Part shown: positions 1 to 64,000 of the stretch, piece by piece
How the letters are laid out: each line of letters starts with the position of its first letter
Numbering within the stretch: position 1 is the first letter of the stretch
IMG/VR virus record: IMGVR_UViG_3300032330_002177
Coordinates: 38,424-102,423 of that record
Direction: 5' to 3' (one strand)
Source of the DNA: a virus
Taxonomy: Duplodnaviria > Caudoviricetes
Length of the DNA stretch: 64,000 nucleotides
Notes under the pieces: model-generated
The model's input: only the letters and a program-made list of their open reading frames with translations
Told to the model about the DNA's origin: nothing
Database searches by the model: none
Position numbers and translations under genes: made by a program

Positions 1-7
1 AATTAAT

Positions 8-418
8 ATGAAAGAAGATAGTTATGATGATATTAAAAAAGCAGTTGATAATTTACTTAAAATAAATTCAACAGTTAAACGGAAGAAAAAAGCATATATT
101 GATAAGCAAAAAGACTTATTCACTAATATACTAATGGCTTTACAGGCGCTTCAAACTAGAACTATCTTGACCCAAGCTGAATTAAAAATTGATTTTAGTA
201 GTTATGATGAGATGTTTTTACAAACAATAGACTCACTTATACTTTTACATTTTGGAAAGGAAGGATATGAAGTAATTAGTTTTTACTTATATGAAAAATA
301 CAACCCAGACGGAACAGTAAATGAATTATTTGATGAGGATGAAAATATAGTTCCAAGTACAACAGCTGAAGATATTTGGAATATACTTCAAAAACTAAAG
401 AACGATAATGAAAAATAA
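8..418 (+). CDS. hypothetical protein
   Basis: 136 aa ORF, no recognised motif. Confidence 0.7.
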   Translation: MKEDSYDDIKKAVDNLLKINSTVKRKKKAYIDKQKDLFTNILMALQALQTRTILTQAELKIDFSSYDEMFLQTIDSLILLHFGKEGYEVISFYLYEKYNPDGTVNELFDEDENIVPSTTAEDIWNILQKLKNDNEK

Positions 419-421
419 GTT

Positions 422-1051
422 ATGCTTCCAAAACCATTACTCAAAAATGATATAGAGAGAGCAATGGCGATGACTAAAAGTAATCGCGCAGCAGCAAGAT
501 ATTTGCATGTATCCTATATTCATTATAAAAGATATGCTAAGAATTATACTGATGAGGATGGTGTACTATTATTTGATAAACATAAAAATCAATCAGGTAA
601 AGGTATAAGTAAATTCTTATCTAATAAAGGTAAGGAACCAGCATTAATGGATGTTATTGAAGGTAGAGTACCAATTGATTCTTACACTCCAGAAAAACTA
701 AAGAATAGATTAATACAAGAAAGTTATTTACAAGAATGTTGCTCTAAATGTGGTTTTGCTGAACGTAGAGTACTTGATTATAAAGTACCTTTAATACTTA
801 ATTTTAAGGATGGTAATAAAAAGAATTGGACATTAGATAATTTAGAACTAATGTGTTACAATCATTACTTTTTATATGTTGGAAATATATTCACTGATAA
901 ACAAATCCAACATATTGAAGATTATAATCCATCAACATTCCAAAGTGATTCAACTTGGGAATTAGATGATTATTATAAAAATCATTTACAGAATTTAGGA
1001 GTAATTGATAACGACTCAGAGCCAGGTTCAGAATTTATCTCTAAAATTTGA
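422..1051 (+). CDS. HNH-like zinc-binding protein with N-terminal HTH-like segment, possibly inactive
   Basis: SNRAAARYLHVSY; CSKCG...LILNFKDGNKKNWTLDNLELMCYNH resembles the HNH motif. Confidence 0.65.
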   Translation: MLPKPLLKNDIERAMAMTKSNRAAARYLHVSYIHYKRYAKNYTDEDGVLLFDKHKNQSGKGISKFLSNKGKEPALMDVIEGRVPIDSYTPEKLKNRLIQESYLQECCSKCGFAERRVLDYKVPLILNFKDGNKKNWTLDNLELMCYNHYFLYVGNIFTDKQIQHIEDYNPSTFQSDSTWELDDYYKNHLQNLGVIDNDSEPGSEFISKI

Positions 1052-1074
1052 CCTAAATAAATAATTTATATTTA
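1049..1074 (+). promoter_or_regulatory. conserved early-type promoter
   Basis: TGACC-N13-TATATTTA. Confidence 0.7.
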
Positions 1075-1096
1075 AGTATAATAAAAAATAAAAGTT

Positions 1097-1516
1097 ATGT
1101 TGTGGTCAGTTAAAAAACGATTTCAAGACGGTACAGTAACAGATGAAATAATCAGTTCACCATCTCCATATGTGGTCAATCTTGCTAAAGAAAAAATAGT
1201 AGCTAGTATGACTAAAGTTCATAAATATAATTATGAACACATATATCCTCCAATGTTTTATAAATCACATATTGATAGTAAACTCTATCTAATGCCACTT
1301 GGAATTGAAGTACATCCAGAAACAACTATGGATGATGTTAATTGGACTAAACCAAAATTAAAAAAAGAAATTGAACATATCCAAGGCTCAGTAGGCACAT
1401 ATAAAACAACATATGATCCAAACAAGAAAACTTATAAATGTACATGTATGGGATTTTGGAGATCAAAAGGTAATTGTAAACATGTTAAAGCATTAAAAGA
1501 AAAAAATAAATTATGA
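1097..1516 (+). CDS. SWIM zinc finger protein
   Basis: C-terminal CTCMGFWRSKGNCKHV. Confidence 0.8.
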   Translation: MLWSVKKRFQDGTVTDEIISSPSPYVVNLAKEKIVASMTKVHKYNYEHIYPPMFYKSHIDSKLYLMPLGIEVHPETTMDDVNWTKPKLKKEIEHIQGSVGTYKTTYDPNKKTYKCTCMGFWRSKGNCKHVKALKEKNKL

Positions 1517-1728
1517 AAATAGAAGAAAAAATAATTAAACTATTAATTGAATCATTCACTGAAGAATGTATTGGAGAAATGGCTAAACAGAAAAGAGAAG
1601 ATCCTGCTGATTTATTTAATTTTGGGATTGGATCAGCTGATGCTGCTGTTAGAAGAGTAAAAACAAAATGGATAGAAAAATTAAATAATAATAAAATAAA
1701 AGAAGATGTTGACAATAAAGTATTTTAG
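1513..1728 (+). CDS. hypothetical protein
   Basis: 71 aa, overlaps the upstream stop codon. Confidence 0.6.
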   Translation: MKIEEKIIKLLIESFTEECIGEMAKQKREDPADLFNFGIGSADAAVRRVKTKWIEKLNNNKIKEDVDNKVF

Positions 1729-1963
1729 TACAGGATGGTGTATGCCATGTAAAGCATTTGCCCCAGTGTTTGATTCAGTAATGTCTGAAACAGGAGTTAG
1801 TTATAATAAGATTGACGCTCAGGTTAGTCCTGATTTAGCTTTACAATATAATGTTACAAGTGTTCCAACATTAATATTTGAAAAAGATGGTACTGTAGTA
1901 CATAGACATACTGGGGTCATGTCTCGTATCCAATTAGTGGATATTATCAATAAATTTAGATAG
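1706..1963 (+). CDS. thioredoxin
   Basis: WCMPC active site, SVPT cis-Pro motif. Confidence 0.9.
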   Translation: MLTIKYFSTGWCMPCKAFAPVFDSVMSETGVSYNKIDAQVSPDLALQYNVTSVPTLIFEKDGTVVHRHTGVMSRIQLVDIINKFR

Positions 1964-1965
1964 GT

Positions 1966-1991
1966 TGACCTCGACTTTTGTGCTATCTTTA
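1966..1991 (+). promoter_or_regulatory. conserved early-type promoter
   Basis: TGACC-N13-TATCTTTA. Confidence 0.75.
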
Positions 1992-2014
1992 TTATATAAG
2001 AAAAATAAGAAAAA

Positions 2015-2116
2015 ATGGGAACAAGTATTACAATCGCAGAATTTATAATTATTAGTTGTTTGACCATAATTGGTTATGTAGTAATTAAAGCCGCTTATGA
2101 TACGTGGATCAAATAA
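2015..2116 (+). CDS. 33 aa single-TM microprotein (not in ORF track)
   Basis: MGTSITIAEFIIISCLTIIGYVVIKAAYDTWIK, between two promoters. Confidence 0.6.
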   Translation: MGTSITIAEFIIISCLTIIGYVVIKAAYDTWIK

Positions 2117-2121
2117 TTGTT

Positions 2122-2147
2122 TGACCCGGATTGACTTACTAAATTTA
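2122..2147 (+). promoter_or_regulatory. conserved early-type promoter
   Basis: TGACC-N13-TAAATTTA. Confidence 0.75.
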
Positions 2148-2177
2148 TTATATAAATAAAAATTAAAAATAAAAGTT

Positions 2178-2966
2178 ATGAAAAATGTATTCACAGAAAT
2201 GTCGATGGAGGACATTAAAAACTCAGCTCCAAGTATTTTCCAGAAAAAACAAAAAGCGAATTTAAGTGAACACTACGTTCACATTCCGACCGATCAAGTT
2301 ATTAATGATATGATTTCATTAGGTTGGAAACCATGTCAAGCAGTTGAAATTAAGGCTCGTAAAAAGAGTACTAAAGGTTATCAACGCCACATGATTAAGT
2401 TTTTTAATCCAAGTATTACTATTGAAGGTAAAAATGGTGATGATGTGTTTCCACAAATTCTATTAACAAATAGTCATGACGGTTTAAGTTCATTTAAATT
2501 CCAAATTGGATTATTTAGATTAGTATGTTCAAATGGGATGGTTGTTTGTGATACTAATTATGGTGACTTTAAATTACGTCACATGGGTTATTCGTTTAGT
2601 GAATTACAAACTAAAATTAATGAAGCCGTTGAATCGTTTCCAGGTTTAGTAGAAAAAATTAACGAGTTTCAAAATGTTGAATTGAGTGATATTCAAATAA
2701 CTGAGTTTGCAGGTAAAGCAGCTATGATTCGTTTTGGAGAAAATGTAGCGGTTGATTTAGATGAATTATTAGAAGTTGAACGTAATGAAGATTCAGGTAA
2801 CAGTTTATGGACTGTGTTTAATCGAGTTCAAGAAAAATTGATTACAGGTGGTTGTAGTTATAAAATGGGAGCGAAAATGCGTAAAGCAAGAGCCGTTAAG
2901 AATTTCAGCCAGGATTTAAAGATAAATGAAGCGTTATGGGAATTAGCTGAGGAGTACGTTAACTAG
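2178..2966 (+). CDS. DUF932/DUF945-family protein
   Basis: LLTNSHDG..SF...GLFRLVCSNGMV and SLWTVFNRVQEKL. Confidence 0.85.
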   Translation: MKNVFTEMSMEDIKNSAPSIFQKKQKANLSEHYVHIPTDQVINDMISLGWKPCQAVEIKARKKSTKGYQRHMIKFFNPSITIEGKNGDDVFPQILLTNSHDGLSSFKFQIGLFRLVCSNGMVVCDTNYGDFKLRHMGYSFSELQTKINEAVESFPGLVEKINEFQNVELSDIQITEFAGKAAMIRFGENVAVDLDELLEVERNEDSGNSLWTVFNRVQEKLITGGCSYKMGAKMRKARAVKNFSQDLKINEALWELAEEYVN

Positions 2967-2977
2967 TACTCCCAGCT
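2945..2977 (+). terminator. stem-loop across the stop codon
   Basis: AGCTGAGGAGTAC...GTACTCCCAGCT. Confidence 0.45.
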
Positions 2978-3002
2978 CCATATTTATACTAAACGCTAAC
3001 CA

Positions 3003-3296
3003 ATGATATTCGAATTTAAATCAATGGCTGAGTTTAAAGCCAGATTAGAGAGCAATGACTTAAGAATGTCTGTTGAGATATTTAGTCAGGTAAAAAAAGC
3101 GTTTTATAGTAAAGTAAATAGGAAAAAAGTAACAGCTTTTACAGTTATAATTGGTGGTGAGGAGATAGATTTCATACTGGAGCGTCAATATTGGGTTAAA
3201 TCATTAACGACATGTATGAATGCATTTGCTGAAGTAGATATGTTTGAGGAGTGTATAGAGATTCAAAAAATGATTAGAGAATTAGAAACCGTATAA
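3003..3296 (+). CDS. hypothetical protein
   Basis: 97 aa, ATATTTAT at 2980 upstream. Confidence 0.7.
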   Translation: MIFEFKSMAEFKARLESNDLRMSVEIFSQVKKAFYSKVNRKKVTAFTVIIGGEEIDFILERQYWVKSLTTCMNAFAEVDMFEECIEIQKMIRELETV

Positions 3297-3298
3297 CT

Positions 3299-3685
3299 AT
3301 GAATACAAACGATATAACCCGAAAAAATGCTGTTTTGATATTTGAATGGTGTAAAAAAACATTTGGACTTAGTTCTATAAATGGAACATATCCTAAATTA
3401 GTATTTCATAAAAAAAGAAAAGACATAGCTGGTTATTACGATCCATGGAAAAATGAGATACATGTTTGTAAACCAAAGCATAGAACGTTTATGGGGTTCA
3501 TAGGAACAATAATACATGAATATACCCATTACCATCAAAGTATTAAACGACAATATTTTAAACTAGAAAAAATATATAGTTATAAAAATCATCCACTCGA
3601 ACGTGAGGCGAATAGAACTGAGAGACGATATAAATGGATGTGTTATTATGAAACTTTTTCAACCAATCCTTTTATGATTGAATAA
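3299..3685 (+). CDS. zincin-like metallopeptidase
   Basis: TIIHEYTHYHQ...HPLEREA. Confidence 0.75.
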   Translation: MNTNDITRKNAVLIFEWCKKTFGLSSINGTYPKLVFHKKRKDIAGYYDPWKNEIHVCKPKHRTFMGFIGTIIHEYTHYHQSIKRQYFKLEKIYSYKNHPLEREANRTERRYKWMCYYETFSTNPFMIE

Positions 3686-3733
3686 AATCTACTAAAATAA
3701 TTTAAAGAGCATACTTTTTAATTTTTATTTAAC

Positions 3734-3767
3734 GCCCAGGAGTTTCTACTCCAGGGCTCTTTTCTTT
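3734..3767 (+). terminator. intrinsic terminator
   Basis: GCCCAGGAGT-TTCT-ACTCCAGGGC followed by TCTTTTCTTT. Confidence 0.65.
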
Positions 3768-3819
3768 CATATTTATAGTACACACACTATTATTAACGAA
3801 ATTAAACCCCCATGAACCG

Positions 3820-4179
3820 ATGTCAAAAAATCCATTTGAGAAACTCGCTGACAAACTCCTTCATAGGGATAAAAAAGGTAATGACTTAAAAAAATACAAC
3901 ATTGATTTAAATGGTGTGTTTGGAGGAGGTGTTGATAATAAAGAAATTGAACATGATAGTTATAGAAAATTAATTGGTACTGCTAAAACATGTTTAAGTA
4001 GTCAATTACATTTTTGGTTGAGTAAAAAACAAGGTGAACACTCTTCAAGAATAAAAGCCATAGAGCGTGATATTAAAACTTCAGCTAATATCAGTGACCG
4101 TATTAACAAAAAGACATATACCCAAGAAGATATTAAAGTATTGAAAGACATACTATCGAAATATGGTTGCCTTGGCTGA
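3820..4179 (+). CDS. hypothetical protein
   Basis: 119 aa ORF. Confidence 0.65.
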   Translation: MSKNPFEKLADKLLHRDKKGNDLKKYNIDLNGVFGGGVDNKEIEHDSYRKLIGTAKTCLSSQLHFWLSKKQGEHSSRIKAIERDIKTSANISDRINKKTYTQEDIKVLKDILSKYGCLG

Positions 4180-4202
4180 CCGCCACTATCTAGCTATCTT
4201 TA
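4177..4202 (+). promoter_or_regulatory. conserved early-type promoter
   Basis: TGACC-N13-TATCTTTA. Confidence 0.75.
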
Positions 4203-4225
4203 TTATATAAGAAAATAAAGAAAGT

Positions 4226-4489
4226 ATGTATAACGAAAACGTAAACAGAGCAATTCAATTACAAATTGAAATCAATAAACAAATTGATAAATTTGATTGG
4301 GTTCAAAAAGAGTTGATTAATGATTTAGAAAATTTATTAGACACATTTAATTCTCATGAATGTGAATTATTGATTGAGTGGTATAATAAACAATCTAAAA
4401 ATAATGATGAACAATATGTTCAAATGGAGATTGATTTTTTACAAGAACAAGAAGGTCAATACGCACTTAATCAACAATGGGATATGTAA
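4226..4489 (+). CDS. hypothetical acidic protein
   Basis: 87 aa, directly after promoter. Confidence 0.7.
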   Translation: MYNENVNRAIQLQIEINKQIDKFDWVQKELINDLENLLDTFNSHECELLIEWYNKQSKNNDEQYVQMEIDFLQEQEGQYALNQQWDM

Positions 4490-4490
4490 T

Positions 4491-4516
4491 TGACCGGAAT
4501 TAATTCACTAAATTTA
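4491..4516 (+). promoter_or_regulatory. conserved early-type promoter
   Basis: TGACC-N13-TAAATTTA. Confidence 0.75.
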
Positions 4517-4540
4517 TTATATAAATAAAAATAAAAGGTT

Positions 4541-5407
4541 ATGAACACAAAACAAATTTTATACAACGCGTTAACATCTCAATTAGAAGTTAAAAAAACT
4601 GAATGTGAAACTTATCATAGTGAGGTTTATGAACCATCATTTGAAATATTAAGTGAGAGTATTAAGGAGTGGTTTACAAGTAAAATAAATTCGAAATTTA
4701 CAAAATTTGAGTTTACAGGTGATAAAATTATCTTTAATACAGATGATAGTTCAAGTTGGAGAGATGTTAGTTTTGTAATGAGAGGTTATAGTGAAAAGAA
4801 TTATGTAGAACTAGATTGGAATGGAGAAAATGCTCAATCAGATAATCAATCATCAATAGATAAAGGTATATTAATAGGTGAATTAGCTACTAATTTTTAT
4901 TTAGTTGAAGATAGGTTTAAAACAGATTGGTATCCAACTTATCAAAGTATAGTTGATGCTAGAAGAGAATATTTTAAAAGTCATGAAGAATTAGAATCAG
5001 CGTTAAGAAATCTTAAAAATGAAATATGGATTGATTCAATTGAAACAATGAAAAAAATTGGATTTGAAATTAAATCATTTAAACCAGATGTTTCATTAGA
5101 TTGGGATTATGTAAATAATGAACGTGTATATAAAATAAAAACAGATGATAAGAAAATTCAATTACAAGTTGGTCGTTCACAATATGATACAGCATATATT
5201 AGTGGCTATAAAATATTAGGTAAAAAAGGTAATAAATATAGTGTTGAAGCGTATAGAGAAGGTTATGGTTTAGAAAAAACTAGAACATATGAAGTGTTAG
5301 AAAAGAAAATGGAAGATTTTGTTAATAGAGTTAATAGTTGGGAGAATAGAGAAGCGGATGAGCATAAAGCAAAAGCAGAAATGAGATATATTGAATATAC
5401 AAAGTAA
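4541..5407 (+). CDS. hypothetical protein
   Basis: 288 aa ORF. Confidence 0.75.
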   Translation: MNTKQILYNALTSQLEVKKTECETYHSEVYEPSFEILSESIKEWFTSKINSKFTKFEFTGDKIIFNTDDSSSWRDVSFVMRGYSEKNYVELDWNGENAQSDNQSSIDKGILIGELATNFYLVEDRFKTDWYPTYQSIVDARREYFKSHEELESALRNLKNEIWIDSIETMKKIGFEIKSFKPDVSLDWDYVNNERVYKIKTDDKKIQLQVGRSQYDTAYISGYKILGKKGNKYSVEAYREGYGLEKTRTYEVLEKKMEDFVNRVNSWENREADEHKAKAEMRYIEYTK

Positions 5408-5410
5408 TTT

Positions 5411-5436
5411 TAACCGCAATAAATTAATTATATTTA
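5411..5436 (+). promoter_or_regulatory. early-type promoter variant
   Basis: TAACC-N13-TATATTTA. Confidence 0.6.
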
Positions 5437-5456
5437 AATAAATAAAATAACAAGTT

Positions 5457-5669
5457 ATGAAAATTGAATTTATCAAAGAATCAAAAGAAACTGGTGTTAC
5501 AACTTATTACACTAAAGCAGGTGGTTATTATATTAATAACTCATTATCACTTAAGGAACATGAAGCTAGAGAAAAATTTGAACGTATTAAAAAAGATGGT
5601 CCGAATGCACTTGAACATAAAATAGAAGTAGTTGAAACATTTGAATATAAAGCTAATGAAGAAAAATAA
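5457..5669 (+). CDS. hypothetical protein
   Basis: 70 aa ORF. Confidence 0.7.
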   Translation: MKIEFIKESKETGVTTYYTKAGGYYINNSLSLKEHEAREKFERIKKDGPNALEHKIEVVETFEYKANEEK

Positions 5670-5937
5670 AGATGAAATTATTGTTGAAACAATAATCAAT
5701 AAAATGTTTGAAATAGCAGGCCATAATGTTACATTTGAAGATATTAAAGGTAGAAAAGATAATTGGTATCAACAATGGACAATGACTGAGGAACAAAACC
5801 AGGAATGGAGAGAATGGGGAACCAAATATCTTAAGAAACAAAAACACCTACTTAAATCATATGCTAGTAGACAAATGGCTATGTTTGATTTAAATTATGG
5901 ATTAAAAATAGAACAAAATGATAAAATGGAAATATAA
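5656..5937 (+). CDS. hypothetical protein
   Basis: likely start MKKNKDE (ATG 5656) within the 5632 ORF. Confidence 0.65.
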   Translation: MKKNKDEIIVETIINKMFEIAGHNVTFEDIKGRKDNWYQQWTMTEEQNQEWREWGTKYLKKQKHLLKSYASRQMAMFDLNYGLKIEQNDKMEI

Positions 5938-6202
5938 ACCAAGTGGTAATTGTCCTATTCAAGCAGAAGGATGGTTTTTAGGGTATTACTTTTATTTCAG
6001 ATCAAGATATACTCAAGCAATAATTGAATTCAGCAAAACAGAAGCAGGATGGGAAAATGATCTAATACATGCTCGTTACATATTATTACATACACCTTAT
6101 TCTCTTATTGCAGGATGGATACCTAAATGGAAATGTAGGTTGCTAATCTGGAAAGGGTGTTGTATGTTTATATTCAAACAAAATAAAAATAAAATAATAT
6201 AA
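5918..6202 (+). CDS. hypothetical protein
   Basis: GNCPIQAEG...YFYFRSR. Confidence 0.7.
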   Translation: MIKWKYKPSGNCPIQAEGWFLGYYFYFRSRYTQAIIEFSKTEAGWENDLIHARYILLHTPYSLIAGWIPKWKCRLLIWKGCCMFIFKQNKNKII

Positions 6203-6961
6203 ATGAAAACAATAGTATTAGGTGATATACATGGGCGGTCTCAATGGAAACTAATAGTTGAAATGGAGAAACCAGATCAAGTTATTTTTATAGGTGATTA
6301 TTTTGACTCATATGATTTAACAGCGGCTGAGCAAATGAAGAATTTTAAAGAGATAATTAACTATAAAGAAACAACTGACGCTCATGTTATAATGTTAATA
6401 GGTAATCATGACTATCATTACTACCCAGAAATAGGAAATGTAGGTACAAGCGGTTATCAACATACAGCCGCTCCAGCTATTAGTCAATTAATAGATGAGA
6501 ATAGAAACCATTTACAAATGGCTTATTCAATTGATGATTATTTATTTACTCATGCTGGTGTTAGTTCAGAATTTATGGATAATGTGTTTGGTAAGGATGG
6601 ATGGAAAACAGAAGAAATATCATCATTACTATGTCAACAATTTTGGCACAAACCAAAAACATTTGAATTTGGAATGGCTGTTGATCTAAAAAAGATGTCA
6701 TGGTTAGATTCGAGTGGTGATAATAGAGAACAATCACCAATATGGATTAGACCAAGATCATTAATGAATGTTAATTATAATACACTACGTAAACAAGTAA
6801 TTCAAGTAGTTGGTCATACACAAGTTAAAAAATTAGATATTGAAGGAATGGCTACAGGTAATAGATATTATTTTATAGATTGTTTAGATACAAGTGGAGA
6901 ATATTTAATAATAGAAGATGGAGTTGTAAAATCTAATACTTGGAAATCCGAAGTAAAATAA
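6203..6961 (+). CDS. calcineurin-like metallophosphoesterase
   Basis: GDIHG, GDYFD, GNHD, HAG, GHT. Confidence 0.92.
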   Translation: MKTIVLGDIHGRSQWKLIVEMEKPDQVIFIGDYFDSYDLTAAEQMKNFKEIINYKETTDAHVIMLIGNHDYHYYPEIGNVGTSGYQHTAAPAISQLIDENRNHLQMAYSIDDYLFTHAGVSSEFMDNVFGKDGWKTEEISSLLCQQFWHKPKTFEFGMAVDLKKMSWLDSSGDNREQSPIWIRPRSLMNVNYNTLRKQVIQVVGHTQVKKLDIEGMATGNRYYFIDCLDTSGEYLIIEDGVVKSNTWKSEVK

Positions 6962-6975
6962 CTAAATTAAATTAT

Positions 6976-7092
6976 ATGAGTCAAGGTAAAAAACAGCAAC
7001 AGATTGATGATAGTGAAGGTATAGTAACATTCGCTATAGTAGGATTTATAATAACATTAATAACAGTTATAATTCAAAACTTAATATCATAA
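6976..7092 (+). CDS. 38 aa single-TM microprotein (not in ORF track)
   Basis: MSQGKKQQQIDDSEGIVTFAIVGFIITLITVIIQNLIS; stop overlaps the next ATG. Confidence 0.6.
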   Translation: MSQGKKQQQIDDSEGIVTFAIVGFIITLITVIIQNLIS

Positions 7093-7337
7093 TGGCTAGA
7101 CCAAAAGAAATACAAATTGAACCTAAACCACAGAAGTGGGAGCGTAAGTTTGAAGATGATGAATGTACTGAAATATGGAAGTATGATTCTAAAAAAACAA
7201 CTAAAGGACCTGTTGAAGTAGTTATAACATATAAAGGCGGTATTGATAAAACAGCAAAATGGAACAAACGAGCTAAAGAAGCTAAAGACGAACGTCGAAC
7301 CATTAGACAAATGAATAAAATTAAAAACAAAAAATAA
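7092..7337 (+). CDS. hypothetical basic protein
   Basis: 81 aa ORF. Confidence 0.7.
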   Translation: MARPKEIQIEPKPQKWERKFEDDECTEIWKYDSKKTTKGPVEVVITYKGGIDKTAKWNKRAKEAKDERRTIRQMNKIKNKK

Positions 7338-7461
7338 TTAGCCCTAAGTACACGGGAACGAAAGACAGCCATGGCATACCGTAAGATCTGCTCGCTTAAT
7401 AGCTCCTAATCGTTAGTAGGCACTGTTGCGCAACTCAGGTGGTGATCTAAAAGTTGTATAT

Positions 7462-7532
7462 TGTGATATGGTGTAACGGTAACACTACAGATTTTGATTC
7501 TGTCATTTCTGGTTCGAATCCAGGTGTCACAT
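7462..7532 (+). tRNA. tRNA-Gln(TTG)
   Basis: acceptor TGTGATA/TGTCACA, anticodon arm ACAGA-TTTTGAT-TCTGT, T-loop GGTTCGAATCC. Confidence 0.9.
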
Positions 7533-7655
7533 CTTGCGCAACATGAACACTTATGTTATCCTATTTGTGGGGTGTCATAGCAACAAACAAAGTAAGGGGG
7601 TCCGTAACAGTTTTGCTGGCTTTAGACAGACGGGCTTAAACAAGCTAGCAGTACT

Positions 7656-7727
7656 GCCGCGTTGGTCAAGGGGTTAAGACGCGTCCCTTTCACGGACGAG
7701 TCACGGGTTCGATTCCCGTACGTGGTA
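7656..7727 (+). tRNA. tRNA-Glu(TTC)
   Basis: acceptor GCCGCGT/ACGTGGT, anticodon arm CGTCC-CTTTCAC-GGACG, T-arm ACGGG-TTCGATT-CCCGT. Confidence 0.92.
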
Positions 7728-7742
7728 CTAAATTATTAAGTT

Positions 7743-7991
7743 ATGAATTTTGGAACAAACGGATGCATGTATAACTGTGGTGATAGTTGTACAGGAGAAT
7801 GTATAGAACCCACGAATGATGAACAATACATAGGTCTTATATTAGACGAAAGAAACGAACACTATATAATTGGTTATAGAGAAACATCAGATTTAGAAAA
7901 ACTAAAAGAGTGGAAGAAAGAAAGGTTAGCGTGTTCTAATGTTATTGATTGTAAAATATTAAAAATTGAAGAAAGTTATGAATCTAATTGA
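7743..7991 (+). CDS. hypothetical protein, Cys-rich N-terminus
   Basis: CMYNCGDSCTGEC. Confidence 0.65.
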   Translation: MNFGTNGCMYNCGDSCTGECIEPTNDEQYIGLILDERNEHYIIGYRETSDLEKLKEWKKERLACSNVIDCKILKIEESYESN

Positions 7992-9099
7992 TACAGAATA
8001 CCAAGACTTACTTTGCTACATTCTAGGTAATGGAGTAGAGAAGAAAGACAGAACAGGAACAGGAACACTATCCATATTCGGATGGCAGATCAGACACAAC
8101 ATGAAAGATGGCTTTCCACTCCTAACAACAAAGAAGATGCATTGGAAATCAATCGTAACAGAACTACTATGGTTCTTGCGTGGTGATACCAATATCAAAT
8201 ACCTTGTTGATAATGGATGTCATATATGGGATGGTGATTGCTACCAAAATTATAGAAAGATAGAATTTGAAAGAATAATGTCTCAAAAACATGGTGAATA
8301 TCTTATAAGTAAAGAAGAGTTCATCAACAATATCAAAACCGATGATGAGTTTGCTGAGAAGTGGGGTGAATTAGGACCAATTTATGGTAAGCAGTGGAGA
8401 GATTGGAGACACCATTACCCTAAAACATATCCTGAAGTAAGTCAATATGAACAATATATAGGTGTTAAGACAATAGACCAAATAGCAAACCTAATCTCTG
8501 AACTCAAAACAAATCCTGACTCAAGACGATTAATGGTTAATGCTTGGAATGTAGGTGAGTTAGACCAAATGACGCTTCCACCATGTCATTATGGATTTCA
8601 AGTATATACGAGAGAGTTGAGTTATTTTGAACGATACAAGTTAGCGGATATTCAAGGATATGAAGAATATGGAAAAAGATTTGGCGGGTGGTACTTATTA
8701 GATGAAAATAAAGAATCTAATATAAAGGATTGGAATATAAAAAATATACCAACCCGAGCAATCTCTTTAATGTGGAACCAACGCTCAGTAGATACATTCC
8801 TTGGTTTACCATTCAACATAGCATCTTATGGATTGCTACTCCAAATCATAGCCAAAGAAGTTAATATGGTTCCGGATGAATTGATTGGTAATTTAGGTGA
8901 CGTACACTTATACACAAACCATATTGAGCAAGCTAAAGAGCAAATTGGTAGAGAGCCATTTGAGTTGCCTACATTAAATATACTACACAATCCATGTAAG
9001 GATATAATACCAACAGATATATCATGTTATAATATATTTGATTTTGAATTAGAAAACTATCAATCACATCCAGCAATCAAAGCACCATTAAGTAACTAA
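7978..9099 (+). CDS. thyA: thymidylate synthase
   Basis: DRTGTGT, FPLLTTKK, LGPIYGKQWR, DSRR, LPPCH, QRSVDTFLGLPFNIASY; likely start ATG 7978. Confidence 0.97.
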   Translation: MNLIDTEYQDLLCYILGNGVEKKDRTGTGTLSIFGWQIRHNMKDGFPLLTTKKMHWKSIVTELLWFLRGDTNIKYLVDNGCHIWDGDCYQNYRKIEFERIMSQKHGEYLISKEEFINNIKTDDEFAEKWGELGPIYGKQWRDWRHHYPKTYPEVSQYEQYIGVKTIDQIANLISELKTNPDSRRLMVNAWNVGELDQMTLPPCHYGFQVYTRELSYFERYKLADIQGYEEYGKRFGGWYLLDENKESNIKDWNIKNIPTRAISLMWNQRSVDTFLGLPFNIASYGLLLQIIAKEVNMVPDELIGNLGDVHLYTNHIEQAKEQIGREPFELPTLNILHNPCKDIIPTDISCYNIFDFELENYQSHPAIKAPLSN

Positions 9100-9100
9100 T

Positions 9101-9304
9101 ATGATGTTAGAATTTAAAAACCCAATCCCGGTTATTGTAGAATGTAATAAAGAAGGTTATGCTATCTATGTACAGAGTGGTGGTACATTTGAAAATGATA
9201 TATGGTGTGTAGTACATTGTGATGGAGGTATAGTAAGACATTACCAATCAGATCAAATTAAGATGCGCAAAAATTCAACTCTCAGAATAGATAAAAATAA
9301 ATAA
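9101..9304 (+). CDS. hypothetical protein
   Basis: 67 aa ORF. Confidence 0.7.
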   Translation: MMLEFKNPIPVIVECNKEGYAIYVQSGGTFENDIWCVVHCDGGIVRHYQSDQIKMRKNSTLRIDKNK

Positions 9305-9305
9305 T

Positions 9306-9398
9306 ATGTGGTGGACAGTTTTAACATCAATAGTATGTTGGGAATTATTAAGACGATTATATTTTATAATAATGAATAAAATGAATAACGATGAGTAA
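9306..9398 (+). CDS. 30 aa hydrophobic microprotein (not in ORF track)
   Basis: MWWTVLTSIVCWELLRRLYFIIMNKMNNDE, fills the gap. Confidence 0.45.
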   Translation: MWWTVLTSIVCWELLRRLYFIIMNKMNNDE

Positions 9399-9699
9399 AC
9401 GTTACGTTTGGCAAAACATAGACAATAATGCTAAACCCACTTCTAATGACTGGTGGCCAATTAAGAAACAACGTAAGAAACTAGCAACCAAATTTGCATC
9501 ACACCAGCAATCAGGACGCTATGTACACATTATGGATGATGAGATGTTCAAAACCATTCTCCAAATGCTAGAATCTAATACGGATATACAGATGGCTAAA
9601 ACTATAATATGGAATAGTAAAATCAATGATGAACAAGTAAAAATATTAATAAACAAGTATTGCCGTATACTATTAAACAATGATGAAGATAATAAATAA
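9391..9699 (+). CDS. hypothetical protein
   Basis: 102 aa; C-terminal helix resembles part of the 19604 protein. Confidence 0.6.
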   Translation: MSKRYVWQNIDNNAKPTSNDWWPIKKQRKKLATKFASHQQSGRYVHIMDDEMFKTILQMLESNTDIQMAKTIIWNSKINDEQVKILINKYCRILLNNDEDNK

Positions 9700-9931
9700 A
9701 CCATTAAGTGAACTTAATAATATATTACATAACAACGCCGCAGGTAAAAAACACCGTAGATGGAGTATATTCAGACCATACACATATAGGGGTGAAGTAT
9801 CTAGAATATTAAAAATAACAGATCATGAAAGTAAGTCAACAACAATACGTTTTACCAATGGGGGGTTACATAAAACAATTAGACGAGTGCGATCAAGAAG
9901 ATACAGCAATAGTAAAAATAGCATTATTTAA
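9680..9931 (+). CDS. basic YxxRG microprotein 1
   Basis: YTYRGEVSRILKI. Confidence 0.55.
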   Translation: MMKIINKPLSELNNILHNNAAGKKHRRWSIFRPYTYRGEVSRILKITDHESKSTTIRFTNGGLHKTIRRVRSRRYSNSKNSII

Positions 9932-10094
9932 TAAAGCAATAAATAGCATTAACCATAGAAGGTATGTATTTAATAAATCATATATACGTCGAGGTAGTAG
10001 TAGTAGACGATCTAAAATATTCATTAAAAGGTTTACTAAAGCACATAAATACCCTATAAATTATCAATATACATCATCAAGTATAGCTATATAA
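9825..10094 (+). CDS. basic YxxRG microprotein 2 (start uncertain)
   Basis: YIRRGSSSRRSKI. Confidence 0.5.
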   Translation: MKVSQQQYVLPMGGYIKQLDECDQEDTAIVKIALFNKAINSINHRRYVFNKSYIRRGSSSRRSKIFIKRFTKAHKYPINYQYTSSSIAI

Positions 10095-10096
10095 TA

Positions 10097-10276
10097 ATGG
10101 CATATAAAAAACAATACAACGTACGAGGGATAAAGAATAAACATAGAATAAGAAACAGGCATAAACGATATATTAACAGATGGAATAAAATATACATAAA
10201 CCGTATAGCACAAATTAATAAACAACAACGTATGCTTCATCTACAACATCAGTTAATACAAAAGTATGGTCTATGA
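10097..10276 (+). CDS. basic YxxRG microprotein 3, 59 aa (not in ORF track)
   Basis: MAYKKQYNVRGIKNKHRIRNRHKRYINRWNKIYINRIAQINKQQRMLHLQHQLIQKYGL. Confidence 0.6.
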   Translation: MAYKKQYNVRGIKNKHRIRNRHKRYINRWNKIYINRIAQINKQQRMLHLQHQLIQKYGL

Positions 10277-10419
10277 CATATATTAATAAAGTAATTAAAA
10301 AACATTTCACTCATCAATACGCAGATAGAGGTAAAATAAGTAGACGATCAAAGGTAACATGGAAAGGTATATTAAGACGAATACGAGCAGCTAAACATCA
10401 AAGTAAAATAAGAATATAG
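10273..10419 (+). CDS. basic YxxRG microprotein 4, 48 aa (not in ORF track)
   Basis: MTYINKVIKKHFTHQYADRGKISRRSKVTWKGILRRIRAAKHQSKIRI; ATGA overlap. Confidence 0.65.
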   Translation: MTYINKVIKKHFTHQYADRGKISRRSKVTWKGILRRIRAAKHQSKIRI

Positions 10420-10422
10420 TTA

Positions 10423-10599
10423 ATGAAACATAAACGTAAATTATATCCGAAACGCGGACGGGATAGAAGGCTTGGAAAAGTCAGTTACCATATCCCAGGG
10501 TATATAGAAAGTGAATTAGTTAAAATGATATCAGCACACATACGAGATGAAATTGATAAGGAGATAATAAATAGGTTAAAGACACATGACATATATTAA
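10423..10599 (+). CDS. YxxRG microprotein 5, 58 aa, with capsid-spine-like helix (not in ORF track)
   Basis: MKHKRKLYPKRGRDRRLGKVSYHIPGYIESELVKMISAHIRDEIDKEIINRLKTHDIY. Confidence 0.65.
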   Translation: MKHKRKLYPKRGRDRRLGKVSYHIPGYIESELVKMISAHIRDEIDKEIINRLKTHDIY

Positions 10600-10696
10600 C
10601 AACATAATTAAAAAACAATTCTATCATCGATATACAAGTAGAGGTAAATTAGGTAGACGAATAAAAATGTCATGGCATTTAAAAAGTATTATATAG
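10586..10696 (+). CDS. basic YxxRG microprotein 6, 36 aa, paralog of 4 (not in ORF track)
   Basis: MTYINNIIKKQFYHRYTSRGKLGRRIKMSWHLKSII. Confidence 0.65.
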   Translation: MTYINNIIKKQFYHRYTSRGKLGRRIKMSWHLKSII

Positions 10697-10824
10697 TAAC
10701 ATTTATTAAGTGGAATGGTCGTTTTAAATTTACATTAAACTACAGAACGAGAGGTAGAATAAGACGTGCAACGTTAGTAAGATTTAACAAACGATTAATA
10801 TGGAGACGAAACAAAACAGTGTGA
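10672..10824 (+). CDS. basic YxxRG microprotein 7, 50 aa (not in ORF track)
   Basis: MAFKKYYIVTFIKWNGRFKFTLNYRTRGRIRRATLVRFNKRLIWRRNKTV. Confidence 0.6.
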   Translation: MAFKKYYIVTFIKWNGRFKFTLNYRTRGRIRRATLVRFNKRLIWRRNKTV

Positions 10825-10931
10825 TATATACTAAGGCATTTAAAAAACGTAAACATGGACTCATAATAGATCCAAGTTATATAAGTAGAGGACTAATAGG
10901 ACGAATGACGAAAATAATAAATAATAGATAA
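10821..10931 (+). CDS. basic YxxRG microprotein 8, 36 aa, GTG start (not in ORF track)
   Basis: MIYTKAFKKRKHGLIIDPSYISRGLIGRMTKIINNR; GTGA overlap. Confidence 0.6.
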   Translation: MIYTKAFKKRKHGLIIDPSYISRGLIGRMTKIINNR

Positions 10932-10955
10932 TAATCCAGGAATAAATAAAAATAA

Positions 10956-11195
10956 ATGACGCGTACGGGTAAACAAATATATGAACGAGCGATACGGACG
11001 AAATGGGTATATAAGAAACATATATATACGTCGTTACAGCAAATATATGAGTTACGTGGTCGGTTAAATAGGAAAATTAAGTTATGGGTGGGTGGTGGTA
11101 AACAAAGAACGCCGGCGTTAGCGCAATATATGGGTAGTAAGCGAATAGCGAAACGGGTGACATATGGTTACCGTAGGCGACATATCAATTATTAA
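10956..11195 (+). CDS. basic YxxRG microprotein 9
   Basis: YELRGRLNRKIKL. Confidence 0.6.
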   Translation: MTRTGKQIYERAIRTKWVYKKHIYTSLQQIYELRGRLNRKIKLWVGGGKQRTPALAQYMGSKRIAKRVTYGYRRRHINY

Positions 11196-11350
11196 AACGT
11201 TTTATAGTAACGTATAGGACAAGTAAGTGGCGTATGGGTATGTGATAAGTATTAGGAATGTGGGTGACCGGTGTTTCGTGTCATGTCCACCCCTTTCATG
11301 GGTCAAACAAGCCCTCCACAAACGGGACCCTATATAAGTATATATTAGGC

Positions 11351-11376
11351 TGACCGGCTTAAAAATCATATATTTA
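11351..11376 (+). promoter_or_regulatory. conserved early-type promoter
   Basis: TGACC-N13-TATATTTA. Confidence 0.75.
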
Positions 11377-11404
11377 ATTATATTAAAAAACAAAATAAAC
11401 AGTT

Positions 11405-11635
11405 ATGAGTTATCAAACAAAGGTTAGAGCGAATTACCTTAATCGCACAGCAAAATTGTCTTTCTACACACACCGCAAACGTACAGGTGATCTTACTCGT
11501 TTATCAGAAGAGACAGGCTACTCAGTAAGCCACTTATCAAACATGATTAACGGTAATAGAAAAGTAACTGACACAGCAGCAAATGCTATGTATATGGTTG
11601 CTCGCCGCCGTCAAAAGAACGCTATCGCAGCGTAG
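11405..11635 (+). CDS. XRE/Cro-like HTH protein
   Basis: LTRLSEETGYSVSHLSNMINGNRKV. Confidence 0.75.
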   Translation: MSYQTKVRANYLNRTAKLSFYTHRKRTGDLTRLSEETGYSVSHLSNMINGNRKVTDTAANAMYMVARRRQKNAIAA

Positions 11636-11661
11636 TTTTAAATTAGTTACTGCCATGGATT

Positions 11662-11689
11662 AGCGGCTCTCCTATTAGGGGGAGTCGCT
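11662..11689 (+). terminator. stem-loop after HTH gene
   Basis: AGCGGCTCTCCT...GGGGAGTCGCT, no clear U-tract. Confidence 0.45.
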
Positions 11690-11734
11690 CCTATGCCTAT
11701 AGAGCATTGATTACTAACGCCCTATACACTTGCC

Positions 11735-11760
11735 TGACCGCGACATGTTCACTATCTTTA
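11735..11760 (+). promoter_or_regulatory. conserved early-type promoter
   Basis: TGACC-N13-TATCTTTA. Confidence 0.75.
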
Positions 11761-11777
11761 TTATATAATAAGAAAAT

Positions 11778-12050
11778 ATGACAGATATGAACACAAATTA
11801 CACAGACGCAAGAATGAATTTAAACGAAGTATGTAACTGGTTAACCAATCAGGGGTATGAAGATTTAGGGGATATTATTAAGGATAAATTCACTTACCAT
11901 ACATGGGTAGTAGACGGTATGATAAGAAAGGATGTTGTTGAGGATATATTCGAACGTTGTTTTGGTGATAATATGATGTTCAGACAATTACAATGTGATG
12001 TAATAACATCATTAAGTATAGTACCGTTACATGAAGCACATGTTGACTAA
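11778..12050 (+). CDS. hypothetical protein
   Basis: 90 aa ORF. Confidence 0.7.
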   Translation: MTDMNTNYTDARMNLNEVCNWLTNQGYEDLGDIIKDKFTYHTWVVDGMIRKDVVEDIFERCFGDNMMFRQLQCDVITSLSIVPLHEAHVD

Positions 12051-12057
12051 TATTGGT

Positions 12058-12083
12058 TGACCGGGTTCAGTTCACTAAATTTA
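12058..12083 (+). promoter_or_regulatory. conserved early-type promoter
   Basis: TGACC-N13-TAAATTTA. Confidence 0.75.
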
Positions 12084-12122
12084 ATATATAAATAATAAAT
12101 AAACACAAAAACAATTAAGGTT

Positions 12123-12398
12123 ATGAAAAAAGAAACAACAAACACACCAACAGCAAAACGTGGCCGTCCAACGGTTGAAGGTTCTAAACGTCAAGCAGTA
12201 TTAGCAATGCGTGCAGCTAAAGTAGCAGCAGGCGGAGAAATTAAACGTGGTCGTCCAGCCGGTACTAACAAATTAAAAGTCGATCCATCAATTGAGGTGG
12301 TATTGAAAGTTAAAGCGCCTAAGGCAAGAAAGGTAACTGATACAGTAGCGGTAGTTACAATGGATGAGTTTATCGATAACGTTACCGACGCTCAATAA
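12123..12398 (+). CDS. AT-hook DNA-binding protein
   Basis: two KRGRP motifs. Confidence 0.75.
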   Translation: MKKETTNTPTAKRGRPTVEGSKRQAVLAMRAAKVAAGGEIKRGRPAGTNKLKVDPSIEVVLKVKAPKARKVTDTVAVVTMDEFIDNVTDAQ

Positions 12399-12412
12399 TA
12401 TATAATAGAAAC

Positions 12413-12450
12413 GCTCCGACTGACACGTACATACGTAGTCGGAGCCATTT
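12413..12450 (+). terminator. stem-loop terminator
   Basis: GCTCCGACT...AGTCGGAGC then CATTT. Confidence 0.55.
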
Positions 12451-12491
12451 CTTAACTAATCACAATACGTATAAATAAAAATTATAATATA

Positions 12492-12743
12492 ATGACAAAC
12501 GAACTAATGCAGTATCTAAATGAAATGAAAGCACAGATACAAGAACTATATGAAGATATAGATAGCGAATTACGTGGAACCGATAATCCAGACTTAATAC
12601 TAGACGGTTATAATAACGTGACTGAAAAATTAGGTGAAGCTATGAATAACCTAGAATCTATGATTTCGGATCTAGATATGGGAGTATATAATAAAATAGA
12701 TTCGTTGGATTTAGATGACGAGATGTCAGAGGTCGAAGACTAA
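12492..12743 (+). CDS. highly acidic small protein
   Basis: about 23 D/E versus 4 K/R in 83 aa. Confidence 0.7.
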   Translation: MTNELMQYLNEMKAQIQELYEDIDSELRGTDNPDLILDGYNNVTEKLGEAMNNLESMISDLDMGVYNKIDSLDLDDEMSEVED

Positions 12744-12966
12744 AGGGTCGCGGACGTTAGAGGCTCAGTGGAAGTAAAAGGTCAGGGATGTTAGAGGTCC
12801 CCCGGTAATTGAGGTCCATCGACGGGAGAGGTTGACCACGAAAAAAAAGATATGTGTTTTTAGATCTTAAACGATCTTTCACCACACCCCAAATATATAC
12901 CTATATATGACCATTTGTGAAATAGTTCACGGATTGTCAAAAAGAGATTTTTATAGACTTTTTTGT

Positions 12967-12992
12967 CGACCCAAGATATATACGTATATTTA
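12967..12992 (+). promoter_or_regulatory. early-type promoter variant
   Basis: CGACC-N13-TATATTTA. Confidence 0.65.
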
Positions 12993-13011
12993 ATATATAA
13001 AATAATAAGTT

Positions 13012-13155
13012 ATGAAATTAGTTATGATCGTGTTAATAGTATGCCTTACGGGATGCTCAAGTAGTAAAATTATATACCAGCGAGATATAGAAGGTAAAAT
13101 ATGGAAATCACATTCCGACGTATCAACAATAACAGGTTTAAAATATAAAAAATAA
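13012..13155 (+). CDS. 47 aa lipoprotein (not in ORF track)
   Basis: MKLVMIVLIVCLTGC lipobox. Confidence 0.65.
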   Translation: MKLVMIVLIVCLTGCSSSKIIYQRDIEGKIWKSHSDVSTITGLKYKK

Positions 13156-13158
13156 GTT

Positions 13159-13410
13159 ATGACAAAGTATCAAAAGTATTCATTAGGTTGGTTAGCAATC
13201 TACGTAGCGGTATTAGGTAATGTAATCTTAGCCGCATTATCAAGTTGTAATTACACATCACCAAGTCAAGACACTCAGATGTTACAATCAAAATATGAAA
13301 CCGTATATCAAATAAATCAATGGCAATATATTACATGTGATTCGATTCATGTATATCATATTAGAGTATCAGGAGATGGTCAAATTGAAACAACTATTAA
13401 AATTAAATAA
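13159..13410 (+). CDS. probable lipoprotein
   Basis: hydrophobic signal ending in LSSC. Confidence 0.6.
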   Translation: MTKYQKYSLGWLAIYVAVLGNVILAALSSCNYTSPSQDTQMLQSKYETVYQINQWQYITCDSIHVYHIRVSGDGQIETTIKIK

Positions 13411-13411
13411 T

Positions 13412-13669
13412 ATGAAATTTATAGAATTAACAAGAAGCTCTAGTCAGACATTAACAAAAGATAATTATAGTCCTGTCTTAATCAATCCAATGATGATAAC
13501 AGCATTAGTAGATTTAGGACCAGTCGATCAAGTATTTAATACACATGTGTATACAATGGGTGGTAGTCATGTAGTGAAGGAGACTATAGAACAAATACAG
13601 AAGTTAATACAAAAATCAGAAAACACAACCACTGTCACTTGGAAGACAAGTCCAACACCACATATATGA
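13412..13669 (+). CDS. FlbD-like small protein
   Basis: MKFIELTR...VLINPMMITAL...VVKETIEQIQKLI; ATG 13412. Confidence 0.55.
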   Translation: MKFIELTRSSSQTLTKDNYSPVLINPMMITALVDLGPVDQVFNTHVYTMGGSHVVKETIEQIQKLIQKSENTTTVTWKTSPTPHI

Positions 13670-13839
13670 GAGACCCAATAAATAGCGAAATAAGAACATA
13701 TTCGGATGACCCAAGTAGTATGAAAGGAGATCCACTAGAAGGTTTAAGTAAGTTTTTTGATTTTATGGCTATAGTATTTGGATTAGGAACACTAACAATA
13801 ATAATTGAAATAATAATTTGGATAATAAATAATATATGA
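13666..13839 (+). CDS. small membrane protein
   Basis: C-terminal TM segment. Confidence 0.55.
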   Translation: MRDPINSEIRTYSDDPSSMKGDPLEGLSKFFDFMAIVFGLGTLTIIIEIIIWIINNI

Positions 13840-14393
13840 TAATATTTAAAGGTAAAAAGAAAAATAAATATATTCACACCAGAGACATCACATTAGATGA
13901 TATTCGGGCTGTATTTTTTCCTAAAGATTTTCATGAGAAATATAGATACTTAGGTTCAGTACCACATTTTGAATCAGGTGATATATTCAAAGCAATGGAA
14001 CCATTAGTTATTTATATGGACTATAAAGCTAAACCTAAATGGTGTCCAAGATGGTTTCTTCGGTTTTTACACCTATTTGGAAACGATAATTCAATTGTTA
14101 GAGTTAGAAACCGAGCATTATATAACTTAAGTAATCAGTTGACTAAAGGCATTTTAATCGTTGATTATAAAACTAAATGGACCGAATATGATCTTCGTAT
14201 ATCCGTATATGGGGATGAAAGGATGAATGACTTAGCTGATTCTATTGAACATGAATTTTATAATAAAGGATATAGAGCTGATTTAGCTGAACAGATTAAG
14301 GAATTAGATCCTAATACAATGTATCATAGTGGTAATAGTATTAATTCATTAAAAGTAGAATTAGATAGATTAGAAACCAAAAACGATAAATAA
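13836..14393 (+). CDS. hypothetical protein
   Basis: 185 aa ORF. Confidence 0.75.
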   Translation: MIIFKGKKKNKYIHTRDITLDDIRAVFFPKDFHEKYRYLGSVPHFESGDIFKAMEPLVIYMDYKAKPKWCPRWFLRFLHLFGNDNSIVRVRNRALYNLSNQLTKGILIVDYKTKWTEYDLRISVYGDERMNDLADSIEHEFYNKGYRADLAEQIKELDPNTMYHSGNSINSLKVELDRLETKNDK

Positions 14394-14394
14394 T

Positions 14395-14724
14395 ATGAGT
14401 GGAGGAGCATTTGATTACAAACAATATAATATTGGAATGATTGCTGATGAAGTTGAACAATTAATACTCAATAACGGTAGACCCAAAACACAAGAAGAAT
14501 TGCGAAATGAGAGTTGGGGCAGAGATAATTCATGGTATGAAAAATATCCCGAAGATCTAAATCACTACAAATATCCAGATGATGTTATTGAGGAATTTAA
14601 GAAAGGTTTAGATATACTTAGAAGAGCTCAGGTATATGCTCAACGTATTGATTGGTTAGTTAGTGGTGATGATGGTGAGGAATCATTCCATGAAAGATTA
14701 AAAGAAGATTTAGATAAATTATAA
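14395..14724 (+). CDS. conserved phage hypothetical protein
   Basis: MSGGAFDY...RIDWLVSGDDGEESF. Confidence 0.8.
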   Translation: MSGGAFDYKQYNIGMIADEVEQLILNNGRPKTQEELRNESWGRDNSWYEKYPEDLNHYKYPDDVIEEFKKGLDILRRAQVYAQRIDWLVSGDDGEESFHERLKEDLDKL

Positions 14725-14727
14725 TAT

Positions 14728-14892
14728 ATGAAACGACATAAACAATATCGTTTTGAACGTATTGATGATAACCGAACTAGAGTTATTGTCATTATGCGTA
14801 GGCCCAAATCAAGATCATATATCCGTAGGAAAATGTATTGGGCTTGGAATCATAAATGGGATCAATCATACTATAAAAAATATAACACATGA
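14728..14892 (+). CDS. 54 aa basic protein (not in ORF track)
   Basis: MKRHKQYRFERIDD...; starts 3 nt after the upstream stop. Confidence 0.55.
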   Translation: MKRHKQYRFERIDDNRTRVIVIMRRPKSRSYIRRKMYWAWNHKWDQSYYKKYNT

Positions 14893-15008
14893 TAGCAATT
14901 TGCATTTTAACAGCGTTGATAATCTATATTGTTTGGGGAAGTATTTATATGCTTAAACAAATTAATCGTATTAATGATAAGTTTGAAGAAACATCAGAAC
15001 ATAAATAA
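14889..15008 (+). CDS. 39 aa TM microprotein (not in ORF track)
   Basis: MIAICILTALIIYIVWG...; ATGA overlap. Confidence 0.55.
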   Translation: MIAICILTALIIYIVWGSIYMLKQINRINDKFEETSEHK

Positions 15009-15037
15009 CTAAAACACAACACACGCCGCCCAAATAT

Positions 15038-15068
15038 GGCTACTCCGAATGGAGTAGCCTTTTTTATT
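15038..15068 (+). terminator. intrinsic terminator
   Basis: GGCTACTCC-GAAT-GGAGTAGCC-TTTTTT. Confidence 0.85.
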
Positions 15069-15081
15069 CTATCAACGCGGA

Positions 15082-15107
15082 TGACCGCGGCTCGCTTAGT
15101 ATATTTA
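15082..15107 (+). promoter_or_regulatory. conserved early-type promoter
   Basis: TGACC-N13-TATATTTA. Confidence 0.75.
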
Positions 15108-15125
15108 GATATAAATAAGAAGCAC

Positions 15126-15275
15126 ATGAAACATTTGAATTACACGAGCGCAAAAAGGTTAGACATGGTCAGCCAAGGAGCTTATGATGGTCGTTTTAAA
15201 AATAGGGTTATTACCGATAAGAAAAAACAACAATCAAAAACAGCGGCTCGTAAATGGAAAAATGACCGCGACTAA
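15126..15275 (+). CDS. 49 aa basic protein, weakly ArfA-like
   Basis: GAYDGRFKNRVITDKKK; start ATG 15126 after the promoter. Confidence 0.6.
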   Translation: MKHLNYTSAKRLDMVSQGAYDGRFKNRVITDKKKQQSKTAARKWKNDRD

Positions 15276-15288
15276 TTCGTTAAATTTA
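15263..15288 (+). promoter_or_regulatory. conserved early-type promoter
   Basis: TGACC-N13-TAAATTTA. Confidence 0.75.
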
Positions 15289-15311
15289 TTATATAATAAA
15301 AAGTTAAAAAT

Positions 15312-15734
15312 ATGAACAAGGTAAAAATTATCAACACTACAGACATTAATGAAACTGAATTTATCAACGATCGTAAAGGTGAATATAGAGCGATTGTTAA
15401 AGTACAAGCCGGGTTTATGACAGTTGTAGATGATTTAGGTATACAAGCTAAATGGGGTAAGCAACAATGGAATAGAGCGATTGATGTGTTCCGTGGATTT
15501 AAAAGAGGTGCTTTACAAACAATACAATTTAAAGCTAAAGGTACTGATACATGGTTAACTGTATTTGCTCGTAAGGGTAAAAAGATAGTATTGATGGATA
15601 AACAATTGTTCATGGATATGAAAGTAGGTGATATTAATCAGGATTGGTTTAACACAAACTTATATAGTCAAACCAACTATAAAATGTGTAAAGCTGAAAC
15701 ATGGGATGATAAGGCGTTTGTGATGAATAAATAG
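15312..15734 (+). CDS. hypothetical protein
   Basis: 140 aa ORF. Confidence 0.75.
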   Translation: MNKVKIINTTDINETEFINDRKGEYRAIVKVQAGFMTVVDDLGIQAKWGKQQWNRAIDVFRGFKRGALQTIQFKAKGTDTWLTVFARKGKKIVLMDKQLFMDMKVGDINQDWFNTNLYSQTNYKMCKAETWDDKAFVMNK

Positions 15735-15736
15735 AA

Positions 15737-15762
15737 TGACCTTAATTCAATCACTAAATTTA
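15737..15762 (+). promoter_or_regulatory. conserved early-type promoter
   Basis: TGACC-N13-TAAATTTA. Confidence 0.75.
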
Positions 15763-15779
15763 TTATATAAATAAAAAAT

Positions 15780-16025
15780 ATGAATAATACAAAAGAGAAT
15801 TTACAAACATTAATTGACTTACCAAGACATCATTTTGATGCTATTATTAAGTTAATTAATCCGAAATTAAATGATAACGATTTAAGACCATTATTTCCGG
15901 AGGGATGGGATCGAGATGAGTGTTGGCCGGATGGGAAATATAACTATGATGCGTTTCGTAAGTATCAAGTAGTGATTGATCAACAAGCTGAAGATATATT
16001 TAATTGGGTAATCGAAAATAGATAA
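15780..16025 (+). CDS. hypothetical protein
   Basis: 81 aa ORF. Confidence 0.7.
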   Translation: MNNTKENLQTLIDLPRHHFDAIIKLINPKLNDNDLRPLFPEGWDRDECWPDGKYNYDAFRKYQVVIDQQAEDIFNWVIENR

Positions 16026-16026
16026 T

Positions 16027-16263
16027 ATGAAACTAATAGACAAACACGAGTATACAAAAACAGTATTTGAATTTGATCTTGATGAAGCAGATCATATTGA
16101 TGAATTTGAAAATCCGTTTTATGTTCATCACCAGGAATCAATTGATGGGTTATGGATTGTAAATGAGTGGCTAGTGTATGATGACGCTAATGAACAATTA
16201 CCTTCCGACCATAGAATACATCAATTATTAGTTCATATGGCAAAACAAGAATTAAAAAAATAA
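16027..16263 (+). CDS. hypothetical acidic protein
   Basis: 78 aa ORF. Confidence 0.7.
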   Translation: MKLIDKHEYTKTVFEFDLDEADHIDEFENPFYVHHQESIDGLWIVNEWLVYDDANEQLPSDHRIHQLLVHMAKQELKK

Positions 16264-16266
16264 TAT

Positions 16267-16380
16267 ATGAAACACAACAAAGAAGATATATTCTATTACT
16301 TAACAGTATGGTTCGCAACATCTATTATTGTGTTATGGACAATTGGAATGATTTTTAAAATAATAACAAAAATAATATAA
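16267..16380 (+). CDS. 37 aa TM microprotein (not in ORF track)
   Basis: MKHNKEDIFYYLTVWFATSIIVLWTIGMIF... Confidence 0.55.
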   Translation: MKHNKEDIFYYLTVWFATSIIVLWTIGMIFKIITKII

Positions 16381-16381
16381 T

Positions 16382-16552
16382 ATGAAAAAATTACAGTACG
16401 GTTTAATGATTTTTGGATTTATAATAGCTGGGTTATCAGCTATGATGTGGTATGGGCATGGAGTACATACATGGATTTGGCAAGTGACAACTATGATTTG
16501 GATCGCGGATGGATATTTAAAATCTAAACAAATTGATAAACTAGAAAAATAA
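16382..16552 (+). CDS. 56 aa membrane microprotein (not in ORF track)
   Basis: MKKLQYGLMIFGFIIAGLSAMMW... Confidence 0.6.
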   Translation: MKKLQYGLMIFGFIIAGLSAMMWYGHGVHTWIWQVTTMIWIADGYLKSKQIDKLEK

Positions 16553-16555
16553 TAT

Positions 16556-16717
16556 ATGCAAAAGAAAGAAAGTAAAACAAATAAACATTTTTATTTTAGT
16601 ATGGCTAAATCTTTTATTAGGATTTTAGGATTCGCATGTCTTTTTTATAATGATTTTAAAGGAGCGGCTGTAATGTTAATGTTAGCAGAAGGACTAGGAA
16701 TTGTTGAAGAATTTTAA
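16556..16717 (+). CDS. 53 aa membrane microprotein (not in ORF track)
   Basis: HFYFSMAKSFIRI...LAEGLGIVEEF. Confidence 0.65.
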   Translation: MQKKESKTNKHFYFSMAKSFIRILGFACLFYNDFKGAAVMLMLAEGLGIVEEF

Positions 16718-16722
16718 TTGAT

Positions 16723-16748
16723 TGACCCCGATTCTCACGCTATCTTTA
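16723..16748 (+). promoter_or_regulatory. conserved early-type promoter
   Basis: TGACC-N13-TATCTTTA. Confidence 0.75.
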
Positions 16749-16771
16749 TTATATAAGAAAAATAAGAAAGT

Positions 16772-16993
16772 ATGTATTTAAATGTCACAGAGTTAAATGA
16801 GTTAATTTACTCATTAGGAATTGCGGAAATGAAAGGTTCATTTGTAAATAAAGGAGTTAATAGTCGCTTACGTGATAAATTATCTTCAGAGTTAGAAAAA
16901 CGTAATGCTGAATTAGCAGAACAGTGTGAAAAAGATAAGATTGAACATGATATGAATTTCAAAAATGCTTATTACAGAAAGGGAGATTATTAA
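16772..16993 (+). CDS. hypothetical protein
   Basis: 73 aa ORF. Confidence 0.7.
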   Translation: MYLNVTELNELIYSLGIAEMKGSFVNKGVNSRLRDKLSSELEKRNAELAEQCEKDKIEHDMNFKNAYYRKGDY

Positions 16994-17020
16994 TCAATTA
17001 AAAATAAAAATTAAACAATT

Positions 17021-17266
17021 ATGGGATTTTATTACGACAAGAACTCTGACCAAGAAAGAATGTTAAACAAATTTGACAAAGTAACTAAACGTAACAAACA
17101 AGAGATGAATGAAGACCATCCAGATTTTGATCCAACAATGTTACCATTAGCTGAACAGTTCAAATATTGGGCTAAGAAAAATGAAATAACTCGCGCCGCT
17201 AAAGAAGTAGTAACTGATGAGCCTAAAAAATTATTAAACCATAATTACTCACATAGAAAAGCATAA
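17021..17266 (+). CDS. hypothetical protein
   Basis: 81 aa ORF. Confidence 0.7.
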   Translation: MGFYYDKNSDQERMLNKFDKVTKRNKQEMNEDHPDFDPTMLPLAEQFKYWAKKNEITRAAKEVVTDEPKKLLNHNYSHRKA

Positions 17267-17267
17267 T

Positions 17268-17507
17268 ATGAAAATACCTACAAACAGAAAGGTTTTAAGT
17301 AACACCATTAAGGAGTTAGATGAGATGGATTTAGTATTTTTGAGAGAAATGTTAGTGTCACGTTGTGAAGAAGTTCTTAATAATAAAGAACAAGTGAAAG
17401 CAGATTTACAATTCAGTTTTATATCTCCAAAATTGTATATTGATTCAATGGAAAATATTTTAAATAAAATTAAATTCGAAGACGAAATATGGAAAAAGAA
17501 TATATAG
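17268..17507 (+). CDS. hypothetical protein
   Basis: 79 aa ORF. Confidence 0.7.
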   Translation: MKIPTNRKVLSNTIKELDEMDLVFLREMLVSRCEEVLNNKEQVKADLQFSFISPKLYIDSMENILNKIKFEDEIWKKNI

Positions 17508-17689
17508 TATCACAAACCGAAGGAGAAAAAGTATTTAAGTTATCTAATATGGATGATTTTAAAGATTGTATTGAATGTAATGATGATGAATATTGGTCTC
17601 ATGTTGAGGGACAATTATTTACTGAGGATGAATTTAACATAGTAGATGGTGTAGCGTGTCCTATATTTCCAACATTAAATGATTTTTAA
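17489..17689 (+). CDS. hypothetical acidic protein
   Basis: 66 aa ORF. Confidence 0.65.
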   Translation: MEKEYIVSQTEGEKVFKLSNMDDFKDCIECNDDEYWSHVEGQLFTEDEFNIVDGVACPIFPTLNDF

Positions 17690-17700
17690 AAATAAATTAT

Positions 17701-17922
17701 ATGAAAAATAAATTAATTGTCGCTAGTATAATAATTTTTGTCTTATTACTTTTTTCAATAAATGTTATAAATAAAAATCATAAACCAGAGAAAATACAAT
17801 TATATACTATTTACGCTCCACCTTCTTATGATTCAATGGGTAATGTTACTATTACTAGTAAGATAATTGATCATGAACCTACACATCAAGACTCAATAGA
17901 AATTGGATTTATGTTTAAATAA
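17701..17922 (+). CDS. N-terminal TM/signal protein
   Basis: LIVASIIIFVLLLFSI. Confidence 0.65.
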   Translation: MKNKLIVASIIIFVLLLFSINVINKNHKPEKIQLYTIYAPPSYDSMGNVTITSKIIDHEPTHQDSIEIGFMFK

Positions 17923-17936
17923 TAAAAAATAAAGTT

Positions 17937-18128
17937 ATGAATTGTACAGTTGAACGACTTGAACAAATTGAACAAGAACGAGAACAAACTATGTCAAATC
18001 CTAATTATCAGAAATGGATACAAGAATTAAATATATCTAGATCTTATTCTGATCCGTCAGCTTATTTACAAGCCAAAGATATTGTTAGACAGTATGATTA
18101 TTCTAACTATCGATATAAAATAGCATAG
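17937..18128 (+). CDS. hypothetical protein
   Basis: 63 aa ORF. Confidence 0.7.
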   Translation: MNCTVERLEQIEQEREQTMSNPNYQKWIQELNISRSYSDPSAYLQAKDIVRQYDYSNYRYKIA

Positions 18129-18151
18129 TATAATTTTTTATAATATTTCAC

Positions 18152-18193
18152 AAGGAGCCAGGGCGATTGACCTGGGCTCCTTTGCTATCTTTA
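18152..18193 (+). terminator. terminator hairpin overlapping an early promoter
   Basis: AAGGAGCCAGG...CCTGGGCTCCTTT; TGACC-N13-TATCTTTA at 18168-18193. Confidence 0.65.
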
Positions 18194-18252
18194 TTATATG
18201 ATAAAAAAGGGGAACAAAAACGGTTACAAAAACGGAGAAAAAAAGAAAAAAA

Positions 18253-18278
18253 TGACCGCGATTGATTCAATAAATTTA
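18253..18278 (+). promoter_or_regulatory. conserved early-type promoter
   Basis: TGACC-N13-TAAATTTA. Confidence 0.75.
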
Positions 18279-18302
18279 AATATAAATAAAAAGACAAAAA
18301 AT

Positions 18303-19118
18303 ATGAACACAGGTAAAAAAAGAGGAAGACCAAGTATGAAAAATCAAGTAGCTAATTTTAATGTAGCTCCAGTTAGTATTAATTTTGATATCGTTAAGTT
18401 GAATAACTTAGATATTGATCCGAAAATGATGGAAACAATGGAAAGTGGAATGATGATTGATGATTTAATTTCACACGAAGGTGGTATACCATGTGCAACT
18501 AATATTATGTGTATAGGTGATCCGGGTGTTGGTAAAACAACTGTGTTATTAGATTTATTATCTGGTGTTCAAAATAGAGGTAGAAAATGTTTGTTTATTT
18601 CAGGTGAAATGGGTAAAAAACAAATGTTTAAATATACACAACGTTTTCCACAATTTGGTCAAATACAAACATTGTTTATGTCTGATTATTTAGATCATAA
18701 CACAAAAGACGTAATTGAACAAGTTATGAATATGGGTTGGGATTTGATTTTAATTGATAGTATTGCTGAGATTATTGATGGTGTTAGAGATGATAATAAA
18801 TGGGATCGTAAGCAAGCTGAATCATGGTTAGTTGATTTATGTTCTAGAAATAATAAAGGTGAGAATGTAACAAGTAAATATACATCGTTTTTATTAATTC
18901 AACAAGTTACTAAATCAGGTGAGTTTGTTGGTTCAAATAAATTGAAACACATGACCGACGCAATGATGGAAATGAGAAGAGAATCAGATAGAAATGGTGG
19001 TGGTACTTATATTAATTTCATCAAAAATAGAAATGGTAATGTTGATCAGAAATTTGGTTATGAATTACAAAACAATAGCATTTATTACGGAACATCAGTA
19101 AATGAAGAAGCTGAATAA
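18303..19118 (+). CDS. RadA/Sms-like RecA-fold ATPase with N-terminal AT-hook
   Basis: GDPGVGKT, ISGE, LILIDS, QVTKSGEFVG...KHMTDA, KNR; start ATG 18303. Confidence 0.85.
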   Translation: MNTGKKRGRPSMKNQVANFNVAPVSINFDIVKLNNLDIDPKMMETMESGMMIDDLISHEGGIPCATNIMCIGDPGVGKTTVLLDLLSGVQNRGRKCLFISGEMGKKQMFKYTQRFPQFGQIQTLFMSDYLDHNTKDVIEQVMNMGWDLILIDSIAEIIDGVRDDNKWDRKQAESWLVDLCSRNNKGENVTSKYTSFLLIQQVTKSGEFVGSNKLKHMTDAMMEMRRESDRNGGGTYINFIKNRNGNVDQKFGYELQNNSIYYGTSVNEEAE

Positions 19119-19121
19119 TTT

Positions 19122-19147
19122 TAACCTCAATTAATTACTTAAATTTA
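19122..19147 (+). promoter_or_regulatory. early-type promoter variant
   Basis: TAACC-N13-TAAATTTA. Confidence 0.6.
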
Positions 19148-19170
19148 ATTATAAATAAAAAATATAAAAC

Positions 19171-19374
19171 ATGGAAAAGATTTTAACAGGATTAGCAACA
19201 GTTATTGGAGGATTATTATTAGTAACATTATTATTAGGTTGGCCTTTAATGTTATTATGGAATTGGTTGATGCCGACAATATTTGGTTTACCAATTATAA
19301 CATTTTGGCAAGCAGTTGGATTGAATTTTTTAACTGGTATTTTATTTAATAGATCAACAACTAAAAATAATTAA
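19171..19374 (+). CDS. small membrane protein
   Basis: LWNWLMPTIFGLPIITFWQAVGL. Confidence 0.8.
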   Translation: MEKILTGLATVIGGLLLVTLLLGWPLMLLWNWLMPTIFGLPIITFWQAVGLNFLTGILFNRSTTKNN

Positions 19375-19375
19375 T

Positions 19376-19597
19376 ATGCAATTTGTAAAAGAAGATTTCG
19401 TTTGTAAACATGGTTTTTATTATGTAGGTCATATGATAGCAGAAGCTGAATGGGTTGATGAAGAACAATTAGAGCTTATTTTATTAGAACTAAATGCTGG
19501 TGTAACTGATAATATATCATTTTCAGTTCCAGGTAGAAAAGATATTATTTGGGTACCATTATTTAATTCAGAAACAAATTATATACACTTAAATTAA
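19376..19597 (+). CDS. hypothetical protein
   Basis: 73 aa ORF. Confidence 0.65.
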   Translation: MQFVKEDFVCKHGFYYVGHMIAEAEWVDEEQLELILLELNAGVTDNISFSVPGRKDIIWVPLFNSETNYIHLN

Positions 19598-19603
19598 AAT
19601 TAT

Positions 19604-20734
19604 ATGTTAAACAGAGTTATTGGAGTTGATTTCCAAACACGTTATAATAGTAAAACTCCAGAATGGATATTAACAAGTTATTGGGGAAATAATTTTTATT
19701 GGGCTAATCAACATGATGCTAAAGAATTATTAAATGTTATTGATCTTATTAAACAACAATCAAAACCTAATTTGAAAAAAGGTACAACTATATATGCTTC
19801 TAAAGCGAGTGAGATACCACGTTTTAAATTAAAGGAATTTATTAAAGATAATAACTTGAAAAAAACATCTCGTCATAAATACTCAGATGTAATTATTATT
19901 AATAAAGGATACTTTAATGAGTTGAGTAAATATATAAACATAGAAGAATATGATTTTTGTACTGAGTTTCATACTAAAAATAAAATAAAGAATTTAATAT
20001 CTAAAATAGACAGAAATAATAGTTCAGTTACAACTTATAATACTACTACAAATTATAATATGCTTGTTTATGTAAGAACTGATAGAAATAATTTAGAAAG
20101 AGAATTAAAGAGATCACAATCAATAAGACAAGAATATGAGCAATCTGTCCATAGTGAACTTGGAGTGTTATTTAATTTCTATAGAGAACATCGTTTAGTT
20201 GAGTTATTAACTATGTTAGTAGAAAATAAAGATAGAATTAAGAAAGGTTTAGTTAAATTTGTTTTTGATGAAGATTTTTTTGTTGATTTAAATAAAGATG
20301 GAATTGAACTTGATGATGACTATTTACAAACACTTAGAGATATGTTGTTCAGTTCTGATGAAGCAAATATTAAATTAGGATTTGAAATGATGTCTAATTT
20401 AGTAATTGATCAACCAACATTATTATCAATATCATTTCTACTAAATGAACTAGTACATACAACTAAATTCAGACCAAGTTATTATACATCGTCTAATACC
20501 AACTTAAAAAGTCTATTAAAAATGTTAAAAACAAAAGGCATATACTGGGATAGAGATTGGAAGACATTTGGTACAGGGTTGAGAATAAATTTCAAAGATG
20601 GTAAGGAAGGAGACATTGTTAAGAAGTTCTTATTAGACAATATTAATCGTGAATTTAAATTAAGTAACTCAGCTTCAGAAGCATTAGTTGATATAGTTTT
20701 TACGACCGAGGTAAACGAATTATCTTTAATATAA
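19604..20734 (+). CDS. hypothetical protein upstream of vWA/MoxR pair
   Basis: 376 aa; possible BRCT-like segment IPRFKLKEF...SDVIII. Confidence 0.7.
   Translation: MLNRVIGVDFQTRYNSKTPEWILTSYWGNNFYWANQHDAKELLNVIDLIKQQSKPNLKKGTTIYASKASEIPRFKLKEFIKDNNLKKTSRHKYSDVIIINKGYFNELSKYINIEEYDFCTEFHTKNKIKNLISKIDRNNSSVTTYNTTTNYNMLVYVRTDRNNLERELKRSQSIRQEYEQSVHSELGVLFNFYREHRLVELLTMLVENKDRIKKGLVKFVFDEDFFVDLNKDGIELDDDYLQTLRDMLFSSDEANIKLGFEMMSNLVIDQPTLLSISFLLNELVHTTKFRPSYYTSSNTNLKSLLKMLKTKGIYWDRDWKTFGTGLRINFKDGKEGDIVKKFLLDNINREFKLSNSASEALVDIVFTTEVNELSLI
20703..20728 (+). promoter_or_regulatory. early-type promoter variant
   Basis: CGACC-N13-TATCTTTA. Confidence 0.65.
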
Positions 20735-20744
20735 AATAAATAAT

Positions 20745-21983
20745 ATGATAAATGATATGCACGGCGACATCGCCAAACACTCAAAAACATTAATGTTCAA
20801 AGAACCATTTTATGGATTGTTCTTAATTGGACTAAACAAAGAAATTAGTGACGCAGTTGGAACTGCTTGTGTAGCTAAAGATGGTATTAATACTAAATTA
20901 GTTATCAGTCCTAAATTTTGGGAGACAATAAGTGATAAATGTAAAGTGGCTGTTTTAAAACATGAATTGTTACATATAGCGTTTAAACACTTACAAATGT
21001 TCGATCTATATGAGAATAAAGAATTATTAAATGTAGCTGCTGATTTAGAAATTAATCAATACATTGATAAGGAATTTAAAGATGATACTTGGGAAGGATT
21101 AGAAATTGATGGTAAAATGTTTATTGATCTTAAATTACCGGAAAAAGCAGGTACTAGAAAGTATTATGAGTTATTAGATAAAGAAATAAAACAAAATCCG
21201 AATTGTGATTTAGCTAAGTTTTTAGAGGCTATGAAAGGTGCTAATAGTGATGGTGAAACAAGAGAAATAACATTAGGTGATGGTACTAAAGTACAAGTTA
21301 AAGGTTCTCATGAGTTTTGGAAACAATTTGAAAATATGGATGAGGCAGAAAAGAAATTGATGGAAAAACAAATTGAACATCAACTTAGAGATACAGCTGA
21401 CCAAGTACAAAAACAAAGAGGACATATACCAGGTGAATTAAAAGAATTGATTGATAGTTTATATGTTAGTGAAGAACCAGTACTTGATTGGAGAGCTTAT
21501 TTAAGACGTTTTAATGGTATGGCATCTAAAATCTATACTAAAAAAACAAGACGTAAACCGAATAAACGTTTTTATGGTAATCCAGCTCTTAAAATAAAAC
21601 AAAAGAAAAATACATTAGTTGCTATTGATACATCAGGTTCAGTTAGTAAAGACGATTTAAAGGAGTTTTTAAGTGAAATACATCATATATATAAAACAGG
21701 AACTCAAGTAACTGTAGTTGAATGTGATGCTTCAATTGGCCGTGTTTATGAATATAAAGGTAAAACACAAGAAGCTCAAGAAGTAACAGGTCGTGGTGGT
21801 ACAAGTTATGATCCAGTACTTAATTACTTACAAGAAAATAGAGATAAATATCAGAACTTAATTTACTTAACTGATGGTGAATGTGAAACAAATATTAAAC
21901 CATGTAAACCAACATTATGGGTTCATTGTTCAGGAAGAAGTGTTAATGACTCATTACCAGGAGCTAAAGTTCAAATTAAATAA
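20745..21983 (+). CDS. DUF2201-type metallopeptidase-vWA protein
   Basis: HELLH...NVAADLEIN; MIDAS DTSGS; GRGGT; LTDG. Confidence 0.9.
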   Translation: MINDMHGDIAKHSKTLMFKEPFYGLFLIGLNKEISDAVGTACVAKDGINTKLVISPKFWETISDKCKVAVLKHELLHIAFKHLQMFDLYENKELLNVAADLEINQYIDKEFKDDTWEGLEIDGKMFIDLKLPEKAGTRKYYELLDKEIKQNPNCDLAKFLEAMKGANSDGETREITLGDGTKVQVKGSHEFWKQFENMDEAEKKLMEKQIEHQLRDTADQVQKQRGHIPGELKELIDSLYVSEEPVLDWRAYLRRFNGMASKIYTKKTRRKPNKRFYGNPALKIKQKKNTLVAIDTSGSVSKDDLKEFLSEIHHIYKTGTQVTVVECDASIGRVYEYKGKTQEAQEVTGRGGTSYDPVLNYLQENRDKYQNLIYLTDGECETNIKPCKPTLWVHCSGRSVNDSLPGAKVQIK

Positions 21984-22009
21984 TGACCTCAATAAATAAA
22001 TTATATTTA
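21984..22009 (+). promoter_or_regulatory. conserved early-type promoter
   Basis: TGACC-N13-TATATTTA. Confidence 0.7.
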
Positions 22010-22043
22010 ATTATAAGAAAAAAATAAAAAAAAATAATAAGTT

Positions 22044-23237
22044 ATGGCTAAAAAAACAACAAACAAACAGAACGCAACTGTATCATTAAATGTTAATGAA
22101 TTAAAAGATTTTTTGAAACACATTATTGACAACAACCGTTACTTACAAGAAAATAATAAGCCGATGGTTAGTACAGAAGTAATTGGTGATTCAGGTATTG
22201 GTAAAACATCATCTATTGTTCAGTTAGCAGATGAATTAGGATTGAATTTCGTTAAATTGAACTTAGCACAGATTGAAGAGATAGGTGACTTAGTTGGTTT
22301 TCCAATTAGACAATTCCAAATGAATGAAGGTAAAAATATTGAATGGGTTGATGAGAATAGTGTTGATGATTATAGAAAGAAAGGATTTGAGTCAACAGGA
22401 TTAAACCGTATGAGTTATTGCCCACCAGAATGGATTAGTGGAAAAACAAATGGTGGTATATTATTATTAGATGACTGGAATAGAGCTGATATGAGATTCA
22501 TTCAAGCTGTAATGGAGTTAATTGATAGACAACAATATATAAGTTGGAAATTACCTAAAGATTGGCATATCATTTTAACTGCTAATCCTGATAATGGAGA
22601 TTATTTAGTTAACAGTATTGATAACGCTCAAAAAACAAGATTTATTAGTGTTAACTTGAAATTTGATCTTAAATGTTGGGGTAAGTGGGCTGAAGAAAAT
22701 AAATTAGATGGTAGATGTATTAACTTTTTATTGATGCATCCGGAACTAGTTACTAAAGAAATTAATAGTAGAAGTGTTAGTATGTTCTTTAATAGCATTA
22801 GTTCACTTAAATCATTTGAAGATTCATTACCATTAATTCAAATGATTGGAGAAGGTTCAGTTGGAAGTGAATTTAGTACTTTGTTTACAATGTTCATTAA
22901 TAATAAATTGGATAAAATGATTTCACCAGAAAACATTATGACACAAGATGAACATTATGTGATGAATACACTTAAAGGATTAGTTGGTAAAGATAATGCT
23001 TATAGAGCAGATATTGCCGCTACATTAGGAACTAGATTAGCTAACTATTTAGAGTTTTTTGCTAAAGATAATAAAATTGAAAAAGATAGTATTGATCGTA
23101 TTTCTAAAATTGTAACGGAAAAAATATTTGCTACAGATGTGAGTTATAATATGATTAAATCAATTTATAATAGTAATCCAGGTAAGTTTAAATTAATGAT
23201 GTTGAATAAAGAATTAGTTAAATATATTACTAAATAG
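22044..23237 (+). CDS. MoxR-like AAA+ ATPase
   Basis: GDSGIGKT, GDLVGFP, LLLDDWNRA, TANP, AQKTRF. Confidence 0.9.
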   Translation: MAKKTTNKQNATVSLNVNELKDFLKHIIDNNRYLQENNKPMVSTEVIGDSGIGKTSSIVQLADELGLNFVKLNLAQIEEIGDLVGFPIRQFQMNEGKNIEWVDENSVDDYRKKGFESTGLNRMSYCPPEWISGKTNGGILLLDDWNRADMRFIQAVMELIDRQQYISWKLPKDWHIILTANPDNGDYLVNSIDNAQKTRFISVNLKFDLKCWGKWAEENKLDGRCINFLLMHPELVTKEINSRSVSMFFNSISSLKSFEDSLPLIQMIGEGSVGSEFSTLFTMFINNKLDKMISPENIMTQDEHYVMNTLKGLVGKDNAYRADIAATLGTRLANYLEFFAKDNKIEKDSIDRISKIVTEKIFATDVSYNMIKSIYNSNPGKFKLMMLNKELVKYITK

Positions 23238-23261
23238 TTTTTAGCCATAATAAATAATGTT

Positions 23262-23287
23262 AGCCCAATTCGAAAGAATTGGGTTTT
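23262..23287 (+). terminator. intrinsic terminator
   Basis: AGCCCAATTC-GAAA-GAATTGGGTT-TT. Confidence 0.8.
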
Positions 23288-23477
23288 AACATGATTAATA
23301 ACCGATTTAAACCATTAAAATTTGATCCTCGTATATATTTATATGCTAACCAATAACACCGTTAAATCCCCGGTAAAGGCCGTTGAAAATTTTTGGCTGA
23401 CCTCCATAATAAAGTTTGGCCTCCCAGAGAATTTTCCATATTTTTTATTTAACATTAATAAATTAAATTAGTTACTT

Positions 23478-23795
23478 ATGAGTAATGATGGAATGAATAG
23501 AGGAGTAGGAGTTAGGATAATGACATTAAGTGGATGTGATTATTGTATGTGGCTGAAGAGTGAATTAGATGGGTTAGGAATATCCTACATTAATATAGAT
23601 GCTGATGAACATACTGTTTTCGCTGATAATATAGAACAGAAATTCGGAGTTGAACATTATCCAATAGTATTCATAGATTCACAATCTGAAATTATAACTA
23701 TCCTCTCAGAAACGAACTTGGAAACATCAGATACATTACGTACATTTGACACGATACCACATTTAGTCGGTATCATAAAATCATATATAAAATGA
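23478..23795 (+). CDS. glutaredoxin-like protein
   Basis: GCDYC and YPIV. Confidence 0.8.
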   Translation: MSNDGMNRGVGVRIMTLSGCDYCMWLKSELDGLGISYINIDADEHTVFADNIEQKFGVEHYPIVFIDSQSEIITILSETNLETSDTLRTFDTIPHLVGIIKSYIK

Positions 23796-23971
23796 GATAT
23801 AAACAATTAACACAAGACAAATTAGATCAACTTGAGAACATGTTAAATGGATTTCAAGCGCAATTTTCAAATCCTAACTTTAATATCATGACAGCCAAAG
23901 AAATGGTTAGTAAAATGAAAGATAAAGTTGAAGAAGTTAGATCACTAATTAATGGAGAACAACAAAATTAA
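23792..23971 (+). CDS. 59 aa helical protein (not in ORF track)
   Basis: MRYKQLTQDKLDQLENML...; ATGA overlap. Confidence 0.65.
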   Translation: MRYKQLTQDKLDQLENMLNGFQAQFSNPNFNIMTAKEMVSKMKDKVEEVRSLINGEQQN

Positions 23972-23991
23972 TTCATATTTAAATAAAAGTT

Positions 23992-24765
23992 ATGTTAACA
24001 CCAGAACAAATTAAAAATAATTGGGATAAATTTCTCAGCTATATTGACACTCACATTCCATTTTCACGAGGTAAACAACTTAAAGAATTCTACCTTAAAT
24101 ATGAAGAACGTTTCATAATGATGCCCGCGTCTCATAAGTCGCAATACCATAACTGTTTTCCAGGTGGTTATATTGATCATGTAAATAGAGTAGTTGAAGC
24201 GGCTCTTAAGTTAGATGAAGTATGGCGCTCATTTGGAATGATAGATACTTACACAACTGAGGAACTTGTATTCTCAGCTATCAATCATGATTTAGGTAAA
24301 TTTGGAGATGAACAGAACGCATCATATATTGAACAGACAGATCAATGGAGACGAGATAAACTAAACGAAACTTATATGTTTAACGATCGTTTAGAATATA
24401 TGACTGTTCCTGATCGCGGTTTGTATTTACTAATTAGTAATGGTATTATACCTACTAAGAACGAAATGATCGCTATAAAAACACATGATGGACTATATGA
24501 GGAATCAAATAAGGCTTACTTAATGGGTTTTACACCTGAAACTAAGCCCCGTACTTCGTTAGTATATGTTTTACATCAGGCTGATTTATTAGCTGCTCGT
24601 GTTGAATTTGAAATTGAGTGGTTACCTAAATTATTAGGACCACGTGTTGAAAAACCGGCTAAAGAAACTAATTTTAGTCTAAATAAAAATAATAGTAATG
24701 TTAAAGCAAAGGCTATGAAAAAATTAGCTAATCCTGCTTTAGCAGATATAATGAAAAATTTATAA
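23992..24765 (+). CDS. HD-domain phosphohydrolase (YhaM-like)
   Basis: PAS...HNCFPGGYIDH, HDLGK, HDG, LHQAD. Confidence 0.88.
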   Translation: MLTPEQIKNNWDKFLSYIDTHIPFSRGKQLKEFYLKYEERFIMMPASHKSQYHNCFPGGYIDHVNRVVEAALKLDEVWRSFGMIDTYTTEELVFSAINHDLGKFGDEQNASYIEQTDQWRRDKLNETYMFNDRLEYMTVPDRGLYLLISNGIIPTKNEMIAIKTHDGLYEESNKAYLMGFTPETKPRTSLVYVLHQADLLAARVEFEIEWLPKLLGPRVEKPAKETNFSLNKNNSNVKAKAMKKLANPALADIMKNL

Positions 24766-24766
24766 T

Positions 24767-25042
24767 ATGGTACTAGGAATTATTGCAATTGTATTATGGG
24801 TCGCTACTATCGCGGGATTTATTATTTACAATTTAAATCAAAAAGTAGTTAAATTAGAAGAAATAGCTATCAAACAACAAACTATCATTGATAGTATTTC
24901 AGCTATTGTTGATGAATCAAATAAACAACTTAATGCTATTGATTTAACTGAAGCGTTTAAATCAGACGATCAAATAGGTTTTTTCTTCCGTAATTTACAA
25001 AATATACAAGATTCATTAAATCACTATCTTAAGAATAAATAA
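24767..25042 (+). CDS. TM plus coiled-coil protein
   Basis: N-terminal hydrophobic helix followed by heptads. Confidence 0.7.
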   Translation: MVLGIIAIVLWVATIAGFIIYNLNQKVVKLEEIAIKQQTIIDSISAIVDESNKQLNAIDLTEAFKSDDQIGFFFRNLQNIQDSLNHYLKNK

Positions 25043-25043
25043 T

Positions 25044-25796
25044 ATGGCTGAAGAAATATTACTAACTAAAAAAGGAACTGTACGTAAACGTAAGCCAAAA
25101 AAGGCTAATATTTACTTTACTCAAGAAACTGAAGATGCCATATTAGAATATCTCAGAACAAAAAATCAAGCTAAACGAAATCAAATTTTTAATGAAAAAA
25201 TTAATTACTCCTTTCATAAACTGGCTGAGAATATCATACACACTTTTAAGTTTTACTATACAGAAGTGGATACAATACCTGAACTCCAACATGAAGTAGT
25301 AGCGTTTCTACTTGAAAAATTACATTTATATGATCAAACTAAAGGAAAAGCTTTTTCTTACTTTGGTACTATCGCTAAGCGCTATCTTATCTTATATAAT
25401 AATGCTAACTATAAAAAATTAAAAGATAAAGCATCTATTGACGCTATTGATGAGGATAAATCTATTTTAGTTGATTTAGTAAATAATCATAATGATAACT
25501 ATAAATTAGATAAAGTATCTCATTTTCTAAAACAATTTACACAATATATTGATAGTAAAATATTTTCTTTATTTCCAAAACAACGTGATGCTCAAATAGC
25601 AGATGCTATAAATGAGTTATTTAAGAAAAGTGAAAATTTAGATATATTTAATAAAAAAGCACTTTACATATACATAAAGGAAATAACAGACGCGTCAACC
25701 CCTCAAATAACTAAAATTATAAAGCGTTTAAAAGTGATATATATTCATAAGTATAATGAATTTTATGAACATGGATATATAAGTCTTAAGAATTAA
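25044..25796 (+). CDS. phage sigma factor, T4 gp55-like
   Basis: region-2-like KLAENII...LEKLHLYDQTKGKAFSYFGTIAKRYL. Confidence 0.75.
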   Translation: MAEEILLTKKGTVRKRKPKKANIYFTQETEDAILEYLRTKNQAKRNQIFNEKINYSFHKLAENIIHTFKFYYTEVDTIPELQHEVVAFLLEKLHLYDQTKGKAFSYFGTIAKRYLILYNNANYKKLKDKASIDAIDEDKSILVDLVNNHNDNYKLDKVSHFLKQFTQYIDSKIFSLFPKQRDAQIADAINELFKKSENLDIFNKKALYIYIKEITDASTPQITKIIKRLKVIYIHKYNEFYEHGYISLKN

Positions 25797-25811
25797 TCTT
25801 TTATATTTTCC

Positions 25812-25819
25812 ATATTTAT
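25812..25819 (+). promoter_or_regulatory. putative late promoter ATATTTAT
   Basis: same 8-mer in intergenic gaps at 2980, 3769, 23335, 32743, 35551, 43367, 46125, 50351, 54287, 54967, 62048. Confidence 0.5.
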
Positions 25820-25833
25820 ATTAAACAATCAAT

Positions 25834-26184
25834 ATGGATTTTAATCAAGTTTTATTTAAAGACAAAACATTCGCTAACCTACTTGAAGATATATACAAGA
25901 ACGCGAGTCGTAAGGAAAAAGAAATTAAAGCATTAATCGATCAACTGAAACCTATGATACAGGAACCAGGTGACGCGATGATGCTTGTTCCTTTGTTAAA
26001 AGAATATATGGAATTATCTATTAAGAATGATGACGCCTTAATCAAAATGGCAGGAATTGTTCAACGCGCTATGTCTAATAGTGGTGATAGTGGTGATGGT
26101 AATATGTTAAGTGATAGAGATAAAGAATTATTATTCCAAGAAATTAATAATGTATCTATTAAACAAATAGGAAATGGGAGCTGA
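25834..26184 (+). CDS. hypothetical helical protein
   Basis: 116 aa ORF. Confidence 0.75.
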   Translation: MDFNQVLFKDKTFANLLEDIYKNASRKEKEIKALIDQLKPMIQEPGDAMMLVPLLKEYMELSIKNDDALIKMAGIVQRAMSNSGDSGDGNMLSDRDKELLFQEINNVSIKQIGNGS

Positions 26185-27241
26185 AAATAGAATAATAACA
26201 GGTAATACAACCGCTAATAATAATCAAGTCACTGGACTTGGAGGTAGATCTAATCCTACTCCTTCAACTAATACTCAATATGGTAGAGTTATTGAAGTAA
26301 ACACTAAAGATAGATCTATCAAATATGAATTAGTCACAAATAATCTTGGCCCATCAGCATCAGATAATAAACGTAAATTTGTTGGAGTAGCTAAAAATAT
26401 TAATCCTAATCTTACTCGTCTTCCTGTAGTAGATGAACTAGTACCTTTAATTAAAGGTCCAACACCTAATATTGGATCTTCAGCTGGACAATTTGATCAA
26501 GAAACATATTATGGTTCTCCTATATCTATTCAAGGTACTGTTGATGATAATAAAGTACCACAAGATAAAACTTCAACAACAAATAATCCTAATAGTTTAA
26601 ATAACTATAAAATGAATGAGATAGGAGCTAACTCAAATCCTAATAGCACTCCTAATTCAAATCAAAATTCAGAAAGACAAGGTACTGATACTGATGGAAT
26701 TAATGGAGAATATACCTCTCAATTTATATTCCCTAAAGGATTAATGACATTAACTATTGAGTTAAAAGGTAAACCTCCTCAAGTAATAAAAACAGCTTTA
26801 GGAATCGCGGAAAGTAATAATATATTAATAAGTATAGTTCAGAATTATAATTTAACAATTCCTCAAATGGAGGCTTGGAATGAATTCCAAACATGGATGC
26901 AAGGTAAGAAATATAGTGGAAATAAAAGTATGAACACAAAGCCATTTAGTAAAAATGTTTGGTCTGAATATAAAACTAAAGTCAAAAAAGATTTCTGGGT
27001 GACATATACTAGACCTGATAATACTAGTGATGATATAAGAAAAATACAAGATGCTCTTAAAATATATAGGGCATATCTTATAAATGAATGGAAAACTAAA
27101 AAACCACCTTTCAACCCAGGAATAAAACTAAGAGATCTAAAAACAGGTGTAGTAAGACCTATGGATGTTTCTCTTCCAGATGATGTTAAGAATGTTGAAG
27201 AAAATTTTATGAAATGGGCTAAACCAACAACTTATAATTAA
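26174..27241 (+). CDS. baseplate spike (gp5-like) N-terminal module plus unknown C-terminal domain
   Basis: YGRVIEV...INPNLTRLPVVDELVPLI...YY resembles a gp5/VgrG OB-fold; next to gp25/gp6. Confidence 0.55.
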   Translation: MGAENRIITGNTTANNNQVTGLGGRSNPTPSTNTQYGRVIEVNTKDRSIKYELVTNNLGPSASDNKRKFVGVAKNINPNLTRLPVVDELVPLIKGPTPNIGSSAGQFDQETYYGSPISIQGTVDDNKVPQDKTSTTNNPNSLNNYKMNEIGANSNPNSTPNSNQNSERQGTDTDGINGEYTSQFIFPKGLMTLTIELKGKPPQVIKTALGIAESNNILISIVQNYNLTIPQMEAWNEFQTWMQGKKYSGNKSMNTKPFSKNVWSEYKTKVKKDFWVTYTRPDNTSDDIRKIQDALKIYRAYLINEWKTKKPPFNPGIKLRDLKTGVVRPMDVSLPDDVKNVEENFMKWAKPTTYN

Positions 27242-27243
27242 TC

Positions 27244-29136
27244 ATGTCAAATAAACAATATCTTAGAAGTATTGATGTAGGAGATGCTAGTTTTGAAGGC
27301 AGACAATCTAATGGATTAACAGCCAAAACAGATGGTACAACATTATTATATTCTGGTGTAAATAAATCTCAATTAGAACAATTAGAAACACAAACCGATG
27401 TAACTAATGTAGCTATAAATGGAAATGTTGGTACTATTGTTGCTATTATACCTGCTGAAAAAAATATAGAATATCCTGAAGGAAATGATAATAAGGAGAC
27501 AACACAACCTACCACTGATCCAAATAAAATAACAACACCTACAATTAATGCTGGAGGATTAAATGGTACTTATAAACCTTTAAATGTTCTATCTCAATCT
27601 ACTCAAGATTTAATTACTAAGGGTGATGGTCTTGTTTTAGTAAGAGAAACTTCTAATTCAACACGTGTCACAGGTACAATGTGGTTTAAAGGACAAGTAC
27701 TTGGATTTACATGTGAAGATCCTATACGAACCGTAAAAATAGACTCAAAAACAGCTATACCTTCAGGTCGATTTAATATTAAATTAAGTGATACATCAAA
27801 TAATCTTTTATTTAGATATAGGGTAAAAGTTCCAAAAGATCCAAATAATCCTATTTTAAATTGGAGCGCTAATGGAGTTTTCGCTCGAATTGGAACAACT
27901 TCTGATGCTGTTAGTTTAAAAGCTAGTGGTTTAAGCTTTGGTGGTATTAGAATTCATGGAGGTTGGTCAGAAACATATTCTGCTGGATGTGTTATTTATT
28001 CTCCAAAACGTAATAAAGATGGTACTGTTGGTACACCTAAAGTAGATTATTGGGAAGAACATAATAAAAAAATAACATTATTAATATTAAATAATAAAAT
28101 TAATCATATAGATATTGTTCATGAGTTTGGATCAACAACAACAGTAAATATAACTTCAACAACAGTATCTGCTCCTGCTCCAAAAACAACAACTGAAACA
28201 GTCTCAACAAAAGATAATAATATTCTTCCACCTTCTCAGGAAATTATAATACCACAAGAATCACCTTCTGATGATAATGAAGAAGAAAAAGAGAATTTTA
28301 CATTTTTAGATGAAACAGGAATTGAATTAGATCCTATAAAAGTATTTAATGTTATTGATGTTAAAGATAATGATAATGAAATTATATCAGATGCTGATGT
28401 TGCTAAAATTAATCAACAACAAATTATATTAAGTAATGAAGAAAATAAATCTAATCCTAAAAAAACAACTCCTACTCCAAAACCAACAGTTAAAAAGGGA
28501 TCTATATTTAAAATAATACAAAATAATAGTGATTATGGAAACTTAGGAGATTTATACTATTGGCCTTCTCCTTTATATAGTCAATCAGACCCAGAATGGG
28601 GATCATATAAAAGTGGTGATTTAAAACAGTCTAGTCATGGATGTTGTTATAATACTTTATCTATGTTAACAGCTTGGTTTACTCAAGATGCTACAAAAAC
28701 TCCTAAATGGCATTGGAATACTAAAAAAAATCAATCTGTTTCAGTTTATTATGATAGATTTGGAACAGCTGTTAATGGAACTGTTATATTAAAAGAAGCC
28801 AATTTAGCATCTGATGTTGATAATATATTAAAAAATAGACCTGTTGGTTTTGAATGGAAAGGTGGAAAAATATTTAGTGGTTGGGGATGGGATAAAGGAT
28901 ATAATGATTATCATGGTACTATAAAAAGAAGTCCATCTGGAGCAAGCTTTAAAGGGAAAAAAATAGTAACTATAGGTATAAGCTACACAGCCAGTAAACA
29001 ACATTGGATGGTTATAGCAGGTAAAAATCAAGATGGTACCTACACTGTATTCGACCCAGCAGGAGGAGTTATTAGATATAACCAATCTAAAGAAACCATT
29101 GAAGCAGGATTAAGCAGAATTGTTTACATTAAATAA
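27244..29136 (+). CDS. spike-associated cassette A: DUF5675-like plus C39-like peptidase domains
   Basis: TCEDP...TAIPSG...GIRIHGG...SAGC; YSQSDPEW...GCC...HWMVIAG...VFDP. Confidence 0.7.
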   Translation: MSNKQYLRSIDVGDASFEGRQSNGLTAKTDGTTLLYSGVNKSQLEQLETQTDVTNVAINGNVGTIVAIIPAEKNIEYPEGNDNKETTQPTTDPNKITTPTINAGGLNGTYKPLNVLSQSTQDLITKGDGLVLVRETSNSTRVTGTMWFKGQVLGFTCEDPIRTVKIDSKTAIPSGRFNIKLSDTSNNLLFRYRVKVPKDPNNPILNWSANGVFARIGTTSDAVSLKASGLSFGGIRIHGGWSETYSAGCVIYSPKRNKDGTVGTPKVDYWEEHNKKITLLILNNKINHIDIVHEFGSTTTVNITSTTVSAPAPKTTTETVSTKDNNILPPSQEIIIPQESPSDDNEEEKENFTFLDETGIELDPIKVFNVIDVKDNDNEIISDADVAKINQQQIILSNEENKSNPKKTTPTPKPTVKKGSIFKIIQNNSDYGNLGDLYYWPSPLYSQSDPEWGSYKSGDLKQSSHGCCYNTLSMLTAWFTQDATKTPKWHWNTKKNQSVSVYYDRFGTAVNGTVILKEANLASDVDNILKNRPVGFEWKGGKIFSGWGWDKGYNDYHGTIKRSPSGASFKGKKIVTIGISYTASKQHWMVIAGKNQDGTYTVFDPAGGVIRYNQSKETIEAGLSRIVYIK

Positions 29137-29145
29137 AATAAAGTC

Positions 29146-31125
29146 ATGCCAGATAAACAATATCTTAGAAATACTAATGAAGGAGATGCTAGTCTTGAAG
29201 GCAGACAATCTAATGGATTAACAGCCAAAACAGATGGATCTACTATTATGTATGGTCCTGCCAATCAAGCATCAACAGAACAATTAGAATCTGGAGAAAA
29301 TATAGACATAAATGGCAATACAGGATCAGTATTTGCTTTAATCCCAGCTGAAAAAAATATAGATTACACTGAAGGAAACAATAATAAGGAGACAACTCAA
29401 CCTACCACTGACCCAAACAAAATAACAACTCCTAATAAACCTACAGTTAAAGGATATAAAACTATTGTAACTGCTGACGCTACAATAACTATACCTAATG
29501 GTGTTACAGGTCCAGTGAGTGTATTTGTTTTATATCCTGGCACAACATTACCTAATAAACAAATTGGTAAACAATATATGCCTCCATTAGTAAAAAAAGG
29601 AATACCTGATTTTTATGAAAAATATGTTATTGTTATACCTAACCAAGATTTAACAAAATGGGAAAGTGTTAAAAAAGAATATGAAACCGAATTAAAAAAT
29701 GCAAATTTATCTGAAAAAAATCTTAGTATAGGTATATTTTCAGGTAGTGGTAATGATGGTAGAAGTATTCAAAGAGTATTAACTACTTTACCTAATCTTG
29801 TTAACCTTATAATAATGGATCCATGGCCTGGGAAAGTTTTTTCTAGTAATATTACTAAAGTAAAATCAACAGGTACTAAAGTATATATGATGTATAATAC
29901 TGGAAATTGGGGTTATTATCCAACTTATCCTCCTTTAATAAAAATTCTAGTTAAAAATGTTGGGGCTAATGCTACTTCTGTGTCACGTGACCATATGAGT
30001 ATACCAGCAACGACATTAACTAAATTTAGAACAGAAATTGAAAATAATTTAGGCTCTACACCAACAATACCTCAATCTCCCACACAAACCCAAAATCAAC
30101 AGCAAACTCAACAGCAAGATCAACAGCAAACTCAACAGCAAGATCAAATACAAATACAAAATCAAACTGTAGTTTCTACCACACCTGTGACTCCAGAAAG
30201 TCCTATTATTCAAGAAGAAAATATTCCTGAAGCGGCTCCATCAACAGATGGGGAAGAAGAAAAAGAGAATTTTACATTTTTAGATGAAACTGGAATTGAA
30301 TTAGATCCAGTACAAATATTTGAGTATACAGTTGGAGATCAAATTGTTACACCTTCAGCTCCTGTACAAAATGATTTAGTAGCTTCATATACTCCTGAAG
30401 AATATAAAGGATCAACTGAAGTTATTAAATTAAAACCAATTAAAACAACTCCAACAAAAGCAACTACACCTACAAAAACAACTACTAAAAGTACTAAAAC
30501 AGTACTCGCTGAAGGAGTTTTAGTTGGAGCCTTAGGAGATGTTAATCAAGAAATTAACCTACCAAATCCTATTCCAGGGGCGAAAGGAAAATTACCAGAT
30601 AAATACCGTGGAAAAATTCCAGTTAAAGAAGTAACATATACCTCTAAATTAGTTAGTATTCAAGAAATGATAAAGCTTTTTAAAACTAAGGGTTTAACTG
30701 AACAAGAAGCTAGAAATATGTTAACTTTAACAGCATCCGAAGCCGCTAGAGAGGATAAAAGTCAACCTTATTTTTCAGGATATAATTATAATATATTTGG
30801 TATTCAAGCTGAGGCATATTGGACAGCTCAATATAGTGGAGTTAAAATGAGTAGTTTTATAGCTTATCGTTATATAGCTAAAGATGATTATGGTTTAAGA
30901 ATATTCGCGGGATTTAATAGTCTTGATGATGCTGTTTCAGCTAAAATTATAGCATGTCGAAATAAAGGAATATTAACAGCTACTGATATTGATACTTTTT
31001 CAACTTTATATGTAACAAAATGGGTAGGTATAGCAGCTACTCCTGAAGCTATCAAATATAGAAGATCTATTTATCAATCATGGGGTAATAAGCGTTTTGA
31101 CCAATATAAAGCTGGTATTTATTAA
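29146..31125 (+). CDS. spike-associated cassette B: alpha/beta-hydrolase-like plus glucosaminidase/lysozyme-like domains
   Basis: N-terminus shared with 27244; GIFSGSG...IMDP; SEA...YNIFGIQ...FAGFNSLDD. Confidence 0.6.
   Translation: MPDKQYLRNTNEGDASLEGRQSNGLTAKTDGSTIMYGPANQASTEQLESGENIDINGNTGSVFALIPAEKNIDYTEGNNNKETTQPTTDPNKITTPNKPTVKGYKTIVTADATITIPNGVTGPVSVFVLYPGTTLPNKQIGKQYMPPLVKKGIPDFYEKYVIVIPNQDLTKWESVKKEYETELKNANLSEKNLSIGIFSGSGNDGRSIQRVLTTLPNLVNLIIMDPWPGKVFSSNITKVKSTGTKVYMMYNTGNWGYYPTYPPLIKILVKNVGANATSVSRDHMSIPATTLTKFRTEIENNLGSTPTIPQSPTQTQNQQQTQQQDQQQTQQQDQIQIQNQTVVSTTPVTPESPIIQEENIPEAAPSTDGEEEKENFTFLDETGIELDPVQIFEYTVGDQIVTPSAPVQNDLVASYTPEEYKGSTEVIKLKPIKTTPTKATTPTKTTTKSTKTVLAEGVLVGALGDVNQEINLPNPIPGAKGKLPDKYRGKIPVKEVTYTSKLVSIQEMIKLFKTKGLTEQEARNMLTLTASEAAREDKSQPYFSGYNYNIFGIQAEAYWTAQYSGVKMSSFIAYRYIAKDDYGLRIFAGFNSLDDAVSAKIIACRNKGILTATDIDTFSTLYVTKWVGIAATPEAIKYRRSIYQSWGNKRFDQYKAGIY
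30097..30144 (+). repeat. 24 bp tandem duplication (QQQTQQQD x2)
   Basis: CAACAGCAAACTCAACAGCAAGAT twice. Confidence 0.9.
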
Positions 31126-31140
31126 AAATAAAATAAAAAT

Positions 31141-31578
31141 ATGAAAGATTTTAAAGGCGAAAAAATATTATTATCTTCTGAACGATTAATATTTAATACA
31201 ACAACTGATGATATTGAATTTTTAACTAAAAAAATATTCCATATCTCAGCTGGAGATTCTGTACGTATTGATATAGGACCATTAGGAAGTACTAATTCAG
31301 ATAATTTATTTGTTATTAACGCTCCTAGAGTTCAATTTGGTATAGCTACTAAAGGAAGAGAAGTAGAACCTGTAGTTAAAGGTAAAACTTTAGCTGCTAC
31401 TTTAAAAGATTTAATGAAAGCTATTGAAAATTATTCAGATGCTGTAGCAGCATCTGTACCTGAAGCAACACCTATATTACAATTATTTTCAAATAAATTA
31501 AAACAAGATTTTAAACTAGTACAAGCAGATCTAGAATCACCAGGAATTGTTCAATCTAACATAACATATACAATATAA
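31141..31578 (+). CDS. spike (gp5-like) C-terminal module
   Basis: ILLSSERLIFN...VRID...VQFG...EPVVKG pattern. Confidence 0.55.
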   Translation: MKDFKGEKILLSSERLIFNTTTDDIEFLTKKIFHISAGDSVRIDIGPLGSTNSDNLFVINAPRVQFGIATKGREVEPVVKGKTLAATLKDLMKAIENYSDAVAASVPEATPILQLFSNKLKQDFKLVQADLESPGIVQSNITYTI

Positions 31579-32741
31579 TGCCAGATACATTCAACACCCA
31601 AAACTCTCAATACAAACCACCAACTCCAGGAGCTATTCCTAGTCCTGTACCTTTATCAAGTCAAGGACAATCTAGCGTTAGTGGTAGTATAGCTAATATA
31701 GGATCCTCTATAAGTGGAAGTTTCTCATCAACTAAAAATCAAGTTAGTGGTAGTATATCTAATGCTAAGGATAAACTTAATCAATTTAAGAAACAACTTG
31801 ATACTATTAAAGGAAAACAAAAAGAGCTTGATCCATTTAAAAATTTAAATGATCCTAAATCTTTTTTGAAACAGCAAACATTATCTGTTTCTAAAAATCA
31901 AGTTATAACTGTTTTAACACCTATAGTATCTCAATTTATTAAAATTGAGTATATAGCTAAATTACTTATAAAAAAACTAGAAAAACAAACTCGAGAACAA
32001 GTAAAAAATAAAGGTACATTAACTGTATCTGGAGGTACATTTACTTTTACTCCTTCAAATCCTGGTGATTATTCTATATTTAAAAGTAATTTTGATAGGA
32101 AAGTAGCTAATTTAAAAACAACAGTACAAAAATTACAACAAGTAATTACCATATTAAATAATATATTAAGAATAATAAACATAGCTTTATCAATTATTCA
32201 ATTATATATTAAACTAAAATTAGTGCAACTAGGTGTTCAATTAACCTCAGTTACAGCAGATTTAGCTAGTCCTTCTCCAGCTAAAACTAGTGGTGTTTTA
32301 CTATCAAATATAACTATTAGTATAATAAAACTTGGGGATGCTAAAGTAAAAGTAGAAAAATATAAAGCAGGTATAACAATAGCTAAATCTATATTAAGTA
32401 TTTTAAAAAAAGCATTAACTGATATAAAAATTAAACTAGACCAATTACAATTTATAATAGTATCTTCTCCAAGCAATGAAGGTATTCCAGGAGTCTCAGA
32501 TAGTACATCATTATCTTTAATAGAAAGTATAAATGATGTTCAAACAACAGCCCCAGAAAATGAAGAATACACAGATGCTGTTGGTAAGTCATATATATTA
32601 GAATTAGTGACTTTACCTAATGGTGCTATACAGTATCAAGCGTTAGATTCATACTCTAAATTTAAAATAACACAAACAGCTCCAAGTAAAATAAAAAATC
32701 CACAACAATTATTAGAAGAAATCAAACAAATATTAGGATAA
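31578..32741 (+). CDS. virion-associated coiled-coil protein
   Basis: 387 aa in the baseplate cluster. Confidence 0.6.
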   Translation: MPDTFNTQNSQYKPPTPGAIPSPVPLSSQGQSSVSGSIANIGSSISGSFSSTKNQVSGSISNAKDKLNQFKKQLDTIKGKQKELDPFKNLNDPKSFLKQQTLSVSKNQVITVLTPIVSQFIKIEYIAKLLIKKLEKQTREQVKNKGTLTVSGGTFTFTPSNPGDYSIFKSNFDRKVANLKTTVQKLQQVITILNNILRIINIALSIIQLYIKLKLVQLGVQLTSVTADLASPSPAKTSGVLLSNITISIIKLGDAKVKVEKYKAGITIAKSILSILKKALTDIKIKLDQLQFIIVSSPSNEGIPGVSDSTSLSLIESINDVQTTAPENEEYTDAVGKSYILELVTLPNGAIQYQALDSYSKFKITQTAPSKIKNPQQLLEEIKQILG

Positions 32742-32754
32742 AATATTTATAATC

Positions 32755-33222
32755 ATGAAAGCAGATACTTTTATTAAAATTTTACGTAAAGTTATACGTG
32801 AAGAAGTACAATTAGTTGTACGTGAAGAATTAGGTCTATTATTAGAAACACCAGAACCTAAAAAACCTATGACAGAAGCTAAAAAACCTGTCATAAAAAA
32901 TTCATTAGTTGATTCTATTAAACCTTCTAAATCTCAACAACCAATTTCCTTTACCAACAACAATATATTAAATAATATATTAAATGAAACAGCACATGGA
33001 AATGAGTGGCGTTCAATAATTGATGGAACATCACAACAAGCTCCAAACTTTAGTGCTATGATGGGACAATATGGTGGAGTCTCAGAACCTGTTGTTGTTG
33101 AAAGTGTAGATCAAATGTTAGCTAATACAAGACCAGCGGGAGATATCAACGCTGTTAAAATTGATGTAGTCCCTGATTTTAGCGCTTTAATGAATAAAAT
33201 GAAACAAGACGGTAAATTATAA
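32755..33222 (+). CDS. hypothetical protein with IRKVIREE-type leader
   Basis: MKADTFIKILRKVIREEV. Confidence 0.7.
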   Translation: MKADTFIKILRKVIREEVQLVVREELGLLLETPEPKKPMTEAKKPVIKNSLVDSIKPSKSQQPISFTNNNILNNILNETAHGNEWRSIIDGTSQQAPNFSAMMGQYGGVSEPVVVESVDQMLANTRPAGDINAVKIDVVPDFSALMNKMKQDGKL

Positions 33223-33224
33223 TA

Positions 33225-33653
33225 ATGGCATATAGGCAAACATATCGAATTAATCCTATTGATATAGGACAACCTATGGGAATAGGTGTTAATATTCTAT
33301 TTAACAATAGTACTGATATTTTTAACACAACATCTACCACACGAGATCAAATAAAATCAAACCTTATTAATTTTTTATTAACTAATAAAGGTGAAAGAAT
33401 GTATGATCCTGAGTTTGGTGGTGATCTTAAAAGAGCTATATTTGAACAAGCTGACAATACTTCTTTTGATACTATAACAGCCAAACTAGAAACAGAGATA
33501 GTCAATAATATACCAGGTATTAATTTACAATCAATTTCAGCATCTCCTAATCCAGATTTCAATATTGTTACCATAACTATAGTTTATCAAATAAATCAAG
33601 AAGATGATAGTTTAGTACTAAATGTAGAAACAAATAATTTAAATACATTCTAA
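33225..33653 (+). CDS. baseplate wedge protein, gp25-like
   Basis: IKSNLINFLLTNKGERMYDPEFG. Confidence 0.9.
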   Translation: MAYRQTYRINPIDIGQPMGIGVNILFNNSTDIFNTTSTTRDQIKSNLINFLLTNKGERMYDPEFGGDLKRAIFEQADNTSFDTITAKLETEIVNNIPGINLQSISASPNPDFNIVTITIVYQINQEDDSLVLNVETNNLNTF

Positions 33654-33655
33654 AA

Positions 33656-35533
33656 ATGGCGAATACTCCAGATATAAAATATTTTAGTAAAGATTTCTCT
33701 TCGTTAAAGCAAAATCTAATTGATTATGCTAGAACATATTTCCAAAATACGTACATGGATTTTAGTCCATCTTCTCCAGGTAATATGTTTATTGAAATGG
33801 CGGCTTATGTTGGTGATGTTTTGAGTTTTTATACAGATACTCAATTACAAGAAACATTACTTTTATATGCCCAAGAAAGAAAAAATATAATAGCTCTTGC
33901 TTATGCTTTAGGATATAGACCTAAAGTAACAATAGCATCATCTGTCATATTAGATATCTACCAGCAAATACCAAGTACTGGTACTCCTAATTATTCACCA
34001 GATTATAGATACACATTTCAAATTCCTCAAAATACTGTTATAGCATCAAAATCAAATCCAAGTGTTACTTTCATAACTGAAGAATTAGTTGATTTTAAAT
34101 TTTCATCTTCATTTGATCCAACATTAGTGACTATATACCAATATGATGGATCCGGAAATCCACAATTTTATTTACTTAAAAAACAAGTAAAAGCATATTC
34201 TGGTACTATAAAAACAATAGATTTTAATTTCGGAAGTCCAACTCAATTTCCTATATCTACCATCAATGATGATAATATAATACAAATATTAAGTGTTGTT
34301 GATAGTGATGGTAATAATTGGTATGAAGTACCTTATTTAGCTCAAGATACAATATTTGATGAAACATTAAATATCGCTATTAATGAACCTAACTATTATG
34401 ATGAGAATAATACAGCTAGATTTTTATTGCGCTTAAAAAAAGTACCAAGACGCTTCGCTACTCGTTTTGAAGATGACAACACATTAACTTTAGAATTTGG
34501 TAGTGGAGTAGTATCAACTCCAGATGAATTAATTATTCCAAATCCAGATAATGTAGGTATGGGATTAGTTGATGGTATAAGTAAATTAAATCAATCTTAT
34601 GACCCATCAAATTTTATGTACACTAATGAGTATGGTATAGCACCATCTAATACAACATTAACTGTAAATTATATTGTCGGTGGAGGAATAAGTACAAATT
34701 TACCATCTAATGATATTAATGTTAGCACAACTATTGGAAATGATGCTTTAATTAACTCATATAATTTAAATAATACATTAATAACAGCGTTAAGAGATAC
34801 AATTAAAGCTAACAATCCATCTCCATCATTTGGTGGAGGTCCTGGTGAAACAACAGAACAAATTCGTTTACAAGCTTTAGCTAATTTTCCAACTCAAAAT
34901 AGAAATGTTACTAAAGCTGATTATTTAGTTAGAGCTTTATCTATGCCTGCTAAGTTCGGTTACATAAGTAAAGCTTATGTAGCACAAGATTATTTAGTAG
35001 CTAATGATACTGACCGACAGAATTTTATAAATAATAATCCATTAGCTATATCTATTTATGTTTTATCAACAGACATTAATAATAAAATTACAACATTATC
35101 CAATACAATAAAGCAAAATTTAAAAACATATTTAGGATATTATAAAATGGCTAGTGATGCTATTTTGATTAAAGATGCGTATTATATTAATATTAAAGTT
35201 AATTTTGACATTACTTTAACACCATCATATAATGCTCAAGAAGTAATAACTAGATGTACTACAACTTTACAAAATTATTTTGATATTGATAAGTGGCAAA
35301 TTAACCAACCTATTATATACTCAGATGTTTATAATTTATTAAGTAATACAGCTGGAGTTAGATCAGTTATTAATGTTGATATTCAAAATTTAGCTGGTGG
35401 TAATTATTCACAATATTCTTATGATATTCAAAGTGCTACTAAACAGGGAGTTATATATCCATCAATAGATCCAATGATATTTGAAGTAAGATATCCTAAC
35501 ACAGATATATATGGACGTGTAGTTACTTATTAA
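33656..35533 (+). CDS. baseplate wedge protein, gp6/baseplate J-like
   Basis: KDFSSLK...AYVGDVLSFY...LGY; EFGSG; GG..ET..IR; QNRNVTKADY. Confidence 0.9.
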   Translation: MANTPDIKYFSKDFSSLKQNLIDYARTYFQNTYMDFSPSSPGNMFIEMAAYVGDVLSFYTDTQLQETLLLYAQERKNIIALAYALGYRPKVTIASSVILDIYQQIPSTGTPNYSPDYRYTFQIPQNTVIASKSNPSVTFITEELVDFKFSSSFDPTLVTIYQYDGSGNPQFYLLKKQVKAYSGTIKTIDFNFGSPTQFPISTINDDNIIQILSVVDSDGNNWYEVPYLAQDTIFDETLNIAINEPNYYDENNTARFLLRLKKVPRRFATRFEDDNTLTLEFGSGVVSTPDELIIPNPDNVGMGLVDGISKLNQSYDPSNFMYTNEYGIAPSNTTLTVNYIVGGGISTNLPSNDINVSTTIGNDALINSYNLNNTLITALRDTIKANNPSPSFGGGPGETTEQIRLQALANFPTQNRNVTKADYLVRALSMPAKFGYISKAYVAQDYLVANDTDRQNFINNNPLAISIYVLSTDINNKITTLSNTIKQNLKTYLGYYKMASDAILIKDAYYINIKVNFDITLTPSYNAQEVITRCTTTLQNYFDIDKWQINQPIIYSDVYNLLSNTAGVRSVINVDIQNLAGGNYSQYSYDIQSATKQGVIYPSIDPMIFEVRYPNTDIYGRVVTY

Positions 35534-35579
35534 AATTTTATAATTGCTTGATATTTATACTAGACTAATACTAATATAA

Positions 35580-36671
35580 ATGGGTGTTTATAAAATATTT
35601 CCATCACAGGACACAACTATCTACACAGATTATAATACTCTCAATGCAGGGTTAGATTCGATTTTAGACTTATCTAAAAATCCTCCTAATCTTTATGTGT
35701 CTTCTTCTACTAGCCGGGTGTTAATCCAATTTGATAACACTGATATAACAGATGCTATAACTAAATCAGGCGTTAATTTTACAGCCTCTTTAAAATTATA
35801 TAACGCCGCAGTTGATGGTATTCCTACAGGATTTAATTTAATTGTTAATCCAATTTATGAAAGTTGGGATATGGGTACAGGACGTTTTAATAATATTCCT
35901 GAGACTTATGATGGTTGTAGTTGGAAATATAGAAAAGCTAATCAATCAACATCATGGACAACATCTGGATTTCCTTCTAATACAACAGGTAGTTTTATCT
36001 CTAATAATATTGGTGGAGCTAATTGGTACTCTAATTATACAGTTAGTCAATCATTTACATTTTTTTCAACTAAAGATCTTAATTTTGATGTGACATCAAT
36101 AGTAACTGCTTGGACATCTAGTGTTATACCAAATAATGGATTTATAATTCGTAATACTGGATCTATTGAGTTTAATTCTAATTATAACTATACTTTTAAT
36201 TTCTTTTCAAGAGATACTAATACAATTTATCCTCCATGTTTGGAATTTAAATGGAAGGATAGTACATTCAATTCAGGATCTACATCTTATGTGAGTGATA
36301 ATAATATATTAGTATCATTATCAAATAATAAAAATATATTTTATGATAATGAATATGTAAAATTTAGAGTGTACGCTAAAGATAGATACCCAGCTAGAAC
36401 ATATACTACTAGTTCTTTACAAAGTTATAATAAATTATTACCAACTACAACATATTATTCAATAATTGATTTAAATTCAAATTTAAGAGTTATTGATTTT
36501 GATAATATCGCTACTCAATTAAGTAATGACTCAATAAGTAGTTATTTTATGTTATATATGAATGGGTTAGAACCAGATCGTTATTATAAAATACAAATCA
36601 AATCAGTGATTGATGGTGGAACTTATATATATGATGATGATTTTTATTTTAAAGTAAACCAAACTGTTTAA
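35580..36671 (+). CDS. virion structural protein (DNRLRE-like)
   Basis: DTTIY...SRVLIQFD...LKLY...FDVTSIV.AW...NNGFII...FFSRD...PCLE. Confidence 0.65.
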   Translation: MGVYKIFPSQDTTIYTDYNTLNAGLDSILDLSKNPPNLYVSSSTSRVLIQFDNTDITDAITKSGVNFTASLKLYNAAVDGIPTGFNLIVNPIYESWDMGTGRFNNIPETYDGCSWKYRKANQSTSWTTSGFPSNTTGSFISNNIGGANWYSNYTVSQSFTFFSTKDLNFDVTSIVTAWTSSVIPNNGFIIRNTGSIEFNSNYNYTFNFFSRDTNTIYPPCLEFKWKDSTFNSGSTSYVSDNNILVSLSNNKNIFYDNEYVKFRVYAKDRYPARTYTTSSLQSYNKLLPTTTYYSIIDLNSNLRVIDFDNIATQLSNDSISSYFMLYMNGLEPDRYYKIQIKSVIDGGTYIYDDDFYFKVNQTV

Positions 36672-36673
36672 TT

Positions 36674-37024
36674 ATGAGTGAGATAGTTACATTACAAAAA
36701 ACTATATATAGTAACAATATAAATAATGTTATTGATACTAGTTTTAGTCAATTAATCCCTCCATCAGAAACCCAAATTCCAGCGGTTCCTGATACAACAG
36801 TTGATCAATTTTTTGAACAATATAATATTTTATTTTATGAAATACCACCATCTGGATCAGATAACTCTCATTTAGGTTTAGCTAACAGAAGTTTAGAATA
36901 TCTAGGATTATCTTTAGATGATCTTCAAATAGAAATAGAATATTTAAGACAAGAAAATGTTGAATTAAAAAATCAAATATTCCAGGCTTCTAAAATCAAT
37001 CCTGGTGAACTACAAGAATTATAA
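36674..37024 (+). CDS. hypothetical virion protein
   Basis: C-terminal coiled coil. Confidence 0.65.
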   Translation: MSEIVTLQKTIYSNNINNVIDTSFSQLIPPSETQIPAVPDTTVDQFFEQYNILFYEIPPSGSDNSHLGLANRSLEYLGLSLDDLQIEIEYLRQENVELKNQIFQASKINPGELQEL

Positions 37025-37026
37025 TT

Positions 37027-40000
37027 ATGGCTACTAATGTAACAGCATTAAATAATGTAACAAACATATTACCTGGTTCAGTATCATCTCTAGTTTTGAC
37101 TAATAATCAAACTAGAAAGTATGGTGTGGCTGGTGACTATGTTGAAATGAATGTATATGATCTAAATAATACTTTTATATTTCAAATTGTTCCTTTTTTA
37201 AATTTTAAAATTCCAGGAAATTATCCAGCTGAAACAGAAACATATACTCAAGAATTAGATTTCTCTCCAGAGGATGACGCTCAACAAAATAGTTTAGGAT
37301 TTGGTAGTTATATATTTGAATATAATATTTTACGACCTAAGGTTATAAATGATGTTAATAAGATTTTCTTCATCAAAGAAATATCAGCTAATAGAACTGA
37401 ACTTAGATTAGGTACTAACTCCTCAGCAACAACATTAACTAATGGTGCTTTATCATTTATAAATGAATTTCAATCTTTAGGATATTTTAAAGAATTTTAT
37501 ATAAATTTAGGTAATGGTATTTTATTACCATGTATTAATATAGCGTTAGATGAGAATACAGATCCACCAACTTTATTAATTAAACTTTTAAATCCATTAC
37601 CTGGTAATTTTAATACTTTAGCAACTCTTAATATAGTTGATAAAATATCAGATAGTAAAGCATTCCAAGTAGGTATAACTCCTGATGTTATAAAACCAAC
37701 ATATGCTTCATTACGTAGCGCTAATTTTGATATAGAATTAGATAATGTTAGAGCTAATCCAACTCAATATTTTAGTTTTAATCAAATTATAGATTCAAAA
37801 TCAAGTGTTAATTCACAACTACAATCTTTATTAGGATTAGTTAGTTCATCTCAATTTAGTATAAATATTGATTATACTGATTTATCTAATTTTATTCATT
37901 ATTCATCAGCTGTTAATAGATTAGATGGATTTAAATATAAACTTAATTTAATTGAGACTTATACAGCGGCTAGTTCTTCAGCAGCTTCTTTCTCAACAAT
38001 AGCTGCTCAACAAGATGCTCAAAATTATAAAAACCAATTAAATAATGTTATTCAAAGTTTTGATGGATATGAGAAATTTCTTTATTATGAATCATCTTCT
38101 TTTACTTGGCCTAAACAAAACTCAGTAAAACCATATATAAATTACGCTTCAACTTCTTCACAAGGGTTATTATGGTATAGCAGCAGTTATGACTCAGCTT
38201 CTTTATATGATATAAATAATCAAAATTATTTAATATACGCTTTACCAACATATATAAATGAAAATTCATCTAATAATAACTTATTTAAGTATATTTCTTC
38301 TATGGGTTTAATGTTTGATGAGATTTGGTTATATACTAAAGCTATAACTGATTTATATCAATCAAAAAATAATTTAACTAAAGGTATATCTAAAGATTTA
38401 GTATATTTTGCTCTTCAATCAATGGGAGTAAATGTATATCCTGATCAAGATGGAGAAAATGTATTTCAATATTTATATGGAGTTACTCCTGATGGAAAAT
38501 ATCTTCCTAATACAGGATCATATGAGACTTTAGTAACAGCTTCTCAATACTCTATGCCTGGTCAAGATCAGGAAAAAGGTATTTATAAACGTTTATATCA
38601 TAATTTACCTTTATTACTTAAATCTAAAGGTACTAATAGATTTATTCAATATTTAAATACTATATTTGGTATTCCAACAACAATAATGGGATATACTGAA
38701 TATGGTGGTGTAGATAAATCTACAGCTACTACAGAATATGAATTTGATAGATTCACTTATGGTTTAAATACTATTAGCAATAATACAATAACTATACCTT
38801 GGAATTACACATCACAAAGTTTTAATAGGACTGGATATAATGATATAGTTCCTAATGGTATTGAACTTAGATTTAAAGCATTCACTACATCCTCAAATAT
38901 TTTATCATCAACATACGCTACTCAATCTTTATTTTATAATGGATCTAACTATTCATTAAATTTATTATACACAAATACAGGATCAAATAATTCTATTTAC
39001 TCAGGTAGTGTTGGTGATTTTGGATACTTACAATTTAAATTAGGAACTAGTACTATTATTACTCCAACAATTCCTATTTTCACAACTGGATCAGATGGAG
39101 AAACATCTTGGTATAGTATTTTAGTGCAAAGAAGTAATCCTAATTTAAGAATAGGAGATGTTAGTACTTCTCAAACATATACTGTTTATGTTAAAAATAA
39201 TATTTGGGGAAAAGTAGGACATGTCGCTAGCGCTAGTTTAACAACTACTACAGAAAATACTTCCTGGTACACTCAAGGAACAACACTATCTATTGGTGGA
39301 GGTACATATCCATTTTCTGGATCAGTGCAAGAATTAAGATTATGGTCTAATTTTATATCAGAATCTAAATTTAATATTCATGTCTTAAATCCTGAATCAA
39401 TTGAAGGAAATATAACAGGATCTTCATTTAATGATTTAGCAACTAGGTTTACATTAGGAAATAATTTATACACATATAACCATAGTATAACTACAAAATT
39501 ATATTCAACACATCCAGACCAAAATACTCAAATACTAACCGCTTCATTTTCAAATTTTTTAAATCAAAATAATTACTCATCATTTACTGAGACATATTAT
39601 ACTAATGTAGCCAACTCGGGATACGCAAATCCAGTAACAGATAAGGTGAGAATAATGAGTGGAAGTACATATGGTACTCAATTATTACCTAATAAGAGTA
39701 TTGAAGTACAATCTTTATTACCAACAACAAAAGATATACACTTACTTGACGCTAGTCTATCTCCACAAGATGAAATTGATAGAGATATTATAGCTAGTTT
39801 AGGTGCCACTTACACTATAGATGATTATATTGGTGATCCATCAGGTAATAGTTTAATTAATTTAAATAAATTAAGATTTGATCATTTTAAAAAATATAAA
39901 AAACCATTCAACTATAAGGATTATATCCGATTAATTGAATTTTTCCACACATCATTATTTAGAACACTTAAAGATTTTATACCTGCTAGAACTAATGCCG

Positions 40001-42663
40001 CTACAGGTATGGTTATAAAACCAAATATACTTGAAAGATCAACTCAAAAAATAAATGATCCTGGGGTAAATAAGCATAATAATATAACATCTTCTATTAA
40101 TGTTTTATTTATTACTTCAAGTAATGGTGGAGGATATACACAACCTACTTATAGTTATACTATTAATTCTAATTTAGGTCCTGTTTCTCAAATTTCTGAT
40201 GGTAGGGATTTCTTTACAGGTGAATTACCAAGTTCATCAATATTCATTCATGATGATTTTGATATAGCTAATTATAATCCATTTGCTATTAATTTCAAAT
40301 CAGATAATACAGGATCCTATTCTCAATCATTATGGAATGTTGAATTTAATCCATTATTAAATAATGTTGAAAAAAATCAAACATCAAATCTTATAAAAAA
40401 ATTAACACTTATAGGAGGTAATTTTGGATTTGTTTTTGGAAGTACTTATGTTACTGAAAGTTTTGATTTACAAGATTTTACTTACTCATATAAACGTCAT
40501 ATTAACCCACGTTACATAGGAACTAAAGTATCTAGTTTAAAATATAACACATATACTTCAACTTCATATACTGGATCTAATTTTAGTGTCGTTACTGGAG
40601 ATAATTCATATGGTAAAACAGCTGTTATAGATCGTAATTCATATAAACTAGGATGGGTTAAGAGTATTCCATCTCAAAGTTTTAATTTTTATGATAAAAC
40701 TATAATAAATTTAAAATATTTAATAGACTCAGATTCTAATATCACTGAATTATCATCTAATAATAATAATTTATTTGAAGTACAAAATACTTTTAGATCA
40801 GGAGATCCTGTTAAAGTATCTATAACTGATATCCAAAATCCATCAAATCAAGTAACATTAGATGGTGTTAAAAATATTTTTAAAGGAGGATATAGATATG
40901 ATCCTATAATCTATAGAGAAGGAAATGAGTCTTTAAATTTTACTTTTACTTCTCCTATTAGTTCAATATTAAAGTATATTGGTGTGAATGCTAGAAGTGA
41001 TAATTACTATCAATTTTCAGCTATAAATGTTAATGATATTCATCCTGCTCAAACTAATGATAATTATACTTTAACTTCTAATGATTCCTCAGCTACTCAA
41101 CCTATGTCTTATGCTTTTTTTACAGAGACACAATGGAATTCTTATTTAGGTGGAGTTTATGGAGCTAATTCTAAAACAAATTTCACATATAATTTAGTAT
41201 ATAATTTTACAAATTCTCCTTATCCTTCAAGATATGGTAAATATGTTTGGGGATTTAAATTAACAAAATTTAATAATATTCTTAGTAATAGTGAAAGTGA
41301 TTCAACAACATTTAACTCAACTTCAGCTGACTATTTCTATAAAGTACCTAGAACAAGTACTAAGTATTCTATAAGTGGACAAATACCTTTTTATTTTTAT
41401 GGAGATGACCGAGTAGAAGTTCTTGCTACAGGAAATCGACCAGGTCCTGCTGGGTTTAAAATTTTCGCCGCTATTGAATCAACATCAGATATAAATAACT
41501 CAAACTGGAGACCTATAGTTATATCAGATATACAACAGATCTATTATCAAGGAAACCCAACAAATAATCCTCAAGGATATGATAATCAAATTATATTTGA
41601 TAATATAGCTGAGGGTTTATTTCTTTGTAGATTTTCACAGGAAAATATAACTTTATCAGCTGGAGATTATCTAAGAATAAGATTTTATTTATTATCAGTA
41701 ACTGATATTTTTGGAGTTAATGCCAACAGTAACTACCCAGGACTAAATAAATTTACTTTTGTTATAGGAGGGGATGATATTTTAAACGGTATAGATTATA
41801 ATTCAACTGAAAATGGTACTGGTATATTTACAACCCCAACAAGTAGAAAAACTTTTATTGATATAAAGGATAAAAATACCGCGTATAATGAAGATATATA
41901 TGATAGTATATTACCTCCTATTTCTCCTTTATTTACTACTAGTTCAGCTTCTTCATCATCTATTGAGGTAGATACTGTTTTAAGTACTTATTATTATTCA
42001 TCTTCCTTTACTCCATCATCAATTACAAGTAGAAATTATACACAAGTAGTTGATACTTTTAGTATACAACCTAATGATTTATTTAGATTTGGAAATTTTA
42101 ACTCATCAAATCCTCAATATTATACTGTTATTTCTACCTCAAATACTGTATCAGGTGTAACACCAGTAAGTATTGTAGCTAATTTTAATGGTCCTTTTGT
42201 ATATAATGGAACCTCTTATAATAATAATTCTATATTTTATGATTTAAATACATATGGAAATCCATTTAAAATTGGTGATTACATTACTGTTAGTGGTACC
42301 TCTAATAATAATTTATCGGATATTGTTATAAAAGGTATATATATAAATTATGGTTTAGTGTCATTAGATTTTGGAACATTAACTACTCCTTTTAATACAA
42401 CTGGTGTAGCTGTTTCTGCTACATTAACACGTTATAGACCTAGTTTTAAAGTAAATTTTGATAAAAATATAAATGATAGTATATTATCATCAACAAATTT
42501 TGCTATTTTAAGACCTAAACCAGATGAAACAACAATTATTATAGACCAAAAGAAAAAACCAGGAGATGTTTCCCAAACTATATTATTACCATATGACGCT
42601 AATCAAAAATTACTTGATAATGTTGGTAAAATATATAAAGATTTCAACACTGATTTAACTTAA
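37027..42663 (+). CDS. large baseplate/tail protein with LamG-like segment
   Basis: 1878 aa; LLKSKGT wedge-type motif; FSGSVQELRLW. Confidence 0.75.
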   Translation: MATNVTALNNVTNILPGSVSSLVLTNNQTRKYGVAGDYVEMNVYDLNNTFIFQIVPFLNFKIPGNYPAETETYTQELDFSPEDDAQQNSLGFGSYIFEYNILRPKVINDVNKIFFIKEISANRTELRLGTNSSATTLTNGALSFINEFQSLGYFKEFYINLGNGILLPCINIALDENTDPPTLLIKLLNPLPGNFNTLATLNIVDKISDSKAFQVGITPDVIKPTYASLRSANFDIELDNVRANPTQYFSFNQIIDSKSSVNSQLQSLLGLVSSSQFSINIDYTDLSNFIHYSSAVNRLDGFKYKLNLIETYTAASSSAASFSTIAAQQDAQNYKNQLNNVIQSFDGYEKFLYYESSSFTWPKQNSVKPYINYASTSSQGLLWYSSSYDSASLYDINNQNYLIYALPTYINENSSNNNLFKYISSMGLMFDEIWLYTKAITDLYQSKNNLTKGISKDLVYFALQSMGVNVYPDQDGENVFQYLYGVTPDGKYLPNTGSYETLVTASQYSMPGQDQEKGIYKRLYHNLPLLLKSKGTNRFIQYLNTIFGIPTTIMGYTEYGGVDKSTATTEYEFDRFTYGLNTISNNTITIPWNYTSQSFNRTGYNDIVPNGIELRFKAFTTSSNILSSTYATQSLFYNGSNYSLNLLYTNTGSNNSIYSGSVGDFGYLQFKLGTSTIITPTIPIFTTGSDGETSWYSILVQRSNPNLRIGDVSTSQTYTVYVKNNIWGKVGHVASASLTTTTENTSWYTQGTTLSIGGGTYPFSGSVQELRLWSNFISESKFNIHVLNPESIEGNITGSSFNDLATRFTLGNNLYTYNHSITTKLYSTHPDQNTQILTASFSNFLNQNNYSSFTETYYTNVANSGYANPVTDKVRIMSGSTYGTQLLPNKSIEVQSLLPTTKDIHLLDASLSPQDEIDRDIIASLGATYTIDDYIGDPSGNSLINLNKLRFDHFKKYKKPFNYKDYIRLIEFFHTSLFRTLKDFIPARTNAATGMVIKPNILERSTQKINDPGVNKHNNITSSINVLFITSSNGGGYTQPTYSYTINSNLGPVSQISDGRDFFTGELPSSSIFIHDDFDIANYNPFAINFKSDNTGSYSQSLWNVEFNPLLNNVEKNQTSNLIKKLTLIGGNFGFVFGSTYVTESFDLQDFTYSYKRHINPRYIGTKVSSLKYNTYTSTSYTGSNFSVVTGDNSYGKTAVIDRNSYKLGWVKSIPSQSFNFYDKTIINLKYLIDSDSNITELSSNNNNLFEVQNTFRSGDPVKVSITDIQNPSNQVTLDGVKNIFKGGYRYDPIIYREGNESLNFTFTSPISSILKYIGVNARSDNYYQFSAINVNDIHPAQTNDNYTLTSNDSSATQPMSYAFFTETQWNSYLGGVYGANSKTNFTYNLVYNFTNSPYPSRYGKYVWGFKLTKFNNILSNSESDSTTFNSTSADYFYKVPRTSTKYSISGQIPFYFYGDDRVEVLATGNRPGPAGFKIFAAIESTSDINNSNWRPIVISDIQQIYYQGNPTNNPQGYDNQIIFDNIAEGLFLCRFSQENITLSAGDYLRIRFYLLSVTDIFGVNANSNYPGLNKFTFVIGGDDILNGIDYNSTENGTGIFTTPTSRKTFIDIKDKNTAYNEDIYDSILPPISPLFTTSSASSSSIEVDTVLSTYYYSSSFTPSSITSRNYTQVVDTFSIQPNDLFRFGNFNSSNPQYYTVISTSNTVSGVTPVSIVANFNGPFVYNGTSYNNNSIFYDLNTYGNPFKIGDYITVSGTSNNNLSDIVIKGIYINYGLVSLDFGTLTTPFNTTGVAVSATLTRYRPSFKVNFDKNINDSILSSTNFAILRPKPDETTIIIDQKKKPGDVSQTILLPYDANQKLLDNVGKIYKDFNTDLT

Positions 42664-42673
42664 CTAAATATAA

Positions 42674-43351
42674 ATGACAAATATATATTATTTACAAGCT
42701 TCAGGGTCAACTCCATCTAGTGTAACTATTGTTCCTGGAGATACTTTTGTATTACCCTCTAGTATTTTTAATAGTACATCAAATACTTACTTAAAATTTC
42801 CTGGTGCTACTTTAGAAATAACAGCTAGTGCTTATTATACAACAGAATCATTTAGTTCAACAGTTGGTACTTTAAGAGTTTATGTTCGTAGTGGAAGCGC
42901 AACATATGCATCCTTTCCTCTAGAGGCTGTAAATATACTTTATAATACTGAATTTATTAACACAGGAGTTCCAACAACTCCAACAGAGAATAGTGTTTTA
43001 AATTTATATTTTAGTTTTAGTAATATGGATTTGAAAGGTCAAGAATCTACTGGTTATTTTATAACATCTAGTAATGTTTATTTTGGAGCCAGTGGGTCTA
43101 ATAATACAGGAAGTAGTTATTTAACTGTAGATTCAGGTAAATCTTATACAATAACTGTTACAGGAAGTTCCTATTATAATAATTATAGTGCTTCTTTGTA
43201 TATTTACAATACAACAAATAATTCTTCAAGAAATTTATCTTTAGGTACTTTAATAACTAGTGCAGTTGCTATAAACACAGGCGCATCAGCTTCTTTCTAT
43301 CCTACTTCTTCTAATTCGTATTATATAAGTATGGGTATTATTGGAGTATAA
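42674..43351 (+). CDS. Ser/Thr-rich structural protein
   Basis: composition and location. Confidence 0.6.
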   Translation: MTNIYYLQASGSTPSSVTIVPGDTFVLPSSIFNSTSNTYLKFPGATLEITASAYYTTESFSSTVGTLRVYVRSGSATYASFPLEAVNILYNTEFINTGVPTTPTENSVLNLYFSFSNMDLKGQESTGYFITSSNVYFGASGSNNTGSSYLTVDSGKSYTITVTGSSYYNNYSASLYIYNTTNNSSRNLSLGTLITSAVAINTGASASFYPTSSNSYYISMGIIGV

Positions 43352-43394
43352 TTTTTAAATTTTAATATATTTATAACTATAACAAATAAAAACT

Positions 43395-44063
43395 ATGTCA
43401 TTTTTAAACAATCAGTTAGTAACAATTGATGCTGTCCTAACAAAGAAAGGACGTGAATTAATGGCTCGTAATGATGGTTCATTTCAAATCACACAATTTG
43501 CTTTAGCGGATGATGAAATTGATTATACTTTGTATAATCCTTCACACCCATCTGGTTCAGCATTTTTTGGTGAGGCAATTGAAAAGATGCCTTTATTACA
43601 AGCGTTCACAGACGAAACACAAAATTTAAAATACAAATTAGTTACATTACCTCGTGGTACAAGTAAATTACCTGTATTAAATCTTGGTTTCTCAACTGTA
43701 TCTTTACGTCAAGCAGCTTCTTTAACTATTACTCCTCAAACATTAAATTATTTAGGAGCTACATCAACATTTGAACCATCAGGATATTTAATGACTGTGG
43801 GAGACTCAAGATTTCTTAGTACATTCACTGGAGCCGGAATTGACACAACAGCTTTAGCTACAGCAACCACTATACCAAATACTAGTGGAGCTAGTTTATC
43901 AGCTAGTCAAATTGGTACATCATTTAGTTTAATAGCTACAACTATTAATACTCTATTTGGAACAACAGCTTTACCTGGTGCTACTATTACAACAACAATA
44001 ACTTGTATTGGTAGAGATAGTGGAGCTAGAATTACAGTACCTTTAATAATCACAAAAACTTAA
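43395..44063 (+). CDS. baseplate/tail structural protein
   Basis: DAVLTKKGRELMA...ITQFALADDEIDY. Confidence 0.7.
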   Translation: MSFLNNQLVTIDAVLTKKGRELMARNDGSFQITQFALADDEIDYTLYNPSHPSGSAFFGEAIEKMPLLQAFTDETQNLKYKLVTLPRGTSKLPVLNLGFSTVSLRQAASLTITPQTLNYLGATSTFEPSGYLMTVGDSRFLSTFTGAGIDTTALATATTIPNTSGASLSASQIGTSFSLIATTINTLFGTTALPGATITTTITCIGRDSGARITVPLIITKT

Positions 44064-44075
44064 TTAACATAAGAT

Positions 44076-45098
44076 ATGTCATTTACACAATTCGCCTCTG
44101 ATGATTCAGTTATAAGCTCTGACGCCACTATATCTCCCATGTGGACTGGAGATATCGCAGCATTAACTACATTTTTTACTAGTTCAACTCAAGAATCTTC
44201 AGTTCCTGGAACTTTTTATCTTGATGTTTATCAAACAGGATCTAGTTTAAGTAATGCTGAAGTACAATTTTCTATAGCTTATGGCCATGTGAGTGGATCA
44301 GGATCTGGATATTTTAACCAGCAAATCCCAGAAAAAACACCAACAAGAGATATATATGGTCAATTTAGATCATTAATATATGGAGATGAGAATACATCAT
44401 TTACTTTTGGATCAGATGATATATCAAAAGATATTATTGTATTATCTATTAATAGAGCCCGCTTTAAAGAATCATTCAATCCAGGCTCTTTAACATTAAC
44501 TATCAACAGTGGTAGTAATACTATTAAATTAACTGATGATTCAACAGTAAATACAACAGCTACTTATATTGGAACATCTCGTGTGTATTATTTATTAAGT
44601 GGTTCTTATAATAGTGTAAAATCAACAACATATACTGATAGTGGAAGTTATGGTATGATGATTCCTGATGAAGGATTAATTATATTAAATCCAAGAGCTT
44701 TATCATTATCATCAGCGAATGGAGGTGTAGGAGCTATATTTAATGAACAAGCTTCATCAACATCTTTTTCTGCTAATCCTAATAATAGGATGGTATTTCA
44801 AATGTTATCTGCTTCATCAGCTGCAAATTTCCGTTTACAGAATTATGAAACAATATCTTCAAGATATTTCTTTGTAAGAATAAAGAATGGTGATTATAAT
44901 TATACTACAAATCCAACAGTAATTGATGCGAATGGTAATTTATTATATACATCTTTAATATATAATTCTCAAACATTTATTACATCTGTAGGATTATATA
45001 ATAACAGTGGTGATTTAGTAGCCGTAGCTAAACTAAATAAACCATTAGTTAAAGACTTTACTAAAGAATTATTATTAAGAGTTAAATTAGATTTCTAA
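44076..45098 (+). CDS. tail/baseplate protein with fibre-collar-like C-terminus
   Basis: ITSVGLYNNSGDLVAVAKLNKP. Confidence 0.7.
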   Translation: MSFTQFASDDSVISSDATISPMWTGDIAALTTFFTSSTQESSVPGTFYLDVYQTGSSLSNAEVQFSIAYGHVSGSGSGYFNQQIPEKTPTRDIYGQFRSLIYGDENTSFTFGSDDISKDIIVLSINRARFKESFNPGSLTLTINSGSNTIKLTDDSTVNTTATYIGTSRVYYLLSGSYNSVKSTTYTDSGSYGMMIPDEGLIILNPRALSLSSANGGVGAIFNEQASSTSFSANPNNRMVFQMLSASSAANFRLQNYETISSRYFFVRIKNGDYNYTTNPTVIDANGNLLYTSLIYNSQTFITSVGLYNNSGDLVAVAKLNKPLVKDFTKELLLRVKLDF

Positions 45099-45108
45099 TG
45101 TTTCACCT

Positions 45109-46119
45109 ATGTCAGCATTTAAAAGAATCAGTGTATCCGACTCATTTGTAGTACCATATACAGCTAATAAAAGCTGGAATATACCATCAGCTTCATTAGC
45201 TGATTATCAGATAACAATAAATAGAGGAGTTAAGAATACAAGTTCTTTTAATCCTAATGAAACAACATCTAGTAATCAGTATCCTAGTTTAGTTTATAAT
45301 ACTATCAATGTATCATACTACCCAAATTTTATACCAGGATATATAAATACATCTTCAATGTATGGTACCATCTTTAATGATGGTACCTTATCAACTTCAT
45401 CATATTATAATGGATTTGTTAATTTAGGTAATCTAAATACTATAAAATATTTCCCTACTAATCCTGATAATATTATATACACTGTTAATCTTCCTCGCCA
45501 GATAACTGGTGATAAAATTTTACCATCAACTTTCACATTAACATATACTAGTGCCTCAGTGGTTCATAAATTATATGATGATGGAAATTATAATTTATTA
45601 TATAGTGGAAGTAATGTAAGTTCTTCTATTGGAACTATATTATCACAAAGTTCATATGTTGGAAATATATTTTATGAGCAAAATATCGCTGTATTAACTG
45701 TTATACCTAGTCCTATTTCTCAATCCCTTTTTAGCAATATTGTTGATATTAGTTTTCAAAATAATCATATTGTTTATGAAAATTTTACTAAATGCACTAT
45801 AAAAGATTATGAATATAATGCATCATACAACCCAACATTATTATCAGGTAGTCAAGGTATTTTAACACCATATAGTAGTTCAAATGCTAGTGATAAAGTT
45901 TATATAACATCAATTCAAAATTATGGAATATTAAAAAATTTCACTACTGGTTCTATCTCAGGATCAGAATTTTCTCCATATGTTGCATCTATAGGTTTAT
46001 ATAATGACGCTCAAGATTTATTAGCTGTTGCTAAAATGTCAACACCTATTCCTATACCATCAAATACTGATATGACATTTTTAGTGAAATGGGATACTAA
46101 TTTTATAAGTAAATTTTAA
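45109..46119 (+). CDS. tail/baseplate protein, C-terminus paralogous to 44076
   Basis: VASIGLYNDAQDLLAVAKMSTP. Confidence 0.7.
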   Translation: MSAFKRISVSDSFVVPYTANKSWNIPSASLADYQITINRGVKNTSSFNPNETTSSNQYPSLVYNTINVSYYPNFIPGYINTSSMYGTIFNDGTLSTSSYYNGFVNLGNLNTIKYFPTNPDNIIYTVNLPRQITGDKILPSTFTLTYTSASVVHKLYDDGNYNLLYSGSNVSSSIGTILSQSSYVGNIFYEQNIAVLTVIPSPISQSLFSNIVDISFQNNHIVYENFTKCTIKDYEYNASYNPTLLSGSQGILTPYSSSNASDKVYITSIQNYGILKNFTTGSISGSEFSPYVASIGLYNDAQDLLAVAKMSTPIPIPSNTDMTFLVKWDTNFISKF

Positions 46120-46146
46120 TTATAATATTTATATTAAATAAACGTT

Positions 46147-46623
46147 ATGAATAATTGGTTATATCACACTGACGATGGATCTTTAAATTCATTAGCAGAT
46201 AATTTTCAAACAAACTGTTATGGTTTTGTTTATAATATTACTAATCTAGAAACAGGAAAATTTTATATTGGTAAAAAAGCATTTTTTCATAACAAGAAGA
46301 AAAAACTTACTAAAAAAGAACTTGCTGAACAAACAGGACCTGGTCGTAAAACCATTACTAAAGTAGAACAAGTTGATAGTGGTTGGAAAGATTATTATGG
46401 TTCATCTAAAGAACTACTTGCAGATCTTAAAACTTTAGGCAAAGACAAATTCGAAAGAGTCATATTACAGTTTTGCCCTACCAAAAAACAACTCACATAT
46501 TACGAAATACAATACCAGATAACTTATGGTGTTTTACACACTACTAATAGCTACAATGACAATGTGTTAGGAAAATTCTATAGAAAAGATTTTGCTACTC
46601 AAGAAATAGATGCTATATTATAA
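46147..46623 (+). CDS. GIY-YIG-family nuclease
   Basis: GFVYNITNLETGKFYIGKK...YYGSS. Confidence 0.8.
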   Translation: MNNWLYHTDDGSLNSLADNFQTNCYGFVYNITNLETGKFYIGKKAFFHNKKKKLTKKELAEQTGPGRKTITKVEQVDSGWKDYYGSSKELLADLKTLGKDKFERVILQFCPTKKQLTYYEIQYQITYGVLHTTNSYNDNVLGKFYRKDFATQEIDAIL

Positions 46624-46626
46624 GTT

Positions 46627-47562
46627 ATGATAAATAATGCCTTATTACATACTGTAAATAGCGTTCTAGGAAATGGAAAAAAGACTAGTAACAATAACTA
46701 CGCCTATAAATGTCCATTCTGTACACACCATAAGCAAAAATTAGAAATTAATTTACAACCTAATGTTAAAGGAGAAACACCTTGGCATTGCTGGGTGTGT
46801 AACGCCAAAGGTAAAACGTTATTAGGGCTATTTAAGAAACTAAAAGCATCATCTGACAAAATATCCGAACTAAAGTCAATGTTAGGATTCACGCCTAAAT
46901 TAACTGAAGAACAAATAATACAAAAAGTAACATTACCTAAAGAATACAAACCACTTATTAACCTATCACGTATAGATATTGTCGCTAAACACGCTTTAAT
47001 GTATTTAAAAAAACGAGGTATTACTAAGTCGGATATATTGAAGTATAATATAGGTTATTGTGAAGAAGGCAAGTATAGCGGCAGAATTATTATTCCATCA
47101 TATGATAAAGACGGTAATTTAAATTACTTTATTGCTAGAGCAATTGATCCTAACTCAACTAAAAAATATGATGCTCCAAAATGTAACAAAAATGAATTAA
47201 TAGGATTAGAATATTTCATTAATTGGAACGTACCTATCATATTATGTGAAGGTATTTTTGATGCTATAGCAATAAAACGTAATGCTATTCCATTATTAGG
47301 TAAAACAATACCTAAAGCGTTAATGATGAAATTAATTGAACCATCAGTAAAAACAGTATACGTGTCTTTAGATAGGGACGCTTTAAAAGATGCTCTAAAA
47401 TATGCAGAACAACTGCTAAACTTAGGTAAAGACGTTTACCTGATAGATTTACAAGACAAAGATCCATCTGAGATGGGTTTTGAAAACTTCACCAAATTAG
47501 TTCATGACGCTGAGCAATTAACGCTCGGAGAACTACTTTACAAAAAACTAGAATTAGCATGA
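46627..47562 (+). CDS. DNA primase (zinc finger plus TOPRIM)
   Basis: CPFC...HCWVC; RIIIP; EGIFDA; LDRDA; KDP. Confidence 0.9.
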   Translation: MINNALLHTVNSVLGNGKKTSNNNYAYKCPFCTHHKQKLEINLQPNVKGETPWHCWVCNAKGKTLLGLFKKLKASSDKISELKSMLGFTPKLTEEQIIQKVTLPKEYKPLINLSRIDIVAKHALMYLKKRGITKSDILKYNIGYCEEGKYSGRIIIPSYDKDGNLNYFIARAIDPNSTKKYDAPKCNKNELIGLEYFINWNVPIILCEGIFDAIAIKRNAIPLLGKTIPKALMMKLIEPSVKTVYVSLDRDALKDALKYAEQLLNLGKDVYLIDLQDKDPSEMGFENFTKLVHDAEQLTLGELLYKKLELA

Positions 47563-48335
47563 TAGACAAGCACTCAAATATTATCCACGACCCTAAGATT
47601 AAACGTATTGTAGAATACAGCGCTGATAACAAGCAAGTAAATGTATTAGACCAAAGATTTTATAGACGTGATGGAAAATATTATCCATCAATTACTTCAA
47701 TATTAAATTATTTTCCTAAAAATCAATTTTTCCATAACTGGCTTAAAGATGTAGGACATAACTCAGATATTATTGCTTCAAAAGCAGCGGCTGAAGGTAC
47801 TCAAGTACATAACGCCTCTGAGAAGCTTATGTTAGGTGAAGAAGTACATTGGATGGATGAAAATGGAAAAGTATTCTATTCACTCGATGTATGGAAAATG
47901 ATTCTAAAATTTGCTGATTTTTGGAAGCAAACAAACCCAGAACTAGTAGCAACTGAATATCATTTATTCTCAGATGAACATCAGTACGCAGGTACAACAG
48001 ATATCATTTGTCGCATAAATGAAAAATTATGGTTAATAGATATCAAAACATCAAACTCAATTCACACATCATATAACTTACAACTTGCCGCTTACGCTAA
48101 AGCTTGGAATGAAACACATAATGAACCTATTGAAGGTATAGGTGTTTTATGGTTAAAAGCAAGTACACGTGGTGAAAAAAAAGATAAAATACAAGGTAAA
48201 GGATGGGAACTAAAAGTTATTGACAACATTGAAGATAATTTTAGTATGTTCCTTAAAGTATATGATATATATCGTTTAGAAAATCCCGATGCTAAGCCTA
48301 GTACAGAAACTCTACCTATCTCCATAAAAATTTAA
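47559..48335 (+). CDS. PD-(D/E)XK exonuclease
   Basis: YPSITSIL, GTQVH, YAGTTD, IDIKTS, QLAAYA. Confidence 0.88.
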   Translation: MIDKHSNIIHDPKIKRIVEYSADNKQVNVLDQRFYRRDGKYYPSITSILNYFPKNQFFHNWLKDVGHNSDIIASKAAAEGTQVHNASEKLMLGEEVHWMDENGKVFYSLDVWKMILKFADFWKQTNPELVATEYHLFSDEHQYAGTTDIICRINEKLWLIDIKTSNSIHTSYNLQLAAYAKAWNETHNEPIEGIGVLWLKASTRGEKKDKIQGKGWELKVIDNIEDNFSMFLKVYDIYRLENPDAKPSTETLPISIKI

Positions 48336-48341
48336 TTAGAC

Positions 48342-48367
48342 TGACCGCGACTATCTTACTATCTTTA
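48342..48367 (+). promoter_or_regulatory. conserved early-type promoter
   Basis: TGACC-N13-TATCTTTA. Confidence 0.75.
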
Positions 48368-48390
48368 ATTATAATAAAAAAGCGAAAGAT

Positions 48391-48585
48391 ATGAACGCAC
48401 AAGAATTAATAAACACAAAAGAAATTTTAACTAATGAAGAACGTGAAATAGTATTAGCGTTTGACCCGGAATTAGATCGTAAATATTTAAATAAATTATA
48501 CGGTGATAGGGGTTGGTTGAATATTAATGTTTACTCTGAATATGAACATCATGAAAGAGTACACAGAATAGAATGTGGACTTTAA
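48391..48585 (+). CDS. hypothetical protein
   Basis: 64 aa ORF. Confidence 0.7.
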   Translation: MNAQELINTKEILTNEEREIVLAFDPELDRKYLNKLYGDRGWLNINVYSEYEHHERVHRIECGL

Positions 48586-48590
48586 TTGAT

Positions 48591-48616
48591 TGACCGCAAT
48601 TAATTTACTATCTTTA
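48591..48616 (+). promoter_or_regulatory. conserved early-type promoter
   Basis: TGACC-N13-TATCTTTA. Confidence 0.75.
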
Positions 48617-48639
48617 ATTATAATAAAAAAGCGAAAGTT

Positions 48640-48840
48640 ATGAATATAAGTTTAGTTAATGAAGCATTTGGTTTATTTATTGAAACACTTCCATTAGAAA
48701 ATATGGATAGTACTCATCTAAAATTTGAAGAATTATATGAAAAAGAGTGTAGAATATATACTTTATTTCGTCAAATGAATGAAGAAGAATTAGTTGAATA
48801 TCGTAGAAGATTAATGAAATTTAATGGTGACCGCGTTTAA
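48640..48840 (+). CDS. hypothetical protein
   Basis: 66 aa ORF. Confidence 0.7.
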   Translation: MNISLVNEAFGLFIETLPLENMDSTHLKFEELYEKECRIYTLFRQMNEEELVEYRRRLMKFNGDRV

Positions 48841-48853
48841 TTCACTAAATTTA
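48828..48853 (+). promoter_or_regulatory. conserved early-type promoter
   Basis: TGACC-N13-TAAATTTA. Confidence 0.75.
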
Positions 48854-48876
48854 TTATATAAATAAAAATAAAAGTT

Positions 48877-49047
48877 ATGAAAGAAAAAACACACACAAAA
48901 TTACAAGTAATGCAAGAATTAGCTGATATTATTATTGCAAAGAATAAAGCCAAATGGTCTAAAAGCTCTGACGACAGAATTGAAGCATTTGAAGCAGCTT
49001 ATAACGATGAAGCTAAATTGACTAAATTACTTACACCAAAAGCATAA
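48877..49047 (+). CDS. 56 aa protein (not in ORF track)
   Basis: AAAGTT-ATG context after promoter. Confidence 0.65.
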   Translation: MKEKTHTKLQVMQELADIIIAKNKAKWSKSSDDRIEAFEAAYNDEAKLTKLLTPKA

Positions 49048-49076
49048 TATACTAAAAATTATAAAAAATAAAAGTT

Positions 49077-49298
49077 ATGAATCCTTACATCGACATTGAC
49101 GGTAAAGACCGTTCACTAGAAGTTGAAAATGAATTTTCACCAACATTAGAAGATATTAAAAATGATCCTGAATTTTACGCTGAACTAGTTAATGATTTAA
49201 TGTTTCATTGGGTGTATGGAACACGTGAAACACCATTAATGAATAAAGCAAAAAAAATATTAATCGCTCATAATTTTAATTTTAAAATAAATCAATAA
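49077..49298 (+). CDS. hypothetical protein
   Basis: 73 aa ORF. Confidence 0.7.
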   Translation: MNPYIDIDGKDRSLEVENEFSPTLEDIKNDPEFYAELVNDLMFHWVYGTRETPLMNKAKKILIAHNFNFKINQ

Positions 49299-49303
49299 AG
49301 TCT

Positions 49304-49396
49304 ATGAAAGTACTAGATGATATAGGACCAGAATATGATTCAGCTGGATTCACAGAAGAAGATCGTGTTGTAGATGGACAATATATAAACATTTAA
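49304..49396 (+). CDS. 30 aa acidic microprotein (not in ORF track)
   Basis: MKVLDDIGPEYDSAGFTEEDRVVDGQYINI. Confidence 0.55.
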   Translation: MKVLDDIGPEYDSAGFTEEDRVVDGQYINI

Positions 49397-49408
49397 AATA
49401 AATAAGTT

Positions 49409-49564
49409 ATGAATATGAGTAAAGTCAAAGTAATGATTGAATCAGCATTCACAAAAAGAGATGCTATGAATATGTTAGAAACTTGGAAAATATTCAAAGG
49501 TTTATCAGAAGTTGATTATCAAAAAGGTAGAGAACTTATTAGAAAACAATTTGATAAAAAATAA
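49409..49564 (+). CDS. 51 aa protein (not in ORF track)
   Basis: AAGTT-ATG context. Confidence 0.6.
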   Translation: MNMSKVKVMIESAFTKRDAMNMLETWKIFKGLSEVDYQKGRELIRKQFDKK

Positions 49565-49569
49565 AAGTT

Positions 49570-49851
49570 ATGAGCACAAACAAAATTGATATGATTAAAT
49601 GTACGTTGAATAGTAGATGGATGACTGCTATTGAGAGAGCTTATATTATGATAATCTCACCTACTGGTAACTATGTAAGAATTGATAAAAAGAATATGGG
49701 CAAACTGACTGATCCTCAAAGGGAATTAATGTGGAAATGTGCTAACGCTTACAATAGCACATCCAATAATACAATCGAATTGACTAAGAGTGAAATGAGT
49801 GAGCTTATTACTATGGGTAATATAGCTGGTTATTTATATAAGAAAAAATAA
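49570..49851 (+). CDS. hypothetical protein
   Basis: 93 aa ORF. Confidence 0.7.
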   Translation: MSTNKIDMIKCTLNSRWMTAIERAYIMIISPTGNYVRIDKKNMGKLTDPQRELMWKCANAYNSTSNNTIELTKSEMSELITMGNIAGYLYKKK

Positions 49852-49865
49852 AAAATAAATAAGTT

Positions 49866-50351
49866 ATGAAAGTAATATCAATTCCCGACCCAATAATGGG
49901 TACTCGTAAGAAGTTTGTAGTAGAAGAAAATGAAAGTGAATTGCTAAATTTTCAACCAGGTATAGAAGTATTACCAGCAATGTATCATGAATCTGTTAAT
50001 TCAGGTAACTATTATTATGTTAAATTACATGAACCAGGTGAAAAATCTTGGAAAGATGGTGGACATGAATGTATAGATGAAAATGGATTTATGAGAGCGT
50101 TTCATTTAGATTCACTAATTGTACATCCAAAAACATTTAAGAAACAACCAAAACTTAAAGAAAAATCAAATAATTCAACTACAGGTAAACGTGGACGTCC
50201 AAAAATGGATCCAACTCTTAAAAAAACAGCAACAGTTTATGTTAAAACTGGTGGAAAAAAAGGCAGACCTAAAAAAGATCCATCAGAACTTAAATCAATT
50301 GTGTATGTTAAAACAGGTGGTAAACGTGGTCGCCCAAAGAAAAATAGTTAA
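49866..50351 (+). CDS. protein with three C-terminal AT-hook repeats
   Basis: GKRGRPK, GKKGRPK, GKRGRPK. Confidence 0.8.
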   Translation: MKVISIPDPIMGTRKKFVVEENESELLNFQPGIEVLPAMYHESVNSGNYYYVKLHEPGEKSWKDGGHECIDENGFMRAFHLDSLIVHPKTFKKQPKLKEKSNNSTTGKRGRPKMDPTLKKTATVYVKTGGKKGRPKKDPSELKSIVYVKTGGKRGRPKKNS

Positions 50352-50365
50352 TATTTATTGGTAGT

Positions 50366-51121
50366 ATGAAATTACTCGATATTTTAAAAGAAATTGCACA
50401 AAAACCAAAAGCTATATTTTTAGCTGGCCCAGCTGGCGCTGGAAAATCATTTATTGCTAAACAACTCCCACTATCTCAATTCCAAGTTATAAACATTGAT
50501 GATACTTACGAAGAATTGTTGAAAGCATCAGGAATAGGCATGAAACAGAAGGATTTTAATCCAGATCAATTGTCTCAATCCGCTAAATTAATGGCACAAG
50601 CGCAAAAAGCAACTAGAGAAAAATACGCTAACGCATTAGAGAATCTTAATGATATTATCATTGATGGAACTGGCGCTGCTTCACGTCCTTTATTGAAGAA
50701 AAAACAAGAATTAGAAGATTTAGGATATGAAACTTTAATGTTGATGATATGGGTCTCACCAATAACATCATTAGAACGTAACGCTAATAGAGATCGTTCT
50801 TTATTACCAAGTATTGTGTTAAGAACGTGGAGAGATATTAATCAAAACATAGAAACATACGAACAAGCATTTGGAGATAATTTTATTATAGTAAATAATG
50901 ATCCAAAAGACGCTGAGACTAATTTTGATGAAAAAGAAATAAAAACTAGATTTTTTGACACATCTTTAGCTAAAGGTAAACCAAAAACACCGGAAGAAAT
51001 AGCTAAATTAAAAGCAGATAAAGAAGAATTAAACAATACTATTAAATTATTAATTCAAAAACAACCTAAATTTACATCTATTGAAGATGCTAAATCAAAA
51101 ATACAAACATTCACTAAATGA
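50366..51121 (+). CDS. P-loop kinase (zeta-toxin/AAA_33-like) with leader peptide
   Basis: GPAGAGKS, IIIDGT, SLERNANRDR. Confidence 0.8.
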   Translation: MKLLDILKEIAQKPKAIFLAGPAGAGKSFIAKQLPLSQFQVINIDDTYEELLKASGIGMKQKDFNPDQLSQSAKLMAQAQKATREKYANALENLNDIIIDGTGAASRPLLKKKQELEDLGYETLMLMIWVSPITSLERNANRDRSLLPSIVLRTWRDINQNIETYEQAFGDNFIIVNNDPKDAETNFDEKEIKTRFFDTSLAKGKPKTPEEIAKLKADKEELNNTIKLLIQKQPKFTSIEDAKSKIQTFTK

Positions 51122-51468
51122 TCAAATTATTAGACATATTAACTGAAACTTTATCAAGTAAATATATCGGCAGCTGTGTTGATGTAGGAGGAAATAAAGC
51201 AGAAGTATGCCGTTACTTTCCTAACGCTTCAACAATGGCTACTTATGTAGGAAATCCAGATGAGAATGATTGGGGTATGAGTAAAGAACTAAATAAAGAT
51301 GAATTTTATAAATTTATAGATCCAAGTAAAGTTTCATCAAATGTAACAAAAGGTAAACATACATTTCATTATATAGATACTGGAGGATATGGACCTGAAG
51401 GAGCAGCTATATTTTTTATATATAATTGGGATCAAGATATACATTATTTTTTTAAAAGAGGAAAATGA
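51118..51468 (+). CDS. hypothetical protein with leader peptide
   Basis: MIKLLDILTE. Confidence 0.7.
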   Translation: MIKLLDILTETLSSKYIGSCVDVGGNKAEVCRYFPNASTMATYVGNPDENDWGMSKELNKDEFYKFIDPSKVSSNVTKGKHTFHYIDTGGYGPEGAAIFFIYNWDQDIHYFFKRGK

Positions 51469-53039
51469 TTGAATTAAAAACCATATTACAACAAATAAAC
51501 GAAGACGATCAACCAGATAAAAGTCCTAGTATATGTTATTATCCAGGAGGTTTTAAACCACCACATGAAGGACATTATGAAGTTGTAAAAGATTTAGCTT
51601 CACGTCCTGATGTTACTAAAGTAATAGTATTAATAGGACATAAGGAACGTGGTGGTATAACTAAAGAAATGAGTAAAAAGATTTGGGATTTATATCTTCA
51701 AATCCAACCAATGTCTCAAGTGACAGTTAGAATAGCTGAAAATCCATCACCAGTTAAAGATATTTTTTCAATAATGGATGACGATTTAGAATTAAGAGCT
51801 AGAGTCGCTGGTACTGACGGTGAAGAAGATATTCAAGGTTATTTTGATTCATTAACTAAAGCATTTGGTGACAGGATTATACCAGTAAAAGTTGAGCCAA
51901 AACTAATAACACAAGGAAAAAGAGCATCAGGTACACAAACACGTGAATATATTACTCAACTTAAAAAATCAATTCTTAAGTTACGCTCTATACAAGATAA
52001 AAACTCAACAGAATATTCTAAAGCTAGAAATGAATATTTAACTACATATAAAATAGTACAAGGATGTTTTCCTGATTTTGTAACTCAAAAAGGAAAATTT
52101 GATGAGGTACTTAATATACTAGGAATACCTGTATTGAATGAAGAAGATTTACAAGAAAATTTATTCACTATAAATTGGTGGAAACAAGTCTTAAAAGAAG
52201 AAGAAAATGAAGCAGATGTTATAGATGATTTTATTAAATTCACTACAGAAATTCTTGAATTACAAAAAATACCAAAAATAACTTTTGTAGATGATTCTGA
52301 AATAGCTAAAAGTATGCACTCATTAGGAGCCTATAATTCAGGTACTGATGAATTACTTATTGTTAAATCAAATAGATTAACAGCGGATATTTTACGTACA
52401 TTAGCTCATGAATTAGTTCATTTAAAACAAGATGAATTAGGAATGATAGAACCTGATTCTGGTGAAACAGGATCACCTATTGAAAATGAGGCGAATGCCG
52501 CGGCGGGTGTTTTATTAAGACAGTTTGGTAAATATCGTCCTGAAATATTTGAAAAATTAACAGAAGGAGAAGAAAAAAAACAATATAAAATATATTGTGA
52601 TATGGATGGTGTATTAGTTGATTTTGATAAAGCGTATTTTGACTTAACAGGTGAGAGAGCGAGTTTTAATACTGATCCTAAAAAATTCTGGGAACCAATA
52701 AACAAAGCAGGAGCTTCATTTTGGATTAAAATGAAATGGATGCCTGACGGAAAACAACTTTGGAATTATATTAAACCATACAATCCAGAATTATTATCAG
52801 CACCTTCATATCAAGAATCATCTAAAATAGGTAAATATATTTGGGTGAAACAAAACATACCAAGCACTAAACTTATATTACGCGCGGCAGATCGTAAACA
52901 GGAATTTGCAACACCAAACACTATATTAATTGATGATAGAGCGGATAATATTCAAAGATGGAATGATGCAGGTGGTATAGGAATACACCATACATCAGCT
53001 GAAAGTACAATAAAACAATTAAAAGATTTAGGATTGTGA
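51465..53039 (+). CDS. three-domain fusion: HIGH-type nucleotidyltransferase, zincin, HAD 5'(3')-nucleotidase
   Basis: PGGFKPPHEGH; LAHELVH...ENEANA; CDMDGVLVDF...LIDDR. Confidence 0.85.
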   Translation: MIELKTILQQINEDDQPDKSPSICYYPGGFKPPHEGHYEVVKDLASRPDVTKVIVLIGHKERGGITKEMSKKIWDLYLQIQPMSQVTVRIAENPSPVKDIFSIMDDDLELRARVAGTDGEEDIQGYFDSLTKAFGDRIIPVKVEPKLITQGKRASGTQTREYITQLKKSILKLRSIQDKNSTEYSKARNEYLTTYKIVQGCFPDFVTQKGKFDEVLNILGIPVLNEEDLQENLFTINWWKQVLKEEENEADVIDDFIKFTTEILELQKIPKITFVDDSEIAKSMHSLGAYNSGTDELLIVKSNRLTADILRTLAHELVHLKQDELGMIEPDSGETGSPIENEANAAAGVLLRQFGKYRPEIFEKLTEGEEKKQYKIYCDMDGVLVDFDKAYFDLTGERASFNTDPKKFWEPINKAGASFWIKMKWMPDGKQLWNYIKPYNPELLSAPSYQESSKIGKYIWVKQNIPSTKLILRAADRKQEFATPNTILIDDRADNIQRWNDAGGIGIHHTSAESTIKQLKDLGL

Positions 53040-53713
53040 TTAAATTAATAGACATATTATTAGAAATTAAAAAAATAACTACAGATCAATCTGTAATTTT
53101 TGGTGTTGAACATAATAATATGAATAATGTTAAGCAAGTTATAAATTATGTTATTAAAAATTTTTCACCTGAAGATAAAGTAGTATTTGTAGGAGAAGGA
53201 GGAGATGCTAATAATAATTATGTTCCTGGAAGTGAACAAGAAGCTATATATTTAAAATTACAAGATTATTTTAATAATATAGAAAATGATTCTTGGGATG
53301 GTGAAGATTTTGATGTAACTAATCCAAATGCTTATGTGTTTAAAATAGTTAAATCAATGACTGGCTTATCAAAAGATCAAACTCAAGCAGCTATATACGC
53401 CGCTATGGTAGGCCAAGACCAAGATCCAAATGAAGTTAAATCATTATTAACTCCAAAGGGAATACAATGGTTACAAAAATATAATATTCAAAACCCAGAA
53501 AATCCAAATCTACAAGATAAAACATTAATGTATAATTTATCTTTTCCTCAAGATACAGGTTCAGAAACTCAAGAAATTTCGCGAGCTATTGACGCTTACA
53601 ATAAAGCAAGAGATAAAAATTTAATTAAAAAAATAAAAGAATATGAAAGTAGAGGTTATAAAGTAATAGCATCTGCGGGTAAAGATCATATTGATTTAAT
53701 AAGTTCGTTATGA
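53036..53713 (+). CDS. possible TraB/ChaN/EreA-fold protein with leader peptide
   Basis: FGVEH...GEG...RD...AGKDH. Confidence 0.5.
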   Translation: MIKLIDILLEIKKITTDQSVIFGVEHNNMNNVKQVINYVIKNFSPEDKVVFVGEGGDANNNYVPGSEQEAIYLKLQDYFNNIENDSWDGEDFDVTNPNAYVFKIVKSMTGLSKDQTQAAIYAAMVGQDQDPNEVKSLLTPKGIQWLQKYNIQNPENPNLQDKTLMYNLSFPQDTGSETQEISRAIDAYNKARDKNLIKKIKEYESRGYKVIASAGKDHIDLISSL

Positions 53714-54285
53714 GTGAAAATAATTTAAAAAAAGAATTCTCTAAACGTGATGTTCAGAGAATGAGAAACATCATCACCGGTAATGCTGGAAATGCTACTG
53801 GTACTCAAATAGGATATTCAAAACAATCTCAAGATTATCAAGAAGGTGATACATGGGAGGAAAATGGTAAACAATGGACTATTAAAAATGGCATTAAACA
53901 AACTGTAACTAAATTTGATAAACTCAAAAAATTAGTTACATTCCCTTTAGTATGCCCAGAATGTTCTAAACCAATGAAATCAAATGATTTAAATAGAAAA
54001 ATGTATACTATCCATACAAAATGTTTTGATTGTGTGGTTGAAATGGAAGCTAAAATTAAAAGAGAAGGAAAGTGGGATGAGTATGAGAAAGGGATGTTGA
54101 ATAAAAATAAAAACGCTATGGTAGATGATTTTGAAGCATCTATTGAAGAATTTTATAAAATGCAATCCGAATCATATTTTACAGAAGCAGGTGATTTAGA
54201 ATCATGGAGTGGTGGTAAAATTAATGAGGAAGAGATAAAAAATGTTAAAGAATATATAAAGAAGTTGCGTGAACATGAACTATAA
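53710..54285 (+). CDS. zinc-ribbon-containing protein
   Basis: CPEC...CFDC. Confidence 0.7.
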   Translation: MSENNLKKEFSKRDVQRMRNIITGNAGNATGTQIGYSKQSQDYQEGDTWEENGKQWTIKNGIKQTVTKFDKLKKLVTFPLVCPECSKPMKSNDLNRKMYTIHTKCFDCVVEMEAKIKREGKWDEYEKGMLNKNKNAMVDDFEASIEEFYKMQSESYFTEAGDLESWSGGKINEEEIKNVKEYIKKLREHEL

Positions 54286-54323
54286 AATATTTATTATTAG
54301 TTATTTATAATAATTTTTCACAA

Positions 54324-54947
54324 ATGATAAGTTTATTTACGTTACAGCATATTATTTCTTTCGTATCAGGAGTTATAGTTCCTATTATTGTTGTTTTAAT
54401 TAATAAAAAAATAGAAGCTAAAAAATTAATAGCAACTGATAAATTAGCTCAAGAGTTACAAACATCTATTATTATAGATAATAAATTAGATTCATTAAAA
54501 ACTGAATTTAGTGCGGATAGAATATGGATAACACAATTTCATAATGGTGGTCATTATTATCCAACAGGTAAATCAATACAAAAATTTAGTATATTCTATG
54601 AAGTAGTTGAATACGGTGTTGATTCAATTAAAATGATGTTCCAAAATATCCCAGTTTCATTATTTTCACGCTCAACTAATCAACTTCTAGAAAAAGATTA
54701 TATAGCAATTCCAGATTTTAAAGATGAAACAGTAGCTACATATGGTTTAAAATATACCGCTGATGAAACTGGTTGTAAAAGTACTTACATATTTGGTATA
54801 TTTGATATTAATAATAGAATGATAGGTACATTAGGTGTTGAATATGTTAAGCGTAAAAAAACACTTGAATCTTCTGATATACAAATTCTCGAAATTGAAG
54901 CAGCTCAAATAGGTGGTGTACTTCATAATCACTTAATTAAAAATTAA
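54324..54947 (+). CDS. TM plus GAF-like protein, candidate T4 T-type holin
   Basis: one N-terminal TM; ADRIWITQFHNG...IGTLGVEY. Confidence 0.55.
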   Translation: MISLFTLQHIISFVSGVIVPIIVVLINKKIEAKKLIATDKLAQELQTSIIIDNKLDSLKTEFSADRIWITQFHNGGHYYPTGKSIQKFSIFYEVVEYGVDSIKMMFQNIPVSLFSRSTNQLLEKDYIAIPDFKDETVATYGLKYTADETGCKSTYIFGIFDINNRMIGTLGVEYVKRKKTLESSDIQILEIEAAQIGGVLHNHLIKN

Positions 54948-54996
54948 TTTATTTATTATTTTGTCAATATTTATGTAGGAAAAAAACTACATAATT

Positions 54997-55569
54997 ATGC
55001 CATACACTCGTAAAGGAAACTGTGTTTATAAAGAAACCGGTAAAAAAATGGGCTGTTCTAAAGATGCCTCTGCCGCGGAAAAATACATGAGTGCGTTATA
55101 CGCCGCTGAAAAAGGAAATATTAAAGAAGGATACGAACCAGAAACAATTGATCCAAACCAACCAGAACTAGCCATAACTGTTGATTTACCTAATCCAACA
55201 CAGTTAATGGCTAATTTTATTTCAACATTATTCTCATCACGTACACAAGCTCATATCTTCCATTTGCAAGTTAAAGGATTAGGTGCATTTGCAGCTCATA
55301 AAGCATTAAATGAATATTATGATGAAATTATAGGTTTAGCTGATGGTATTGCTGAATCATATCAAGGTCGTTATGATATTATCACAGGATATAAAGGTGA
55401 AGGACAATGGCTTGAAACTAATGGTGTGATTAAATATTTTGAAGCTCTTTGCATGTATGTTGAAAAAAACCGTGTTTCTCTAGTCCAAGATTCATATATT
55501 CAAAATCAAATAGATGAGGTAGTTGCTTTAATTGAGTCAACTAAATACAAATTAATAAATCTTCAGTAA
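54997..55569 (+). CDS. ferritin/Dps-like protein
   Basis: HIFHLQ...AHKALNEYYD...DGIAESYQG. Confidence 0.75.
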   Translation: MPYTRKGNCVYKETGKKMGCSKDASAAEKYMSALYAAEKGNIKEGYEPETIDPNQPELAITVDLPNPTQLMANFISTLFSSRTQAHIFHLQVKGLGAFAAHKALNEYYDEIIGLADGIAESYQGRYDIITGYKGEGQWLETNGVIKYFEALCMYVEKNRVSLVQDSYIQNQIDEVVALIESTKYKLINLQ

Positions 55570-55943
55570 TGAGAATTCGCATAAAAGAAGAAGAAGACTT
55601 TACACCAATAGAAAAACCAGATGCTCCTAAACCAGCATCTAAGCAATTTCAAATATTAGCATCAATGATCACTAATACTAAAGAAAATGATCAAACTAAT
55701 ATTCTATCTGCTATGCGTGCTTTACCAGGTGTAACAATTGTTAACTCACAAGCTTCCACTCCAGGAGCTAATACAGAAGGACAATTAAGATATCAAACAA
55801 ATGTAGATATTAAAATTGATACTCATGCTTTAGAAGGCGATGTTAAAGCCGCTATTAAAAAAATTATAGAAGATATTAAAAAAATACCTGGTGTAGTTGA
55901 ATTTAAAGTATCACCAAAAGCAACAGTAACAAAACCATATTAA
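55569..55943 (+). CDS. hypothetical protein, ferredoxin-like repeat
   Basis: RALPGV and KKIPGV. Confidence 0.65.
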   Translation: MRIRIKEEEDFTPIEKPDAPKPASKQFQILASMITNTKENDQTNILSAMRALPGVTIVNSQASTPGANTEGQLRYQTNVDIKIDTHALEGDVKAAIKKIIEDIKKIPGVVEFKVSPKATVTKPY

Positions 55944-55944
55944 T

Positions 55945-56310
55945 ATGAAATTAATAGATATTCTAACAGAAGCATTTGCTGCTAATTCAAAACTAGCAAA
56001 CGCTTTATTGTTTATGAAAAAAAACGCTGAACAAGTATATCAAGATGAACCAGAAATAATGTCAGCTATGAATGACGTGAAATCATCTGGATTATCATCA
56101 AAAGATGTATTTACTTTTGCTAGTTTATTTCCAAGAGATAGTTTCAAAGTAGATGATATTCGTAGTGGTAAATTAGAAGCTCAAATAAGTAGAATTTATT
56201 TTGGAGGAAGTGCAACAGAAGCTTTAAACAAAGCTAAAGCATTAAAAGCTTTTTTATTAGCATTTGATAATCATCATGGTGGAGATAAAAATTGGTATAA
56301 AGGATATTAA
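55945..56310 (+). CDS. hypothetical protein with leader peptide
   Basis: MKLIDILTE. Confidence 0.7.
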   Translation: MKLIDILTEAFAANSKLANALLFMKKNAEQVYQDEPEIMSAMNDVKSSGLSSKDVFTFASLFPRDSFKVDDIRSGKLEAQISRIYFGGSATEALNKAKALKAFLLAFDNHHGGDKNWYKGY

Positions 56311-56320
56311 AAAATAAAAT

Positions 56321-56971
56321 ATGAATCAAATCCAATTAAGAGAACATATTGAAAAAATCATTAACTATGTAGGCCAAGAATATAATCATGGTCCTAAATT
56401 AGTTATGAATGAATCTAAAAAACCTGTCTTCATTTCTGAAGGCATGTTTTATCATATCGAGAATAACTTACCACTTAACGAATCAATATATCGTCCTCAA
56501 TCAGCAATGTTTTTAAAATTATTTGTTGAAGCTAGAAACTTATATAATGATAAGCGTTTAGTATTATGTGAAGCGGATAAATACTATTTTGACAATACAG
56601 ACATAGGTACATTTGGTGAATATAATGGTATTACAGTACCTTTAGATTTACCTCTAACTGAGGAATTTTTAACAGAAGCATTAAATGAAGAAGATAAAAA
56701 ACAACCTGCTTTAGGTAAACCAAAGCGTGGTGGTTCTAAGAAGTTTTATGTGTATGTTAAGAAAGGAGATAAAGTAAAAAAAGTATCATTTGGTATGGCA
56801 GGTGGAGGATTAAGAGCAAAACTTAACAATCCAGAGGCAAGACGAGCATTTTCAAAAAGAATGAATTGTCCTAAAGCAACAGATAGAACAACAGCTCGTT
56901 ATTGGAGTTGCCGCTTACCTCGCTACGCTAAATTATTAGGATTTAAAACTACATTTTCAGGATACTGGTAA
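56321..56971 (+). CDS. two-part protein with basic C-terminal domain
   Basis: KPKRGGSKKFYVYVK...KVSFG...ARYWSC. Confidence 0.75.
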   Translation: MNQIQLREHIEKIINYVGQEYNHGPKLVMNESKKPVFISEGMFYHIENNLPLNESIYRPQSAMFLKLFVEARNLYNDKRLVLCEADKYYFDNTDIGTFGEYNGITVPLDLPLTEEFLTEALNEEDKKQPALGKPKRGGSKKFYVYVKKGDKVKKVSFGMAGGGLRAKLNNPEARRAFSKRMNCPKATDRTTARYWSCRLPRYAKLLGFKTTFSGYW

Positions 56972-56981
56972 AAAATAAACA

Positions 56982-57974
56982 ATGAAATTAATAGACATTC
57001 TAAAAGAATTAAATGAATTAAGCCTACAAAGAGGTCATGCTAGCCATACATCATCATCTGATTTAAGTATAGAAGGTATGATAACTTTCCTTTCAGCTAA
57101 AGGTATGGATAAATATGATTTTGAAGATGACATTAAAAAAAATACTTTAGTTGAACCTTTAATTAATGATCTTTTAGCTAAAACAACCCCAGTAGCTGAA
57201 AACGGACAATATAAATTACTTTTAAAAGTACAATCTGGTGAGAGTAAATTTTACTTAATTAATACTCAAGCACCAACAGTTGATATGGTGTTTGTTGGTA
57301 TCATGAAATTAGAAAAATACGATGAAGGATTTATGTATAATCCACAAACAGCATTTAATTTAAAAATGTTTCAAGTACATTGGTCTAATGTTGGTTTAGG
57401 ATATAGAGGAAAAGGATTAGGTAAAGTAATGTATACTTTAGTTTATCAATATCTGTCTAGCAAAGGATACGCTATGGCGAGTGACGGCATGTTATTTGAA
57501 GGAAGTTCAGGCATGTGGAGAACATATATGCCAGGTATAGCTAAATATTTTGGTGTTATAATGCGTGATATATTATTACCTGTAACTAAAGCTGATGTAG
57601 CTGATACTTCATTAGTTGAAAATGCTGATTTAGATGGATTTGTCGCTATGGAAAATCCACCAAAACTTATCCGTAAATTAGCTTATAATGTTGAAGGTTT
57701 ATCATTTGCTAGAGGTGAATATGGTGTTACAACTATATTTGGAACTGATGTAGAGGAAGAAGCACCAGAATTTTTTGATCAACCATTTATAGATGCTGTT
57801 GATGAAGGTGAATTTAATTCACTTAAAGATTTAGTTAAACAAGTTGGTAAATATCATACCATCAAAACAGCTACAGGTAATCCAAAAAATCTTAAATGTT
57901 TAATATTATCATTTTCAAATGCTATTATAGCCGCTAAACAAGTAGGAGATAGATTAGTACTTCAAGTAATATAA
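56982..57974 (+). CDS. GNAT-like acetyltransferase with leader peptide
   Basis: YRGKGLGKVMY...ASD...GMW. Confidence 0.65.
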   Translation: MKLIDILKELNELSLQRGHASHTSSSDLSIEGMITFLSAKGMDKYDFEDDIKKNTLVEPLINDLLAKTTPVAENGQYKLLLKVQSGESKFYLINTQAPTVDMVFVGIMKLEKYDEGFMYNPQTAFNLKMFQVHWSNVGLGYRGKGLGKVMYTLVYQYLSSKGYAMASDGMLFEGSSGMWRTYMPGIAKYFGVIMRDILLPVTKADVADTSLVENADLDGFVAMENPPKLIRKLAYNVEGLSFARGEYGVTTIFGTDVEEEAPEFFDQPFIDAVDEGEFNSLKDLVKQVGKYHTIKTATGNPKNLKCLILSFSNAIIAAKQVGDRLVLQVI

Positions 57975-57975
57975 T

Positions 57976-58794
57976 ATGAAAATTAGAATAATAAAAGAAG
58001 GCGATGAAAAAAAGATGTTTCCTGTAAGAGGTTACTATAGGCCTGAGTCTAGTTTTCACACTATAAAAGAATGGGAACATATAGCTAAAGAATTTTTAGA
58101 TTTAGAATCTCAAGGATATGATGTTAGAGGAGGAGAGATAAGTGATAATGATCAATTAACAAAATTAGTTAACAAATATTTTGGCTTTCAATTATATAAT
58201 GAAACTGAATTATTTCCTCAGTTAACTAAAAAAATGGTGTTAGATTTTATTGAAGATTTTGTAAATCATAGAGTTTGGTCTTTAAAGGATGAATATAAAA
58301 GATATATTGTCAATTTAGATAATGATAAAATAGCTTTTTTTTATTCAAGAGGAGCACTTGAACCTTATATATTACTAGATGATCAATTTACTATAGACAC
58401 TTATGATAGTACTGATATTCAAGTAACATCATATCATTATACAACAGAAGAAGGATATAAAAATATTGTAGATTCTATTGATCAAGGTATTCAAATACCT
58501 ATTTCAACATTTACTACACAATTTAAAGAATTTTTTAGACCTGAAAGTAATATATTACTAAAGCTAAAAGGTAATTTAGTAGCGGCATTCCAATCAGATG
58601 TTAAATCAATATCAACAGATAGAGGTCATAAAGCTGCTAACTTATATAGATTTTCATTCCCAGACCATGAAAACAATTTATGTAGAAATTGGGAAGAATG
58701 TCAACAAAATAAAACCTATCTTTGGAATGAAATAATAATGACACCAACAGAAATATTAGATAGGAAAAAAGTTAAAACTAATAATAAAATATGA
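57976..58794 (+). CDS. possible ADP-ribosyltransferase-fold protein
   Basis: YHYT...ISTFT...WNEII pattern, weak. Confidence 0.4.
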   Translation: MKIRIIKEGDEKKMFPVRGYYRPESSFHTIKEWEHIAKEFLDLESQGYDVRGGEISDNDQLTKLVNKYFGFQLYNETELFPQLTKKMVLDFIEDFVNHRVWSLKDEYKRYIVNLDNDKIAFFYSRGALEPYILLDDQFTIDTYDSTDIQVTSYHYTTEEGYKNIVDSIDQGIQIPISTFTTQFKEFFRPESNILLKLKGNLVAAFQSDVKSISTDRGHKAANLYRFSFPDHENNLCRNWEECQQNKTYLWNEIIMTPTEILDRKKVKTNNKI

Positions 58795-59054
58795 GTCATC
58801 CTTACACTGACTTAGTTGTGACAGATGAATATATAATTCGTGAATTTGACGAAAATATTGATCCAATAGAATTAATGTGGCATCGAGATGATGAGAATAG
58901 ATTAGTTGAAGCAATAGAACCTACAGATTGGAAAATACAACTTGATAACGAGTTGCCATTAAGTATGGATAAGCCAATATTTATACCACGTCATATGTGG
59001 CATAGAGCTATAAAAGGAACAAATAAACTAAAATTGAAAATATACAAATCATGA
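58791..59054 (+). CDS. cupin-like protein
   Basis: WHRD...WKIQLD...IFIP...WHR. Confidence 0.7.
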   Translation: MSHPYTDLVVTDEYIIREFDENIDPIELMWHRDDENRLVEAIEPTDWKIQLDNELPLSMDKPIFIPRHMWHRAIKGTNKLKLKIYKS

Positions 59055-59494
59055 AAAAATCAGCTTTAAAGCAATTAATTAAAGAAGCTATTGAAGAAGT
59101 AAAACCAAAAGTTGAAGAAGAAGTACTTAACGAAGGATTTGCTCCTGAAACAGACGAAATTGGTTCTTTTTTTATTACAGAAATGCCAACATTAAGTTCA
59201 ACTATAGACGATATAGTATTTGAATGTAAAGATATTGCTTATTTTGCTAATCAAGTTAAAGGTGGTTTATCACCAAATGATGTGGCTGGTGTATTTAAAA
59301 CTGAAGCTAAAGCTAAAAAATTAGGTGAAAAATTACTTGCTGAACGTGATAAGAAAAAAACTGAAGCTAAAAAAGCAGGTGAAGCTTATAAAAAAATGAA
59401 AGAAGAAGCATTAGCTAAAGTACAAGAGTACATGAAAACTAAAGGTAAAACTAAGCAAGTAGTTGATGAGTTAACTGATGTAACCAAATCATAA
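59051..59494 (+). CDS. hypothetical protein with leader peptide
   Basis: MKKSALKQLIKE. Confidence 0.7.
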   Translation: MKKSALKQLIKEAIEEVKPKVEEEVLNEGFAPETDEIGSFFITEMPTLSSTIDDIVFECKDIAYFANQVKGGLSPNDVAGVFKTEAKAKKLGEKLLAERDKKKTEAKKAGEAYKKMKEEALAKVQEYMKTKGKTKQVVDELTDVTKS

Positions 59495-59784
59495 TGAAAC
59501 GTTCAGAATTAAGAAAAATAATTAAAGAAGCTTACATTGACTTATCTAAAGTTCATGTAGGGGACACTCAAAAAACTCCTGGCGTAACAACTAGAGTATC
59601 AGATATAGATCCTGAAACAGGAAAATTATCTTGGGATGTATCTTATGAAGCAGATCCAGAACAAGTATATAAACATTTAGTTGATTTATCAGATCTATTA
59701 AAAGACGCACCTAAAAATTCAGAAATGGGTAAAATAGGAGATATAGTTAAAAAACTTAAAAATCAAGTACATCGTTTAATATAA
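59494..59784 (+). CDS. hypothetical protein with leader peptide
   Basis: MKRSELRKIIKE. Confidence 0.7.
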   Translation: MKRSELRKIIKEAYIDLSKVHVGDTQKTPGVTTRVSDIDPETGKLSWDVSYEADPEQVYKHLVDLSDLLKDAPKNSEMGKIGDIVKKLKNQVHRLI

Positions 59785-59810
59785 AAATAAGAATTAAATT
59801 ATTTAAGATA

Positions 59811-60320
59811 ATGCAAGACAATTTCAACATACATGAATGGCGACTTAATCAGGTTATTCAAGAAACCGAAAAAATAAAAGGTAAAGACGGTAAAGGATGT
59901 TGGAAAGGATACCGATATAGTGGTACGGAAAATGGTAAAGACAAATGTATTCCTGTAAAAGAAGAAAAACAACTTTGTAATGAATGTGGAGCGGGATATA
60001 TGGAAGAAGGACAGTGTATGGAATGTGGTTACATGGAGGAAGAAGCTACATTCACAGACAAATATGATGATAATCCTAAATTAACAGGTGGACAAAAAGA
60101 ATTACCTGATGAAGTGCAAGCAGGAATTTTAAAGAAAGAAGGTATGGATCATGAAGTATCAATGGCTCAAAATAGCCTACAATCTATCATCAGTTCAGCA
60201 TCTCAACTAATAAATAAAATAGGAAATAACGAGAAGGATTTACCAGGATGGATTCAAGACCATATAACAAACGCTGAAAACTATATTGATCAAGCAAACC
60301 AAGGATACCACGAACTATAA
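59811..60320 (+). CDS. multi-segment hypothetical protein
   Basis: CWKGY...C, CNECG/CMECG, DLPGWIQDHIT modules. Confidence 0.7.
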   Translation: MQDNFNIHEWRLNQVIQETEKIKGKDGKGCWKGYRYSGTENGKDKCIPVKEEKQLCNECGAGYMEEGQCMECGYMEEEATFTDKYDDNPKLTGGQKELPDEVQAGILKKEGMDHEVSMAQNSLQSIISSASQLINKIGNNEKDLPGWIQDHITNAENYIDQANQGYHEL

Positions 60321-62047
60321 TGAAAAAAATCAAAATTATAAAATCAAGACCACTCAAAGAAGAAGAGGAAGTAATAGACCAACAACCACAAGATGTTGTT
60401 CCTGAACAACCTACTATTACCTTTGAGTCTAATCCTTTAGAATTTATACTTCAAAAATATCCAACGTTAAATAAAACATTAGTTGAATTATTAACTGAGG
60501 ATTTTAGAGATTATATTACTGGTGTTTATATAATGGCACCAAAACCAACTATATTTAAAGTAGTTTTGCATAATAATCGTAATTTCCATTTAATATTCAT
60601 GGGTGATAGTAATTATGAAGCTAAAGTAAGTGGTAAAAAATATTGGTTATCTAATGTAGGTGAACTACAAAATGCTACAATGTCTATAGCTGAATTATTA
60701 ATGCTAGGAACACCTCCATCAACTGAAGGCCCAGCAGAAGAATTACCACCAGCTGAAGGAACAGAAGGACCATCAGAAACACCTGAAGAAACATCTGAAG
60801 AAACACCATCTGAAAAAGAAGGAGGAGAAGAAGAAGGTGAATTACCTGAATTGAAAGAATCAATTCAACGATTTAAATCAATTCAACGATTTAAACGTAA
60901 ATTAACAGAAAGTTTATTATTAGAAGCGCCAAAACGAGAATACGAGATATTAACTCCCGATGCTAAAGAAGTAGCTCAAGTTTTAATTAAAAAATTAGGT
61001 ATAACTCAAGATCAAATAAAACCTAAATCATCAAATGGTATTGTTATATATGATGATAATAGAAAAAATTTAATTAGTACACTTGAAAAATTAGGAATAT
61101 ACGGTAAACCAAAAGATGAAAATTCAGGTGATTTTAAAGTAGATAATAAAATTAGTATTAATTTTAAACCATTAAAAACAAGTGGTGAATACTATGAATT
61201 AAAACCTCAATCTTTAGGTATAACAACAGATCAATTTATTTCCATAAATCAAACTAAAAAGGAATTAATAAATGGTTTAAAAAATCATAAAGCATTAAGT
61301 GACGAGCAAAAAGAATTCGCTATAGGTCTTGTAAATGGTAGAAATACATTATCACCTGAAGAAACTAAAGATATATTAGACGATACTGGATTCATAAATG
61401 AAGTATTGAAAAATTTAGGAGAAATTGTAGGAGCAATAGAATACGCTAAAAAAGTTAATGGTAATGCTTTATATTTTTTTCTCAAACCTAATGAACCTTT
61501 AGTTGATTATAAAGTAAAAACTAACGATAGAATAATAGATGTCAGTGCAAAAACTTCTAAAGGTAAAGGTAATTTAATTAAATTAGGAGATGTTTATGAA
61601 AAAATAAAAAATGCTAAACTAAAATTAGATCCAAAATATAAAGAATTTTTTGAAACAACTACAACTAAAAATCCTAGAATTTCTATTGGAGTAATGAATT
61701 TAATTAGTAAGTATGGAAGTCCTAATGTTAAAGAACTTTATAGAAAATTTCTAAAAGCAAATCCTGGTTATTTAGATAAAAGTCGTGCTGATGGTAGTAA
61801 ATATGGATATGATTCACAAACTAGAACTTTTATAGAAAGACAATTTATTAAAGATCTTAATAAAGAATTTGATTTTAATAAGTTATTTCGAAAAGCTATA
61901 GATATTCCATATGTTAAATATGATTTTGATAGAAATACCTTAAAACCAACTGTAAAAGTAATTCAAGGTGAAGATTTTAATGTCTATTTAGGTACTAAAA
62001 ACAGTAAAGGACATGATGGTGAGGGAATTGGTTTTCAATTAGCTTAA
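60320..62047 (+). CDS. two-part protein with C-terminal PD-(D/E)XK-like domain
   Basis: acidic linker; GEIVG...EPLVDY...VSAK. Confidence 0.55.
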   Translation: MKKIKIIKSRPLKEEEEVIDQQPQDVVPEQPTITFESNPLEFILQKYPTLNKTLVELLTEDFRDYITGVYIMAPKPTIFKVVLHNNRNFHLIFMGDSNYEAKVSGKKYWLSNVGELQNATMSIAELLMLGTPPSTEGPAEELPPAEGTEGPSETPEETSEETPSEKEGGEEEGELPELKESIQRFKSIQRFKRKLTESLLLEAPKREYEILTPDAKEVAQVLIKKLGITQDQIKPKSSNGIVIYDDNRKNLISTLEKLGIYGKPKDENSGDFKVDNKISINFKPLKTSGEYYELKPQSLGITTDQFISINQTKKELINGLKNHKALSDEQKEFAIGLVNGRNTLSPEETKDILDDTGFINEVLKNLGEIVGAIEYAKKVNGNALYFFLKPNEPLVDYKVKTNDRIIDVSAKTSKGKGNLIKLGDVYEKIKNAKLKLDPKYKEFFETTTTKNPRISIGVMNLISKYGSPNVKELYRKFLKANPGYLDKSRADGSKYGYDSQTRTFIERQFIKDLNKEFDFNKLFRKAIDIPYVKYDFDRNTLKPTVKVIQGEDFNVYLGTKNSKGHDGEGIGFQLA

Positions 62048-62071
62048 ATATTTATAATCATAATAAAAAAA

Positions 62072-62563
62072 ATGAAAAGACAAATTAACGAAATTAAAAA
62101 GATGCAGCTTTTAGCTGGTTTAATCACTGAAAGTGAATATCAAGAAGAAATAATGAAGAGTGAGGAAACAGTAGATGAAGTATACGGATTTGAAAATGAT
62201 GATCTTATCTATGATAATATGGTGACTATGGATAAGGAACAACTAATTTCAGATATGTTAAGAACAGCTGAAAAAGATCCATCAACAACTTTAAAAGATT
62301 ACTTGTTAAAATATGATTCTTCAATAGATGATGATGATGATTTTGATAGTGAAGAAGAAATAATAAATGAAGCTGAAATATCAAATAGTGAAATTTATGA
62401 GTATGTATCAAAAAATTATAAACCTTTTATCGCTCCAGGAGTTCAAAAAATGCTAGAAGGATTAGATAAGAAGTTTAATGATCTTGATCCAAAACAACAA
62501 AAATTAGTATTTGAAAATGTATCAAAAATAATGAAGTACCAAATGGAAGTTTGGAATAACTAA
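62072..62563 (+). CDS. acidic protein with leader peptide
   Basis: INEIKKMQLLAGLITE. Confidence 0.7.
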   Translation: MKRQINEIKKMQLLAGLITESEYQEEIMKSEETVDEVYGFENDDLIYDNMVTMDKEQLISDMLRTAEKDPSTTLKDYLLKYDSSIDDDDDFDSEEEIINEAEISNSEIYEYVSKNYKPFIAPGVQKMLEGLDKKFNDLDPKQQKLVFENVSKIMKYQMEVWNN

Positions 62564-62616
62564 AAACTAGAACAGATTCATTGCCTGTTCGATTAAATAT
62601 AAATAATTAGGAGTAG

Positions 62617-62646
62617 TGGCCCACCCAAAAGGTGGGCCATCTGTTT
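62617..62646 (+). terminator. intrinsic terminator
   Basis: TGGCCCACC...GGTGGGCCA then TCTGTTT. Confidence 0.7.
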
Positions 62647-62681
62647 GCCTGCGCAAGATTAAGATGCTATATTTAATTATT

Positions 62682-63173
62682 ATGAATATATTTTACATAG
62701 ACTCTGATCCAAAAGTAGCCGCGCGTCAATTAGTAGATGACCACATTCGTAAAATGCAAATCGAAAGTGCTCAAATGTTATGTACAACATTTCATCATTA
62801 TGGCATAGACGCTCCATATAAAAAAGCTCATTATAATCATCCATCAACTAAATGGGTTCGTGAATCAATTAATCATGTTAAATGGTTATTAGAACATGGT
62901 TTAGAAATATGTGATGAATTTGTTGTTAGGTATGGTAAAGAACATGCTACAAGAAAAGTTTTGCTTTGGGTAAAAGATAACTTATCTTTATTAGAAGATA
63001 AAATACCATCTACTGAATTTAAAGATCCACCACAATGTATGGATAATATTTATAAAAGTAATAATACATTAGAATCATATCGTAAATTTTATATAGAAGA
63101 AAAAATTAAAATTAAAAAACTAAATTATAATAAACTAAATAACACACCAGAATGGATAAAAAAATTGTTATAG
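62682..63173 (+). CDS. pyrimidine-dimer DNA glycosylase-like (DenV/Pyr_excise)
   Basis: MNIFY...DDHIRKM.IESAQML...HYNHPSTKWVRES; start ATG 62682 after TTTG-N20-TATATTTA. Confidence 0.75.
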   Translation: MNIFYIDSDPKVAARQLVDDHIRKMQIESAQMLCTTFHHYGIDAPYKKAHYNHPSTKWVRESINHVKWLLEHGLEICDEFVVRYGKEHATRKVLLWVKDNLSLLEDKIPSTEFKDPPQCMDNIYKSNNTLESYRKFYIEEKIKIKKLNYNKLNNTPEWIKKLL

Positions 63174-64000
63174 TAGGAGCTGGAGTAGCAGGCGTTAATT
63201 TCGCTACTAAACTTGTCGATAATGGGTATCCGGGCGAGTTAATAACAATAATTGATAAAGGAAACGATCCTCACAATCGTAAACCAGAGGAAGTTATGAC
63301 TGGTATGTTAGGAAGTGGAGGCTGGAGTGATGGTAAATTAACATATCACACAGCAATTGGTGGTCAATTATCTAAGTATTGTGGTGAAGAAAAAGCAATG
63401 GAATTGATGGATCAAGTTATTAGTAACTTTAGACGCTTTCACCCTAAACCAGAAGAAATATTCTGTTCTGACCCAGTAGCTGAACCAGATTTTATTAAAC
63501 CATACTTTGGTTTACGTTTATTCCCAGTATGGCATATTGGTAGTAACTATTTACACGAGATTGCTAAAGCATGGTATCAATATTTAGTTGATAAGGATGT
63601 TAGGTTTGCTTGGAATACTGAGATAGATGAAATTGACTTTAAAGGACAAATGGTGATTGGTAAACAAGGTAAAGCAGCAATGTTACCATATGATAAATTA
63701 ATATTCGCAGTAGGTAAATCAGGTATTGACTTTGCACAACAATTATCAGACGACTATAAATTACCAACTGAACCTAAATCAGTTCAAATAGGTGTTCGAT
63801 TTGAAGCACCACAAAAATATTTTCAGAAATTAATAGACATATCATATGATTTCAAATTATATCAGAAACATGAAAATGTTTCTTTACGTAGCTTTTGTAC
63901 TAATAATAATGCCGCTTACGTGGCCGTGGAGGAAACATACGGCGATATTACGTACAACGGCCATGCGAAAAAGGGCGAACAATATAGAAACGATATGACC
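63152..64000 (+). CDS. FAD-dependent oxidoreductase, runs off the window
   Basis: MDKKIVIVGAGVAG, GGWSDGKL, IGVRFE. Confidence 0.85.
   Translation, partial: MDKKIVIVGAGVAGVNFATKLVDNGYPGELITIIDKGNDPHNRKPEEVMTGMLGSGGWSDGKLTYHTAIGGQLSKYCGEEKAMELMDQVISNFRRFHPKPEEIFCSDPVAEPDFIKPYFGLRLFPVWHIGSNYLHEIAKAWYQYLVDKDVRFAWNTEIDEIDFKGQMVIGKQGKAAMLPYDKLIFAVGKSGIDFAQQLSDDYKLPTEPKSVQIGVRFEAPQKYFQKLIDISYDFKLYQKHENVSLRSFCTNNNAAYVAVEETYGDITYNGHAKKGEQYRNDMT

Follow-up and report, generated by a model that had tools for sequence, protein, structure and literature searches.

The window analyzed here, a 64-kb stretch of a 102-kb phage record, contains nine plus-strand open reading frames (ORFs) of 36 to 89 amino acids (aa), which are arranged in tandem at positions 9680 to 11195 and each carry a YxxRG motif. 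The preliminary description of this DNA had proposed such an array, and its nine ORFs and nine motif positions (9779 through 11046) were recovered exactly. The genes and the promoter-like motifs on either side of them are as follows.

4491 to 4522, plus strand: promoter-like motif (TGACC, 12 to 22 nt, TATAT), the nearest copy upstream of the array
9680 to 9931, plus strand: ORF1, 83 aa, motif at 9779; shares 20 nt with the end of the upstream 102-aa gene
9825 to 10094, plus strand: ORF2, 89 aa, motif at 9981
10097 to 10276, plus strand: ORF3, 59 aa, motif at 10115, six residues from the N-terminus
10273 to 10419, plus strand: ORF4, 48 aa, motif at 10318; a paralog of ORF6 whose ATG runs into the ORF3 stop codon (ATGA)
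10423 to 10599, plus strand: ORF5, 58 aa, motif at 10444
10586 to 10696, plus strand: ORF6, 36 aa, motif at 10631; a duplicate of ORF4 that is lineage specific
10672 to 10824, plus strand: ORF7, 50 aa, motif at 10741; shares 25 nt with ORF6
10800 to 10931, plus strand: ORF8, 43 aa, motif at 10878; shares 25 nt with ORF7
10956 to 11195, plus strand: ORF9, 79 aa, motif at 11046
11351 to 11373, plus strand: next promoter-like motif, in front of a conserved 76-aa helix-turn-helix (HTH) gene (11405 to 11635)

The nine ORFs have in common the extended motif Y-x-x-R-G-x3-[RK]-x2-[KR]-hydrophobic. The earlier claim of one motif per gene holds for YxxRG in all nine; for the extended form it is weak in ORF3, which is the poorest fit (profile E-value of 0.028) and whose ortholog in the related contig L003 fits well. 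As had been described, start codons abut or overlap the stop codons before them: after the ATGA at 10273 come three overlaps, of 14, 25, and 25 nt. ORF2, the N-terminal part of which is acidic, overlaps ORF1 by 107 nt in a different frame. ORF4 and ORF6, correctly recognized as duplicates, are 79% identical over 90 nt and 56% identical at the protein level. ORF4 and ORF5 lie in the same frame with a single TAG between them; a reassigned stop codon was rejected, the nine genes ending in TAA, TAG, and TGA and the long genes being open under table 11.

The window has 13 YxxRG sites on its plus strand, 9 of them in the array, and a single one on its minus strand. The whole record holds 17 sites, and the eight outside the array lack the extended motif; the YRFRG with which the record begins is a chance match inside a QueE-like radical-SAM gene. 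Composition does not reproduce this density: 5000 dinucleotide-preserving shuffles of the 1516-nt region gave a mean of 0.34 and a maximum of 4 sites, versus the 9 observed, and the density elsewhere in the genome is 0.105 per 1516 nt. Across 59 distinct motif copies, two codons are used for the tyrosine, five for the arginine, and four for the glycine, the arginine codons coming from the CGN and AGR boxes alike, which upholds the argument from Arg-Gly codon variety for selection at the protein level.

Orthologous arrays are found on freshwater metagenome contigs (L003 to L007, L009, L011, L096, and L097), where frames, lengths, and overlaps are retained. Every frame is kept at up to 36% nucleotide divergence, so that frame and motif are conserved rather than nucleotides; the probability that ORF1, ORF3, ORF4, and ORF9 would all stay open by chance at the divergence of L003 is about 3e-7. 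The dN/dS ratios are 0.30 to 0.86 for the array versus 0.11 to 0.47 for nine flanking genes; ORF2 and the ORF4/ORF6 pair have values of about 1. The array genes are thus under purifying selection, and they are dispensable and rapidly gained and lost. Gene callers missed ORF2 and ORF3 in two related contigs.

The preliminary description had offered a DNA-level repeat as the alternative. In this reading, an AGAGGT-like core at the DNA or RNA level would recur in a stretch rich in purines, and the small ORFs would have arisen by accident. The plus strand is indeed purine skewed, and the AGAGGT core is common to several motif copies. However, each invariant residue varies in its codon, DNA-level similarity among the nine ORFs does not go beyond the ORF4/ORF6 pair, the Rfam search of positions 8500 to 13500 gave no match, the minus strand of the related loci is free of the motif, and the frames survive the divergence described above. 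We therefore set this alternative aside as highly improbable. The variety of codons, the retention of frames in diverged arrays, and the dN/dS ratios indicate that the nine ORFs are almost certainly a real family of protein-coding paralogs.

The ORFs might also be the debris of one former repeat protein, a pseudogene broken by frameshifts. Such an origin would suit motifs that occupy all three frames at an irregular spacing of 110 to 203 nt, as well as the shared frame of ORF4 and ORF5, but each piece has its own ATG and is under purifying selection, the stops, starts, and overlaps are the same in diverged relatives, and lone members are found in other phages, leaving this origin with hardly any likelihood. 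The array comprises two, three, four or more, or nine genes across relatives, with different members, and membership varies even between close relatives. ORF1 (profile E-value of 3e-13) has orthologs in L003, L005, L007, and L096, and ORF3 has them in L003, L005, L006, and L007. ORF2 is present in L005, L007, and L096, missing in L003, and shows the weakest constraint of the nine (dN/dS of 0.86 to 1.19). ORF6 is found in the window, L006, and L007 and is missing in L005 and L096, and ORF8 is retained even in the two-gene array of L011. ORF9, conserved over its whole length, is the most widely retained member and in every case the final gene before the HTH promoter. In distant relatives, members are dispersed around the conserved HTH gene, the locus upstream of which is hypervariable, and the C-terminal acidic amphipathic helix of ORF5 recurs in 69- to 73-aa relatives from distant phages. 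Further motif-bearing relatives of 134 aa carry the motif in the middle of the protein, and their homologs are all unnamed. Five complete or near-complete relatives of 160 to 179 kb hold no family member in a search whose own-genome control recovered 8 of the 9 genes; the microprotein family is accessory.

The array sits behind thymidylate synthase in an early-type operon. The promoter-like motif has 18 matches versus 3.6 expected, and zero between those at 4491 and 11351, which suggests that the first may be the start of a transcription unit of about 6.7 kb with the array at its tail and that the second probably marks its downstream limit. A sigma-70 promoter scan stayed at background level, a terminator scan found none on the plus strand after ORF9, and the sequence that follows the array shows no better folding than its shuffles (z-score of −0.05). 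The array genes would be cotranscribed and translationally coupled, and their starts, which are free of Shine-Dalgarno sequences, would be compatible with a Bacteroidota host. We propose that the family grew through tandem duplication within a hypervariable accessory slot that closes an early or DNA metabolism operon at its 3' end, in what would be a large (about 160 to 180 kb) freshwater phage of the myovirus type.

All nine peptides are strongly basic (pI of 10.0 to 12.0, net charge of +7 to +19), and arginine makes up 12.8% of their residues versus 3.0% in the proteome of this genome with 29% GC, a fourfold enrichment. The peptides are predicted to be helical. The AlphaFold2 model of ORF4 (pLDDT of 80) is a helix-loop-helix, with a helix at residues 3 to 12, a loop at 13 to 20 that holds the motif, and a confident basic second helix at 21 to 42. 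The ORF9 model is all helical and of low confidence (pLDDT of 64); here, the motif lies inside a helix instead of a loop. In the proposed layout of each peptide, a short helix with a terminal hydrophobic-K-K-H patch leads into the invariant [Y/F]-x-x-R-G element and then into a Lys/Arg-rich helix, the regions outside this core varying between paralogs.

None of the nine peptides matches Pfam, PHROG, or NCBIfam at the curated cutoffs, and the best matches of 46 scanned members are at chance level (E-values of 0.01 to 0.1), to unrelated families, none of them recurrent. The phrog_1380 profile, which stands for tandem small basic prophage proteins, is not matched by any of the nine at E-values up to 10. 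When 1.84 billion proteins were searched exhaustively with a profile, this phage lineage alone was returned; the eukaryotic repeat proteins P0003 and P0009, which were also listed, are low-complexity false positives. Direct IMG/VR scans with the 102-aa neighbor and with ORF9 gave no match, nor did a word-index search for fused or longer domain forms. The PDB was searched with the core as a sequence profile and, by Foldseek, with the ORF4 model, neither of which gave a match, and the sole PDB match of the ORF5 type, the N-terminus of microsporidian eL18 (E-value of 0.044), was taken as chance. The ESM Atlas yielded only feature matches below 0.8 and generic helical look-alikes. The literature on the motif and on tandem small basic phage proteins contained nothing relevant that we could find. 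The tail of ORF5 was considered as a T4-type major capsid protein Gp23 (PF07068) and rejected, scoring 12.5 to 19.4 bits against a cutoff of 24.4; the match covers about 30 of 376 profile positions (170 to 200), so that the likeness would be at most the resemblance of one helix. These searches support the view of the preliminary description that the pattern is that of no known family, with Pfam, PHROG, NCBIfam, PDB, and Rfam all lacking a match.

Several known systems resemble the array in part. The arginine-rich-motif (ARM) RNA-binding peptides include the N antiterminators of lambdoid phages and the Tat and Rev proteins of BIV and HIV. Like the array peptides, they are short and rich in arginine, the ARM ones being helices or hairpins that fold with their nucleic acid partner, and the phage examples are early genes, as the array is part of an early-type operon. 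Several array members read R-G-x-x-G-R-R-hydrophobic-K, recalling the BIV Tat ARM. N, the product of one gene and about 100 aa long, carries its ARM at the N-terminus and has known nut/boxB sites, whereas the array has nine paralogs with an internal motif and an invariant tyrosine, and no nut-like element or candidate RNA or DNA target was found for them; the likeness would be one of general features. Ribosomal protein bS21, which phages of Bacteroidota are known to carry, is likewise small, basic, and helical, with an aromatic residue and a turn before a long basic helix and a basic patch upstream. It was rejected, because a six-frame search of the whole record with PF01165 found no match at E-values up to 10, a single initial candidate failing to score, while matching 13 of 14 control genomes, and hhalign gave probabilities of 0.2% and 0.03% for alignments A5 and A4 against an alignment of seven S21 sequences (A6) from E. 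coli and phage records.

Two further systems bear on the possibility that the motif is a tag read by one shared system, whether a modifying enzyme, a protease, or packaging or targeting machinery, with the variable parts as cargo. An invariant short motif in tandem short paralogs that vary in their remainder would be expected of such a tag. The internal proteins IPI to IPIII of T4 are hypervariable, basic, tandem, and small and share a capsid-targeting sequence, so that both systems consist of tandem small basic proteins united by one short conserved motif. In T4, however, this is an N-terminal leader of late genes that is cut by the prohead protease; the array motif is internal, beginning at a distance of 6 to 52 residues from the N-terminus, and it was rejected as a T4 capsid-targeting sequence. 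The precursor arrays of ribosomally synthesized and posttranslationally modified peptides (RiPPs) likewise line up short paralogous ORFs in tandem, each combining a conserved recognition segment with a variable remainder, but every array peptide is polycationic, and conservation extends to the small proteins as wholes. A RiPP array was rejected as well, with no linked maturation enzyme (RiPP recognition element, radical SAM, cyclodehydratase, or protease) at the loci of the window, L026, L096, and L011; apart from thymidylate synthase, a phosphoesterase, and the HTH protein, the neighbors there are small proteins of no known kind. Since no modifying enzyme or protease accompanies the family at any locus, and the operon is early and away from the head genes, we consider a recognition tag improbable.

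Putative nucleic acid or ribosome binding is our best guess among the three functional options of the preliminary description, the other two being an antidefense decoy and a shared modification or targeting motif. The basic core would bind a polyanion, with RNA or DNA as the likeliest target, in the style of an ARM, which is the weakest step of the proposal, and the variable flanks may give each paralog its own specificity or partner. Taken as a whole, the view that these are nine translated genes of a family of arginine-rich helical microproteins, candidate binders of nucleic acids, is put forward tentatively, with confidence a little short of even. The high arginine and lysine content would fit binding to acidic proteins or membranes equally well. 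The peptides could thus be inhibitors for host takeover or antidefense that bind host proteins, such as acidic surfaces of defense, transcription, or translation proteins, the array being an arms-race “gene accordion” and the invariant core merely nucleating the fold. The hypervariable accessory locus adjoining a conserved regulator, the patchy distribution with fast gain and loss, the constraint relaxed relative to the flanks, and the variable tails, including the ORF5-type helix with its faint capsid likeness, would all agree with inhibitors; the dN/dS ratios near 1 are compatible with an arms-race role and equally with a nucleic acid role. Against inhibitors, no antidefense or defense-related family is matched, the capsid likeness stays under the Pfam cutoff, and the arginine enrichment together with the invariant Tyr/Arg/Gly is more typical of nucleic acid binders, and we regard them as the main rival but somewhat unlikely. 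A more speculative form of the nucleic acid proposal, to which we give a rather small chance, is that the array is a fast-turnover peptide library, where the Tyr/Arg/Gly core would sit on a nucleic acid or ribonucleoprotein scaffold, possibly host ribosomal or defense RNA or the phage's own leader RNAs, and the flanks would re-aim each paralog.

Phage annotation routinely overlooks microproteins of fewer than 60 aa or gives them no name; here, comparative evidence alone shows that what looked like an ORF desert is full of genes under selection. A family without a database entry now has a compact signature, and it is readily testable, with peptides of 36 to 89 aa that can be synthesized, three invariant residues, and relatives with zero, two, three, and nine copies. 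If the peptides are plain nucleic acid coats, the interest would be modest. If they are directed at RNA or defense, they would be a new type of early phage effector and a case of accordion-like expansion in a bacterial virus, and if the library reading is true, they would represent a new class of phage-encoded combinatorial RNA-targeting microproteins that evolve as a gene accordion.

The nine small ORFs belong to a record of 102,423 bp (G000, the whole IMG/VR record) with 29% GC, which is about 63% complete according to CheckV and carries almost all of its genes on the + strand. The features of the region, in window coordinates, are as follows.

4491-4522, 11735-11766, and 12058-12089: examples of a promoter-like motif, with copies at 1966-18199 and at 48828
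9101-9304: 67-aa ORF after the thymidylate synthase gene
9680-11195, + strand: array of ORF1 to ORF9, with lengths of 83, 89, 59, 48, 58, 36, 50, 43, and 79 aa
10501-10599: C-terminal acidic amphipathic helix of the ORF5 type
11196-11350: non-coding, G+C-rich stretch separating ORF9 from the HTH promoter
11405-11635: gene for an HTH-like 76-aa protein

Neighboring array ORFs abut or overlap at their start and stop codons, with an overlap of 107 nt between ORF1 and ORF2, an ATGA at 10273, and further overlaps of 14, 25, and 25 nt between successive ORFs thereafter. Each of the nine contains one copy of Y-x-x-R-G-x3-[RK]-x2-[KR]-hydrophobic (9/9), exactly at the motif positions given in the preliminary description. 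A second, weaker block, hydrophobic-K-K-(H or Y), is found 4 to 15 residues N-terminal of the YxxRG motif.

YxxRG occurs at 13 sites on the + strand of the window and at 1 on the - strand, with 9 of the 13 falling within the array's 1.5 kb. The whole record has 17 such sites, and the extended motif is absent from all eight outside the array. Dinucleotide-preserving shuffles of the array region (n = 5,000) contained a mean of 0.34 YxxRG against the nine observed, with a maximum of 4, and a six-frame scan of the record with a profile built from the family matched the array nine only. The alternative raised earlier, a repeat at the DNA level, can be judged from the nucleotide sequence. ORF4 and ORF6, with 79% nucleotide similarity over 90 nt, are the sole array pair alike at the DNA level; among 59 distinct motif copies gathered from the window and from related contigs, the invariant positions are encoded by both Tyr codons, by five Arg codons with both the CGN and AGR boxes represented, and by all four Gly codons; and the Rfam search gave no match. 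Together, these results indicate that conservation acts at the amino acid level.

When 1.84 billion representative proteins were searched exhaustively with a profile, the only matches were the peptides of the window itself, four lake-metagenome orthologs, and two eukaryotic sequences that are low-complexity false positives. The ortholog-encoding contigs (L003 to L007, L096, and L097) are syntenic with the window, sharing the order thymidylate synthase, three small genes, array, and conserved HTH gene, and their small ORFs and overlaps are the same as in the window. Between the window and L003, ORF1, ORF3, ORF4, and ORF9 are all open with nearly equal lengths at 22 to 36% nucleotide divergence, whereas random substitution at this level would leave all four open with a probability of about 3e-7. 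ORF9 is conserved over its full length in seven orthologs. The dN/dS values against L096 are 0.30 to 0.86 for array genes versus 0.11 to 0.47 for nine flanking genes; values for other pairs are comparable, that of ORF2 being close to 1. As judged from these sequence comparisons, the array ORFs are real genes, with purifying selection that is somewhat relaxed relative to that on their neighbors, and both a non-coding and a pseudogene reading are effectively excluded.

The array peptides match no family in Pfam, PHROG, or NCBIfam, have neither a sequence nor a fold match in the PDB, and have no useful neighbor in the Atlas. A literature search on the family found no paper, and searches for fused or longer forms that include a known domain were negative. 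With respect to the databases searched, the family is new. The observation and core interpretation of the preliminary description, a family of basic microproteins, thus stand on the amino-acid-level conservation of the motif, the frames kept in relatives, the excess over shuffles, and the position outside database families. A suspected similarity to ribosomal protein S21 was rejected on testing. The ORF5-type helix (also at L026:543-749 in a distant relative) matches positions 170 to 200 of the Pfam Gp23 major-capsid profile with E values of 8e-4 to 9e-3, below the cut-off, and may be a mimic or a chance similarity; a Gp23-type capsid gene was not found in the record, which is 63% complete.

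The promoter-like motif is phage specific (TGACC, 12 to 22 nt, TATAT; 18 observed versus 3.6 expected) and precedes many early-region genes, where about 11 copies share a longer consensus ending TTTATTATAT. No copy lies between 4491 and 11351, so the array probably lies at the end of a unit spanning about 6.7 kb, in which a phosphoesterase and thymidylate synthase are also encoded. The array genes would be co-transcribed and translationally coupled. Shine-Dalgarno-like sites precede only 4 of 89 long genes of the record, the upstream regions being A-rich instead, and the sole similarity to cultured phages is a weak match to Flavobacterium phages, both being compatible with a Bacteroidota host.

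The stretch downstream of ORF9 is conserved at the nucleotide level in several related lineages (L004, L005, L019, and L063), and its predicted RNA fold is no better than that of shuffles (z = -0.05). An unrelated 61-kb podovirus from Manatee Spring (MW202828.1) has a gene with 72% DNA identity to the 67-aa ORF, located after an FAD-dependent thymidylate synthase; this small gene may accompany both types of thymidylate synthase. A QueE-like radical-SAM gene at the record start (G000:C1:2-589, before the window), together with QueC- and QueD-like genes recognized by eye upstream of the HTH gene in the related loci L052 and L077, suggests that the phage group carries a 7-deazaguanine (preQ0-type) pathway.

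With the 76-aa HTH gene as the anchor, 80 metagenome loci and 55 from IMG/VR were collected, belonging to a single freshwater phage group that is widespread. This gene is better conserved than any other in the region (56 to 89% identity across the 135 loci) and marks the boundary between hypervariable gene sets, making it a useful anchor for this group. Close relatives have the array in the same slot with differing gene content: one lineage has nine genes, without the ORF6 duplicate and with a different extra member, and other arrays comprise at least four genes in L003, three in L112, and two in L011 (ORF8 and ORF9 only). In the distant relatives L026, L059, L072, L078, L117, and L122, five to seven motif genes are scattered on either side of the HTH gene, intermixed with other small early genes, and include one Phe-for-Tyr variant and a form of 134 to 137 aa. 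This longer form (L072:7239-7640, L078:2013-2420, and L026:3380-3757) is conserved, has 26 unnamed metagenome homologs, and has the core motif mid-protein; its C-terminal domain after the motif matches no known family. The family is absent from most relatives in the HTH-anchored group, and no members were found in five complete or near-complete genomes of 160 to 179 kb, three with direct terminal repeats, by a search that recovers 8 of the 9 members from the window's own record. Where present, members are confined to the HTH-gene locus; throughout the group, the slot upstream of the HTH gene is hypervariable. Overall, the family is dispensable, with a patchy distribution and rapid turnover.

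The nine peptides have a pI of 10.0 to 12.0, a net charge of +7 to +19, and 12.8% Arg, versus 3.0% in the phage's longer proteins; none has a signal peptide or hydrophobic segment. The AlphaFold2 model of the ORF4 core, built with a 46-sequence alignment, has a predicted helix at residues 3 to 12, a loop at 13 to 20 containing Y-A-D-R-G, and a confident basic helix at 21 to 42 (mean pLDDT 80); the ORF9 model is all-helical but poor (pLDDT 64), so the motif may be either a loop or a helix cap. The invariant core of an aromatic residue, Arg, and Gly, with the Arg/Lys helix after it, might form a polyanion-binding element. Its most likely target would be RNA or DNA, by analogy with arginine-rich-motif peptides, and differences between the paralogs might come from their variable flanks. 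The main competing explanation, with which the type of locus and the turnover are just as consistent, is that the peptides bind host proteins for takeover or anti-defense. A modification or packaging tag common to the peptides is less likely.

The array belongs to a known kind, the tandem small basic accessory proteins of phage early regions, and differs from it in size and in the strict three-residue core, making it an unusual variant. It represents a family of polycationic helical microproteins that is under selection, accessory, and expanding in tandem.

Follow-up and report, generated by a model that had tools for sequence, protein, structure and literature searches.

About 15 unrelated proteins, several of them enzymes, are encoded in one gene cluster of an uncultured freshwater T4-type phage and start with short peptide tags that are interchangeable and terminate in the cleavage motif of the T4-type head protease. 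Comparison with T4 and with related phages strongly supports the interpretation of these leaders as T4-like capsid-targeting propeptides that end at the gp21 cleavage motif. Because of this motif, packaging of the tagged proteins into the capsid, followed by trimming inside it, is probable, as with the T4 internal proteins. The complete scheme, in which leaders of the type of the T4 capsid-targeting sequence (CTS) route the cluster proteins into the head, gp21-type cleavage follows and the enzymes are injected, is in our opinion likely to be correct.

Gene cluster

The phage is represented by the IMG/VR virus record IMGVR_UViG_3300032330_002177 (Caudoviricetes). The window, that is, the whole stretch of DNA analyzed, is 64,000 nt long and covers record positions 38,424-102,423. 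The gene block studied occupies window positions 50366-62563, and all its listed genes are on the plus strand:

50366..51121, plus strand: P-loop kinase (zeta-toxin/AAA_33-like), 251 aa, class-1 leader MKLLDILKE; Pfam match
51118..51468, plus strand: 116-aa protein, class-1 leader MIKLLDILTE; leader motif
51465..53039, plus strand: three-part 524-aa protein, leader-like MIELKTILQQINE; PHROG match and sub-threshold Pfam matches
53036..53713, plus strand: 225-aa protein, class-1 leader MIKLIDILLE, GTG start; leader motif
55569..55943, plus strand: 124-aa protein, class-2 leader MRIRIKE; leader, retained in the orthologue from G004
55945..56310, plus strand: 121-aa protein, class-1 leader MKLIDILTE; leader motif
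56321..56971, plus strand: 216-aa protein, weak leader-like MNQIQLRE (L-R-E ends at residue 8); generic [LI]xE criterion only
56982..57974, plus strand: 330-aa GNAT-like protein, class-1 leader MKLIDILKE; leader, JGI name and RGKGLGK motif
57976..58794, plus strand: 272-aa protein with a candidate ADP-ribosyltransferase-like C-terminal fold, class-2 leader MKIRIIKE(GDEKK); structure model
59051..59494, plus strand: 147-aa acidic/basic helical protein, class-3 leader MKKSALKQLIKE; leader pair score 30 with 59494
59494..59784, plus strand: 96-aa protein, class-3 leader MKRSELRKIIKE; leader
59811..60320, plus strand: 169-aa Cys-rich protein, class-5 leader MQDNFNIHEW..VIQE; leader start seen in relatives
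60320..62047, plus strand: 575-aa carrier-linker-C-domain protein, leader MKKIKIIKSRPLKE; family alignment
62072..62563, plus strand: 163-aa acidic protein, class-4 leader MKRQINEIKKMQLLAGLITE; motif common to scaffold tails

The cluster genes are packed start-to-stop, which means that the leader codons do not come from spare intergenic sequence. The contig (102,423 bp) is a 63%-complete fragment that lacks about 60 kb of the genome and ends about 1.4 kb past the cluster, and for this reason searches for gp21 and gp23 in it produced no match. As the protease, scaffold and capsid genes are absent from the fragment, the link to the head machinery rests on relatives. In DNA so rich in A+T, a scan for sigma-70 promoters and terminators gave no information (89 found vs 97 expected). 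The T4 late-promoter motif TATAAATA is absent in front of the cluster, a point against the loading scheme; it precedes genes 48877 and 62616 and many small early-looking genes.

Leader peptides

The leaders form at least four or five classes: MIKLIDILKE; MKIRIKE; MKKSxLKQLIKE; ..IKKMQLLAGLITE; and M(A/Q)DNFN... Each is an amphipathic peptide of 7-20 residues with (L/I)-x-Glu at its end. Every leader quoted in the first-pass annotation was found at its coordinate: the five class-1 leaders listed above, those of 55569, 57976 and 60320, the pair at 59051 and 59494, and ..INEIKKMQLLAGLITE at 62072. The window does not contain the sixth class-1 copy, MIKLISILKE, which is encoded at genome position 17796.

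The pattern K[LI][LI][DS]IL.E has six matches in the six-frame translation of the entire contig, and in every case the match is at residue 2-3 of an ORF. When N-termini were compared in pairs (13,861 pairs), the 15 pairs formed by the six class-1 leaders all ranked among the top 22, and residues 23 to the end of the same proteins show no mutual similarity (best within-family blastp E 0.26). The codons of the six copies differ synonymously and the DNA upstream of them is not conserved, thus the leader is not an mRNA element. Selection acts on the leaders at the protein level.

A leader PSSM, applied to 635 ORFs of this genome and its relatives, produced 34 matches of at least 10 bits in 110,555 positions, 26 of them N-terminal, with approximately 0.8 expected. 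The triplet [LI]xE ends at residue 7-21 in 15/18 cluster genes vs 31/149 genes elsewhere (Fisher p = 2.5e-7). It is common in this AT-rich proteome, where about 19% of N-termini have it by chance, and therefore none of the weaker leaders (56321, 58791, 51465) is convincing on its own.

The leaders move between unrelated proteins and can replace each other on one protein. Homologues of the 50366 kinase that are 76-79% identical to it bear class-2 MKIRIKE instead of the class-1 leader; the closest members of the family have MKL.DILKE, and most close ones have MKIRIKE. The 369 homologues of the 57976 protein are mostly leaderless (MY.VRGY..), two have a class-1 leader, and the copy studied here has class 2, with an internal Met aligned to the start of the leaderless homologues. 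The leader of 56982 is retained in homologues down to 32% identity, and across 22 homologues the pairwise identity is 0.64 in the leader vs 0.45 in the rest. Some database homologues are called without a leader. The exact class-1 core KLIDILKE was found in IMG/VR at 47 ORF starts belonging to 32 unrelated protein clusters. A gp21-type protease is present in 7/31 of the tag-bearing records, which are fragmentary, and in 6/10 of those at least 40 kb long.

Head machinery in relatives

The syntenic cluster is situated just upstream of a T4-type head module containing TerL, the gp20 portal, the gp21 S77 protease, the scaffold and gp23, both in the nearest relatives and in immuto (vB_FspM_immuto), a Flavobacterium phage cultured on Flavobacterium sp. 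LMO8. Peptidase_S77 was identified (E 1e-28) in G004, the nearest relative, which is syntenic and has a 65% identical orthologue, and in G001 (2e-26). Both also have Gp23, and G004 has T4-type TerL and Portal_T4 as well. In the gp21-type protease of the relatives, His85 and Ser140 are invariant, and its own sites, N-terminal LLIE and C-terminal (I/L)TE, are conserved with T4 gp21. The gp23 propeptide is also conserved, with V/I-x-E directly before the mature domain; the starts of the major capsid proteins are MSQVQSLIE|S, MANLVQSLLNE|S and MELNQLFE|G. From this conservation we assume the protease specificity in the source lineage.

Three leader classes recur on ORFs in or beside the head modules of relatives. 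In G004, MKYTIDEIKKMQLIAGLINE is encoded immediately before the protease, MKIRIKE immediately after it, and MADNFNMKQFLMENKL between the portal and the protease. The class-5 start M[AQE]DNF[ND] occurs in G004 on ORFs between portal and protease and upstream of TerL, and in immuto on gp076/077 upstream of TerL and on gp069 after the protease. The immuto gp080 protein starts with MKKSQLRQIIKE, comparable to the class-3 leader of 59051.

The L/I-x-E cleavage rule and the 10-19-residue CTS have been described (PMC9026906), and the T-even internal proteins are diverse, with the CTS alone in common (PMC3012670). The N-termini of T4 gp21 substrates are MAKINELLRE (gp24), MELITELFDE (Alt), MNEPQLLIE (gp21) and MLKEQLIAE (gp22), and the 10-residue pattern of gp24 and Alt is also that of the class-1 leader. 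The 40-residue N-terminus that we take to be that of T4 IPII matched T4 records at 100%; the argument is independent of IPII. Literature searches retrieved no virion proteome for immuto or Mel-JY01 and nothing usable on CTS-type cargo in aquatic T4-like phages.

Scaffold tail and carrier family

The motif [KRQ][MLW][QK][QKL][LI]AG[IL] has nine matches in 96,996 residues. Five of them are at residues 10-12 of an N-terminus and four at the extreme C-terminus; the latter belong to the scaffolds of G004, G001 and immuto and to the ORF after the G004 protease. Class 4 (..MQLLAGLI..) probably works by copying the scaffold's own C-terminal tail.

The 60320 protein consists of the leader, a conserved carrier domain of about 100 aa, an acidic Pro/Glu linker ending in ELKE, and a nucleotidyltransferase-like/PD-(D/E)xK-like C-terminal region. 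Its N-domain has 438 representatives, joined to many different C-domains. In this family, [LI]xE occurs at residue 7-21 in 92/112 proteins, with 13/82 in an internal control window, and [LIVF]xE occurs at the linker end in 84/101. No Pfam domain, and in particular no MuF domain (Phage_Mu_F), was found in 60320 and 10 family members, and the N-domain profile has no PDB relative. T4 gp68 was considered as a relative of the N-domain and rejected by profile comparison (probability 0.1). Among 50,697 phage records, the N-domain matches only immuto phages.

Candidate enzymes

The kinase proposed in the first-pass annotation is confirmed for 50366 by PF06414 (Zeta_toxin, 4.5e-10) and PF13671 (AAA_33, 2.4e-8). 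In the 51465 protein, a nucleotidyltransferase-like region with an HxGH motif comes first, a metallopeptidase-like region with HExxH second and a 5'-3' deoxyribonucleotidase last. Of the first-pass label nucleotidyltransferase/nucleotidase, the nucleotidase half holds (phrog_2643, 3.9e-28, residues 371-523), whereas the nucleotidyltransferase half is sub-threshold (CTP_transf_like, E 0.0055), as is the metallopeptidase match (Peptidase_M78, E 0.0076). The immuto genes syntenic with 51465 are annotated as NMNAT-like and NT5C. The nucleotidase, NMNAT-like and kinase candidates are ordinary cytoplasmic enzymes of nucleotide metabolism with no obvious need for packaging, which counts against the cargo reading. 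The 51118 protein has no Pfam or PHROG match.

The GNAT label of 56982 is backed by the JGI naming and the RGKGLGK motif but by no Pfam or PDB match; the PDB was searched with the sequence profile of this protein. A tblastn search with the 56982 and 57976 proteins against the 50,697 phage records gave no match.

The possible ADP-ribosyltransferase (ART) of the first-pass annotation would be the 57976 protein, which probably has an ART-like fold. ARTs dominate the lists of two structural aligners, but the matches are weak: Z 5.6 for CteC (rmsd 3.6, 120 aligned), 4.8 for Scabin and 4.0 for DarT, and PARP rows at E 0.016-0.2 in Foldseek. ESM feature leads for ART are at 0.88-0.89, and His154, Ser177 and Glu252 are invariant in the family alignment. 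The AF2 model has pLDDT 84, and the leader (residues 1-19) is its sole disordered N-terminal part; in the model, the leader thus lies outside the fold.

The nuclease proposed earlier is reduced to a lead, given by weak restriction-endonuclease-like matches of the C-terminal region of 60320: I-Ssp6803I at Z 6.0, MspI at Z 5.0 over 178 residues, and MspI/HinP1I at Foldseek probability about 0.3.

Proposed mechanism and alternatives

We infer the following course of binding, cleavage, packaging and injection of the tagged proteins. By binding to the T4-type prohead during head assembly, at either the scaffolding core or the inner shell, the leader would bring about incorporation of the protein into the core. 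Cleavage after Glu by the gp21-type serine protease would then remove the leader and free the mature protein within the head. Globular enzymes would remain associated with the DNA and pass into the host when it is infected, as do T4 Alt and IPI-III; candidates are the kinase, the nucleotidyltransferase-peptidase-nucleotidase chain, and the GNAT-like, ART-like and nuclease-like proteins. The 60320 family would add to this a carrier domain and a cleavable acidic linker before exchangeable C-terminal domains. Among the tagged proteins, the small acidic ones may serve as disposable parts of the core and not as cargo.

Extending the last point to all tagged proteins, one could regard them as accessories of the prohead core or scaffold that are cut, then degraded and expelled before DNA packaging, like T4 gp22, gp67 and gp68, and are not injected. 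The 59051 and 62072 proteins and the 60320 linker are indeed small, acidic and of low complexity like T4 gp67, identical leader classes are found on ORFs within the head module of relatives, and internal [LI]xE sites are numerous. However, many tagged proteins are globular enzymes (the kinase, the nucleotidase and the well-modeled ART-like protein), unlike scaffolds, and the tagged set varies strongly between relatives (the 32 clusters), as expected for accessory cargo but not for machinery of assembly. We consider this alternative unlikely.

Still less probable is a role of the shared N-termini in another process, as tags for a modifying enzyme or chaperone, as signals of membrane or compartment sorting, or as a feature of translation initiation on the mRNA. 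AT-rich, Lys-rich starts (MKK..) are frequent in the genome, and the phage encodes its own chaperonin (GroEL/GroES). On the other hand, there is no radical-SAM gene in the contig studied, G004 or G001, and the single copy in immuto is about 80 kb from the cluster, so that a tag for a radical-SAM enzyme is not supported; the lack of conservation in codons and upstream DNA argues against an mRNA feature. Moreover, every class ends in the gp21 motif and resembles the N-termini of T4 substrates, the classes are found again on ORFs of the head module and on the capsid protein, and the tag co-occurs with gp21-type proteases.

Finally, an artefact of mis-called starts, compositional bias or functionless recent duplications of 5' segments is very improbable: the internal Met of 57976 and the homologues called without a leader could be explained in this way, but not the leader of 56982 being better conserved than the rest of the protein and retained at 32% identity, its occurrence on unrelated clusters in other contigs, the start-to-stop packing of genes, or the contrast with the internal control window in the 60320 family.

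The capsid-loading interpretation can be carried further. Tentatively, this lineage of aquatic T4-type phages with genomes of about 160 kb might possess a plug-and-play system of capsid loading, consisting of several interchangeable address peptides, among them the copy of the scaffold's docking tail, and of a dedicated carrier with an acidic linker at which the head protease would set free polymorphic effector domains, and use it to inject enzymes ahead of the DNA as a fast-evolving arsenal for host takeover or anti-defence. That this arsenal jointly includes the ART-like protein, the zeta-like kinase, the metallopeptidase and the nuclease-like protein is conceivable rather than probable.

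To our knowledge, work on the T4 CTS has been confined almost entirely to T-even coliphages, in which just a few proteins, all small, are loaded by it. Should the tags described here work as the T4 CTS does, protein injection by T4-type phages is far broader and more modular than in the T4 model: dozens of unrelated enzymes would be addressable through the swap of one peptide of 7-20 residues. A simple sequence rule would then predict injected proteins, and hence candidate anti-defence effectors, in environmental phage genomes, and new tags for loading foreign proteins into capsids would become available. The class-4 mimic of the scaffold tail and the family of carrier, linker and effector point to docking mechanisms, testable in cultured immuto.

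Comparison with known systems

As in T4 IPI, IPII, IPIII and Alt, unrelated proteins carry an N-terminal propeptide of 7-20 residues ending in L/I-x-Glu, and the relatives have a gp21-type S77 protease, a gp22-like scaffold and a gp23 capsid protein. One candidate cargo protein, 57976, is ART-like, as is Alt. However, the mature proteins of the cluster are not homologous to T4 internal proteins (no PHROG or Pfam match to internal head proteins or Alt); the resemblance appears to be one of mechanism, not of descent. T4 has one leader class, whereas several interchangeable ones exist here. Further differences from T4 are the much larger set, of about 15 genes, and its clustering just upstream of the head module, a placement known from relatives; the prevalence of enzymes, as judged from sequence, over small basic proteins among the candidate cargo; and the host, which is probably a member of Bacteroidota.

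In the giant phages phiKZ and SPN3US, N-terminal propeptides of multiple ejection and inner-body proteins of the head are cut after Glu by a gp21-related protease, and paralogues share conserved N-termini (PMC5694885). Those propeptides mostly exceed 100 residues and have another cleavage motif, whereas the leaders described here are of T4 length.

The 60320 family resembles the MuF-type polymorphic toxins of temperate phages, which combine a conserved head-associated N-domain with a variable C-terminal toxin: in it, too, exchangeable C-terminal domains follow a linker and a conserved N-terminal module. Unlike in these toxins, no MuF domain was detected, its linker ends in an E(L/I)xE protease-type site, and it starts with a CTS-like leader.

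The C-terminal coat-binding peptides of scaffolds, e.g. in P22, and the cargo-loading peptides of encapsulins are short terminal docking peptides. The class-4 leader copies the scaffold tail ..[MW]Q[QK][LI]AGI(I)K-stop. Unlike the P22 and encapsulin peptides, the copy stands at the N-terminus, ahead of a cleavage site, and its binding to the shell is conjectural; as in those systems, a short terminal peptide common to the scaffold and the cargo could dock inside an HK97-fold shell.

Leader peptides

Each leader listed in the first-pass annotation of the gene cluster at 50366-62563, a short shared N-terminal peptide ending in [LI]-x-E, is found at its start codon. The core of class 1 (MIKLIDILKE type), K[LI][LI][DS]IL.E, has six copies in the six-frame translation of the contig, each at residue 2-3 of an ORF:

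window 50366, kinase
window 51118
window 53036
window 55945
window 56982, GNAT-like protein
genome position 17796

The codons of these copies vary synonymously (TTA/CTA, ATA/ATT/ATC, GAT/GAC) and the upstream DNA is unrelated. Thus it is the peptide that is conserved, not an RNA or DNA element. The six proteins are unalike past residue 22 (best within-family blastp E-value 0.26), yet when 13,861 pairs of N-termini are ranked, all 15 pairs of their leaders come within the first 22. A PSSM made from the six copies was run on 635 ORFs from this genome and related ones (110,555 positions); at a cut-off of at least 10 bits it has 34 matches, 26 of them N-terminal versus 0.8 expected. More generally, [LI]-x-E ending at residue 7-21 occurs in 15 of the 18 genes of the block 50366-62100, compared to 31/149 elsewhere (p = 2.5e-7).

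Other genes in and beside the cluster are:

window 49866-50351, directly 5' of the first leader gene: 161-aa protein with three GKRGRPKK AT-hook-like repeats at its end
window 54997-55569, mid-cluster: DUF5856 protein (PF19174, 1.8e-16) without a short leader; IKE at about residue 44, ahead of the domain
window 62616-63173: DenV-like pyrimidine-dimer DNA glycosylase (PF03013, E 4.1e-5), with the motif TATAAATA 18 nt upstream; the next ORF, of FAD-binding type, extends past the contig end

Head module of related phages

The 102,423-bp contig, which stops about 1.4 kb past the cluster, lacks Peptidase_S77 and any genuine match to Gp23. Related contigs were reached via homologues of the 56982 protein. 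In the closest one, G004 (orthologue 65% identical, gene order shared), a head module begins about 4 kb beyond the spot corresponding to the contig's end. The cluster is followed there by T4-type TerL, Portal_T4 (2.7e-67), four ORFs of unknown function, Peptidase_S77 (4.8e-27), a pair of ORFs of which one encodes a scaffold-like protein (acidic, coiled-coil), and Gp23. The same order is repeated in a second contig, G001, and in the cultured Flavobacterium phage vB_FspM_immuto (below, immuto). In the alignment of the relatives' proteases with the T4 prohead protease gp21, His85 and Ser140 are invariant, and gp21's own N-terminal LLIE and C-terminal (I/L)TE sites are retained. Also conserved is the gp23 propeptide (KW.K..LLEG..ENQ.K), and V/I-x-E stands directly ahead of the mature domain. 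Judging from these sequences, the head machinery of the lineage is of the T4 type and, in this phage, would be encoded off the contig.

In G004 (L018:3982-4110, minus strand) and G001 (88316-88438), the interval from portal to protease encodes an extremely basic conserved protein of 40-45 aa that ends in Y(R/V)GQG(R/K); in immuto its gene (gp085) is part of the leader-gene cluster. The protein is possibly an internal peptide that condenses DNA.

In T4, gp21 cleaves after L/I-x-E, and internal proteins carry a capsid targeting sequence (CTS) of 10-19 residues that is by itself sufficient for encapsidation (PMC9026906; PMC5694885). The internal proteins of T-even phages are diverse, the CTS being their only common part (PMC3012670). 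The gp21 substrates in the T4 record start with MAKINELLRE (gp24), MELITELFDE (Alt), MNEPQLLIE (gp21) and MLKEQLIAE (gp22); they and MIKLIDILKE are of equal length, match in hydrophobic and acidic positions, and end in L-x-E. The relatives' capsid proteins start with MSQVQSLIE-S, MANLVQSLLNE-S and MELNQLFE-G, and their proteases with MSKQVLIE and MDKDLLIE. Three further leader classes of the first-pass annotation are found on ORFs within or beside the relatives' head modules, here given with other leaders of immuto:

MKYTIDEIKKMQLIAGLINE: ORF immediately ahead of the G004 protease
MKIRIKE: ORF immediately after the G004 protease
M(A/Q/E)DNF[ND] class: window 59811; G004, between portal and protease and upstream of TerL; immuto, upstream of TerL and after the protease
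immuto leaders: MRLLELLRE (gp082), MKKSQLRQIIKE (gp080), ..RRMQKLAGIITE (gp083)

Class 4 resembles the C-terminal tail of the scaffold. The pattern [KRQ][MLW][QK][QKL][LI]AG[IL] has nine copies in 96,996 residues, none of them internal:

N-terminal: five, at residues 10-12 (class-4 leaders, including that of 62072)
C-terminal: four, at most 2 residues from the end (three on the scaffolds of G004, G001 and immuto; the fourth on the ORF that follows the protease in G004)

We infer that the class-4 leader is a copy of the scaffold's putative docking tail. The ORF directly after the gp21-like protease in G004 (L018:1781-2599, minus strand; 262-273 aa) starts with the class-2 leader MKIRIKE, contains a DGHHRW motif of ParB/sulfiredoxin-like type, and copies the scaffold tail at its C-terminus (..IARLKKLAGIQ, then stop). 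Its product is a candidate head-packaged ParB-like nuclease with two address signals.

Portability of leaders

The 369 detected homologues of the ART-like protein 57976 are mostly 255-256 aa long, begin with MY.VRGY and are leaderless. In this lineage MKIRIIKEGDEKK is added, and two members have the class-1 peptide MIKLRDILVE.. instead. In the AF2 model of 57976 (pLDDT 84), disorder at the N-terminal side is confined to residues 1-19. Among the best 120 homologues of the kinase, the majority (76-79% identical) start with MKIRIKE-[AVI]QQTP and the closest with MKL[VL]DILKE-IAQ; thus two leader classes have been swapped on one enzyme. In the GNAT-like family, pairwise identity is 0.64 for the leader versus 0.45 for the remainder, and the leader is kept down to 32% identity.

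Scanning IMG/VR with exact back-translated KLIDILKE yielded at least 117 stretches, 80 of which were retrieved. Among the matches listed for these, 47 are at an ORF start, heading 32 unrelated protein clusters, and four more lie within three codons of one; the non-N-terminal matches listed mostly come from a single sample, where they fall in one large unrelated protein. The protein with this internal copy (..VKVQTFLG-KLIDILKELWENILVPIISW..) is conserved in an unrelated group of phages (L028, L029, L042, L049, L060, L077, L090 and others, mostly sample 3300045988). A gp21-type protease is present in 7/31 tag-bearing records among the matches listed, including 6/10 of those of at least 40 kb, though these are 27-63% complete. 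On this comparative evidence, the leaders are portable modules.

Candidate cargo

In the 60320 protein, the leader is followed by a conserved domain of about 100 aa and an acidic Pro/Glu linker, with a further region at the C-terminus. By exhaustive phmmer, the N-domain has 438 representatives joined to many different C-termini; no relative of it was found in Pfam or PDB, and it is not related to T4 gp68 in a profile comparison. [LI]xE at residue 7-21 occurs in 92/112 family members, representing several leader classes (internal control, 13/82). The linker has a hydrophobic-x-Glu end in 84/101, typically EE(L/I)xE then (S/T/G/A)K, whichever domain comes next. In the 841-aa immuto gp079 (NC_055915 114006-116531; L022:9317-11842), a domain of this type is near the C-terminus, and thus the module can occupy either end.

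The first-pass annotation proposed a set of packaged enzymes. The kinase (50366) is confirmed as Zeta_toxin/AAA_33. For the predicted nucleotidyltransferase/nucleotidase 51465, a C-terminal 5'-3' deoxyribonucleotidase is established (phrog_2643, 3.9e-28), with the HxGH nucleotidyltransferase and an HExxH peptidase region sub-threshold. ADP-ribosyltransferases top two independent structural searches with 57976 at modest scores (CteC, Z 5.6; PARP rows, E 0.016-0.2); an ART here would parallel T4 Alt. The GNAT label of 56982 derives solely from source naming and one motif, and the nuclease label of 60320 is a lead, the C-terminal region having middling nucleotidyltransferase-like and PD-(D/E)xK-like matches.

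Source genome and host

The IMG/VR record is linear (102,423 bp, CheckV completeness 63%), the window being its final 64 kb. The window is about 29% G+C, has essentially every gene on the plus strand, and encodes baseplate-wedge genes and two tRNAs. Genes are preceded by A-rich stretches without Shine-Dalgarno boxes (..ATAAAAAATAAAAGTT-ATG at 48391-50351 and many other starts). The closest cultured relatives, judged by the head protease, are immuto (160 kb) and Microcystis phage Mel-JY01. Since the relatives include immuto and gene starts are of this A-rich type, the host is likely one of the Bacteroidota.

GroES- and GroEL-like genes lie upstream of the window (genome 12396-14367). In T4, gp23 folding requires GroEL plus the phage's gp31; by analogy, a complete chaperonin may be supplied by this phage.

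Comparison with T4

Some leader-bearing proteins may be disposable parts of the core and not cargo, the small acidic members quite plausibly so. The possibility that the leader is a tag for another enzyme, of the radical-SAM type, is not supported. A start-codon or compositional artefact conflicts with the conservation and portability of the leaders.

The preferred reading is the CTS principle of T4 acting in a distant, largely uncultured lineage, with cleavage, packaging and injection predicted. A literature search found no description of such a CTS-type system in aquatic T4-type phages. Compared to T4, the system is expanded: its leader classes are multiple and interchangeable, one of them a probable mimic of the scaffold tail, its putative cargo includes enzymes, and it has a family built as carrier, linker and putative effector.
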